From Eledone cirrhosa (lineage: Eukaryota), in assembly GCA_964016885.1 (NCBI GenBank), contig OZ024742.1, forward strand, positions 114,328,001-114,392,000: a stretch of DNA of 64,000 nt, written 5' to 3'. Shown in pieces: positions 1 through 64,000 of the stretch. Made by a program: the position numbers and the translations under genes. The notes below the pieces were generated by a model that made no database searches, was not told the origin of the DNA, and saw only the letters and a list, made by a program, of their open reading frames with translations. Positions within the stretch are counted from its first letter, which is position 1. Each line of letters opens with the position of its first letter.

Positions 1-199
1 AGCCCCTAATGAAAAAAACACCAGTAGGATATTGCTTGAGATCTAAAAATAATGCCAAATAGACATGAAGATTGAAGCAACCGAAGCCCAACAGCACCGG
101 AATGTAACCCCTTTTTTCAACACTTTTGGCAAACATGTGAACATAAGAAATTGTTTTAGTAGCAATAGTAGTAACAGCATAAGCAGCAAGAATATTATT

Positions 200-281
200 A
201 TTATTATTTGTGTGTCTTTGTATTGTACCCGACATGTCGGCTCGTGTGGCCAATAAATGAAATCATTATTGTTATTATTAT
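200..281 (+). mobile_element. 3' terminus of a Tx1-like LINE ending in an (ATT)n tail
   Basis: 'ttgtattgtacccgacatgtcggctcgtgtggccaataaatgaaatcattatt' matches the 3' end of the element at about 5052-5118. Confidence 0.75.
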
Positions 282-283
282 TG

Positions 284-483
284 AAGGCGGTGGATTGGCA
301 GTATCGATAGAGGGTCGGAGGTCTTGCTTTGACGCATAGCGTTACGGCCCTTTCCATTCTGAGTTCAAATCCCGCCCAGGTCAACTTCGTCTTTCATCCT
401 TACGGGGTCGATAAAATAAAGTACCAGTAATGTACTGGAAAATTGCTGGCCTTGTGCCAAATGTAGAAACAATTATTATTATT
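284..483 (+). mobile_element. tRNA-derived SINE (octopus-type)
   Basis: A-box-like TGGCAGTATCG and B-box GAGTTCAAATCC, core 'tttcatccttacggggtcgataaaataaagtaccagt', ATT tail; homologous copies at 10591-10945. Confidence 0.8.
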
Positions 484-492
484 AGTAGTATT

Positions 493-3400
493 GGGTCTGA
501 ACGGGCGTCTTTTTGCTCGCTCTCGTAAGTTTAATTATTTACCTATCAAAACTTATTTATTGAATGTTGTGTTGTCGTGTAAGGCATACAAGCCCTTGGA
601 CTTTTCCCTGTGAAGGGGAAAGTATAACATTTAGGCCATTTGGCCCAAATATTTGAACTTTTTTACATTTTAATAAATTATCGAAAATAAAATAAAAACG
701 TGGCTGAGCCAGGCCCCCCAGCGGTATGTCTGCGACAACGACGTAAATGTTAACGGACATTGAAACAACAAACACAACCACACACAATGTGAACAAAGAC
801 AGCAATGATAACAACACTGAGACCTCTAATTTTGAAAAAAATGAGAGTAACAGCGACAACCAAGATACAGATAACAGAACAAATGCAACAACAATATCAA
901 CACCACTAACATGAAAACAAATAGCGACAACGCCAACGGTAACAACACGAACTGAAACGAGAACAACGGCGGCACCAAATAGAGTGATAACAACAACAAC
1001 ACCAACAAGAACAACGACAACAACAACAAGGCCACCAACGACAAGAAGAACACTTTCGCTGCGGCAGCAGCCAAAAAGAGGCCATGCTTCAACATGCTTC
1101 AACAAACAAAGATGAAAAGTTGGCCAAGGCCCTCGTAGCACGAAGTGAAGATATACAAAAAGAAGGGGACATTTTTAAATCAAGCACATTTCGCGTGCCG
1201 GAGATTTGTTTCTGGGGAGAATGTGGCTCGATATATACAAAGAGATACGAGACAGCTCTCCTCAAGACGTGGGTACCCTGAACGTAAAACCCACATCAAT
1301 GCTTTTAAAGAAGTTCCCAAAATATAGCCCACCAACTATGGAGGTCGAAACACTTGACCTTAAGAAGAGCCAGGAAGGTAAGTAAACCTTTCCTCTCTCT
1401 ATTTAGCCTACCAACATGTCCGTATTAAGAGTAGGAAGTTTAAATGTTCGAGGCCCAGGATCTTCATGAAAGCAGGGTAACCTGCTCAACGACCCCTGGC
1501 CTTAGAAATGGATGTAATTGCCGTCAACAGGACCAGTATTTCCGACACGCGCGCATTTGCCCCCATTTTCGACGACTATCAGATATTTGCATCGGTTAGT
1601 TGGTCGGGAATGGGTGGTGGGGTGGCAGTAATATTTAGGAAATGCCTGGATATCGAGGTAAGGTCGATCTTCCGTGAGCTATACGGGTGGTTGGTGGTCA
1701 CGGACTTAAACAGTAACGAAGGTGTTGCCTTTAGACTGGTGGCCGTCTACGCCCCTACTGGGGCAGGACGGCCGGACTTCTTTAGAGGCCTGGAAGCCTT
1801 TCTGGCTACGTCTCGCCCTTTACTGTTAGCGGGGGACTGGAACGGCTTTTTAGACGCACGCTGGGAATGTGTGGGAGTATCTGATAGGAGCGGGGGGTGC
1901 AAAAGTCTCAAGAACCTGATCAACCAGTTCCAACTCTCTGACAGGTACCGAATAGATTTCCCTAATGAGCCAGTGTGTACCTGGAATAACCGCATAGGGT
2001 CATCTAGATCGTATATAGACAGGATATTCATTAGGAAAATCGACAGAAATAGTGTAAGCTGTCCACGTTTTATAACGGTCGCCTATTCAGATCACAAGTT
2101 TGTGATCTGTATGGTCGACCTAGATAAGACGTGTAGTTTAGTACCTGGTTACTGGAATCACAACATGTCATTTCTTGCACGTAAGGCTTACAGAGACCAT
2201 GTCAACAATTTAGTTAAGAAAAGGTTGACAGTGGAAGTCGTCAACAATAGATGGTGGGGGGCTCTCAAAGGATAGATTAGAGTAATGTCGATAGAATTTA
2301 GAAAAGAAGTAGCGTTAGAGAAAGATAAAAATAGTTGGCAGATAAGTTAGACTGGGCTAGTTGTAGTGGCATTGCTACTGACGTGCGAGCGGCGAGAATG
2401 GCATTAGACCATTTCTTCAATACGAAACACGAAGGCTGCATTTTCAGAGCTAAGGCACGTTCTCCGAGAAACAAGGAAACCAAAGATGTTCGATGGGCCC
2501 TCGTGGCAGAGGCGCAGCGTGGTAATAACATCACGATTCGGTCTTTGACGGACGGAGATAGACTCGAGCTGAGCGATTCCAAGCGGATGTATGAGGCTTT
2601 TCGCCAACATTTAGCTCGGTCGTTCGGGGGAAGTGGCGGGTCAGAGGCGGTGGTGGATTCAGTCCATAGCTCGAAGGCTTGTCGCAACTCTCAACGGCCG
2701 ACGCTAGGCTCTACGAAAGGCCGATTACTTCAGCCGAGATTCAGGATGACCTTGTCGGCTGCATGAGGCGCAATTCACTCGGTTTGGATGGTCTGCCCTA
2801 TGAGATTTACGTAAGTATGCCAGACTTATTATCCAATCTTCTCGAAGCGCTCTAGTGCAACTGGCAGCAGAACGGAACCATTCCCAGTTATGTGAGCCGG
2901 GGGCGTAGTGACGCTGATAAGGAAGGACGAGAACAAGCGGGACACATTAGATAATTTCAGGCCCATAAATCTGCTCAACACATATTTTAAGATTTGGCCA
3001 GGTGTTAGCGAAGAGGTTGGCGCTTGTCGTCGGGGATTTGGTTGGGGAGGCGCAAACTTGCGCAATCCCAAACAGGTCCATACACGACAACCTCCATATG
3101 ATGCGATACATCATAGAGAGGGTTGGGGGTAAACCAGGCTTCGGTAGGGCTCTGATCAATTTAGATCAATTGAAAGCATTCGATACGGTCGACCATCGGA
3201 ACCAGGAGGCTGTCCACAAAACGCTGGTTCGCTGGATCGCTGCAATGTACAGCGGCACATGCTCGGTGGTCAAAATTAATGGCCACCTCTCGGAAACGTT
3301 TCAGGTATCCCGATTGGTCCATCAAAGGTGTCCTCTCTCCTCCCTTCTGTACGTATTGACACTCGAGCCTTTACTGCGGAAGCTGGAGCTGTTGCGGGGC

Positions 3401-5118
3401 CGCTCGCTCGAACCAGGACACGGAAAGGCTGTGTCGGCTTATGCGGACGACATCACCGTGATGGTGTCGGACCCCTCAGAAATCGAGGTGGTCGGCAACT
3501 TATTGGAGGAATGTGAAAGTTTGACGGGAGAAAAACTTAACCCGGAAAAGTTGGTGGGCTTGAAACCCGGCACCTGCAGAGGCAAGTCCATGCCGTCCAA
3601 CAGCGTCGCTAGGCGCTGGACGGACGGACCGCTAAAGTTGCTAGGGTTTGGGTTCGGGCCAGACCTCCAGGTGGATGATAATTGGGACGAGGTGACGAGC
3701 AGGGTAGCCAGTCTCACCCAGAAATGGGCTGGGAAGAAGCTCTCACTGAAAGGTCGGGCGGAGGTGTCGAACACGTACATCGCGTCCGTCATCTACTACC
3801 GTCTGACCGTCGTCCCTTACCCCCATTCGCGCCTCGCCATCTTGGAGAGGCTCCTCATCAAATTATTGTGGAGGGGTCAGGTTCCGTTGGCGAGGCGATC
3901 CATCTGCTGCCAGCACCCTCTACGTGGAGGGCTGGGCATGCCGTGGCTAATGATGCGCAGAGACGCGCTGAGGCTGCGGAATCTCCAGATATTCTGCCTA
4001 AACGGTGAACAGGTGTGGTCGCCGTTGTCAGACGAGCCTTTCCGCAGCACGTCCCTTTGAGTGAGCTGCAGTCCTTGGTCAAAACGAGACAGATACTGGG
4101 TGACTGGCATCTAGAATGTTGCCAGGCACTCACTGCCCTCTACCAGGCGGGCAATGCGGTCAGTGGAACTTCCACTCTTGAGTTCTATAGAAGATTAGTT
4201 GTGGGCAAGTGCGACGACGCACTCGGAGAGGCTCTGGGAGTCAACGAAGTCGAACTAACCAGTCTGTACCGGAGGACTTTCGAGCCGGGGACGATGGATA
4301 ATTTCCCAAAATTCCTTGCTCGTCAGTGCTACCGGGGGGCACTACCGGTTCGAGATAAACTCTACAGGCACCGAAGTGCTGTCAGACGGACCTGCCCGAG
4401 ATGCGCGCAGAGCGACGAAACCGTTCTGCACGCACTCGTCCAGTGTCCGTGCATTACTGACTTGTGGAGTTATGTTGAACAGCTGTCGTAGCGTGTAGAA
4501 CGGATCCGGCTATCGGCCGAGTCCATAGTGAAATTCGACTGCCGCCTTCTTTTGGCCAGGAAGGGCAGGCAATTTTCCTCTGTCTGGTGGCAGTAGCGAA
4601 AGAGAATGTATGGTGGGCGAGGTTGAAAAGACTGAGGGCAGACACTTTTCTCTTCGGCCAATCCCTCATCAACTTTTTCAAGTTTCACTTGGAAAGGAAG
4701 GTGAGGGTGGAGAGACGTGTGATGCCCCCCCCCCCCCCCCAGTACATTTGCTGAAAGGTGGGTGAATGTGGCGAGAATGGCCCGTGTGAGTGAGCCTATT
4801 CTTTTCATGCGGTTGTAGGTAGGTAAATTTGAGGAGGAGAGGGGTGCCCTCCAGGGTGCTCTCGAAGCGTCGCGTCGTTCAGGACTGGTGGGGTACCTAC
4901 GCGAACCCTATGTGGTCATCCCCCCATTGGGGAATTTTTTTTTTCTTGTAATTTTCTTGTTACTTTAATGTTACTTTGTTCTTGTTACTATTGTTATTGT
5001 GATTCATATTGTTTATTCGATTTTTATGTAAAGCCCCACTGTCCCAGTCTTTTGTATTGTCCCCTATATGTCGGCCCTTGTGGCCAATAAATGAAATGAT
5101 TATTATTATTATTATTAT
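493..5118 (+). mobile_element. Tx1/L1-clade non-LTR retrotransposon, near full length, decayed, ORF1 internally deleted
   Basis: 5' end matches the reverse complement of 57540-57594; N/T-rich ORF1 start; APE-RT-CCHC ORF2; AATAAA then (ATT)n tail. Confidence 0.92.
1416..4818 (+). pseudogene. Tx1 ORF2 (APE endonuclease, reverse transcriptase, C-terminal zinc knuckle), frameshifted
   Basis: Motifs LAGDWN, IDRIF, SDH; FRPINLLN, LDQLKAFD, YADD; CPRC...ETVLHALVQC across ORFs 1508-2275, 3002-4060 and 4015-4491. Confidence 0.92.
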
Positions 5119-5334
5119 TGGTTGGTGAAGCCACGCTTCTTATCGCCTCCAGTCTTTTTCAACGTTTTACCTCTTTTTCAACCGTTCTAAACCTGTTATT
5201 CAAGTTTTAAATTTGATAAAAGTTTAGAAGAAGTGACCCACCTAATAGAGGGGTTGACTAGTAAATAATACGGCACCCCTTTACGGGGTGTCGTATTCGT
5301 ATTTGTGTAAAAATATATTTTGAAAAATGTCAAC

Positions 5335-7364
5335 ATGGATAACACAAAAAAGAGAGAGAGCGCTGTCAGACAATACAGAGAGAGGGAGACTTTATCAGCA
5401 TGTCAACAAGACAGCGTTCCAGCGGAGGTAAATATAAACGAAAATATTACAAAGGAAAAAAAGATTGTTACAGATTTAAAATTAACAAATATTTCTAACA
5501 CAAACAACACCAACAATAACACCAACAACATCACCAACAACAACACCAAAAATAAAAGCGGTAAAGTCGAGAACGACAATAACAAAAATAACAGCGGTAA
5601 GGTCGAAAACGACAATAACAAAAATAACAGCGGTAAGGTCGAGAACGACAATAACAATGGCAATAACAACAATAATAGTAGGAACAGTATCAACAAAAAC
5701 AACAATAATAACAACAGCCACAATAACAGTAACAGCAGCAACAGTAGCAACGAAAACAACACCAACAACTGTACCAGCGAAAAGAACAACAATGACACGA
5801 TACCTGTAATAGCGACCTCAGCACCACCAGTAAGACCAGTAGCGGCAGCAATAGTGGTGCTGCTGAAAAAGGGACCACTTCTTTTGCAGGTGTCGCCCAA
5901 AATATCGAGACAGTGTTAGTCACAGAGGAGGAGATGGCAGTCGCAAGGGCCATGGTGGCAAGAAGCGCAAATAGAGTTTCCCTGAAACCGCCACCCGAAT
6001 TTTTCAAGGATCAGCAGCTACGAACGGTGACTTACGGTACCGTAAGCAAAATCTCACGTCGAGTGGAGAGAGCCACGGAGGCTCAAATCCAAAAGGCCTT
6101 GGGGTGCGTCTGGGCACGCAAAACCCACATCACCCGAGGCAGAAAGCACGCCACAGTAGACGTACTTTTCGCCACCCCCCAGCAAAGTCTCACTCTTTGG
6201 AAACCCTAAAGAGTGAGGAGTTAGTCTTGGTGCCCTCCTACTGCAGGAAGAAAATGGTGAGGGTCAAAGTGACCCAGGTCCCACCCGACGTGCCCTTACC
6301 TTGGCTAGCCGCGTCTGTCCTTGCTGGAATTGAGAACAGGGCGACCATGCTGCAAGTAGACAAAATAGGGAGAGAGAACTGGTCAGGTATAGGCATGCAC
6401 ATGCTTATACAAACTGAGCAGGAATGTATCGAGGCTATGCCCGATATCATAGACTTTGAGGAAGGACTCCAACTCCCTATAAGTGTAGAAGGAAGACGGC
6501 CAAAATGTTATCTCTGTGCGTCGAAAGGTCACCTCAGGGCCTTTTGCCCGCAGAAGACACCGAAGAGGGCCCCTCTCCTTCCAATACCTGGTCCGCTGCT
6601 GCCAAGAGCAGGACAGGCAACAAACGAAGAAGCTCCTTCCACGGTGAGTAGGAGGGCAACGTCCGTAGCATCCGTACCAAGGCCACGGATAACTAAAGCA
6701 GCATCATCAGTAGCGGCAACACCAATAGCTACATTTGAAATAGCTACACCAGCAACAACATTGCCGAAGAGGGCTCCACTACCACCACCAACAGCCGTGG
6801 AGCACATACCCCTCCCAGACGCCACAGAATCCGACATGGAGTTTGAGGCGGGAGTGACGTGGCAAGCAGTCTGCCACAAAAACAAAAAAGAAAAAAAAAC
6901 CTTAGATTCACCCTCCAAAAGCGAAGGCATACAAAGAGGGGTAAAGGTAGCAAGGAAACTTGCAGCAACACCACCACAAACACCAACAACGCAAACTCAA
7001 CAAGACACACACACCAAACAGCAACAAGAAGAAAACGGCAACAAAATCACCCCTCCCCCAAAAAAGTACACAGCCATAAACATAGCAAAAAAAAGAACTC
7101 ATAAAATATATAAAGCAGCACACAGACATCACGGAAAAAAATTACTACACCCCACCAACACCAAGAACTCTCCCGTCAAACATAAGCATCATCGAAATCT
7201 CATTAGAACAATACAAACCTTTAAAACAAAAATTCCCCAACGCAGTTGGAGACTTCAGAGGGACGGTTACCAAGAGGATATACACTGACATCCTCTTGGA
7301 AACACCCATGACCAGCGAAAGGGAAGGTTCTACTGTCCCTTCACCACACGAACAAGGTAAGTGA
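5335..7364 (+). pseudogene. Tx1 ORF1 (Asn-rich N-terminus, CCHC zinc knuckle), frameshifted
   Basis: Asn-rich ORF 5320-5919; CYLCASKGHLRAFC knuckle in ORF 6104-7288. Confidence 0.82.
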
Positions 7365-7396
7365 CCCTTTCTCATTTGCCCCGTATCTCATCCAAC

Positions 7397-9837
7397 ATGG
7401 CTGTACTCAGAATAGGAAGTATAAATGCACGTGGCCTGGGGTCATCTTGGAAGCAGGGTCACCTGCTCAATGACCTCAGGTCACTAAACATAGATGTGGT
7501 GGCCATCAGTGAAACCAGAATCTCCGAGGCACTGGCCTTCGCACCGATCTTCGGCGGCTACGATGTATACGCATCTCCCAGCCGTCCAGGATCGCGGCGT
7601 GGGGTTGCCGTCCTTTTTCGGAGAGGCTTGGATCTCGCGATACGGGCCATCTTCCTACACCCAGAAGGTAAGTCGGTGGTGCTGGACGTGACCGGCAGCG
7701 AAGGCAATGCTTTCAGGCTAGTAGCCGTCTACGCCACAACAGGGGCAGGACGGCCAGATTTCTTCAGACGTCTAGAGACCTTTCTTGGAACGTCCCGCTC
7801 TTTAGTGTTAGTGGGCGACTGGAACGGTATCTTGGATGCACGCTGGGATCGTGTGGGGCTAGAGGATAGGGGAGGACGGTGCAAGAGCCTCACCAACCTG
7901 CTCAGACGTTTTGATCTGTCTGACAGGTATCGACTGGATCACCCGAATGTGCCAATGTGGACATGGACAAACCGCATCGGGTCATCCAGATCGTATCTAG
8001 ATAGTGTATTCTGCATGGAACTAGATAAGGCTAGTATAAGTTGTCCACAATTTAAAATAGTCGACTACACAGACCACACATTTGTGATCTGTTAGATCGA
8101 TATAGACAGACTTCATAGACAAGGGGCTGGTTACCGGAAGCTGAAGGCGTCTTTCCCGGCGTGCAAGGCCTACAGAGACCGGATTAGCGTATTAGTTAAG
8201 CGGACGTTGACGGGAGCGGTCGTCAACAACAGGTGGTGGATCTCCCTGAAAAGAGCAATTAAAGTAGAGTCGATTAGGTTTAGCAAAGGAGTAGTGATAG
8301 AGGAAAATAGAGTAGAAGGAGAGCTAGTAAGAAAGCTAGAAGAGGCGTTTAGGACAGGCATCGCAACCGACGTGCTTGCGGCGAGATTGGCACTCGACCA
8401 ATTCTTCAACGCAAAACACGAAGGCTTCGTTGTCAGAGCTAGAGCGCGTGCTCTGAAACACGAGGGGACAAAAGCCGTCCAATGGGCCCGGGTGGCAGAG
8501 GCGCGACGTGGAAATAAAGCCACAATTCGGTCTTTGTCTGACCAAAACGGGTGCGTGATGCTCGAAATCGAGCGGATGTGTGAAGCTTTTCAGCAGCACT
8601 TTGCTGAACTGTTCGGGAGCGGCGGCGGCCCGGATCGGGATATGGACTTCAGTGCATACCTCGACGGACTGCCTCGGCTCTCGACGACCGCAGCACAGTG
8701 TTGCGAAAAGCCAATAACAGCCGGTGAAATACGGCAAGCGATTGCTAACTGCACAAGAAGTAAATCGCCAGGTTTAGATCGTCTGCCCTACGAGCTTTAT
8801 GCATTTATGCCAGACTTGTTCGGTGACCTCTTGGCAGACGTCTACTGCAACTGGCAGCAGAACGGGAGCATTCCCAGTTTTGTGAGCCGGGGAGCAGTGG
8901 GGCTGCTGAGAAAAGACCGAACAAGGGGGATGTTATTGATAATTCCAGGCCCATAACTCTGCTAAACGCAGAGTTCAAGATTTTGGCCAAGGTGTTAGCA
9001 ACGAGGTTGGCGCTTGTCGTTAAGGGTCTGGTGGGAGAGGCGCAGACATGCACCATCCCGGACAGATCCATACACGGCAACCTCCACCTCATGCGATACA
9101 TCGTAGAAAGGGTGGTTAAGGAACCTGGCAAGGGTGGGGCCCTCATCAACTTGGATCAATCCAAACATTCGATAGGGTCGACCATCGGGACCTGGTGGCG
9201 GCCCATTTTCAGGCGTTGGATCGCAGCAATGTACAGCGACATCTGCTCAGCTGTGAGGGTGAACGGTCACCTGTCGCCGCCGTTCAGCACCATGCGCTCA
9301 CTCCACCAGGGTTGACCCCTCTCGTCCCTCTTGTACGTATTGGCTCTCGAGCCGTTACTGCACAAACTGGGAGCGATGGGGGGCGTCCCACGCGAACTAG
9401 GATGCGGGTAATCCGAGTCGGCTTACGCTGACGACGTCACCGTGGTGGTGTCGAGCACCAGACACGCCCAGATGCTCGGCACCGCTCTCGAGGAATACGA
9501 AACGGTGACAGAAGCAAAGATAAACTAGAAAAAGTCGGTGGGCTTGCAGCTAGGCACCTGGAGAGGCAATTCCATGCCGTCCGACAGCGTCGTGGGGTGT
9601 TCGACGGACGGACCGGTTAAATTGCTCGGGGTCTAGTTCGAACCGGAAGTCCATATGGAGAAAAACTGGAACGAGGTGATGAGCAGGGTGGCCTCCCTCG
9701 CACAGAAATGGGCTGAGAGGAAGCTGTTCCTGAAAGGCCAGGCAGAAGTGGCGAATGCGTACATCGCATCCGTCTCAGCTACCGCCTCACCGTCGTCCCT
9801 TGCTCCAGCCCAACTCTCACCAAAATGGAGCGCCTCC

Positions 9838-9838
<1 letters not shown>
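7397..9838 (+). pseudogene. Tx1 ORF2 APE-RT, disrupted
   Basis: GSINARGL, ISET, VGDWN, YLDSVF, TDH; KSPGLD; LDQSK; YADD near 9424. Confidence 0.9.
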
Positions 9839-9885
<47 letters not shown>

Positions 9886-9888
9886 CAA

Positions 9889-9933
<45 letters not shown>
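9838..9933. repeat. (TAG)n microsatellite
   Basis: Near-perfect TAG repeats. Confidence 0.97.
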
Positions 9934-9935
<2 letters not shown>

Positions 9936-10590
9936 AGACAGGAACTAAACATTCGACAGAATTTAATTTGGTACTCTTCTGTTTCTGGTTCTCACCCCCT
10001 TCAGTTGTCATAGAAATTTATCGAGAAAAATCTTTGTCTTTAACGTTTTTTTTCACCTAAACATTTTATTATTATTTTTATTATTTTAACGTCATAAACC
10101 ATTTACATAATAATAACAAAAACAAACCAGAAATACTTTTTTCCCTCTACATTAAAGAGATTATTATTGATGTAGCCATTTTTACATTTTTCTCTTTTAT
10201 CCATCATTTCTATAGAAGCATCTTTTTATTGCATTACAGTGATATCTTGTATAAATCCATTTCAATACACAAGTTAATAAAGTCTGCAGCATCAAAAACA
10301 AAAACAAAGCAACAACAACTACACCAAGAAAAACAGCCACGACTAATACAAAAGCGTCGTATAAACAACGACAAAAGCAACATATGCAATAACATCAACA
10401 AGCAGACGGGGACAACAAATATATTCTAGCTTAAACTTTCGAATCAAACATGTTCTTTTAAGACAACACAATGTAAAACTTGCAATAAAGTTAAAAGATC
10501 TGGATGAAAATTCAGCGGAGGGATGTATCTTACAGGATGTATGTGTTGGTAAGTGCGGTGTCTGGTCCTTAAATGACCTTATTATAATAT

Positions 10591-10945
10591 TGAATTGGCA
10601 GTATCGGTAGAGGGTCGGACGCCATGCTTTCCAGCATAGTTACGTCCCTTTACGATCTGAGTTCAAATCCTGCCGAGGTTGACTTTGCCTTTCATCCTTA
10701 CGGGGTCGATAAAATAAAGTACCAGTAATGCACTGGGTAATTGCTGGCCTTGTGCCTAAAGTAGAAACAATTATAATATAGCAGGACGCCATGTTTTCCA
10801 GCATAGTTACGTCCCTTTACGATCTGAGTTCAATTCCGCCGAGGTTGACTTTGCCTTTCATCCTTACGGGGTCGATAAAACAAAGTACCAGTAATGAACT
10901 GGGTAATTGCTGGCCTTGTCCCTAAAGTAGAAACAATTATAATAT
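10591..10945 (+). mobile_element. SINE with a tandem partial duplication
   Basis: Same family as 284-483; about 10616-10775 is repeated at about 10784-10945. Confidence 0.8.
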
Positions 10946-11440
10946 AGCAGGAGGAAGTATCTTACATGTTGTAGGTATGTGTATGTGAGTATGTACCGTA
11001 GACGGACAGACTGAAATATAATACGTCAGAAACGACGAAGAAATCAAGTATTAAAGAAAAGAAATATGTAGCTAGTTGAATTTAAAATCCAGAGCCATTT
11101 GCTCTGTAGCTTTGTTTTAGTACTTTGTTTTTCGGGAAAGATATTTTCATGTCCATGCTATCTTCCATGCTTTTGATAATATTGCGAGTGATATACATGT
11201 ATACGCTCATGTTATGCATAGGGTAGTTGGTGTCAATGTGAAATTCACTAACGGAGGTAGAGGTTTCCATGATTTTTTTTAAAAATGGAAAACGGATAAA
11301 GTCTTCCACGCAAAGAATCCGGACATCAGAGAGCCAGAAATATGTACAACGTCCACCAAATTCCACCACTCCACTAACCTGGACAAAAGATGTATTGCGT
11401 GGTTATGGAAATGATAACAAAAACATCTAATCCTAGAGAA

Positions 11441-11900
11441 GGCAAAGCTAGAAAGAATACCGTAGCACATTTACGATATTCTGACAACTCTATTTTCCTC
11501 ACCAGACTTCCACTGCCTAGATCTCGTAGTACCCTCCGATCCTTGTCCACCTATCACAGCACTAAACAGATTGATGAACCGCTGTTGACAGGAGGGACAA
11601 GTTCCCATCGGATTGCAACATGGAATCATCGTTAAACTGCCGAAGAAGGGGATTCTAACAGATTGTAACAAGTGGTGAGTCATCACACTGCTATCGGTCC
11701 CGGGCAAAGTGTTCAGCACAGATTTCCTACGAAGGCTACAAGGTGTAGACTCGAAGCTCATATAATAACAAGCGTGTCTCTGAAGCAAGCGCCCATGAGC
11801 TGAACAGACCATTATACTGCCCAATATCATTGAGTGGTGCATCGAGCTACAAACACCGCTGGTGATCAACTTCATAGACTACAAAAATCATTTGACAGCA
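11441..11900 (+). pseudogene. RTE-clade LINE reverse transcriptase fragment
   Basis: Frames read IVKLPKKG...ITLLSVPGKVF...IIEWCIE...LVINFIDYK. Confidence 0.75.
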
Positions 11901-13350
11901 TGCTGAAACTTGCTTTTAATTTTTGTGTCGGTGACTCTCTGTAGCTGTTAGTTGTGTTGTTTGCGGCGGTGGTTCTTTGCAGCTGTAGGTTGTGTTGTTA
12001 CTGCTTCTGCTGCAGATGCTGTTGTAGTTGCAGATGTTTGTGCTGATTATATTGTTTTTCCATCAAGTGTAGGTGACTTTCATGTTGCTTACAGTTGTTG
12101 CGCATCTAGTAGTATTAGTAGTAGTAGTAGTTGTGGCTGTTGTTGTTGTTGTTGTTGTTGTGGTAGTGGTGGTGGTGACGGTGGTGGTGGTGGCGGTGGT
12201 GGTGGCGGTGGTGGTGGTGGTGGTCCTGTGTTAGCAGCAATGGTGCTTTGTGGCTCCTCACTATTTTTCGTTCACGGCATAAAGCTCTCATGTTTGTGGT
12301 TTTCATGAAACCTATACATTCTTCCCCCTAAAGCCACAAATAGGTCCTCACTAATGTGTAAATTGGTTGTGTGATTATGTCATTCATCTCTGGTTTGATC
12401 TGGAGAAGTACTTCCAGATTTATCTCAGACGAATTCTGCTTCCGGGTGTTCTTTAATTGTAGGAGGAGTTCACTTCCCCCCAGGAAGATACTTGCTAGGA
12501 TCCACTAGATGTCTACTTCTGGCGGGTTCCCAACAATTAGGCCCTTCACTATTCTTCTTCCTGCGTAAGAGGGTACATTACAAATTGGTCCATTTTACGA
12601 TGCAGCACAGAGTAGATCTTTGCAAAGGTCTCACTTTTGAAGAGTATTGACATGCCGCTAAACTACTTGACGATTGCAAAGTTTTTTTTGTCTGACGTCC
12701 AGCCCTTCAGAGTTGACTCCTTCTGGATTTATGGGGTCAGTTTCGGTTTGTTGGTATGATATTCCGATACACCTGTGATTTATGGTTTCCTTCGCAGCCA
12801 AGACCTGAGGTGGAGATTTATGTTCGCCCAGGTTTTCTCAACTGTTACAAATTTGGATGTTTGAACCAAACATTCCTCACTCCTGGTAAAATCTGTCATA
12901 AATATTTCCACAGTTTTCGCAGCCATTGCTGTGAACATGCTTTCGTAGTAGCCCTTGTTTTAGTTGTTGAAATAGATGTTTTTGTAGTTGTCGTTGCTGC
13001 TGTTGCTACTACTGTTGTTGAATTTGTTGCTATTGGTTTATGCCATAGTTGCTGCTGTTGTTGTTGTTGCTGTTTCTGCTGTTATTGTTGGAGATGCTGG
13101 TGTAGGTAGTGGTGGGGATGGTGCTAATAGTGGTGGTATTGAAAATTGTGCTGTTGCTTTTTATTTTTATTTTTTTCCGGGTTATTTTTATTTGGTTCTT
13201 CATGGGAATGTGACTATGGTGTCAACAGTTTATGGAAAGAAACATATTAACCTTAACGCTTTTCTTGAGCAGAGTTATTGTTGATATTATTGTTGTTTAC
13301 TTTAATGATGTTGCTGTCAATGAATGTTGGTCTTTCGTGGTTCCATCTTG
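11900..13350 (-). pseudogene. Decayed Tx1 ORF1 fragment
   Basis: Minus strand reads PSYAGRRIVKGLIVGNPPEVDI*WILASI, homologous to PSYCRKKMVRVKVTQVPPDVPLPWLAASV of ORF1 near 6230; flanking Asn/Thr/Pro-rich low complexity. Confidence 0.65.
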
Positions 13351-14969
13351 TGGACAGATAGTTTGTTTCGTTACACAACATTATGTACGGTTCAGAAGAA
13401 AATGATTTTTAAAAGGTTACCAATCAATGAACATGCACCACCGATATGTGCCACATCTCAAAGGACTCAACAATACCATCAAGAAGAATAACATCATCAA
13501 CAATAGTAATTATTATTTCATTCTTTCTTTCTGTCTTCTTCAAAATACCATAACCAGTTTGTAGTAACTGTCCATATTACAGATATCAGCCACCTCTCCC
13601 TTAAACTACGTGTTATTTCACAAAAACGAAAATAACTTTCAACGAGTCATGTATTGTGAAAAGTGTTAGGATAGCGTGTCTGGTCAAGATAATTGTTACT
13701 CATGCTGAGCCCGCGTACTCTGAGTTGTATTGCGACGAATGATGGAGTAAGTACATTTCACTGGATGCTGACTTCAACGAGAAATCTCTCCAGATTTCTA
13801 TCGGCTCATCTGAAACCAATTCCTTCTTTGACCTGCTAGTGCCCAATTAATTACTTTCTTCGTAAGTCATGTCTTAAATAACCTCAGATTATGCCCCAAG
13901 ACATTGCTAAATCAATACGTTAAGTGACAAACATGTTCTCGTTATGCCACTGAAGGTCCGTTAGACCCTAGTTCACCCTTCGTTTCCCCCTGTCATTTAC
14001 ATTTACGTATTTATATTATTTTTTACAGAAAAGATTCTGAGTTGAATTCACATTATTATTTACTTACAACTACTTGTCAGCAAATATCGAAATATTGAAA
14101 TTGATCCTTTTTTGTGATTACATTTATCGAAATTTGTGATTAAAAATATTGAAATATTGAAATTGATATTTTCTTTTGTGATTACATATCCATAAGAGAT
14201 ATCTGATGAAGATTTCATAAGTTTTAATTTTTATTGAAATTTTCATAAATTAACCAGGTCATGGGAATCTTAAAAATTATAAATGTTGACACTTATACAT
14301 GGGTAGAATACAAAATTGTGTTTCAAACACGTTCACCAACCTTATAACTACAGGATTTTAATATTGCCATTCATGCGTGAGTGTGCTGATCTATAAATCG
14401 ACTGATAAGTTATCTGTGTCTGAGTGAGAGCAATTATCCTGACTGGTGAAAAGGAAGCATATGAAATCGTGATTGTTTGCTGAGGCGAAGGAAGTATACG
14501 TATCTTCAGTACATATCTGCAAACACGTTGACATTTCATGTCTGCAATCCTTTATCTTTGAACAAATTGTGTCTAAAACGAATTACTTAGCTACTTTAGG
14601 TAAAATGTTTAGGCCTGACAAAGTATGTTAACTTCCCAGTACTCAATAATAATTGTTTAAATAGTTTAATTATTACTATGGTCAATTTTTATATTTCAAT
14701 AGGGAGATAGGAAGTGTGTTTATGACATTGCAAGTCCCCTTCTCCGAAGCTGAAAAGATCAACCTGGTCCTTAGGTACCTTTAGTATTTGTAGAGATACA
14801 ATAACACCACATCATCTGGTCCCTGAGTACATTTAGCATTTACAGTATACCTGTAATTATGTTGATACTAACCTGGCCCGGGCCAAAACAAGCTCTAATT
14901 CTATGAAACTAAATTTAGATTGAATATATATATATATATATTTGTTATATATATATTTATATATATATT

Positions 14970-15114
14970 TAAACGGAAAAATGAAGCGAAATTTCATTTC
15001 TCACTCTTAGTACGGCTGTTACTTAAATATAAGTGTGTATCGTATACATACTTATATTTAAGTAACAGTCGTACTAGAGTGAGAAATGAAATTTCGTTTC
15101 ATTTTTTCCGTTTA
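14970..15114. repeat. Near-perfect palindrome of about 145 bp next to (TA)n
   Basis: taaacggaaaaatgaagcgaaatttc...gtat-cgt-atac...gaaatttcgtttcattttttccgttta. Confidence 0.9.
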
Positions 15115-15478
15115 TCGTTTTCGGTACCCCGGCCGATTAACTCACTCGATATACAAATTAGGCTGTTCGGCCGTTAATATGCATAAGGCAAGTATATACT
15201 TTCAGACGTTCAATCAACTGGCAGGAAGGTATACGTTGCTGACGATAGCTAATAAGCTTGATCTAGTACAGCGTTCCTTTTTCAGTGTTGAACAAATGAG
15301 CAACGATGGTTGCTAGACCTGTACGGCTTAATTCGGGATGTTTGTTTACAAACACACTGAGCATTACAATAAATGTTCGGTGAATCCATACGTACATATA
15401 TATATATGTGTGCATGTATGTATATATATATACATACTACTGTACGTGTGTATACGTACATGTATGTACGTATACATA

Positions 15479-15522
<44 letters not shown>

Positions 15523-16039
15523 AAACAATGGAGGTGCAACACACGAGTTATGATATATTGGTAAAAGGAAAAGAAAATGCTGACAAATTGTTCCCAGTGA
15601 AAAATAGTTTAATTAGGAATAAGTAAAAATTAGTAATAGTATTGGTTAGTATTCAGTTTTGGTTTTAAGTTTTACCGGTTGCTCATTTCTAATGCTTTTC
15701 AGTAATAATTTTGAGATAGAGCGCCCGTGATGTTTGCTCTAATCTGATTAGTTTTGGAAATTCTACCTGTTTTATGTAAAAAAAAGTGGCTCCAGATGTA
15801 TGAAATAATTCTTGTGGTGAAAACAATTTTGATTGGTCGGTAGAGGTCATGTGGATGTTAAAAATTGATTTTTCGCCAAATGTAGGTTTGTCTCGGCTGA
15901 TTGAGAAGTCACTGAAAAATAAGTCTTTCAAGACAAATATGTGTGACTGTGTGTGGAGTAGTAGTAGTAAAGAGGTTCGTTGTTGTGATAATGGTCAGGA
16001 AAAACCAACGAAGAACCATGTGAGATTGATTCATACAAA

Positions 16040-19000
16040 ATGAATATTCGAACAATTCCAAAATGGAACAAATACCTCAGAGACAGAAAGTTCTCATTCT
16101 GGAAGATGATACAAAATCACAACAAAGCGGAGATATATGAAAAATGGCTTAACTCAACCCCTCTATCTCTCCACCGCAACATACAAATAAAGTCCATTCT
16201 AAATGAACCCGAACCTCAAAGACACGTTAGGGAAAGTATGGCATTGGAGAAAATGAAGACAGACATTGAACTTCTTAAATTGAGGGCCCAGACAAATGAG
16301 GAAAAAATCAAAACCATCGATGAATAGATCCTCCTCGAAATCAACAATAAAACTGAAGGCCCCAAGGTAGAGAAGATCTCTAAATTATGGAAAGGGGACT
16401 GCATCAGAGAAGAACTGAAATCCCTTCAACGCTGGGAAAAAAGTGCTGCTTGGTTCCTACACTATGAATCGACTTTTCAAACGGATTACACCTCCAATAA
16501 CCCGTTCATAAAAATAGGAAAACCCATAACCGAACCGCACAACAACTTCGCAAATCCCCCAGCCAATAACAAAAGCAGAAGGAAGCACCACACCGAAGAT
16601 GAACTTCCCAACCTCGCTACCATAAGAAGGAACAAAAACCCTAGAAATCATCTCCCCAAGAATGTCATTTACAACTTTCCCCCTTCATGGAGAGACCATA
16701 CTAAATCACTCAACTACTACGCGGATGCCTCATCGTCAGACATAGGGATAAGATACCACCACCATGATAGATGTAACAACTTTCCCTCAAGGGGACAGCA
16801 AAGTAGTTTCCATTTTCTCAACTCTCGCTTCCACAATACACAACAAACCCACACCACACGATACATCCAACAACGTAGGCCACCTATAACACCACAATCC
16901 AACATGGCACATATAAACACACATGCATACTCGCAATACAGGAACACCCCATTCAATCTACAACCACGAACCCGAAACTCATTTTACAACAAAAAGGAAT
17001 ATAACAAACGCAGGAGATCACTTAACACCATCAGACAACCCCTCTACCCCAACCATGTTTTAGACACAGCAAACAGATACAGGCAAACAAAATAACACAA
17101 GACAGGGAGGAGAAAACGGGAGTAATAAAAAGTATCAATCTAACTAGTGCAGAATCAACACCCAACCTTATCAACTTACTCTCCAAAGCTCTTAAATTCA
17201 CACCGACCCCTCTTCGTCCTAACTACTATGAAATGAAGGAAGACATCACAGACTTCTTTAGAAAGTTACGACTCAGTGAAGAACTATTCGACCAGTATAA
17301 TGAGGATGAATCATTAGCCACAAATAGAAGCAATTTCACCCCATCAAAAGGTAGAAATAAAATCCTGGACGAATTCTGTGAACACATCACAAACTTCCCT
17401 TACCAACACTTGCATAGACAAAAACACAAGCCAAATTTCAACAAGAAAGAATGGGAAGAATTAAATAGATTAAAAACCAACAGAACCATTACAATTAAAG
17501 AGGCTGATAAAGGGATTACAGTAGTCCTAATGGAGACATAATTCTATCTCAATTTAGCGCTCTCCACTTTGGAAAACGAAACACTCTACGAAAAGAATGA
17601 ACACTACAATCAACAGAAAAGTATGAGAAACCTAAAAACTCTGATCAACCAATACAAAGAAGGACTCACTAACAAGGAATTCAGCTTCATCATAGACTTC
17701 ACAAGTAAATCCTGCCTTTGCTACGGTATCCCTAAAGTACATAAAAGCGAATTAATAAGTAAGGCATGCAAGGAAGCCACAGACATAGTCATCAATGTCC
17801 CCTCACCTAATGATCACAAATTAAGACCTTTAATAGCAGGCCCCGCTTGCAAAACCCACCGCCTTAGCAACTTCATTGATACCCTTCTCAAGCCTTTTCT
17901 CAAACACATCAAAATCTATATAAGGGACGACCTAGATATGCTCAATCACCTCCCTAATATGCCCCTTTCTGAACAAACCATACTAGTGACGTTCGATGTA
18001 GTCAACCTATACTCCAACATCCCCCACCACCTAGGAATAGAAGCTATCCAATTCTGGCTGGATAATTACCACAATGAACTCCCACAACGCATCAAAAATG
18101 AATTCGTGATAGAGGGACTCACATTTATCTTGGAGAACAATTACTTCGTTTTCAATAACAAACCCTACAGACAGAAATCTGGGACCGCAATGGGAACGAA
18201 AACAGCCCCCACTTATGCCAACATGGAAACCTGGAAATCACCCTCTACACTAAAGTACTAAACACATTTGCAAACACTCTCCACTTACACATAGAAATGA
18301 ACTGGAAGCGATATCTAGATGACTGCTTCATCCTTTGGCACGAAAACATCAAGAAACTTAAAGAATTTCACACCCTTATAAATGGGCTCAACAGGAATAT
18401 TAACTTCACGATGGAATACAGCCATCAACAACTCCCCTTCTTCGATATGCTCATTAAGATCCATAAAAAAAATAGAAACAGATATATACTACAAGCCCAT
18501 AGACTCCAAGCAATATCTTCCTTTCAACTCTTGCCACACTAGACACGTTAAAATTAATATTCCCTACAACTTAGCCAAGAGAATCTGTACTATAGTCTCC
18601 AATAAAAACACCTGCTACTTACTGCTACAAGAACTAAAGGACACACTCATAGGCAGGGACTACCCTGCATCACTAATTAACAATGGAATCCAACGTGCCC
18701 TAAAACTCAGTGCCCAGGAACTTAGACACCCTAAAGTAAATCAACCGAAACTAAAAGCTCTTCCATACGTCTCCACACACAAGCTCCCCAACAATAAGGC
18801 TTTTGACACCATCCTCCAGAACATCCCTGTGTTGAAAAAGGACCATAGAATGAACCAAATCATACGAACACACGATATCAGAAAAAGACAATCTAAGTCA
18901 ATGAAAAGCATCCTAACACATACCAAAGTACTGCCAACCACAACAACGAAACCCACAGTAAAAAAATGCGATAGACCCAACTGTGGCATATGCATCAACC

Positions 19001-19365
19001 TAATAGAGGGTTCGGAATTATATTTCAAAGAATGACAACGTTTTATAGTAAAACACAATTTCACATGTGCATCAGAAAATCTAATATATGTATTAACTTG
19101 CTCAGGTTGTCGAGAACAATACATAAGCCAGACCAAAAACAGCCTTCGCCAACGAATGACTGTCCATAGATCCCAAATAAAAATACGGGAATACAGGAAA
19201 ATACCACTGAGTGAACACCTTGATACCTGTGCCGCCCAAAATCATCCCAACTTCAGAATCTTTCCTCTCTACAAATTTACAGATAATGCCACCAACACCC
19301 AGCGCATCAGCAAGGAATCTCACGTTATTAACAAATACGGACCACGTCTAAACACTTCTCCCTAA
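16040..19365 (+). pseudogene. PLE RT plus GIY-YIG endonuclease ORF, frameshifted
   Basis: IKEADKG, YGIPKVHK, LRPLIAG, FDVVNLYSNI, GTAMG..APTYAN, RYLDDCF, CDRPNCGIC linker, NLIYVLTCSGCREQYISQT..LRQR. Confidence 0.92.
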
Positions 19366-20065
19366 GACGAACCCACAACATACACACGTCAACATGCATA
19401 CCTACATCAGCACTATCCATATATAAACACAATGACATACGTAAACACATGTTCTATGGTGCAACACAAATATGCACGAATTTGCATACCTTTTGATGTC
19501 TATAGATATAAAAGTGCCGACACACACACATACATATACGCACACAGGCATTGCACACTGATGGGCTCATACATATTTGTACACAAGTATGCTAATTCAG
19601 CAAGGCCTAATCGATTCCCCTTGCAGTACGTACAATCTGGACACACACACACCTTGGTATTATGCCAATACTATATATCATTTCACACCTTTTATTATTA
19701 AGGTTGTTGATGTTCTATTGAGAGAATCGTTTTCACTGAAAATATCGAATAATGTACACCATTTTTACCAGTATCACAAAAATGCTGGTCCACCCACACA
19801 CACATTCACACACACACATACACACACACACACATACACACACACATATATATATACACACACACATATATACACACACACATACGCACGCGTAAATTAA
19901 CATACAAATAGACATATACACACACACACACACACACTTCTCCGTATAAGACAAGAGCTGAAAAATATATTTTAACATGTTAAAATATCCGCCCACACAC
20001 GTACAGACACATTCCTACTGACCATCCCTCTACCACGAATTACTCTGCTACACATACACACACAC

Positions 20066-20109
<44 letters not shown>

Positions 20110-20469
20110 ACACACACACACTTATGTTAATAGGCATTTGAACTGTCAACAGGCTGCGGTTCGCACACACATCCCTGCTGACCATTATCACAACAACGAA
20201 CCCCTTTACTACTACTACTACACACACATGAACACATATTTGTCTTGAAAGACTTATTTTTTAGTGACTTCTCAATCAGCCGAGACAAACCTATATTTGG
20301 CGCAAAATCAATTTTTAACATCCACATGACCTCTACCGACCAATCAAAATTGTTTTGAGCACAAGAATTGTTTCATACATCTGGAGCCGCTTTTTTTTAT
20401 ATAAAGCAGGTAGAATTTCCAAAACTAATCAGATTAGAGCAAACATCACGGGCGCTCTATCTCAAAATT

Positions 20470-20505
20470 ATTTTTGAAAAGCATTAGAAATGCGCAACCT
20501 GGAAA
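20470..20505 (+). ncRNA. Degenerate hammerhead motif in the Neptune pLTR (inverted copy 15670-15702, minus)
   Basis: TTGAAAA/CTGAAAA core, stem II GCATT-aga-AATGC, GCA instead of GAA, ACCGGT stem III in the left copy. Confidence 0.45.
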
Positions 20506-20598
20506 GCCAAAACTGAATACTATTACTAATGTTTACTTATTCCTAATTAAACTATTTTTTCACTGGGAACAATTTGTCAGCATTTTCTTTTTCTTTTA

Positions 20599-20648
<50 letters not shown>

Positions 20649-20668
20649 CATATATATATATATTTCGA

Positions 20669-20726
20669 ATACCTGATGATATCACCGGATTCATACGGAA
20701 CCCGGTCATTGAAATGATCATAGTAT
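20669..20726 (+). ncRNA. Type I hammerhead ribozyme
   Basis: ATAC-CTGATGA-[tatc ACCGGATTC atacg GAACCCGGT catt]-GAA-ATGATCAT-A-GTAT. Confidence 0.8.
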
Positions 20727-22079
20727 AATAAACCTTTCAAGGATTTACACAAATCCAGCCTCCTGTCATTTCATTATAATATTTAACTCCGTAATAGCAC
20801 CACCAACTACAAAAACAAAGACGGTTGAACTGCTTTACGTTGAGTACTCTCTATATTATTGCATTACGATTGGCCATACGGAATAGACCAGCTCTATACA
20901 GTGGTGAACCTCAAACCTGAATAAATAACGCTCCTGAAATGTTGAGCACTTCAAAATGTAATAATCAACAGCGGCATGGGACTGAATATATCTAACCACA
21001 ATTCGAACTTTGGCTACCCGGTGCTTTCGCCTGGCCCTTTGCTACTCCCCTCACAGAATATCCGAACTTCGACGAAACTCCACGGACTGGACCATAACAT
21101 GTATTGTACTGCACTGAATTAACTAAATGGCTACCCTATACTTCTGGGCATGTATAACTCACACTGAACTCCCAGACTCGAACACGCACTGTTTCCACAT
21201 CTATATGCATTATCTGACTGCACCTTGAACTATATTGTATTTCTCCTGTGTCTTGAACTCTCCATTTAATAGACAACGACTCTTGTTTGTTTATTTATAT
21301 CTTTACATCTTTATTTGCTGTATTAATGCTCCTCCACGTATTCTACCTCTATACATCCATGTACTTTCTACTTCCCTTATTCGGACTTTTACTCGCGTGT
21401 ACCCTCAGCACACGTCACTGGAATATTTCCCCCTGGGAACATAAATACCGCAACCCGAACTATATTGTATTTCTCCTGTCTCTTGAACTCTACATTTACT
21501 AGACAACGACTATTGTTTGTTTATCTATATCTTCACATCTTTGTTTGCTGTATTAATGTCCTGATTTCTCCATCTTACTCCAACACCACTCTTGTTGGTT
21601 TATTTACATGTTTATACCTATATATTGATATGTTTATATATTTATACCTCTGCTGTACCAATGTGCTCTTCCACGTATTCCACTTCTATGTATCCATGTA
21701 TTTCTACCCCTCACATTGGGACCTGTACCCATTAGCTCTTCCACGTATTCCACTTCTATGTATCCATGTATTTCTACTCCTCACATTGGGACCTGTACCC
21801 ATTAGCACACGACACTAGAATGTCTCCTCCTGAGAACAAAAAATAAACATTACACGACTATATCCCGTACTCTACATCCCACTAGGATAAATTACAGATC
21901 TACATAATACAATTAACGTTTCTTCATAAAAGACTATTTAATTAAACCCCGCAACCCAAAACCTCATAGAAGTTATTTGAATGTCTAATCTTCAATTTTC
22001 TGTTTGTTCAATTCTCAATCCTCTTACTCCTTAGTTTCATAATGTTATTCTGAATTCTTTCAACTTCATCCGATAGAGT

Positions 22080-23090
22080 TAAGCAAAATTCTAAAGTTCC
22101 AACTTTCTGTCGGACCGTTGGGTGGGTTTTAGCGGCGGCGCGACCAGCTCCCTGGCGAACGGGCTCACCTGGAGTGCTTGGAAAAATAAATTCCCCTTCT
22201 TTCAGTAAATGAAAATACTCGGCGTGGCTTAATTAGCCATGAGGCCTGGGGCGCGGCCGGTGTTTTAACCGCCAAATAGTACCTTTAAATTACAGAACAA
22301 ATCGGAACTATTATATATATCAGCCTGAAACTGTTGAGCTTTAAGTTTTCTAACCTCTTTAATATGGAATATTGATTATTAATTTATTAATTTTTTAACT
22401 TCATCCTATAAGTCTAAACATTGTAACACACTGACCCCCAATATATTCACCTCTGCTAAGATGCGAGTCCCTGTGAAAATTTTGTCGCGCCACTCCCGGC
22501 CCGACTGTGGTGTGACATTAATATCGACCTTCCTTCCTCTCTCTTTCTATCTTCCTTCTTGTAGCTATCAACCATTACTCTTTTACCTCTCTAAGCTAAA
22601 TTTTAAAGTTCCAACTTTCTGTCGGACTGTTGGGTGGGTTTTAATGGCGGCGCGACCAGCTCCGTGGCGAACGAGCTCACCTAGAGTGCTTGGAAAAATA
22701 AATTTCCCCTTCTTTCAGTAAATGAAAATACTCGGCGTGGCTTAATTCGCCATGGGGCCCGGGGCGCGGCCGTTGTTTTAACCGCCAAATAGTACCTTTA
22801 AATTACAGAACAAATCGGAACTATTATATAATTAATTGTTAAACTGTTGAACTTTAAATTTTCTAACCTCTTTAATATTGAATATTGATTATTAAATTTG
22901 TTTAACTTCATCCTAGAAGTCTAAACACTGTAAAACACTGGCTCCCAATATATCCATCTCCGCTAAGATGCGGGTCCCTATGTACATTTTCTCGCGCCAC
23001 TCCTGGCTGACTGTGGTCTGACATTAATATCGACCTTTCTTCCTCTTCCTTTCTATCTTCCTTCTTGTAGCCATCAACCCTTACTTTTCT
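22080..23090. repeat. Tandem duplication of about 515 bp with a GC-rich core, inside the direct-repeat element
   Basis: 'aaagttccaactttctgtcggac...' occurs at about 22093 and 22605 with colinear downstream sequence. Confidence 0.9.
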
Positions 23091-23470
23091 ACTTCTCTCT
23101 TCCCTTCCTTCTCTCCTCTCCTCCTCCCTGCAGACTTATCTTCCTTCCCCCTCTTGCCTGCCTATATCTGACCAGTAGTAGTTACCTTCCTCTTTTAGCT
23201 GACATTAACCCTGACTTCTCTTCTTCTTTCTTCCCCCTTCTTCTCCTTCCTTTCTTTCTTTCTTTTACCTTGTTCATGGGATCGACGTTAACCTATGCTC
23301 CCATCTCTTTCTGTTTTCGTTCATCTGACCGGTAGTTGCATACTATAAAATTTAGCCACGTCACTCCAGGGCGACCGGCTGAGGTTGAAGGAACAGAATA
23401 GCGGTCGCCCTCGGGTCTCGATTTTCAGCCCCATGGATTTTACCTATTACATTCACGTATTATATTTCGA

Positions 23471-23528
23471 ATACCTGATGATATCACCGGATTCATACGG
23501 AACCCGGTCATTGAAATGATCATAGTAT
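23471..23528 (+). ncRNA. Type I hammerhead ribozyme (second copy)
   Basis: Identical to 20669-20726. Confidence 0.8.
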
Positions 23529-23719
23529 AATAAACCTTTCAAGGATTTACACAAATCCAGCCTCCTGTCATTTCATTATAATATTTAACTCCGTAATAGC
23601 ACCACCAACTACAAAAACAAAGACGGTTGAACTGCTTTACGTTGAGTACTCTCTATATTATTGCATTACGATTGACCATACGGAATAGACCAGCTCTATA
23701 CAGTAGTGAACCTCAAACC

Positions 23720-23760
<41 letters not shown>

Positions 23761-23807
23761 TATATATATATATATATATATAATATATATATATCTATAT
23801 ATATATA

Positions 23808-23880
<73 letters not shown>

Positions 23881-23904
23881 CGTGTGTGTGTGTGTATGTG
23901 TGTG

Positions 23905-23948
<44 letters not shown>

Positions 23949-24099
23949 ACAGGGAGAAAGAGACCATTATAAGGAAGAAAAATATTTTTGTTGTCGTTTT
24001 TAATATTATTTCTCTCTCTCTCACTTTTCTGGGTTAGAAGATGATTAAAACGAAATATTTCACTTTGTGTGAAGTGTTAAGGAATTAGTTGATTTATTT

Positions 24100-25580
24100 A
24101 TTAATTAACAAGGGCATTTATTTATTTATTTTTTATATTTAATAATTGTCTAGTACCGGTTTCAGCATTTTATGCATTATCAACTGATAGTGATATGTAT
24201 TGGTGTAGAATGGTGGTGTTGCACATGTTAACGTAATGGTACAGAAGGAATAATGTTATTTACAAACAAGGTTTATGAAGTGAAAAGAAAAAAGAAAAAA
24301 AGAAAAACAGAAAAAAAATGTTAATGTGAAGAAACAATAATGTTATTTACAGGCATACTTCTTGAAGTTAAGCAGATCAAAATGTGTTAATATAGCAAGG
24401 GTGCTTAGTCGATCCATGATGGAGGCAAATGGTGGACTTTCGTTTCATATGATCTTCCTTTTTAGAGTGTTAATATGCAGGGGGAGGCAATTCATGCTGG
24501 ATGATATTTAATTTATTTAAGAAAAAGGATTAGGTAGGGTGTGAGAGATATAACTCTTGTAAATGTTTGATTGTTTGTTCCAGCTCTAGTTTTGTCCGAA
24601 GTTTAGTGCATTGAGAAGAGCTTGGAATTTGTTAATGAAATATGTTTCCTTATTGGTACGATGGATGAAAGTAGCGTTGTCTACGAATTTGTAAATGGGG
24701 AAATTTTAAAGTGTGTATGTTGGTTGGGTACACAATTGGCGATACGTTCACTAAATGCAATCTTTCTGTATTCCTGTATTTTGATTTGTGATTGATGGAT
24801 GGTCATACGTTGTCGGAGGCTGTTTTTTGTGTGTGTCCTATGTAGTGCTCTTGACAACCAGAGCAGGTCAAAACATAGATTAGGTTTTCAGATGCACATG
24901 TAAAATTGTGTTTAACTGTGAAATGTTGTCATTGTTTAAAATGGAATGTTGAAACTTCTATTAGATTTATGCTAATGGCACAGTTGGGCTTTCCGCATTT
25001 TGTTACTGTACGGTTCATTGTGAGGGTTTGTTGGATTTTCGCTTGTGAGAGGATGTTTTTTTATGGATTTAGGTTTGCTTGTGCTCTTTATGATGTTGTG
25101 TGTTTGGAGGATTCTGTTCATTCTTGGGTATCCTTTTAGTAAAGGAATGTTCTGGAGGATGGTGTCGAATGTCTCATTGTTGAGGGGGTTGTGTGTGGAG
25201 ATGTATGGTAGAGTTTTCTGTTGCGGTTCATTCATGGCTTTGGGGTTTCTGAGTTCCTGGATGTCGAGTTGGAATTCATTGTTGATTAGGGATGGTGGGA
25301 AGTTTCTGCTGATAAGTTTATTTTTTTAATTCTTCTATTTCGTGTGTAGCATGTGTATTTATCTGAAACTATTGTAAATTAAGACCCATAATAGCAGGCA
25401 CCACATGTGAAACCCACCGCAAGCAATATCCTAGATATTCTGCTTAACCCTTTCCTAAAACACATACAATCTTCATAAGGGACGACCTTCACATGCTCAA
25501 CCACCTCCCAACGACACTCAATAATGAGCATACCCTACTAGTAAACTTTGATGTCATCAATTTATATTCCAATACCCCAT
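24100..25580 (-). mobile_element. Neptune-type PLE 3' fragment with an inverted RT piece at 25378-25580 (+)
   Basis: Minus: TLPYISTHNPLN, CASENLIYVLTCSGCQEHYIG; plus: LRPIIAG.TCETHR...LVNFDVINLYSN. Confidence 0.8.
24150..24187 (-). ncRNA. Minimal hammerhead (U3-A8 variant) downstream of the minus-strand Neptune fragment
   Basis: Minus strand: tcAG-TTGATAA-tGCATaaaATGCt-GAA-ACCGGT-A-CTag. Confidence 0.65.
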
Positions 25581-26553
25581 GTAGGAAAGTTGCATGAAAA
25601 TGCATGCTGTTCTGCAGAGGGTCACCGAGTTCTTAATAGCAAGGGCCTCGATTTTGAACAGTAGCGAGATGGTACCGAACTACTTGGCCCTTGCTTTATA
25701 CTCTATGTCACTTCCGATGCACTTCAAAGCAGCCTCGACCTCTGCTTGACTGGCAAGTTCCACTTTACGTGTCTGCACAGAAATACATCGAAAGTACACC
25801 GTCCTCCTCTTCATGGCCGCTATTGCCCCGTCCGGGATAGTCAGGTTTGGCCAGGACATCTCCCGTTTAATTAACCTCCACGCTTAGGTCAACTGTTCGT
25901 CTTTATCGCTAATATCAACATTCAATAAGCGCTTTGTTTTCGCTGCTACCGCTGCAAAGATGGTGCCTCTATTGCTCTTGTTGTTGGTGTTGTCGTTCTG
26001 GCTGTTTTTGTTGGTGTTGTTGTTGTTGTTTTGTTTTTTGTTGCTGTTACCACCGCTGTTTACATTGAGGCTGTCGGTGTTATTGTCGTTGTTGTTCTGA
26101 GTTGTTGTTGTAATAGTGGTGGTGGTGGTGGTGGTGATGTCGTTTTGAGATGATACTGCTACTATGACAGAAGGGAACGGTTGTGATGGTAACTTTTGTG
26201 TTTTGCCTTCACGTTCAGTGGAATGGTCGACAGGCATGTCTGTAGTATTCGTAGTTGTGGTGAAATCTACTGTGGTTGTTTTTGAACTTTTGACCTGAAC
26301 GTTGTTTACCGTTTCAAGGTCGAACATTTCCATATTTTTTTGGTGGGGAAGCTATTTTTTCGAAGTTTTTAAAAATAAATCTGAATATTCGGGCTTAAGG
26401 CCCGAATATTGAGAGGTTTTCCTTCCTAGGAACCAAGGTGGGTAAGTAATGCTTCGTTAACGACAAGTAAATATAAAAAATGATACTTTAATACAGCTTA
26501 AATTTACGAACCTTTTGCCCAGCAGATTTGTACGTCTTCATACATGTGCGTCC
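25581..26553 (-). mobile_element. Tx1 5' UTR plus ORF1 fragment
   Basis: ORF 25884-26333 is N/T-rich with FAAVAAKTKR (compare TFAAAAAKKR at about 1052); downstream ASQAEVEAALKC; begins at an (ATT)n tract. Confidence 0.75.
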
Positions 26554-26580
26554 GAATAATAATTAATAATAATAATAATA

Positions 26581-28460
26581 GTCCTAAATGAATATACATA
26601 TGATCACCTGATAACAAATGATCTATTTCCCAATGAGCAGAAAGGGTGTAAAGGAGGATCATATGGCTGTAAAGATCAGCTTTTGGTTACCAAAATGATA
26701 GAGGAAGATTGTCATAATAGACACGAAATTCTATTAATTGCTTGGATAGATTACAAAAAAGCATTCGATAGTTTGCCACACACTTGGATTGAAAAATGTT
26801 TAGAGTTTTTCAAAATATCTCCCGATGTAAGGAGGATCCTGTCATTCAGTATGAAGACATGCAAAACGACACTCCTTTTGAATAGTGAACAAAAATCACT
26901 GGAAGTTGTAGAAGTTAATATTAATTGTGAAATTTTTCAGGATGACTCTTTATCAGCGCTTTTATTCTGCATCGCACTTATACCATTACGTAAAATGCTC
27001 AATGATGGATATACAGTCTATGACAAAACCTATAATCATTTATTCTACATGGATGGCCTGAACCTATTTGCAAAAAAATGATGAGCAATTGCAACGGCTA
27101 TTATCCACTGTAAAGCAGTTCAGTGATGACATTAAAATAGAGTTTGGACTAGATAAATGCACCAAAGCAACGATCACCAGAGGAAAGCTGCTGAAAAGTT
27201 CAGAAATTAATCTTGATCGGGCGAAGGTGATAAGAGAACTTGATGAAGAGGAAACATACACATATCTAGGTGTTTGTGAAGCAGACGGAATCAAGCACTC
27301 GACATTGAGGGAAAGGATAAGGAAGGAATGTTACCGCAGAGTAAGAGCAATCTTAAGAACGGAATTGAAAGCAAGGAAAAGGATCGATCCCTTAAACACG
27401 CTTGCCGTACCAGTAGTAAACTAGAGTTACAATGTCATCAACTAGTCAAGCACAGTGATCCGTAGGCTCGATACAAAAATTAGAAAATCATTAACCATGC
27501 ACAGAATGCATCACCCTAAGGCAGATACAGATAAAATATATCTCCCTAGGAAAGAAGTTGGACGTGTGTTAATACAGTTAGATATTGCGTTGAAAACTGC
27601 AACAATTGGATTATCTACATATTTAAGGGAATCACACGATTGAATGATCAAACTCGTTTTGGTAACACGGAAGTATCAAAAGATCATACTCCATTACAAA
27701 AGATGCACACAGATACAGTAATGAACTACACATTTCAGAAGTTCCATTTACTGCTGAAATAAAAAAAAAAACACCGGAAAAGCAAAGCAAGTAAAAGTAA
27801 CTCCAAAGAAAGAGCTGCTACAGAAACTGGCTAGACATGGCAAGAAACGCCTATGTATGGAAAATACCCAGAAAGAGTTAACAATCCTGATGTTGACAAC
27901 ACTTTAACCCATCAGTGGTTGGCATCCTCTGGACTGAAATGGGAGACAGAAGGACTGATTATATCAGCACAAGATCAGTGTCTGCCAACAAAAAATTACC
28001 ATGCCAACATAATAATAAAGGCTGCAACACATTATGCCATGTATGTAAAAAATAACCAGAAACCATTGATCATATAATTTCAATGTGCAGTCCTATAACT
28101 CCAACCAAATACCTAAACAGGCACGACAGAGCTGCACAATACATACATTTGATAATGTGTAAGCATTTTGACCTCCCCACCAAAAGAATTGGTCGGAGCA
28201 TCAACCACCTCCCGTACTTGAAAAGGTTCACATCTCAATCTTGAACTTTAGCATCCAAACAGACCTGGAGATAGAAATTGTAAAAATGTGGAAATTGAGA
28301 ACTAAAACAATACCAGTGGTTGAAGGCGCTCTAGCAATGATACCCAAGCGGTCTAATGTTTACTCATCGAAAATCCCAGGGAGCCCGCGTATATAAGAAA
28401 ACCAAAAGATAATGGGAACTGCCAATATACTAAGGAAGATTCTGTCAATATAATTACATT
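26581..28460 (+). mobile_element. R4/Dong-type RLE LINE, 5'-truncated and decayed
   Basis: EQKGCKGGSYGCKDQLL, AWIDYKKAFDSLPH, IFQDDSLS, HLFYMD, FGLDKC, HPKAD..IYLPRK, AQDQ, RHD; preceded by (AAT)n. Confidence 0.85.
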
Positions 28461-28639
28461 ACACTTCTAAACACCTAAAGAAGCCCGTGTCTGTATGTAT
28501 GATCTCTCTAAAAATATAATCAGAACACAAACATTTTTTTTTGTTGTTTATATATATATATATATAAACAACAAAGAGAATGTGTGTTATGATTATATTT
28601 TTAATTATATTATTATTATTTCAATTGCATTTATCTTGC

Positions 28640-29105
28640 TTAATGTACATACGAGTTATCACCAAGTTACAACCAGTGAGCCTGAGAGACAACAAGGTCC
28701 GCCATCTTCAAGAAAGAAGATACATACACACACATGCATCTTTAGGTGTTTAGACAGATCCTTCCTTAGTATATGGGCAGTTCCCATTAGTACTCTCTTT
28801 TGTATTTCTCCTATACGCGGTTTTCCTGAGATTTGCGATAAGTAATAATTAGCCCCCTTAGGTATCATTCCTAGAGCGCCTACAACCACTGGTATTGTTT
28901 TAATTCTCAATTTCCACATTTTCCCAATTTTTGTCTTCAGGTCCTTACACTTGCTCAATTTTTCAAATGTTTTTATAAATACATTCTTGTCTATTGGAAT
29001 AGACATATCAATTAGCAGAGATACTCTCTTTTTAAAGTCCTTTAGTATTATATCAGGTCTATTTGCATCTATTTTTCGGTCTGTTTGGATGACAACGTTC
29101 CACAA
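28640..29105 (-). mobile_element. Second R4/Dong-type 3' fragment (RLE domain), convergent with the first
   Basis: WNVVIQTDRKIDANRPDII...IDMSIP...PVVVGALG...GTAHILRK. Confidence 0.85.
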
Positions 29106-30019
29106 GATTGTTTTACAACAGCAAATAACAGTTCATACATATTGTTTTTGTCCTTGTACGCAGGCGTATACTTTGTTGTTAATGCTATTAGTAAAGGATC
29201 TTCAATACCGCTTATAATTAACAATTTAACTGGAACCTAGAAGTAGCCCACAACACACCGCATAACATCTACCCTACCAACATCACTTAACTAGGCATGT
29301 TATACTTATTAAACACCTCCACATTTTTTTGTTTATAAATGCAACATAGTTATCTCCCTTAGATTATCATTCCCCTTTGTAACCGCAATTTTTATTTACA
29401 AATTAGGCTCATCCAATTCCATCTTCGTAAGTTATACACTTTGATGTATATTTACCTCTGCTTTAAATGAACCTTTATCCAGGAATGATTGGTTGTGCTA
29501 ACCTTAATTAGCATCAATATTAACAAATCGTTCTTCTCTCGATATTCTATACTAATAGCATTAACAGCAAATTATACGCGTGCATAGACATACAAAAAAT
29601 ATGTATGAATTGTTATCCGCTGTTGTATAGATGAAACAATGTAAGAAATACAATTTGGTTTCAAACGTATTGCCTTCTCCTCCATTTCTTCTGCTTATAA
29701 TTGCTCTACATACCGTTTTCATTAAATATTATCCCCTCTTTAATATTTAACACTGTAACCCTAAGCATTGGGCAGACGTCTCTTCAGTTATCAGCATCTA
29801 CTCTACTGTATCACACATTTTTCTCTCTCCTTTCTTATGATACCTATATCCTCTCTAGTGTGTTGGGTGTGTGTATGTGTGTGTGTCTGTGCGTATGTGT
29901 GTGTGACTGAGTGTGTGTATATATATATATATATACACATATATATATATATATATCATAAATTTAGTTACATATGTTTTGTCATAACTACATAATGGGA
30001 AGAACTGACTAAAAGCAAT

Positions 30020-30830
30020 TTCTCACGATAAATAAATAATGTACACTGTAGAGCAGTTGTCACATCTCATCTTTAAACCGTTGGATGTCACAGCATAGAA
30101 ATAACGTATGTGTAAATTGGTTGTTTTATCTTCTCTTGGGATTGGAAAACAAATCTCATTTAGCACAGAAATCCAAGAAAATGATATGGATTGGTTTCCA
30201 ATGAATGGCAAAAAGAAAATGAGGCGAAATACTAATTACCTTTAATTATCAAAACATTAACTATATGGATACCCTTTTCTAAGATTCTAAGTAACATATT
30301 CAGTTTATGTAATGCTCTTAATATGGTTCCTCAGTGTAGGTTATCATCTAATAATTCATGCAAGATTATAAAATCTTAATTATTAATATAAACATGTTTA
30401 ACCAGATATGAGATAGCTTTATAATAGTCAACAAGTTTAACAGTTATTATGTGTTTATTACACATCCTACAATCAGAATCTGTTATCTGAATTTCTTCAA
30501 ATGCAGAAAATGTCTACGAGAAAGGTCAATTCGTTTCGTCATAATTGATAAATTGAAGATTTCAAATTGTCTATGAAAATAATAATTAGCTTGTATACAT
30601 ATACTTAATATTATGTTTATATAATAGTCGTGACTATTTTTTTCTTTTTCTGTGTGTGCATACGTATAGCTTATCAGGAGGGAAAATATATAAAGAAACG
30701 ATATACGATGTGTTTGAAAATTGGAGATAATATGCAAAACAAGATTCCACCAAGTATTTGCAGTAAGAAATGTATCAGCTATGGAAATACGAAGATAAAA
30801 AGGAAAATGTCTCTATTTCAGTCTGATTAA
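30020..30830 (-). pseudogene. Possible heavily degraded class-A GPCR pseudogene
   Basis: Minus frame RHFPFYLRISIADTFL (TM2-like), hydrophobic stretches and YFYAVTSNGLK (TM7-like); judged by eye only. Confidence 0.3.
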
Positions 30831-31093
30831 ACAATATTCTGACGTGAATAGGTTATATTAAATGCGTATATACCATCAACAATTATTACTTTTGTAATGA
30901 AGACAATCATGTAATGGAAGATACGTAAGAAAAAACATTTTCTTTATACACATCTGTTTGTTAAATATTAATTAACGAAGATGTTTCAAATATTTACGAT
31001 GTTCACTAGCTTAAAAATTAAATGCATATATAACAATATATAACAATATATATTATATATATATATATATATTATATATATATATATATATAT

Positions 31094-31150
<57 letters not shown>

Positions 31151-31152
<2 letters not shown>

Positions 31153-32551
31153 AACGAGTAGGACCCCGACGGCTGAGCTCAAGCCGTTTCGACGGCTAAT
31201 TCTGGACTAAATGAAAATGTTTATTCTGGTAAATGACTAGCCGAGCTTCTCAGAGGGTAATTCCATATATGGTAAAAGTGATTGTAACAAGGATTGGTCA
31301 ACAGTTTGTTGTTGAGACACATAATTCTATCATGGAAATTTGTGGGGGGAAGGGTTAGCTGAAACTGCCAGTAGAAGAAAGAGGGAGAGAGGGTGGAGGA
31401 AATCCAGTCGTGCGTTGATAGTGCCAACTACAGCTGGGCAGGAGGTCAAGGAAGTATACTAGAGTGAGAGAGGGGGAGGAAGTCGAAACAATAAGTAAAA
31501 CAGTATGGGGTAAATATATAGAAAAATACCGAGAATGTTAAAAAAAAATTAATTATAAAAAAACAATTTCTGGTTACTATAACCTAAGGACAGCTATCAA
31601 GTCTCTCACTGGTACTGCCAGATTAAAGAAAGGTTTACTAGGTGGGACGGAATTATAATGAAACCCTTTTAAGAGGTATTAGTAATCAACTGAGTATATC
31701 TTACGGTGACGGGTCAACAATTTTTCGTGTCAAATTTTTCATATACTTCGTACGAGCATTTGTGTAGTTTTCACTAGAATTTTTGTATCGTAGCGGCACC
31801 CTTAGAGCCATTATTAGTATTCTTTTTCGAGCTTCTGAATTATTATTTCGTATTAGTTTATTTTTTTTGCACTGGGTGGTTGCTGGCCTTGTGCCTGGGG
31901 TAGAAACCTTTATTTCGTATTAGTCTCGGGACTCTGAATTATTATTTCGTGGTAGTTTCTTTAGTATTTTGGCCCCCCACTTGTTGACCCGTCACCGTTA
32001 GATATACTCGGTTGATTACTACTACCTCTTAAAAGGGTCTCATTATAATTCCGTCCCACCTAGTAAACCTTTCTTTAGTCTAGCAGTACCAGTGCGAGAC
32101 TTGATAGCTCTCCTTAGGTTATAGTAACCAGAAATTTTTTTTTTTATAATTATTTATTTTTTTAACATTCTCGTATTTTTCTATATATTTACCCCATATT
32201 GTTTTACTTATTGTTCCGACTGACTCCCACTCTCCCTCCCTAGTATACTTCCTTGACCTCCTGCCCAGCTGTAGTTGGTACTATCAACGCACGACTGGGT
32301 TTCCTCCACCCCCTCTCCCTCTTTGTTCTACTGGCAGGTTCAGCTGCCCCTTACCTCCACAAATTGCCATGATAGAATTATGTGTCTCAACAACAAACTT
32401 TTGACCAATCCTTGTGACAATCACTTTTACCATATATGGAATTACCCCCTGAGAAGCTCGGCTATTCATATACCAGGATAAAAATGTTCATTTAGTCCAG
32501 AATTAGCCGTCGAAACGGCTTGAGCTCAGGCGGCGGTGTCCTACTCGTTCC
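31151..32551. mobile_element. Non-coding foldback element with arms of about 570 bp and hammerhead-like termini
   Basis: 31151-31720 is the reverse complement of 31981-32551; 260-bp spacer; TA-rich flanks. Confidence 0.9.
31163..31258 (-). ncRNA. Hammerhead-like motif with long stem II (mirror copy 32444-32539, +)
   Basis: ACCCT-CTGAGAA-gctCGGCTA...TAGCCGtc-GAA-ACGGCT tgagctc AGCCGT-C-GGGGT; position 8 is A instead of G. Confidence 0.6.
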
Positions 32552-33067
32552 TATTATATATATGTGTATAGTAAAAAAGAGAAAGGAAAACAGTAGATAA
32601 TGCTAGAGGGACTTTTTTCAGAATAACATCAACACATCTATTTACAAAATAGGGATTCCCGCGATTAATTGTTACAGTTATCAGCTGTGTATGCTCTTTC
32701 AACGACGGAAGTGTATAGTGCAGTTAAATTGCATATTAATTAGAATAATAAGGAAATGGAGAAACACATTTTTAGTTGGTACATATATATTTAAGGAGGA
32801 AAGATCATAAAATTCTCCGTAGTTTCCTTTCGTTCTCTGTTATATATATATATTGTAAATAGCTAATGACCGTTGGCTGAGTCATGTTCTTTCGATGGTG
32901 AGAAGATAACTGGATAAGTCATAACACCGTCGAAATTGTGTACATTCATCCATCTGTCAGTAAATATTTACAATTCATACACGTATTGAGTACTTAGTTG
33001 AACATGGTATCAATAGTCTAAACCGGTAACACCTAATCTACACACATACACACAGACACACACACAC

Positions 33068-33114
<47 letters not shown>

Positions 33115-33236
33115 GGTTGCCTGCTCAATAGAAAGATTTACCACTTCAGTGCACACCATGGGTAGGTCTGCCACGATATATTATGTTATATCATGATATA
33201 TTATGTTATATCAGACATACTTTTTAAAAGCTGTAG

Positions 33237-33450
33237 ACACTTATCCATGCCGCATATGCTATCAGATTCTGTAAATCTTAAGGAGTTCGAAACGAGTATT
33301 TCAAAGTTCGGTATATTCAGATAACAGAGTCTTTGCAAGCTGTATTAAAACTATAGTATAATTCATCTGAATATACCGAACTTTGAAATACCCGTTTCGA
33401 ACTCCTTAAGATTTACAGAATCGGATAGCATATGCGGCATGGATAAGTGT
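33237..33450. repeat. MITE-like inverted repeat with 86-bp arms and a 42-bp spacer
   Basis: 33237-33322 versus 33365-33450, two mismatches. Confidence 0.9.
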
Positions 33451-33479
33451 GAAATGCTGGGTATATTATATAGTGTGTA

Positions 33480-34740
33480 GGAAGGGCCCTATTGTGTGAT
33501 ACTATGTGAGACTTAATTGCAGCCTCTGACAGGCAGATTCTGCCACAGTTTCATATTGTTGCATTAATTTGATATTCTCGTACTGGCTGTTTATTACACT
33601 TAATATTTACATGAATTAGCCTCTTTTGTAAAAATGTCTTCACACCATCCCACATTTTTAAACGTCAGGTATTGCGATCCAGTACGAGATAATGCTTTGT
33701 GGTCTATTCCTAAACCTTTCAGGTTCTCCTTATATGCGTCGTTGAATCTTTTATATGGTTTACTCTGTTTAATTTTTTTCTTTGAACAATTCCCCATAAA
33801 GGTTTTGCTTAGGTATTCACTCATCAGACATGCAGACGATAGTTTCAGACCATCGCAGATCGCTTTACAAAACTATTTTCTGGTTAGAAACATTACTAAC
33901 TGCAACTGAATCACTAATGTCGATAGGGGATGAATTCCATTTTACTTTCAGAATATATGGCGTAACAATTATTGATGGAATTGTTCCAGGTCTCTATATT
34001 GATACTTGAAAGAATCCTTATTTCTAAGAGTTTAGAATAGACGATAACACGAAGTATCTATACAGAGATATGTTTGTTTCATTCTTGATGCATATGTGTG
34101 ACCAAATACGAAACTCTAAACTACAACATGATTTCGCTGCTTTTTTCAAATCATTATATATATATTTATGTTTAATGTTCCGCATGCAAAATATTATATT
34201 TCCCATATAGTTTAGGTTCTTGCACAACAAACCAGGTGCAGATTGCGACAGAACAATCGTCTGTAAAAAATGTATAGTGAAGCCAAAGATATCACATGCA
34301 GAATTAAATGCTGAAATCAATAATTAATGTCTCCGCACAGAATGGCTGTGTAAGTCACACTCATCAGTATAAAATAGACCTCTTATAAACTTGCTGAACA
34401 ATTCGCTCTTATAATTCCTTCTTCCTGAATTAAAGACATTTCATGTGGTAAGATGGCTTACATATACACCTTCATATTTGGTTTAGAAAGTATGGCATCG
34501 AAATAAATTGCAAAATGGGCAGGGAGTGTGTCCCCAAAGTTAACTCTGTCTTTCATGTCTTACTGAAGAACTTTCAATATATTTCGAAACTGTTGACGTC
34601 ATCCAAATTTAGTCATAACCACAGGAGGTGAAGGTCTGCTCAATACGATATTCCTGTAGTTGTTTCATTGTCAAGATCATATCACCATAGTCTATTTTCA
34701 CACGAAATTATCATTGTGAAACTTATACGACTTTTGGCAC
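33480..34740 (-). pseudogene. Old RTE-clade LINE RT fragment
   Basis: Minus: LFYTDECDL, FNSACDIFGFTI, LRWS...IPKQNLYGEL, KRFNDAYKENLK. Confidence 0.65.
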
Positions 34741-34925
34741 TAGTAAATGATTAGGTTTTACGAAACGTGTTCATGCTGCATTCTTTCAGACAACAGACAT
34801 GGTGGAAATGCCACTAACATTACCACGTTTGTCTTTGGCACCGTACTTGAAAAGAGAGACCAAAATAACATCAACCCCGGTTATTTAAATTGCAATGTGT
34901 ACATTTCTGTAATGCAGATGCAATG

Positions 34926-36900
34926 TTATTTGATTATGTAAGGGAGAATAAAATTATGGTGTAGCGAAATGTCTTTGCAGGAATCCTTTTTTGTAATCTT
35001 TGATGTGTTGGGACCACAATAGAGCCCACATAAAAGAATGTGGGTAATGTAAATATCTAAGAGGTAATTTCCCTCAACCAGAATATAAAAAAAGACTGAT
35101 AAATAATAGATAGGTAATGCACGAAACAATTTGGTTACTAACAGGGTTTCACGCAGATATGTATGCCAGTTAAGGAAGAACACTTTGATGTTTCGTTTTT
35201 TCCAATTCACTCCTCAAAAGAGGATATAGTTAACGTATATCATGTTCAAGTATATTGGATAAAATATTACTTCGCTTTGTTTTATTTGTTATCATGAATT
35301 ATTTTGAAATAATTGCATTTTTTCCCAAGGATAATGTTGAAAGTAATTGTTGATATATAATCCGCGCCAAAACTGCAAATCTCATTCGATCCGCAGGTGG
35401 CACATTCTATATCCAAGACCTTATTTGCATAATCAACAGTTCGTCGCTGTTTCCGGCCTTTTATTTTGGACAAACTAGACAAAAACGTTGGAGAGTTTTG
35501 TCTATCGTCTTTCAGATATCAGCCTCAACAACTCGTACCCGGTCACATTGGATATACGTATGTCGGGGTTTCCTAACCTAAGGGAATTCCCACACCGGGG
35601 GTTGATTTCATCTGATGGGTGGCCGATGAGTAACTAAACAGAAAATCGTGGGCAATTGGGAAATTTGGTTGGTGATATATGTTTTTGAGTATTAAGAAAT
35701 GCAACTGACCTGTATAACAAAAAAGCAGGAGGTTAAATGGGAAAACTGTAACACATTCATAGTTTCGATACAAACATCCTCTAGAAAGGAGCATTTTGAT
35801 ATTTGTATAGTTTCGAGAATTGTCATTAATATTCAGACAGTTTGTCGAACAAAATATATTTTTTCGGTTATAAATTAGATAAGGTAAGACCAAGAACAAT
35901 GTGACAGTAAAATTAAGAAATCATCTCAGGATAGACTCCTCCACAACGCCAGCTCCGATGGACCACATATAAATTTGATAAAGACGATAAACTCTAGGAA
36001 TTCTGACAAAAGACCTAGACAAGTTAGCGTGAACGATAATGCCAGGCGAAATATGATAATCCCAAGATAGGACTTGTTCACAGCCCAATGCTCATGTTCA
36101 TATAAACAGACAGCTATTTCATGCTGTTGGATTTTATTGAATGTCATTGAAACGCTTTTGTGTTCTCGTATATGTACATTATTGAAAACGGAATTCAGGT
36201 AATAATATAAACTGTTGAACGAATATGTTGGTATTTATTGTTCCTAACATTTACTCTGTATTTTCATTTAAGAAACTGTACAGCATTGTTATATATCGAA
36301 TGAGTATATCGCTTCTACGTAGAACAGTCAATTACCTATGAATCTTAAGTGCAACCGAAATTGATGCCTGGTTGCCTTCACACTTATAGTATCACTCTAA
36401 GCATGCTGACCATAAGAAAACTATTTCTATTTGTCATATTACTTACAGATTAATACTTCAAAACGGGTCATGTTAATCTTGGAATTTCGGAAAGAAACAC
36501 AGGAAGATAACGTTATGATTGCATCGAATAATTTTTGCCTTACTGGTCGTAACCACGGGTAAGTCCCACACTATTGAAAAATCAATAATTCGACATGTTA
36601 TTGAAATGGTTTTCTCGACTGCAATGCATAAAACACCTGACACAATTATCAATGCAATTCTACTTAGAAATAACACACCTTCTCAGTGAAATGTTATTGC
36701 TTGTTTGTACTGTGTATATATTTTAATTTTACAATTGTGAATAAAGCAAGTTGAATTGTTTTCAGTACATCATAAAAAGTCAGTTTAGGAATAAAAAAAT
36801 AAACATCTACCAAACAATTTTGGTAAGCATTTGAACATTTACAATAGAGTTGGACGGTGGACGCCAATGAAAACCGGAGACAAGTGCTTCTAGAAGCTAC
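34926..36900 (-). pseudogene. Possible degraded intronless class-A (FMRFamide-receptor-like) GPCR pseudogenes, perhaps two in tandem
   Basis: SRIALIIVSGVLCIAVEK...TTSKAKII...IFLCFFPKF (TM3-4-like); LTCLGLLSEFLEFIVF...LWRSLS*DDFLIL (TM1-2-like); SVFFYILVEGNY (TM7-like). Confidence 0.35.
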
Positions 36901-38449
36901 CACAATTTATATTCCCCCCCAATCTCCAATTACTGATTATGATAATGTGCCAACCCACTTCATCAAATCTGTATTTACCTCCATTTATGCTAGGCTGCCA
37001 TTACACACTTAATCTCCAATTTTATATCTAAAATATATACACCGCCCAGAAATGATAAGATATATTTACTTTAAATTCATCCGATTCATTCCAACGTCAC
37101 AATTTGTTTCTCCCGAAAAGCCCTAGGCTCAGTTCTATATTCAGATCTGGGATAAATATACCAGATATTTTCTCTGATAGCTTATTTTCTATTTGTAGGA
37201 TAACAATTTATTAGAAATTTACTTTTCACAATATATCCTTAAATAGTTTGAATGGTGGTGGCATGGAACTCGACTTACGATATAACTCTAGCGCCCACGT
37301 ATGTTGACAGCAATATATACATGCACGCAGACACAGCACTTACGCTTATAGAAACATACACGTACCCGAAGATGCAATCACTCATAGTATATACGCCCGA
37401 TAACTACACATCCACCCTCTCCCTCACACAGACAAGATACACACGGACGTGCACAAACAGATGCGTACAGACACTCATCTATAAAACAAAGAATCTCGCA
37501 CAAGTCTACAACACACGCACAAAAGAACTACTTCTAGAACTGGGCACTTTGTCGGCACTAGTGTATTCGCATCCCACGCATGACTAACATGCATAGCTAC
37601 ATACACACTTGTCCAATTAACATTCTTTTTTCTCCTCAAATAATTTCCCATTCGTTTTATTTCCTTCTACAAGCGTAGATCGAACAATGATTTTTTTGTA
37701 ACTGCTCTCCGTGATTGCCTTTTATTTTTACTTTGCGCTTTATATATAAGTGTGGGTGCGTGTGTATGTACGTGTTTATCTGTGTCCGTTTTTGTCGCGT
37801 CAGACTAACAGCAACACTTGTTTATTTAGGCATACTTGTTTATATTATTCCTTATACATAACATTTCCATATAAATATATATGTACATATTATTGATCGT
37901 ATGCAACAAGGTACATAATATGAACCAAATATTTCAATTATATTCCTTACGTAATAATAATTAGGCGATAATTGAATTGGTATGTTTAAATCAATTAACG
38001 TGTTTATAAATGAGTTAATCTAATTCTAACTTAGACACACAGATTCTAATCAATAGGGAATGTTATTTTAGGAGTATGCCAGGTGAATGATGCAAATATT
38101 TATACTTCTGAATTTAATAAGATTATACATTCACGTTCTTGATATTCTACAATATATATATTTTTTTTCTTTTAATCTAATTGCCATATTGACAGATGAA
38201 ATAATTTTCAATGTATGTATACTGAGTAATTGTTTATGAATTGGGTATATATTTATTCTCACAAAAGGTAATTATATCCTTAATCACTTTCCAAGAAACT
38301 TTAACTTTATACTTTACATATCAATTAAATCATATATAGCTTGGAATAAAAAGTATATTTGGAGGAGCGATGAAATCTAAAGTGGTGTTTTTAATTAAAT
38401 ATACAATATATTATCAAATATAGTATACATAGATTCATACATACATACT

Positions 38450-38512
<63 letters not shown>

Positions 38513-38516
<4 letters not shown>

Positions 38517-39172
38517 GGAAAATGGCATGCTGTGTTGTTGTGAATGTGATACATATGAAGTAAAAATTAGAAAGAGAATTCGGGGCTATCCGACATCAGT
38601 GATCTACTAGCCATCATAGGTATTTCTTCGCATTAAAGATCAGACACATCCGGCTAGCGCGAACAATAACTAAAATAAATGATTGGGATAAAAAAGAATT
38701 GGGTGGAGAAAGAGAGACAGGTGAACAAACAATAATGGTGAGGCAACGTAAATAGAGGAAAAATGAGTAAATCAAGTCAGTGATTCATTTGAACATAATA
38801 ACTTGCGAACATTGACGAGAAGACGAAAGACCATCCGTACCGTGCGAAAAGTGAGCGTGAAAAGAATTTCGAACAGTGCCGGACGTTGCAGGAAGTGAGA
38901 GAGTGTGAGTAGCAGAGAGTGAGTGAGTGAAAGTGTGAGGAAGAGGCTAGCCGAGAGAAGGTGACTAGCAGAAGGGGAGAATGATAGTAAGAGGGAGAAG
39001 CAGAGAGAGAAGGAGGAGAGAGAAAGAGGATAGCAGTAAGGGAAGAGAAAAAGAGACGTCACAGTGAAGGGGAAACCATATAGGAATGGAAAATGGCATG
39101 CTGTGTTGTTGCGAATGTGATACATATGAAGTAAAATTTAGAAAGAGAATCCGGGACTATCCATCATCAGTT
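38513..39172 (-). mobile_element. Non-coding unit with direct repeats of about 90 bp, in (TA)n
   Basis: 38514-38600 is repeated at 39085-39171; minus strand shows CTGATGA/CTGATGT followed by a short hairpin. Confidence 0.65.
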
Positions 39173-39521
39173 ATATATATATACTATCACGATAAATTAA
39201 CGGAGCCATAGGCTCTCGTATTCCCTGTCAGTAATGTGCTCAAAATAGAAGGAATCCTGAGCTCTTTATAATACAATATGTAGGAAAGATAACACACTAG
39301 AGAGAGAGATAGTGCGCCATCAGTCAAACAGGGAAAAACCACCAGTGTATGGAATATATAGCCCATGGAAGGCAGAGTAGACACACAATAATTAAAAGTA
39401 TATATAAAAGTGTAAATATATACCTCGATAACTATCTAACAAACGTACAAATCCCAAAAGTTCTGTTTCGCCAAATAAGTTGTTGACAGAAATGTTTAGC
39501 CCATGGTTCACCAGCGTGTGT

Positions 39522-39584
<63 letters not shown>

Positions 39585-39737
39585 TAAGATGTATGTTAGG
39601 TCGTATGTGAATCGCGATGATCACGTCTGACCTACCAAATATGTGACGGTAGCTAGTTAAGCTCTATGCATATACGCAGAGCAGAAATATTAGTGAAACA
39701 GAACAAAGGAACTATTATGACATTATAACAAGTATAT

Positions 39738-39784
39738 TGCCGACAGCCGTTTCGTCCGACCCTATGGTGGGACTTTTCAAGGCA
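39738..39784 (-). ncRNA. Hammerhead ribozyme (U3-A8) in the inverted pLTR
   Basis: Reverse-complement copy of 42087-42133. Confidence 0.8.
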
Positions 39785-42086
39785 TATAACATGTGATTTT
39801 AAGATAAGTATTTACATCAACGTATCACTCAAGGCTAGCAGTTTGAAATTGTGGTATACATCAGCAGCTCCGCTTGTATAGTTGGGGTCTATATTCTAAG
39901 GGGGCTCTTTTATATTAGTTGTCGGGGTCAGGGATTGAAGGTTAAAAATTAGATAATATATAATTTACGCATTAACAGTAAACTAAAAGTCTTGGGGGTC
40001 TCGTTGAAGCTCCTTAACAAATCCCTCAATAAGTGCATAAAGCTTACAGGCTCCAATAAACCTACTAAACTAGAAGAAATTAAGAGGCTAATAAAATAAA
40101 AAATAAATATATAAAGTTTCCCTAAAATAATATATAAAGTTTCCTCTGAAATTCCTTCGAGAGAAAACATTTTTTTTCCGAAAGTAAAAAACTTTCTGCC
40201 CCCGAGATCACGTTTACAAATTTCAGAAAACTTACGAAGTTTTGATATTCTCTACTAAGTTGAAAGAAACTAATCAATTAAAGGTTAATTCAAAGAGCCT
40301 TCTATAATTCTCTCAGAAAAGGCCCCTTTAATATTTTTAATAGGAACTTCCTCCGAGAGACCCTTCGAAGAATTAACATTTTAGAGAGCCTTTAAGGATA
40401 TATATAAAAACGAATTGAGGAAAATTATACATTAAAAGTTAAAAATTACGGTATTTGGGATATGCGAGGAATTTTCAAAGGGCTGCTTCAACAGATACAA
40501 CTTAGGCATAATAGATACAATAATTTAAGTAATTTAAGTAATTTAATTAGGGAGCAATTCAAAGAGTTTATCAAGTTGGGTAAGATTAAAGAAAGTGGTA
40601 AATAAGAAAATACATAAGCAAAAAGACAATAATTATAAAATGTATTTTTAAGAAGGTATAAGGTAGCTTCAGTAATCTAACAATGTATAATCACAAAAAA
40701 TTATTATAAAATTATTGATACAGGATTAACAAAGACATAATAATATATTCCTGCCTAAATAACAAGTAATCAAAACACTATTAACAGTCAGGCAAAATTA
40801 GCTCAGGGATATCCCGCGCTCGGATACTTTACACACATACAGCAACACATAGGATTAGCACAGACATAATGGTATATTCCTGCCTAATTAACAAACAATC
40901 GATTAACAATTGATGGTCAAGAAAATGTACTCAGGGATATCCCGCGCACGGATATTTACATACATACAACAGGATGAACAGTACTGGTGACCGTGTGGGC
41001 GCGATATCCATTATGCGTATGTAGTCATCTGCATAGCTCCAGCCACAGCTGGTCTTGTTTAAAAGTTCATAGTTCACGGATCAACTGGGATTCACTATCA
41101 GCTGCGTGGACTCTCTGGGAGATGTACCTGTGGATCTAATAGCTAGTGGTTGCTGGGTGTGGTCCGTTCGATCTTTTAGTTTCAGGGGTTGCACGCTTTT
41201 GCGATAGACCAGCCTGCCGGTTCTAAGTCCAAGGTCTCGCTACATAGGATGTATTGGTCTACATGCTATATTGGTAAAAAAAACCAGTGTGGATTTGACT
41301 GGGGTGGTATATTACGAACTCCAAGCCCACACGCGACTGGTCAAAAGCGAAGAGCTGTCCCCTCTTTGTTTGCTGTATGGGTCGGTTCCAGCTTAGATGG
41401 TGGTCGTGTTATCCATATTCCGTCAGCCCTGTATATTCAAGACAGATCAGGGTATATATTTGCGGGTATGGTCCGGCGTCTACGTTATCCAGAGGGTCTC
41501 ACTTGTGGTATTTTCAAGTTCGCATGTCATCTCCCGGTTAAGACTGCGCATGCTTCGGTTAATCTCATGCATGGAATCTTAGGGTATCATATTACACGGG
41601 GTGACTAGCAGAAAATATATATTCAATGCTATCGCGCACCCGCTGGTCTGTGGCTACGACCGTGATCTCGGGGGAAGAAAGTTTTTTTCTTTCGGAAAAA
41701 AAAAATTTACTCTCGAAGGAATTTCATAGGAAACTTTATATATTTTTTTAGGGAAACTTTATGTTTTTATTTTTTATTTTATTAGCCTCTTAATTTCTTC
41801 TAGTTTAGTAGGTTTATTGGAGCCTGAAGCCTTATGCACTTATTGAGGGATTTTTTAAGGTGCTTCTACGGGACCCCAAGTCTTTTAGTTTACTGTTAAT
41901 GCGTAAATTATATATTATCTAATTTTTAACCTTCAATCCCTGACCCCGACAACTAATATAAAAGAGCCCCCTTAGAATATAGACCCCAACTATACAAGCG
42001 GAGCTGCTGATATATACCACAATTTCAAACTGCTAGCCTTGAGTAATACGTTGATGTAAATAATGATCTTACAATCACATGTTATA

Positions 42087-42133
42087 TGCCTTGAAAAGTC
42101 CCACCATATGGTCGGACGAAACGGCTGTCGGCA
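42087..42133 (+). ncRNA. Hammerhead ribozyme (U3-A8)
   Basis: TGCC-TTGAAAA-GTCC(cACCatatGGTc)GGAC-GAA-ACGGCTGT-C-GGCA; GUC cleavage triplet. Confidence 0.82.
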
Positions 42134-42343
42134 ATAAACCTGTTATAATGTCATGATAGTTCCTTTGTTCTTTTTCACTAATATTTCTGCTCTGCGTATA
42201 CGCATAGAGCTTAACTAGCTACCGTCACATATTTGGTAGTTCAGACGTGATCATCGCGATTCACATACGACCTACCATACATCTTACTTATTTAGCTCCC
42301 TCCGGTAGAGCTTAACCTTCACTGAAAAACACACGGCCCTGGG

Positions 42344-44918
42344 GTGGCTTTTCAATACACTGACAGTATGCTGACAAAGGACCATCTTCCGTTATCACTT
42401 AAGAATATACCCATACCACCAAGGGGTACTTATGAAAAGCAGCTTATAACCAGCGTTAACTCGTTTGTAAGGAGAATAAGATGGCGCACATTTCACTTCG
42501 ATAGGCGCCGTAGCGCCCCACTAGAGAGTCCATCGAATAATAAGTATGGATTTAGGATATTTAGGAGCCCACCCCATAACCCTCTACTCGATAAATTTGA
42601 GAGTGACCTATTATCTCTCGTCCGGTCTATTAGATATAAAAGGAAAAACGGTAAGCGTAGCGGCTTCCAAACAAAGTTAGAATCACTAGTTAAATCTTTT
42701 AAGGACATAAAGTGTATACTCGTACCCCCGGACAAGACTAGGAATATGTACAACCTGAGTTATGAAGAATACCGCGGTTTCATATACAATGAGCTACATA
42801 AAAACCTATAAAAAAAACCACTGTAGCCAACCTAGATGAGATTAACAGAGAGGCTTAAGTGATAGTAACGAAGCTAGGATTAGAGAAATGCACACAACCT
42901 TATACCCCCCGACAACCAAGGTTCACATTGAAAGATCATAAGGAGGACTTTGCAAGTAGCCCCTCTGTCAGGCTCATTAGCCCCTCTAAATCTTACATAG
43001 GGATTATAAGTAAAAAAAATACTAGATGAAGTCATACCGAAAGTTAAAGACAGGATTAGCCTGGAGCTATGGGGAAACACTGCAGAAGTGATAAAGTAGT
43101 TCTCAAGCATTAGCAACCACAAATCACTACGCTTCATCCAGTTCGATATAGACTCCTACTATACGTCTATATCCCCCATAATACTAAATAAGGCGCTCAT
43201 GATGGCAATGCGGACGGGCGGACTCGCTAGATCCCAGATTGACATAGTCCTTGCCGCTCGTAAAATAATTATCACATTTGAGGATGAATTGTGGACGCGC
43301 AAGAACACTCGTAACAATTTCGACATCACTATGGGGTCTAGCGACTCAGCGCAGGTGACAGACCTCGTCGGATTGTGATTGCTCAAGGAGCTCAGCGAGC
43401 AGCTCCCACACCTCAGAGGTGGGCTATACCGTTCCGACGCATTGCTTACTGTGGACTTTAAACGGCACAACCTAGAATGAACTAGAAAGGACCTTTATAA
43501 ATTCTTCAAGAATGTTAACCTATCAATAAATATGGATAGAAAGAGTAAGGTAGTCAACTTTCTAGATGCCACACTAGACCTAGATAAGTTAGAATATGCA
43601 CCGTACCATAAACCTAACGAAAGGCTGACATACGTCAATGCCAGCTCCAACCACCCAGGCTCAGTCCTCAAAGCAATAGTTAAAGGAGTATCTAGTAGGA
43701 TTAGCGGACTATCTAGCAACGTGACCGCATTTGAAGCGAACGCGGAATATTACAATAAGGCGCTAGCTGGGTCAGGGCACAAGGATAAACTCCATTATGT
43801 TAAGACAGGCGGCACCACCCTGCCACCCCAGCCCAGCACTGTAATCACGCATAATATGTCCATGGGAGTTGGAAGAAGAGCTAGAAAGACGAATAGGGAC
43901 AATAGGAAGTTAGATAAGAACAACAACACTCGCAACGCAGACACGGATAGGGCCCACACGCCTGGTAAGCGCTATGCCGCCCCGAGCAAGTCCAACAGTG
44001 AAAACGGGGGACAGAGGCCTAGGAGACTCGAGACCAACGCACATACCACTGGGAGCCCAGCAACCACACCTGGTAGAACCCGTAATAATATAGACGAAGA
44101 GAGGGTAAGCAGCTTAGGGGATAGGAAACGCAGTGGAAGGAATGTTACTACAGACCTCCCCAAATCTTTTTTCTCTTTAATAGATAAGAACTTCCCCCCC
44201 GGGTAGTAGGTACGGTAGTGTCATCAATAAGAATACTATCAAGCTATCGTACTCTACAACCCCTAATCTGGCCTCACACCTAGATAAGACCAATAAGAGT
44301 AAGATTAAAGAGGGACTTAAGGCCATCCGAAATAGTGAACCACGCCAGTACACACGACAACACGGGACCAACCCACTGAGTGAAAGACCCAGGGGGATAA
44401 TAGGCAATAGAACCGGTCCCACTAGGCAGCCCCGCGGCTGCTTGGAGGGACATGCACCCCTGATTGAGGAGCATGACCCTACTAAAAAGTGTAATTGCAG
44501 AAGGAAGGACAAATGCCCACTAGCTGGACACTGCCTTATTAGGAACGTGGTATATGCTTGTAACGTAACCACAGGCACGTATACTAAGACGTATGTGGGA
44601 TCAACCGCTAACGAGTTCAAGACGAGGTTCAACGCCCACCAGCATAGCTTCCGATATGAGAAGCTTAAAAATACCACGTCGTTAGCGGGGCATATACATA
44701 ACTTAAAACAAACAAAAAACCCTTACACACTAAGCTGGAGATGCCTTACTAAAGCTCCTCCATATAGCTCGTTGAGCAGGTTTTGTAGCCTGTGCCTATC
44801 TGAATCTCATGCAATAGTATTCTCAGGACTCAACTTGCTCAACAGGAGTACAGAAATCTTCTCGTCCTGCCCCCATAATATACTTAGCTCTTTCTTTTTC
44901 TTCAGACCAGACACATAG
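42344..44918 (+). pseudogene. Naiad-type PLE RT plus GIY-YIG ORF, frameshifted
   Basis: SLKNIPIP, LVPPDKTRNMY, TLKDHK, FIQFDIDSYY, FDITMGSSDSA, VNFLDATLDL, SNHP; CNCRRKDKCPLAGHCL..VVY..YVGST..FKTRF..H..SF, CSLCLSE, LNRSTE..CPH. Confidence 0.9.
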
Positions 44919-47407
44919 CCCTGACACCACCCAGTCCTGCACTTGGCAGCCCCGCTGGCGAACAGGGTGCTCTTTAGTAACCCCGGCCGCATGGATGCCT
45001 CGGCTCCCCGATTGGCGATGGGGACTCTGGTGAGGAACAGACGACCCTGTGTCCCACTTGCCAACCTGGGATTGGTGGCAACATTGTTGCTGGGCACCAT
45101 GGGGGCAGCTGATGCCTGCGATGTAGGACATTGTGAATGCCTGGACCCACGTTGACTAATCTGGGAAGGTGCCGTCGGAGATGTATGTCAACAAACTCGA
45201 GAACATGCCCAGGGAAACAGTAACAAAACACCCAATATGGCGGCCGCTCCCTGCCTATAACCACTCACCCCCACCCCCTCCCTTAGTAAACCTCCGCCCA
45301 TATAGATGCCCCTCCCCATTCTCCCCCACTCACATCTTTTGAGTTAGTTCTTTATTATCAGTGATTAGGTCTTTACTAATAGGAATTTTTTGTATTTTAC
45401 CACAGTCGACTTAATGGGCTTGGAGAGTTGACTCCCTTGAAGTCTGACCACTCGATAAGTTAGGGGTTGTGCCCCTTGAACAGGGGTGTGTCTAGCTGGT
45501 CTACCTGCTGTCTGCTGCTACCCGAGACTGGACACGGTCGTAGCCACAGGCCAGCGCGTGCGGGATATCATTGAATATATATGTTCTGCTAGTCACCCCG
45601 TGTAATATGATACCCTAAGATTCCATGCATGAGATTCACCGAAGCATGCGCAGTCTTAACTGGGAGATGACATGCGAACTTGAAAATACCACAAGTGAGA
45701 CCCTCTGGATAACGTAGACGCCGGACCATACCCGCAAATATATACCCTGATCTGTCTTGAATATACAGGGCTGACGGAATATGGATAACACGACAACCAT
45801 CTAAGCTGGAACCGACCCATACAGCAAACAAAGAGGGGACAGCCCTTCGCTTTTGACCAGTCGCGTGTCGGCTTGGAGTTCGTAATATACCACCCCAGTC
45901 AAATCCACACTGGTTTTTTTACCAATATAGCATGTAGACCAATACATCCTATGTAGCGAGACCTTCGACTTAGAACCGGCAGGCTGGTCTATCGCGAAAG
46001 CGTGCAACCCCTGAAACTAAAAGATCGAACCGACCACACCAAGCAACCACTAGCTATTAGATCCACAGGTACATCTCCCAGAGAGTCCACGCAGCTGATA
46101 GTGAATCCCAGTTAGCCGTGAACTATGAACTTTTAAACAAGACCAGCTGTGGCTGGAGCTATGCAGATGACTACATACGCATAATGGATATCGCGCCCAC
46201 ACGGTCACCAGTACTGTTCATCCTGCTGTATGTATGTAAATATCCGTGCGCGGGATATCCCTGAGTACATTTTCTTGACCATCAATTGTTAATCGACTGT
46301 TTGTTAATTAGGCAGGAATATACCATTATGTCTGTGCTAATCCTATGTGTTGCTGTATGTGTGTAAAGTATCCGAGCGCGGGACATCCCTGAGCTAATTT
46401 TGCCTGACTGTTAATAGTGTTTTGATTACTTGTTAATTAGGCAGGAATATATTATTATGTCTTTGTTAATCCTATATCAATAATTTATAATAATTTTTTG
46501 TGATAATACATTGTTAGATTACTGAAGCTACCTTATACCTTCTTAAAAATACATTTCATAATTGTTGTCTTTTTGCTTATGTATTTTCTTATTTACCATT
46601 TTCTTTAATCTTACCCAACTTGATAAACTCTTTGAATTGCTCTCTAATTAAATTACTTAAATTACTTAAATTATTGTATCTATTATGCCTAAGTTGTATC
46701 TGTTGAAGCAGCCCTTTGAAAATTCCTCGCATATCCCAAATACCGTAATTTTTAACTTTTAATGTATAATTTTCCTCAATTCGTTTTTATATATATCCTT
46801 AAAGGCTCTCTAAAATGTTAATTCTTCGAAGGGTCTCTCGGGGGAAGTTCCTATTAAAAATATTAAAGGGGCCTTTTCTGAGGGAATTATAGAAGGCTCT
46901 TTGAATTAACCTTTAATTGATTAGTTTCTTTCAACTTAGTAGAGAATATCAAAACTTCGTAAGTTTTCTGAAATGTGTAAACGTGATCTCGGGGGCAGAA
47001 AGTTTTTTTCTTTCGGAAAAAATTTGTTTACTCTCGAAGGTATTTCATAGGAAACTTTATATATTTGTTTAGGGAAACTTTATATTTTTATTTTTTTATT
47101 TTATTAGCCTCTTAATTTCTTCTAGTTTAGTAGGTTTATTGGAATGTAAGCTTTATACACTTATTAAGGGATTTTTTAAGATGCTTCTACGGGACCCTAA
47201 GTCTTTTAGTTTACTGTTAATGCGTAAATTATATATTATCTAATTTTTAACCTTCAATCCCTGACCCCGACAACTAATATAAAAGAGCCCCCTTAGAATA
47301 TAGACCCCAACTATACAAGCAGAGCTGCTGATGTATACCACAATTTCAAACTGCTAGCCTTGAGTGAAACGTTGATGTAAATACTTATCTTGCAATCACA
47401 TGTTATA

Positions 47408-47454
47408 TGCCTTGAAAAGTCCCACCACATGGTCGGACGAAACGGCTGTCGGCA
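47408..47454 (+). ncRNA. Hammerhead ribozyme (U3-A8) in the 3' pLTR
   Basis: Same core and stems as 42087-42133. Confidence 0.82.
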
Positions 47455-47498
47455 ATAAACTTGTTATAATGTCATAATAGTTCCTTTGTTATTTTTCA

Positions 47499-47597
<99 letters not shown>

Positions 47598-47723
47598 CTG
47601 TCGAAAAGGCCGGAGCTCAGCCATCGGTGTACTGAATATATTCCTATATATGTAAGTATGTATGCATGCATGCATGTTATATGTATATAATCATAATAAT
47701 AACAATAATAATAATAATAATAA

Positions 47724-50700
47724 TGTTTTATTTATTAACCACAAGGGTTTACATACAGTAGACATTAAGGACAGTATAGGACAATACAGGACGGTACAAA
47801 TGGGCATTTCTGCGTGTAAAAAAACAGAGGATGTAATAAAAAATAACAATGAAAATTTCCCCAATAGGAGGGTGACTTCCGAGGGACATTTGTGGGGAAA
47901 GCCCATTAAAAGACCACAGTGACCCTGACTACCAGAGCAAGTGCTCACTAAAAGTTTTCCACCTTTTATTTAGAGACACATACTCAGAGTAGGCCCATTC
48001 ACTCGGGCCATACTTGCTTCTCTCATCTTTCAACAAAATGCTGGGAAGAGAGCACTTCCCTCTCTACCCTGATTTTCCTTTTCAAATGAAATTTGAAAAA
48101 GTTAATCAGGGCATCACTGAAGAGGTAAGTGCTCGTCATCAGCCCTTTCAAACGGGTCCACCATAATATCACTTTCGCCATGGCCACCAGACAGATAAAT
48201 ACTGCCTGCCCTTCCCGGCTGAAGGAAGTGGGCGGAGCAATCCTCACGATGGATTCAGCTGATTGCTGGATCCGCCCTACACATGACAGCAGCTGTTTTA
48301 CATAAACCCACAAGCCAGCGATTGCACGGACACTGGACGAGTGCGTGCAGGACGGTTTTGTCGCCCTGCGCGCATCTCGGACATGCCCAGCTGACGGCAC
48401 CTCCATGCCTGTAGAGTTTATCCCGAACTGGCAAAGCTCCCGGTAGCACTGCCAGGCCAGGGATTTCTGGAAGTTGTCCATAGGCCCCGGTCCGAAAGTC
48501 CTTCCGAAGAGATTGGCTAGTTGATTTTCGTCGACGCCTAGATTTTCTCCAAGTACGTGGTCGCTCTTACCCCCGACTAATCCTCTATAGAACGCCAAGG
48601 TGGAGTTTCCACAGATAACATTTCCCGATTGGTCGAGGGCTGTGAGCACCTGAAGACATTGCAGTCTCCAAGCGCTCCATCTCGGTCTTCGCTTGACCCA
48701 GACTTCAGCTCCGTCAAGGAGACTACCTGGGGAAAGACGTGTGTAGCAAACGGCGACCACTCCTGATCACCGTCGTGGAAGAGGTGGAGATGTCGTAGCC
48801 TGAGCACGTGTCTGCGCACCATCAGACACGGCATGCCCAGCCCTCCAAGTAGCGGGTGTTGACAGGAGATGAACCGCCTGACCATCGGAGCGCGTCCCTT
48901 CCACAAAAAGCGAAAGAGCAAACGCTCCAGCGCAGTCAGGGGGGGGGGTAGGACAAGGTACGACGGTCAGGCGGTAGTAGATGACGGACGCGATGTACGC
49001 GTTAGCCAACTCCGCTCGACTTTTCAGGGATAGCTTCCTCTCGGCCCATTTCTGGGTGAGAGCAGCCACCCTGCTCGTCATCTCGTCCCATTTTTTGTCC
49101 TTCGGGAGGTCCGGACCGAACCAACACCTAGCAATTTAATCGGTCCGTCCGTCCAGCGCCTCACGACGCTGTTAGACGGCATGGACCTGCCTCTCCAGGT
49201 GCCGAGTTGCAGTCCCACTGACTTTTCCTGGTTGATCATTGCTCTTATCACCGCTTCGTATTCTCTTAGTGTAGTGCTGTCGCCTCGATGTGTTTGGCGT
49301 TCGACACCACTACGGTGACATCGTCCGCATACGTTGACACGGATTTTCCACATCCTAGTTCGCGCAGGATCCCCCTCAACGTCTCCAGTTTGTGCAGTAA
49401 TGGCTCGAGAGTCAATACGTACAAGAGGGACGAGAGGGGACATCTTTGGCGGACCGAGCGCATGATGTTGAACGGTTCCGAAAGGTGACCATTCACTCTC
49501 ACCACAGAGCACATGTAGCTGTGCATGGCAGCGATCCAGCCTCTGAAGACGGGCCCAAAGCCAGCCGCCCTCAGGACTGCCGCTAGGTAAGGATGGTCAA
49601 CCCTTTCGAAAGCTTTCGACTGATCGAAACTGATCAAGCACCCAACCGTCCAGGTTCCCTAGCTACCCTCTCTACGATGTATCGCATGAGGTGGAGGTTG
49701 TCGTTGATGGATCTGTCGGAAATGGCGCATGTCTGCGCCTCTCCCACCAGATCACCAACGATAAGCGCCAACCTCTTTGCTAGCACCTTGGTCAACATCT
49801 TGAACTCTGTGTTTAGCAGAGTTATGGGCCTAAAATGATCTATATTATCCCCCTTGTTCGGATCCTTTCTCAGCAGCGCCACCGCTCCTCGGCTCACAGA
49901 GCTTGGAATTCTCCCGTTCTGTTGCCAGTTGCAGTAGACGTCCGCCAGGAGGCTTCAGAACAAGTCTGGCATTTGTACGTAAAGTTCATAGGGCACACCA
50001 TCCAAACCAGGCGATTTACCCCTTGTGCAACTAGTCATTGCATCCCGTACTTCAGCGGCTGTTATCGGCTTTTCGCAACACTCCGCCTCAGTGGCCGAGA
50101 GCCGCGGCAGTCCGCCCAGGTAGACTCTAAAGTCCATCCCTCGATCCGGCCCGCCACTGCCCCCGAACAGTTGAGCGAAGTGTCGCTGAAAAGCTTCACA
50201 CATTTGCCCGGGCTCGAGAAGCATGCGCCCGTCGTGGTCCACCAAAGACTCGATCGTGAATTTGTTGCCACGACGCGCCTCCGCCACTTGGGCCCATTGA
50301 AGGGCTTTCGTCCCCTCGTGTCTGAGAGCACGCACCCTAGCTCTGATAACGCAGCCTTCGTGCTTTGCATTGAAGAATTGCTCAAGGGCCAAATTCGCCG
50401 CAAGTACGTCGGTCGCGATGCCTTTGCTAAGTGCCTCGTCTAATTTTCTAACTAATTCTCCCTCTGCTCTATTTTTCTCTATTGCTAAAGTCTTACTAAA
50501 CCTAATGGACTCTATTCTAATTGCTCTTTTCAGAGCAAACCACCACATATTGTTGACATGGCCCCCGTTAACGCCCGCTTAACTAGTTCGCTAATCCGGT
50601 CTCTGTATGCCTTGCGCGCTGGTAAGGACGCGTTTAGCTTCCAGTAGCCGGGTGCTCGTCTATAAAGCCGATCTAAGTCAAGCACACAGATCACGAATTT

Positions 50701-52530
50701 ATGGTCCGTGTAGCTGACTATCTTGAATTGTGGACAGGTTATGCTACAAAATACTCTATCTAGATATGATCTGGATGACCTTCAAAACGCCTGAACAGGT
50801 TGGTGAGACTCTTGCACCCTCCCCGCCTATCTACTAATCCCACACAGTCACAGCGTGCATCTAATATCCCGTTCCAGTCGCCCACTAACACTAATGTGCG
50901 GGACGTTCCAAGAAAGGTCTCCAGACGCCGGAAGAAATCAGGCCGCCCTGCTCCAGTCGGGGCATAGACGGCTGCTAGCCTGAAAGCTTGCCCGTCTCCG
51001 CAGGTCTCGTCCAGCACCACCAACTTACCTTCTGGGTCCAGGAAGATGGCCCGTATGGCAAGATCCAAAGCACAGCAACTTCGCCCCCCGATCCCGGAGG
51101 GCTGGGAGATGCGTACACATCTTAGCCGCCGAAGATTGGTGCGATGGCCACTCATTCTTTGTTTAGTGACCTGAGGTCGTTGAGCAGGTGGCCCTGTTTC
51201 CATGACGACCCCAAGCCACGCGCATTTATGCTGTCTTTTCTGAGTGAGGTCATGTTGAAATGGAGTGGAAAAGATTTGAAAGTCCACTTACCCTACTTCT
51301 CGTAGAGGAAGGACGGTTTCTCCATCCTTTTCACTGCTTGTGGCCTGCTCAGGAAGGATGTCCTTATAAATCCTCCTGGAGAGTGCTTGTCGGAAGTCTC
51401 CGATGTCTTTGGGGAATTTTTGTTTTAGTGTCATGTACGTTTTCTGTGTGATGCGAGTGATTTGTATGTGTGGAGGCGGTGTGAACTTTTGGGTTGTTGT
51501 GTAGTCATTTTCTGTGATGCTGGTGTTGTGTTGGATGTAGTGTAATCATTGGTTGTTCAAATTTAATGCTTTGTAGTGTGTATCGTTTTGGTTGTTTTGT
51601 TTTGTTTGTGTTTGTTGTGGGTTTGTTTGTTTCGCTTTTTGGTGACTTTTGTGGTGTAGGTGATGGTGGTATTGGGGTTAATGATGGTGATGGGGTTTGT
51701 GTTTGGGGTGATGGGGTAGGCGATGCTGGTGTGGATGGTGGCATATCTGCCCTAACTTTTTTGTTTGATAGTTTATTTTGTTCCCACTGTATTTTGTTTT
51801 TGGAAGGTGAAGGAAGAGAATTTTTTCTTTTTTGGTTTCTTTTTTTCTTTTTTCCTGATACCGTTTCCCACTCCTCGTCGTCACAATCTGTCTCCAGTTG
51901 TGATAGGCCGGGGAGTGGAAAATCCTCCACGTGCGTTAGTTTTGGTTGTGGCGTTGTGGATGGTGTAGGTGCTGGTGCTAGTTCTGAAGCGTTGGGTGGT
52001 GGTGGTGTTGGTGTTGCTACTGTTGCTGGGGTTGTTGCTTTTATAGTTGCTTCTCTTGTTGCTGCTACAGTTGTTGCTGCCATCTCTGCTGCTGGTGGTG
52101 TTGATGGTTGAGTCACTGGGGTGGGTAGGAGAGTTGGCCACAACCTTTAAGCCTGATCGCAGAAAGCCCTTCGGTGGGTTCCTTCACCACAAACGACACA
52201 CCTGGGCCTACTGCCTAGTGTTGGCAAACGTAGTAACATTTACAATGGTGGTGTCGGTGTCAGGTGTTAGTTTGTGAGAAAGTCGCTCAGTTTCTTGTTG
52301 CAGAGGTGAATCAGCCATGATTTTTTTCAAAGAAATTTGTTGATAATCATAAAAGTTTAAATTTTGGGCACAAGGCCCCAATCTTTTTGGGTGTTCTTTT
52401 CGGAAAACAGTGTATGTGCGCTTATATACATTTAACAATAAACATTTTCCATAAATGACAATTGTTTAACAAACGAAAACAACAAACCTTTGCAGAGCTC
52501 ACGATGATACGATTTACTACGTAGGTCGCC
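47724..52530 (-). mobile_element. Tx1 LINE, decayed, ORF1 internally deleted
   Basis: ORF2 from 51253: VGDWN, KSPGLDG, FRPITLLN, FDQSKAF, YADD, CPRC..HALVQC; (ATT)n at both ends. Confidence 0.9.
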
Positions 52531-55500
52531 AATAATAATAATAATAATAATGATTTCATTTATTGGCCACAGGGGCCGACATATAGGGGACAATACAAAA
52601 GACTGTGACAGAAAAATCGAGTAAACAATACAAATAACAATACAAAGGTAACAATAAAAATATGAGAATCCTCCAATAGGGGGGGGGGGGGGTTCACCCA
52701 GGTTTTGCTCAGGTACCCCACCAATACTGAACAACCCGACATTCGAGAGCAGCCGGGAAGGGCACCCCTCTCCTCCTCAAATATATCCACCTACAGGCGC
52801 ATGATCAGATTAGGCCAACTCACACGGGCCATCTCTCCACAATCACCCACCTTTCAGCACATGTACTGGGGGGCAGCACTTCTCTCTCCACACTCACCTT
52901 CCTTTCCTAGTGAAACTTGAAAGAGTTTATGAGGGATTGGCCGAAGAGAAAAGTGTCTTTCGTTAGTCCTTTCAACCTCTTCCACCAAACAACCTCTTTC
53001 GCTACTGCCACCAGACAGAGGACAATTTCCTGCCCTTCCTGGCCAAACAGAAGGCGGCGGGTCGATCTTCACTATGGATTCGGCCGATAGCCGGATCCGT
53101 TCTACACGCGACAACAGCTGTTCGACATAACTCAACAAGTCAGTAATTCACGGACAAGGACGAGTGCGTGGAGAACAGTTTCGTCGCTCTGCGCGCATCT
53201 CGGGCAGGTCAGTTTGACAGCACTTCCGTGCCTGTAGAGTTTATCTCGAACCGGCAGTGCCCGCCGATAGCACTGCCAGGCGATGGATTTTTGGAAATTA
53301 TCCATCGTCCCCGGCTCGAAAGTCCTCCGGAATAGACTGGTTAGTTCGACTTCGTCGACGCCCAGATTCCCTTCGAGTGCGTCGCGGCACATGCCCACAA
53401 CTAATCCTCTCTAGAACTGGATAGTGGAAGTTCCACTGACAGCATTGCCCGCGTGGTATAGGGCAGTGAGTGCTTGGCAACATTCCAGATGCCAATCACC
53501 CAGTATCGGTCCAGACGTGACCAAGGACTGCAGCTCAGTCAAAGGCACGAGCTGCGGAAAGGCCCGTCTGACCAACGGCGACCACACCCGTTCACCGTTT
53601 AGGCAGAATATCTGGAGATGCAGCAGCCTCAGTGCGTGTCTTCGCATCATTAGCCACGGCATGCCAGTCCCTCCACGTAAAGGGTGCTGGCAGCAGATGC
53701 ACCACCTCACCAACGGAACCTGACCCTTCGACAAGGATTTGAAGAGGAGCCACCCCAATATGGCGAGCCACGAATGGGGGCAAGGAACGACGGTCAGACG
53801 GTAGTAGATGATGGACGCGATTTACGCGTTTCCCACCTCCGCCCGACCTTTCAGTGATAGCTTCCTCGCAGGCCATTTCTGGGTGAGACTGGCTAACAAG
53901 CTCGTCACATCGTCCCAATTCTTATCCACCTGGAGGTCTGGCCCGAACCAAACCCCGAGCAACTTTACCAATCGGTCCGTCCAGTGCCCAATGGTGCTGT
54001 TGGACTGCATGGACTTGCTTCTCTAGTGCCGAGTTTAAGCCCAGCGATTTTTCCTGGTTAAGTTTTGCTCCCGTCAACCTTTAATAGTCCTCCAATAAGT
54101 TGCGGACGACCTTGTTTTCTGTGGTGTCCGACACCATCACGGTTTGTTGTCCGCATAAGCCGACACAGCCTTTCCGCGACTCGGTTCTAACGTGATGCCC
54201 TGTAGCAGCTCCAGATTCCGCAGTAAAGGCTCGAGAGTCAATACGTACAGGAAGGAGATCTGAAACAATTCCGAGAGGTGGCCATTATTCTTTGACCACC
54301 GAGCAGATGCCTTTCTGCATTGCAGCGATACAGCTTCTGAAGAGGGAGCCGACGCCAGCCACCTTGAGGACAGCCTCCAGGTACCGATGGTCGACCCTAT
54401 CGAATGCTTTTGATTGACCATTTTGATCACAACCCCACCCAAGCCAGGTTTACACCCTACCCTCTCTATGATGTATCGCATCAGGTGGAGGTTGTGTTGT
54501 ATGGACTTGGTTTGGATTGTGCAGTTTAGCGCCTCCCGAAACAAATCCCCGACGACAATCGCCAACCTCTTCCCTAACACCTTGGCCAAAATCTTAAACA
54601 CTGTGTTGAACAGAGAATATGGGCCTGAAATTTTCTAATGTGTCCCTCTTCTTCTCGTTTTTCCTCATCAGCATCACTACGCCCCCGAATCACAGAAGTG
54701 GGAATACTCCCGCTCTACTGCCAGTTGCAGTAGAACACTTCGAGGAGATCGGAGAACATGTCTGGCATATATACATAAACATGTAGGGCAGACCATCCAA
54801 ACTGAGTGACTTGCGCGTCATGCAGCCAAAAAGGGCATCCTGAATCTCGGCTTAAATAATCGGCCTTTCGCAGCGCTCAGCATCAGCGTCCAGATTTGCG
54901 GCAAGCCATCGAGTTAGGGGCTGAAGTCCGCAACCTTCTCTGACCCACCACTTCCCCCGAACAACCGAGCAAAATGTTGGCGAAAGGCCTCACACAACCG
55001 CTTGGAATCGCTCAGCTCGTGTCCATCTTGATCCGTCAAAGACCAGATCGTGGTTATATTATCACGCTGCGCCTCTTCCACGCGGGCCCATCGAACAGCT
55101 TTGGTTCCTTCGTTTCTCAGAGTACGCGCCTTAGCACGTGAGTTGCAATGCCACTACAAATAGCCTTGTCAAACTTATCTACCCACCTCCCTTTCTATTT
55201 TTCTCTAACGCTACTTCTTTACTAAACTCTATCGATATTACTATGATCTGGTCCCTATAAGTCTTACGTGCCGGAATGACATGTTCAGCTTCCAGTAACC
55301 AGGTCACGCAGACTGCAATTGCATCCATTTCTAGAGACCTGAGTTCGTTGAGCCTGTGACCCTGCTTCCAGGACGATCCCTGACCTCGAATATTTAAACT
55401 TCCTACTCTTAATACGGCCATGTTGGCAGGCTAAAAGAGAGAGAGGAAAGGTTTACTTACCTTTCGTGGTCTCGTGAGGGTCGGGTGGTTCGATCTCCAT

Positions 55501-57594
55501 AGTCTTGTGGGAACCGCTTTAAAAGTTTTGTAGTGGGTTTTACGTTTGGTGTTCCCACGACCCGAGGAAAGCTGTCTCGTATCTCTTTGTATAAATCGAG
55601 CGACATTCGCGCCAGTAACAAATCTTCAGGTACGCGAAATGTGCTCGATTTAAAAATCTCCCCCTCTTTTTGTATTTCTTCACTTCGTGATACGAGGGCC
55701 TTCAGTTCCTTGTTGGCTCAACTGACGAGTACGAAGTTCTGTACGTTTTGTAGGTGTGATTTTATTTGTTTGCATGGCTGTGGTGGTGATGGTTTTGATG
55801 GTGTTGTTTCGGTTGTGTCTGTGTTTGTTGTGTGTGCGGTGACTGTGGTTTCAGATGTTCGTGTGTGTATTTTTTCTTGCGTCTGTTTAGGTTGTATGCG
55901 TTTGGGGGATTCTGGTGATGGTGGTGGTGGTATTGATGTTGGTGTTGTTGGGGAGGTGTTTGCGTGGGAGGTGTCTGCATTTTTTATTGTGGTTGTTTTT
56001 TTTTTCTTTTTGTGTTTCCTTTTTTGGTATATTTATGGATTTTGGTTTTCCCTCATCTTCAGTACTGGTAGATGAGGGGACTGTGTCTGTAAGTGTGTCT
56101 ATGCCTGTGTGTTTGTTTATGTTTTTATTGATGTGTGATTTTTGGGGGGGAGGGGGAATTTGAAAACTTTCCTCGTTTTCCCTGGGTGGTCAATGTTGGT
56201 GGTGGTCTTTCTATTGGTGTTGTTGCTGGTATTTTGCCGGTGCTGGTTTTGGTTTTACTCCTCCCCCCAGCGTGGCAGCATTGGAGCCATTAGACCCCTT
56301 GCATCTTTCAGCAGTTAAGTGCAGAAGGTTCGCAAATTGTTTTTTTCCCCACAAATAAAACAATGCGGCATTTTGCCCTCGGTCATTATGTGAATGAATC
56401 CCATTCTGAAGACGGATGTGGTCCGGGGATGTCTTCACATTCTCTGCCTGATCTGGAGAAGTATCTCCAAGTCAACCCCGAACCAGTCCTCTCTGGCAGT
56501 TCTTGTTACTTATATCGGGACGGTAACCGTCCCCTCCACAATCAAACATCCCAGAAGACACCACGTGTCTAGTCCTGGTGGGATTCTGGGAATGCGGAGA
56601 CGGGCCATTCTTTTTCCCATGTGGGAGGGGTACGGTATGACCTTTCTGGTTTTGCAAGGTGTCATAGCATGTTTCATAGGAAGGGCTTCATACTTAAACA
56701 GAACCGAACTGGTGCTGTATTGTCTGCCCGTCGCTATGTATTCGTTGTGGTCCCTGATGCATCTCCGCGCGACTTCGACATATGCTTGTGGAATTAAACT
56801 GCCCTCTTGGTTGCTGCTGAGATGCATATGTAATGCACCATTCTGCGCTCTACTGCTTCAATAGCTTCTACCGAAACAGTTAAGACCCAGGTTTGCTCTT
56901 GCTTGGTGAGCTTCCACGCATGGGCCACATTTTCATCTTTGTTTGGGAGGTCCATGTTGAAGCATGACCTCTTTTTGGCTGCTGCCGCAGCGAAAGTGTT
57001 CTTCTTGTTTTCGTTGGTGGTGTTGCTGTTGTCGTTGTCATTGTTGGTGTTGTTGCTGTTGTCACTGTTTCAGATGGTTACAACTTTGGTGTCGCCGTTG
57101 TTGTTGTTCTCAGTGCAGTTGGTATCGTTGCTGTTGGTGCTGTCGCTATTTGTTTTCATGTTAGTGGTGTTAATATTGTTAATTTTTTCATTTATCCGTA
57201 TTTTCGTTGTCACTGTTTTTCCAAAATTATAGTTCTCAGTGTTGTTGTCATTGCTGTCTTTGTTCACGTTGTTTCTGGTGGTGCTTTTTGTATCAATTTC
57301 TGTATATTTCGCCGTAACGCTCCTCTCAACTGTTACGTCGTTGTCACGCGACATTAGACATATCGTTGGGGTGCGTGGATCAGCCATGTTATTATTTTAT
57401 TTTCGGATAATTTTTTAAAATGTAAAAAAGTTCAAATATTTGGACCAAAAGGCCTAAATAGTATACATTCCCCTTTGCAGGGCAACGTCCAAGGGGTTAT
57501 ATCCCTTGTACAACAACAACAAATACAATAAATAAGTTTTGACAGGTAAATAAATAGACTTACGAGAGCGAGCAAAAAGACGTCGGTTCAGACC
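52531..57594 (-). mobile_element. Tx1 LINE of the same family as 493-5118, with an APE deletion
   Basis: Shared 5' UTR and ORF1 start (57387); ORF2 starts 55421 with MAVLRVGSLNIRG; RT and CCHC remnants; (ATT)n at both ends. Confidence 0.9.
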
Positions 57595-57615
57595 AATAAT
57601 AATAATAAATAATAA

Positions 57616-57652
<37 letters not shown>

Positions 57653-58375
57653 CACAAAGAGAAGTGTGTTACACTGTGTAACACACTTCTCTTTGTGTAA
57701 TATATACTTGCATTTGAGCTCAGAATTAAATTCTCTATTCTTCTTTGAGTTAATATTATTATTATTATTAGAGTGAACTGCGGAATACTCTTAATTCCGA
57801 TCTTTGGGTCATAGCCGACTAAACCGGCAACTCCACCAAGCCTGCTTGGTGAGGTGGTGATATTTGGACAATCTGCAAGATGAAATAAATGACCCTGCAA
57901 AAGGCGGAGGAGCTCAGCAGAGCCAACGGCCACCCAAGAGAACATTTTGTTTTTCACCTGGGAATGAAAGGCTACCAGTTGTTTTTACAACAACCTTTTG
58001 AGTGAGGGAAACTCTGAGAAAAAATCTACGGCTTCGGAAGCACCCGATGATGTTGAACTGTTGGGGTAGTGTTTTCAATGCTCAGAGAGTGGAATTGGTC
58101 GAGAGCAAGGTCTTCCCCCAGTTTAAAAAGAAAACTTGAAAGCATAGGCATTGCTTGTTCAGGATCTGTTACAGTTTCGTATGGCAAGCCGTAGCCTAAA
58201 TGTGCACCATTTTCTGCAATCTGAGAAGTGATTGCAATACACATAGCAGAGCTTTCAGCCAACATATAACATATTCGTACGTAATGGTTTGGGGTGGGAA
58301 CGTGTCTACACGGCAAATATAGGTCCTGAAACCTTCGTAACTGAGCCTCATCAACACAAACCTCATTATTATACC

Positions 58376-58415
58376 GTATTCTGATGAAGGACTAGTGTCC
58401 AAATTGCTAAGATAC
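58376..58415 (+). ncRNA. Degenerate minimal hammerhead
   Basis: GTATT-CTGATGA-aGGACtagtGTCC-AAA(G12 lost)-ttgcta-a-GATAC. Confidence 0.35.
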
Positions 58416-58584
58416 TCTTCCTGCGATTTCAAGCGTTGAAACGAATATATTCCTCCCATATAATCTGCCGCTTTATTTGTTATTGTTGTTATAGTCTGCT
58501 TAGCATTTACATAAACACACACACATACTCACCCCCACACACGCACACCCACATACACACACACGCACACACGCACACACACAG

Positions 58585-58682
<98 letters not shown>

Positions 58683-58730
58683 TTATATATACACATATAT
58701 ATATATAAATACATATATATATATATACAT

Positions 58731-58796
<66 letters not shown>

Positions 58797-58826
58797 ATTA
58801 ATAAAAATAATTCCAACATTCATTCT

Positions 58827-59060
58827 TTTTATTTACAATGCCTTAAAATGTATAATGGTATTAAAATTAAATAGTATGGTAGAATATTAAATGTTAAGTG
58901 TTAATTGAACAAGTACTTTTATGCTTTCGCAATCTTCAGGTTCATATTCTGTGGTGACAGTCAAGTTTGCAATGTTCAACTGTAGTTGAAAATTGCAAAC
59001 TTGATTAACATACTATTTTATTCTAATACCATTATACATTTTAAAGGATTGTAAATAAAA
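58827..59060. repeat. Small foldback with arms of about 52 bp, enclosing a hairpin and a degenerate hammerhead (58906-58944, minus)
   Basis: Arms 58827-58879 and 59009-59060; minus strand TGAAC-CTGAAGA-tTGCgaaaGCAt-AAA-AGTACT-T-GTTCA. Confidence 0.6.
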
Positions 59061-59292
59061 CGAGTAAATCAGACAAATCGGTATACCTTATATTAATATA
59101 ATCTTCTATACACAATCATACACACCCGTGTATATTTATTTCTATATATATATATGTATATATATATGTAGGAGGTGAGTTTTATTGTAGCACAATAAAG
59201 CAATGCAAATATCGGATAAGTAGCACTCTACAGTTTGTAGGACCGGAGTATAAATAATATAAGATCAAAATATGGTTAAAAGAGTTCCAAGT

Positions 59293-59361
59293 ATTTTATT
59301 ATGCGCATTTCAAAAACAAATAACATCATTGAATAATATCTACGTTCTCATCAGATACAAT
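59293..59361 (-). ncRNA. Type I hammerhead with long stem II (copy 62346-62414, +, G12 mutated)
   Basis: ATTgTAT-CTGATGA-[gaacgtagata...tatttgttttt]-GAA-ATGCGCAT-A-ATAAAAT. Confidence 0.7.
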
Positions 59362-60846
59362 AGGGAGACATGATATGAAGCCTAAAAAACACTTGTGAAT
59401 AGTGAAGTTTTAAACTCACAGGTTCGTTTTAATTGCTCTATTTCTAACTTAAATTTATGGTTTGGTACATCTGAAGTAATTGGCTGGTTCAACAACCTGA
59501 ATAAGAAAAACAAACACAAATTTATTCAATTTGATATTGCCAGCTATTATTCTTCTATTTCGCCTTCACTTCTCAACAACGCTCTATCTTTCGTATTTAA
59601 ATATTGTGACATCACCACAGATGAACTTTACATGATTTTCACCGCAAGAAAAACTATCTTAGAATTCAACAATGAATACTGGACTAGAGCCGATACTTCC
59701 AACAATTTTGATATCACAATAGGTGCTTCCGATTCATCGCAATATACAGATTTGATTGGTATTTTTATTTTGAATTCTTTCAATCGGAAAATTCCTCAAC
59801 TTCGCGATGGAATTTATCGTCACGATGGACTTTTTACTATCTTAAACTGCAACTTAGTTAACCTTAATATTATTAAGAACAATATACGTGATCTCTTTAA
59901 GCACCATGACCTTAAACTTGAATTTGATAACAACGTCAAACTTCTTGGATATATCCCTTAATCTTGACACTGGCCTATATTACCCTTACCATAAAAACAA
60001 TGCGAATCTAAATTATGTTAATTTTAAATCTAACCACCACGCTAACATTAAAAATGCTATAGTCAGTAATATTTAAAAAAAGAACCTCAAACCTATCCTC
60101 TAATAAATATATCTTCGATGCTAACGCCAATTACTATGATAATGCGCTTTCTAAAGCCGGTTATCATGATGAAATTAAATACCGTAAGGAAACCAATCCT
60201 AGAAGGTCTTACAGTAAAATAATTAATTATGAACATTCCAATAACTTAAATAAAAGACCTAGATACAAAAATATAATCTGGTATAATGTTCCTTCTTCTA
60301 TATATATTAATAATAATATTCCTAAACTATTCTTTAGGGCCTTAGATAAATGCTTCCCCCCTCACATCTCTATAGTAAAATATTTAACAAACATACAATA
60401 ACATTTTCTTATTCCAACACTTCCAGCATCTTTCTACCTTATTTCAGTATTATATATTATGTAATACAATTTACTCATTCTATATCAACCTCTTTATCAT
60501 TTTCCTTTCTTCGTTTTTTCTTTTTAATTTCTAACCTCTAATCTGTATTTTTTTCTTCGCAACTACTTCAAATCCATATTACTACTCACCACAACATTAT
60601 ACATTCTTCCATATTTCCTCATATCATTGGCAATAACAATTATTTTTTTAATACATTATAATATTACCATTAGAAGTCCTTCGTAAACATAAACTTTTGA
60701 CGTTAGATTTGTTTCTTCCTTAAAATGTTCATATCTCTTCCATCCTTTCATGCTCGTTTTAAACCTACTACTTAATTTGACTTTTACATATTACAATACA
60801 TAAAAACAAACTTAAACCCTAACTAATTTCTTTTAATATATTATAT

Positions 60847-61733
60847 TACTAGCAGTAAAGCCCGGCGTTGCTCGGGGTCGTTCAGTAGATGTGTTAAAGT
60901 TACAATATTAAGTTTCTTTTTTGGCTTAAAGTCTGTCTGCACGACTGTCTGTCTGCACGCCTAACGAAATTTACAGATACATATATTTTAAATAAACTTA
61001 TATAATGTTTGCTTTTTTTTTACGAAATATGTGCTTGTTTTACGTAGTCTTTAAATAGACTTGTTTTCAAGTAAACATATTGTTTTAAAAGGCTTTTAAA
61101 TGGAAATGGAGCAAAACGGAAGCTTAGTGTTCGAACTGATGAATTTTGCAGGTCAAAATTTTGCTGGCTCGACAACTTTTCGTGTATTGTGTTAATGTCA
61201 TTTTAAACGCTGAGAAAGCCAGCATAATTTTTTTAATTTTTGCACGCAGAAAATGTAAACAGAACGTAAGACGCTCAATGTAAACAGAACAAAGGGAAAT
61301 AACTCGTCACTTACGCTCAAAAATCGATACATTAGATTCGATTTCGTCACATAGGGTGGGTCAATTTGAAATATTTCTTTTCCGATGTCTTCGCTTGGGC
61401 TCAACGTACAAGGTAGCAATTTCGGTGCAATTCCGTCAGAGATTCTAAGAGGAGATGTGTGCCAAAAATCGATAGACAGACAGACAACCACAGCTTTATA
61501 TATATAGAACAAAGGGAAATAACTCGTCACTTACGCTCAAAAATCGATACATTAGATTCGATTTCGTCACATAGGGTGGGTCAATTTGAAATATTTTTTT
61601 CCGATGTCTTCGCTAGGGCTCAATGTACAAGTATAGCAATTTCGGTGCAATTCCATCAGAGATTCTAAGAGGAGATGTGTGCCAAAAATCGATAGACAGA
61701 CAGACAACCACAGCTTTATATATATAGATAGAT
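60847..61733 (+). mobile_element. Non-autonomous Helitron/HINE-like element with a 220-bp internal tandem duplication
   Basis: 5' TACTAG..CCCGGcgttgCTCGGG hairpin; 3' (GACA)n...CTTTATATATATAGAT; units 61286-61505 and 61506-61726. Confidence 0.55.
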
Positions 61734-62461
61734 TCCCATTAGAAAATATTTCGTAAACATATATACTTTTTGATGTTAGATTTTTCTTCCTTAAACAATC
61801 TTTTTTCTTCTTTCCTTCCGCGCTCATTTTAAACATACTATTTACGTACACATATTACATTACATAAAAACAAACTTAAACCCTAACTAATTCCTCTAAA
61901 TTCATAACACATTCATTCTTCTCCATTTTTTCACATTATATCCTTAATATCATTAATATATTTATTTTAATAATACATATTAATAAATTCTTTTCTTCGC
62001 ACATATTATTAAATCCTTCAATATACAAACCTTAATTTAATACTATTCTTAATTCCTTTTTCTTCATGCATAAACCTCATTAACTTTTAATTTCAAAATC
62101 TTTTAAATTATCTATTATCTTACAAAGGCTATTTAATTCCTCTTTGTGAGAGAATTTTTTTTTCTCATCATTCCTTCTTATACTCATCCCCCTCCATCCT
62201 TTACTCTTATTTCTTCCTCTTCCTTACCTTTTCCAGCCCCTTTACGTTTTCCAAATCTCATACATCCGTCTTAATTTATTTTTCATATGTTGATTTAAAA
62301 CTTCACTATTCACAAGTGTTTTTAAGCTTCATATCATGTCTCCCGATTTTATCTGATGAGAAAGCTGATATCATCCCATGATGGTATTTGTTTTTTAAAT
62401 GCGCATAATAAAATACTTGGAACTCTTTTAACCATCTTTTGATGTTATATTATATATAAAA

Positions 62462-62528
<67 letters not shown>

Positions 62529-62732
62529 AATAAAGATTCAGCGAGAATGGCATTTTCGGCGGGCAGGAAAAGCGAAGCGAAACGCAAAAATCAGAAATGA
62601 TACTGGCAAAGTGCTCAATAGTTAAAGAACAGAGCTAAACAATATGTTAATAAGCCATACAAAACTGAAAAGGTGGTCAAGAAAGCTTTAACCACCCAAG
62701 GCAAAAACCAAATCAAGCTATATATATATATA

Positions 62733-62842
62733 GGAACGAGTAGGACCCCAACGGCTGAGCTCAAGCCGTTTCGGCGGCTAATTCTGAGTCCAGAATTAGC
62801 CGTCGAAACGGTTTGAGCTCAGCCGTCGGGGTCCTACTCGTT
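62733..62842. repeat. 110-bp palindrome made of the two termini of the 31151-32551 foldback
   Basis: ggaacgagtaggacccc..ggctaattctg-agtc-cagaattagccg..ggggtcctactcgtt. Confidence 0.9.
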
Positions 62843-62922
62843 ACTATTACCCACTCTACTACCCTAAGTGTTGAGTACTTTGCTGCGTTATGGTCCACCT
62901 ATTTCCTTACCACGTTTCCTCC

Positions 62923-62965
<43 letters not shown>

Positions 62966-62967
<2 letters not shown>

Positions 62968-64000
62968 AACCAGTAAGACCCTGGTTACTGCATGTAAACA
63001 TAGGTTGCGTAGGACTTACCTCGCCCTTAAACCCCATAATGACCCGGGGGGGTAGACTAGGGCTATAACACCCCACTTGCCGATTTTGCAATGGGTAACC
63101 CCTGCCTGCCAAGGGAGACGTAAGATCTTCTTTGTATTCTTTTATCGCTTCCTTTATTTCCTTCCTTCCCCCCTCCCTCCTTAGTCCTTCTACCCCAGCT
63201 CTTCTCCTTTGTCGGCGTCTTTTCTCGCCCACCCGAGGCTGCCCTTTGGCTCCTTGTAGACTTAGTACCCCCACACCCTCCCCTAGTCTAGGATAGATTT
63301 GGCGGACTCCGCCCTTTATAGCAGTTGGTTTAGACCCCGGATACTTGTCCCCTTTTTCCGACCGCTCCCACTATTCTCTGTGCCCTCTATATTTCTCAGT
63401 GGCACTTGTGCCTTATTTTTTCGTTTCAGTATTTCTTTCTTCGCTTTTCTTTTGGGCGGGGTGGATTCTGAATTTATTCTTCCGTATTCTACCTTTACTT
63501 CGTACGAACTTTCATGTAGTTTGTTCTAGATCTTTTAGAGTTAGCATTAGTATATATTTTTCTCGGGACTCAGAATTATTATCTCGTATTAGTTCACTTT
63601 GCTGCACTGGGTGGTTGCTGGAATTGCGCCCGGGATGGAAACCTTTATTGTTTATTTCGTGGTAGTCTCTTTAGTATTTTGGCCCCTTTTGTTGACCCGT
63701 CACCGTATCATTTACGTACTTATACCTCTTAAAAGGGTCCTCGCCTAATCCGTCCCACCTAGTTATTTTACTTATTTCGTTATTTCTTTATTTCTTTCTT
63801 TACTTCTTTCTTTCTTTATTTATTTATTTATTCTAGACTAACAATAGCCAGAGACATAGGTCGTAGAATTTAATTTACTTTACTTTTTTCTTTACACTCA
63901 TTTGTTTTTCTTTACACTTATTTGCTTTTCTTCACTCTCAGCATTTTTTCTTTCCTATATATTTCTACCCCTATTGTTCTACCTACCGTTCCGACCTCCT
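62966..64000 (+). mobile_element. Diverged longer member of the 31151-32551 family; continues beyond the window
   Basis: 63540-64000 is colinear with about 31805-32230 (gcactgggtggttgctgg, ttgacccgtcaccgt, cctcttaaaagggtc, ccgtcccacctagt). Confidence 0.7.

What the first reader, a model, noticed from the sequence alone, without database searches (positions are those of the whole stretch)
31151..32551. Foldback element whose two termini are outward-facing hammerheads with extended stem II and stem III
Seen: inverted arms of about 570 bp, each ending in stem I/CTGAGAA/long stem II/GAA/6-bp stem III/C/stem I. The left copy is better paired and the right stem III is damaged. Transcription in either direction would give a long dsRNA hairpin trimmed at its 3' end. 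It resembles a MITE, but the ends are ribozymes rather than transposase TIRs. Inference: an ORF-less PLE inverted-pLTR product and a possible endo-siRNA or ADAR substrate. The C3/A8 core is non-canonical in both arms.
Basis: partly seen in the sequence, partly recalled or inferred. Interest (0 to 1): 0.72.

Follow-up and report, generated by a model that had tools for sequence, protein, structure and literature searches.

The report
Penelope foldback scrap with mismatched hammerheads
This hairpin-shaped insert is two cut-short copies of the tail end of a very common Penelope-type jumping gene set head to head, a known by-product; the more useful result is that other copies carry scars exactly at the predicted ribozyme cut site, which likely record cutting and re-joining of the RNA in cells, probably even in the lineage whose ribozyme core is mismatched.

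Summary
Observation confirmed: 570-bp arms, 92.7% alike, each ending in an outward-facing hammerhead-like motif with a C3/A8 core; right stem III is broken. It is not a MITE or a self-spreading foldback: the junction occurs once in the genome, and both arms are 3'-UTR/pLTR pieces of an autonomous Hydra-clade Penelope-like element (3,531-bp tandem units, 717-aa RT + GIY-YIG ORF) in (TA)n. Inverted 5' copies and U3-A8 cores are published. Family-wide the core is U3-A8 (4,019 exact matches), C3/A8 (1,452) or C3-G8 (6); the tree indicates U3 to C3 and back to U3. Scars at the predicted cut site (15 A/T-rich inserts, 2 U6 fusions, a pile-up of arm ends) point to cleavage and re-ligation in vivo; 2 of 14 readable inserts follow a C3/A8 core. 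In this copy both motifs are predicted to be masked by the long hairpin; there is no A-to-G bias. The scan already noted this family in this genome, and U6 fusions and A-rich scars in other genomes. Cleavage was not assayed.

The parts
31030..31150 (.). (TA)n target tract, left; start approximate
   Evidence: 30 of 30 loci end in (TA)n directly or after all or part of the tail
31151..31720 (-). Inverted, 5'-truncated copy of the last 570 bp of the element's 3' UTR/pLTR
31163..31258 (-). Type I hammerhead-like motif, left: C3/A8 core 31253-31247, C17 at 31168, predicted cut between 31168 and 31167; stems intact, one U-G in stem I
31719..31720 (.). Two-base (AA) overlap at the inversion junction; junction found once in the genome
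31719..32551 (+). Sense, 5'-truncated 833-bp copy of the 3' UTR/pLTR (31721-31980 forms the hairpin loop); no ORF sequence
32444..32539 (+). Hammerhead-like motif, right: C3/A8 core 32449-32455, C17 at 32534; changes at 32530, 32533, 32537 break stems III and I
32552..32563 (.). Short right TA tract; its first five bases also equal the start of the element's 80-nt tail (ambiguous)

Best explanation
The insert is two 5'-truncated copies (570 and 833 bp) of the non-coding 3' end of a Hydra-clade Penelope-like retrotransposon joined head to head in a TA repeat, likely made in one event in which both sides of the DNA break primed reverse transcription on element RNA that had probably been cut by its hammerhead and re-joined. 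Shown: homology to the autonomous element, its ORF and motifs, the unique junction, variable arm lengths across the family, scars at the predicted cut site. Inferred: the GIY-YIG domain nicks (TA)n; priming occurs at a TA 17 nt (or about 97 nt, giving the tail) downstream of the cut site; the RT then crosses the cut site into the 3' UTR, which on a cleaved RNA needs a re-ligated (circular or multimeric) template or a template jump; the two cDNAs join by a 2-base overlap. This copy is probably inert: in a transcript of either strand the complementary arm is made first and would pair with the ribozyme strand. Confidence about 0.95 for identity, 0.75 for cutting in vivo, 0.55 for a ligated circle, 0.6 that C3/A8 RNAs were themselves cut.
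For: Same 3' region follows a 717-aa ORF in tandem 3,531-bp units. ORF has RWR, DKT, YRDD, CxCX5C, GIY-YIG-like, CxxC and CxH motifs shared with 18 homologues, matching the Hydra definition; model pLDDT 87, top fold hit telomerase RT, E 3.7e-8. Outward pairs in 19 of 77 and 27 of 69 sampled loci, inward in 0 and 2. Structure: 91% of cells paired, 3 stem II pairs changed on both sides, position 7 takes all four bases while position 8 stays A in 98 of 100 listed. Cut-site scars: 15 A/T-rich untemplated inserts among 28 insertions against 0 of 10 at a control site, Fisher p 0.003; one insert sits in both arms (L317); U6 joined exactly at the site in 2 insertions; 17 of 98 short arms (14 insertions) stop exactly there against 2.9 per other position.
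Against: No cleavage assay. No Rfam hammerhead hit; z-scores near zero. All three double changes lie between the oldest subfamily and the rest, so they are not independent events, and 432 of 500 shuffles reach that count of pairs. Scars are rare: 15 against 13,334 uninterrupted tail-bearing ends. Only one control site worked. The G4 run at the site offers microhomology that can inflate arm-end counts. Pfam finds no family in the ORF, and no solved structure matches by sequence. No target-site duplication can be read inside (TA)n.
Confidence: 0.85

Rival explanations
1. Same origin, but the C3/A8 ribozyme was dead and the lineage spread without self-cleavage, from uncut tandem transcripts or with help in trans, until C3 reverted to U.
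For: C3/A8 lacks the 3-8 Watson-Crick pair described as central (PMC3884650, PMC3088659 passages). The five C3 copies fold 3.5-7.5 kcal/mol away from the hammerhead, partly because CUGAG pairs with CUCAG, whereas the youngest copies have the hammerhead as their lowest-energy fold. Both U6 fusions have U3-type ends (assigned by haplotype). Naiads spread without canonical hammerheads.
Against: 2 of 14 readable cut-site inserts follow a C3/A8 core, against 3.7 expected (p 0.24). L242 and L266 have arms ending at or one base from the site in insertions with a C3 core; L283 joins an ORF piece closest to C3 copies (96.5% against 95.8% for the best U3 copy) to the site in both arms. L186 has C3 in both pLTRs around a whole, frameshifted ORF. 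Several mutated U3 copies fold as far away as C3 copies.
Confidence: 0.3
2. The site is an RNA end or RT jump point for another reason (nuclease, transcription start, G-run slippage); the motif is a relic and inserts are RT-added bases.
For: Weak folding signal; low in vitro activity of metazoan PLE hammerheads; the G4 run.
Against: The U6 3' end abuts the exact site twice; RtcB joining of U6 needs a 5'-OH partner (PMC6789731, abstract and section titles), which a hammerhead leaves and a capped start does not (established chemistry). The same insert in both arms of L317.
Confidence: 0.15
3. A non-autonomous foldback DNA transposon (MITE) with long terminal inverted repeats.
For: Long inverted arms, GG...CC ends, TA on both sides.
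Against: Junction found once; arm lengths vary freely; many loci have no partner arm; the sequence is the 3' UTR of an RT-coding element.
Confidence: 0.02
4. The hairpin is transcribed and works as an endo-siRNA or ADAR substrate that restrains the active family.
For: Predicted duplex of -978 kcal/mol; the ribozyme region is 93% identical to the youngest copies.
Against: No A-to-G excess in the DNA (right 4 of 37 changes, left 1 of 27), which speaks only to editing before insertion. 6.9% arm divergence is like neutral decay. The ORFs of 150 aa or more in the window that I could recognise by eye are transposon-like; short host exons were not excluded.
Confidence: 0.15

Closest known systems
Hydra clade of C-terminal EN+ Penelope-like elements, e.g. 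Hydra-1_Obim (Craig et al. 2021, PMC8557442; passages, section 11, supplement parts 2 and 7 and search hits read)
   Same: Single RT + C-terminal GIY-YIG ORF of about 710 aa; RW(K/R), DKT, CxCX5C, CxxC, CxH; (TA)n target; partial tandems, inverted 5'-truncated copy, tail at one end; 3' hammerhead. Motif order matches Hydra-1_Obim by eye.
   Different: 3.5-kb unit with a 1.2-kb 3' UTR (published: generally under 3 kb); tail about 80 nt (30-40 published for Naiads and figure 2); all 26 Hydra rows of File S2 have a C3-G8 core and loop II of 10 nt or less, here U3-A8 or C3/A8 with a loop II of over 30 nt and a 5-bp stem III.
PLE hammerheads of Cervera and de la Pena 2014 (PMC4209133; parts 1-2 of 4 read)
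   Same: Type I motif in pLTRs; U3-A8 variant (Schistosoma Cercyon); pairs on opposite strands 100-700 bp apart; palindromic loop III; proposed cleavage, ligation and circular template.
   Different: That paper states there was no in vivo evidence; here there are genomic scars at the site, and a C3/A8 phase that I did not find in the parts read.
U6/LINE-1 chimeras made by RtcB (Moldovan et al. 2019, PMC6789731; abstract and section list only)
   Same: U6 3' end joined to retroelement RNA and copied into DNA.
   Different: The junction is at one fixed base, the predicted ribozyme cut, not at variable points.
Metazoan non-LTR retrozymes (PMC7229834, passages; bioRxiv 10.64898/2026.07.22.740005, part 1 of 5)
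   Same: Non-coding, type I hammerhead, PLE-related; RtcB circularises cleaved monomers in vitro.
   Different: Retrozymes are direct tandem repeats of a fixed short monomer; this is a one-off inverted truncation product.

Membership tests
Hydra-clade PLE | Single ORF, RT with C-terminal GIY-YIG | tested here: met
   717 aa; fold closest to TERT; GIY-YIG weak in Pfam (E 0.043 on a fragment; 4 of 19 homologues)
Hydra-clade PLE | RWK-type motif, DKT, CxCX5C linker, CxxC and CxH around E and N | tested here: met
   (RWR in this family, R or K in homologues)
Hydra-clade PLE | Insertion in (TA)n; partial tandems; inverted 5' copy; tail at one end | tested here: met
Hydra-clade PLE | Canonical C3-G8 hammerhead in the pLTR | tested here: not met
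   6 of 5,477 exact matches; no other hammerhead in the unit by my descriptor. A variant core is present instead
Hydra-clade PLE | RT tree placement with published Hydra proteins | not tested
   compared by eye only
Type I hammerhead ribozyme | Stems I-III, G10.1-C11.1, GAA, A15.1-U16.1, H17, free position 7 | tested here: met
   family and left copy; not met in the right copy
Type I hammerhead ribozyme | Watson-Crick pair 3-8 | tested here: not met
   C3/A8 in both window copies; met (U3-A8) in older and younger subfamilies
Type I hammerhead ribozyme | Site-specific self-cleavage | not testable with these tools
   indirect scars only
MITE / foldback DNA transposon | Many copies of one fixed unit | tested here: not met
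   1 match to the junction with up to 1 mismatch
MITE / foldback DNA transposon | Fixed target-site duplication | tested here: inconclusive
   cannot be read in (TA)n
Non-LTR retrozyme | Direct tandem repeats of a short hammerhead monomer | tested here: not met
   single inverted pair

The most novel reading that the evidence does not exclude
An autonomous Penelope-like element replicates through a hammerhead-cut, host-ligated (RtcB-like) RNA circle, and its genomic copies record the cut, occasional tailing, re-ligation and capture of U6. Its master lineage lost the core 3-8 pair (U3 to C3), kept cutting enough to leave over 1,400 motif copies through at least four subfamily steps, then regained the pair and a better fold in the lineage that now dominates: a dated natural series showing how little ribozyme activity a retroelement needs.
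Probability: 0.4. Interest if true: 0.65.

Novelty: new variant of a known kind. Interest (0 to 1): 0.4.

Why it matters
The insert itself is ordinary and should be annotated as a Penelope remnant. The family matters because whether PLE hammerheads cut in cells, and whether PLEs copy from circles, is stated as open in the papers read. Here an element with intact ORFs in tandem arrays, a ladder of natural core variants and scars at one base make both questions testable with a few short constructs. It also shows that a broken 3-8 pair in a genomic hammerhead need not mean it never cut, and that C3-G8-only descriptors miss thousands of motifs in this genome.

Tried and rejected
Rfam scan of the window: no hammerhead. 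Search for RNA runs: no RNA holder listed; no reads were laid. ADAR scar in the arms: none. Pfam and PDB sequence searches of the ORF: nothing informative. First pair count used a mis-indexed structure and was discarded (redone); the right-arm fold was off by one base. First tree held rows that span inversion junctions; rebuilt after dropping 48 of 126 rows, 5 of which went back in as outgroup. A second control site for inserts failed because the pattern matched uninterrupted copies. My working idea that the C3/A8 ribozyme was simply dead was weakened. DNA-transposon readings of the GG...CC ends (Merlin, ISL2EU, Mutator; recalled) were dropped once the RT partner appeared. Kinetic papers on 3-8 mismatches and Lunse et al. 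2017 were not held (searches gave no data), so the size of the expected defect is recalled only. Sequence look-up in earlier findings gave nothing.

Full report
Observation. The sequence at 31151-32551 is as described. The arms are 31151-31720 and 31981-32551, 92.7% identical over 572 columns, between a long left and a short right TA tract. Each ends in an outward-facing hammerhead-shaped motif with core CTGAGAA. The right motif has lost two stem III pairs and one stem I pair, and the hammerhead fold lies 19.4 kcal/mol above its ensemble; the left lies 3.5 above. Rfam gives no hammerhead in the window and folding z-scores are near zero, so the motif's standing rests on the family.

What it is. 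The window lies in a 3.0-Gb animal genome, probably a cephalopod (inference). The end has 640 first-look candidates, 40 scored. All 30 loci fetched stop at the same base and run into (TA)n directly or after all or part of an 80-nt tail, and several carry inverted pieces with differing junctions. One locus has an ORF fragment upstream of the same sequence. That fragment gave 40,661 candidates, 150 scored, many with 784-codon open frames in arrays. One array has an inverted 5' piece followed by 3,531-bp units with a 717-aa ORF. The protein has RWR, DKT, YRDD, a CxCX5C linker, a C-terminal GIY-YIG-like domain, CxxC and CxH, shared with 18 of the 82 homologues that I aligned. These are the Hydra-clade features of Craig et al., and Hydra-1_Obim shows the same motif order by eye. 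The model (pLDDT 87) best matches telomerase RT. The window insert is 833 bp of the 3' UTR in sense plus 570 bp inverted, overlapping by two bases. Its junction occurs once. Among the first 100 listed matches of each core type, outward pairs occur in 19 of 77 and 27 of 69 loci, 83-5,146 bp apart, inward pairs in 0 and 2. The foldback is therefore a routine one-off product, as published for PLEs.

The ribozyme. Exact patterns give U3-A8 4,019, C3/A8 1,452 and C3-G8 6 (both arms count, and exact matching favours young copies). In older subfamilies (653 matches) the first 100 listed have U3 in 97 and A8 in 98, while position 7 takes all four bases (hand tally). On 20 chosen copies 91% of cells pair and three stem II pairs change on both sides, all between the oldest subfamily and the rest; slid controls pair 27-49%. 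U3-A8 is a known natural variant. All 26 Hydra rows in the published table have C3-G8 and short loops.

History of the core. With position 3 masked, 31 young U3 rows form a clade (100/99) nested in a ladder of C3 rows with six starred nodes; the window's two arms group together near the top of the ladder (83 rows; the outgroup is long and the root uncertain). An AU test rejects C3 as one clade (p 0.0001; 77 rows, L173 and the outgroup left out). Hand tallies of the first 100 listed matches agree: in the older group C3 is found in 76 of 79 copies with G7 and 2 of 20 with A7; in the younger group in 32 of 33, 4 of 25 and 1 of 42 across three successive haplotypes. C3 copies include a tandem with a whole but frameshifted ORF (L186), and two insertions (L185, L190) have C3 in one arm and U3 in the other. 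The youngest copies fold into the hammerhead as their lowest-energy state. The simplest reading is U3 to C3 to U3; recombination is not excluded, and the reversion may be neutral.

Did it cut? A neighbouring insertion that starts at window 62966 has a 16-nt A-rich insert exactly at the predicted cut, beyond the window's end, and an inverted piece that stops one base short of it. Genome-wide, a pattern for inserts at the site gave 29 matches in 28 insertions; 15 are A/T-rich and untemplated (at least 78% A/T and 5 nt; L319 left out as a duplication), one present in both arms. A control site in loop III gave 10 matches, all templated duplications (Fisher p 0.003). About 13,300 tail-bearing ends are uninterrupted, so scars are near 0.1%. 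U6 is joined exactly at the site in two insertions, one passing the Rfam threshold (52.3 bits against 44), the other as sub-threshold fragments in both arms; no control at other offsets was run. Of 98 arm ends recovered from the first 100 of 983 matches, 17 (14 insertions; one row re-binned by hand) stop at the site, 8 one base short, 20 at position 8 (14 are internal skips across a direct repeat), and 53 over 18 other positions (p 3e-6); the G run may inflate this. Of 14 inserts with a readable core, 12 are U3 and 2 are C3, against 3.7 expected (p 0.24). So C3/A8 RNAs were probably cut too, slowly or with help; the numbers are small.

Mechanism. Inferred: tandem transcripts are cut at each pLTR, perhaps aided by dimer formation through the palindromic loop III (model); ends are re-ligated by an RtcB-like enzyme, now and then after tailing or to U6; the endonuclease nicks (TA)n; priming just downstream of the cut forces the RT across the junction, which would explain why DNA ends lie 17 or about 97 nt past the cut and why more-than-unit arrays arise; priming from both sides gives the inverted pair. 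RT template jumps between cut ends are an alternative to ligation.

This copy. The whole insert folds at -978 kcal/mol with 534 of 570 left-arm bases paired to the right arm, which would mask either motif, so self-trimming is unlikely. Neither arm shows an A-to-G bias, and six changes shared by both arms point to one parent. Expression is unknown.

Novelty. Structure, clade and U3-A8 core are in print. I did not find cut-site scars or a C3/A8 phase of PLE hammerheads in searches, of which I saw mostly listings; Lunse et al. 2017 and the supplements of PMC4209133 were not seen and may hold such variants. The scan's own notes report this family in this genome and similar scars in other genomes; these are unchecked leads. 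Verdict: an ordinary insert in a family with a useful natural series; interest 0.4.

Noticed in passing
window 39740-47560 (ORF pieces 42326-44918; motifs at -39780, +42091, +47412): A second, broken Hydra-like PLE family with a minimal U3-A8 hammerhead in both pLTRs and in an inverted 5' copy, flanked by (TA)n.
   Followed up: partly
window 16328-19035, motifs at +20673 and +23475: Broken Penelope-like RT ORF followed by two canonical CTGATGA hammerhead-like motifs 2.8 kb apart; clade not determined.
   Followed up: no
window 62733-62925: Miniature head-to-head insertion of the same family as the finding, 54-bp arms plus tail.
   Followed up: partly
window 62966 onwards; L032 967-2398: Young-subfamily copy whose inverted piece ends one base short of the cut site and whose ribozyme carries a 16-nt A/G-rich insert at the site.
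   Followed up: yes
L240 50-265; L298 1516-1616: U6 snRNA pieces joined exactly at the predicted cut site in two subfamilies.
   Followed up: yes
L283 49-1021: An internal ORF position joined to the cut site in both arms, as expected of a shortened RNA circle.
   Followed up: partly
14 loci among L195-L290: Recurrent deletion between two copies of an 8-nt direct repeat in stems II and III, as if the RT skips an alternative hairpin.
   Followed up: no
L126 about 1200-1560: Tandem array of seven 53-bp units made of the 3' half of the oldest subfamily's ribozyme.
   Followed up: no
window 33237-33450: Separate 86-bp inverted repeat, 98% complementary, 42-nt loop; its miRNA-family matches are below threshold.
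   Followed up: no
window 1481-9315 and 48023-54634: Several broken non-LTR retrotransposon ORFs with endonuclease and RT motifs, recognised by eye.
   Followed up: no
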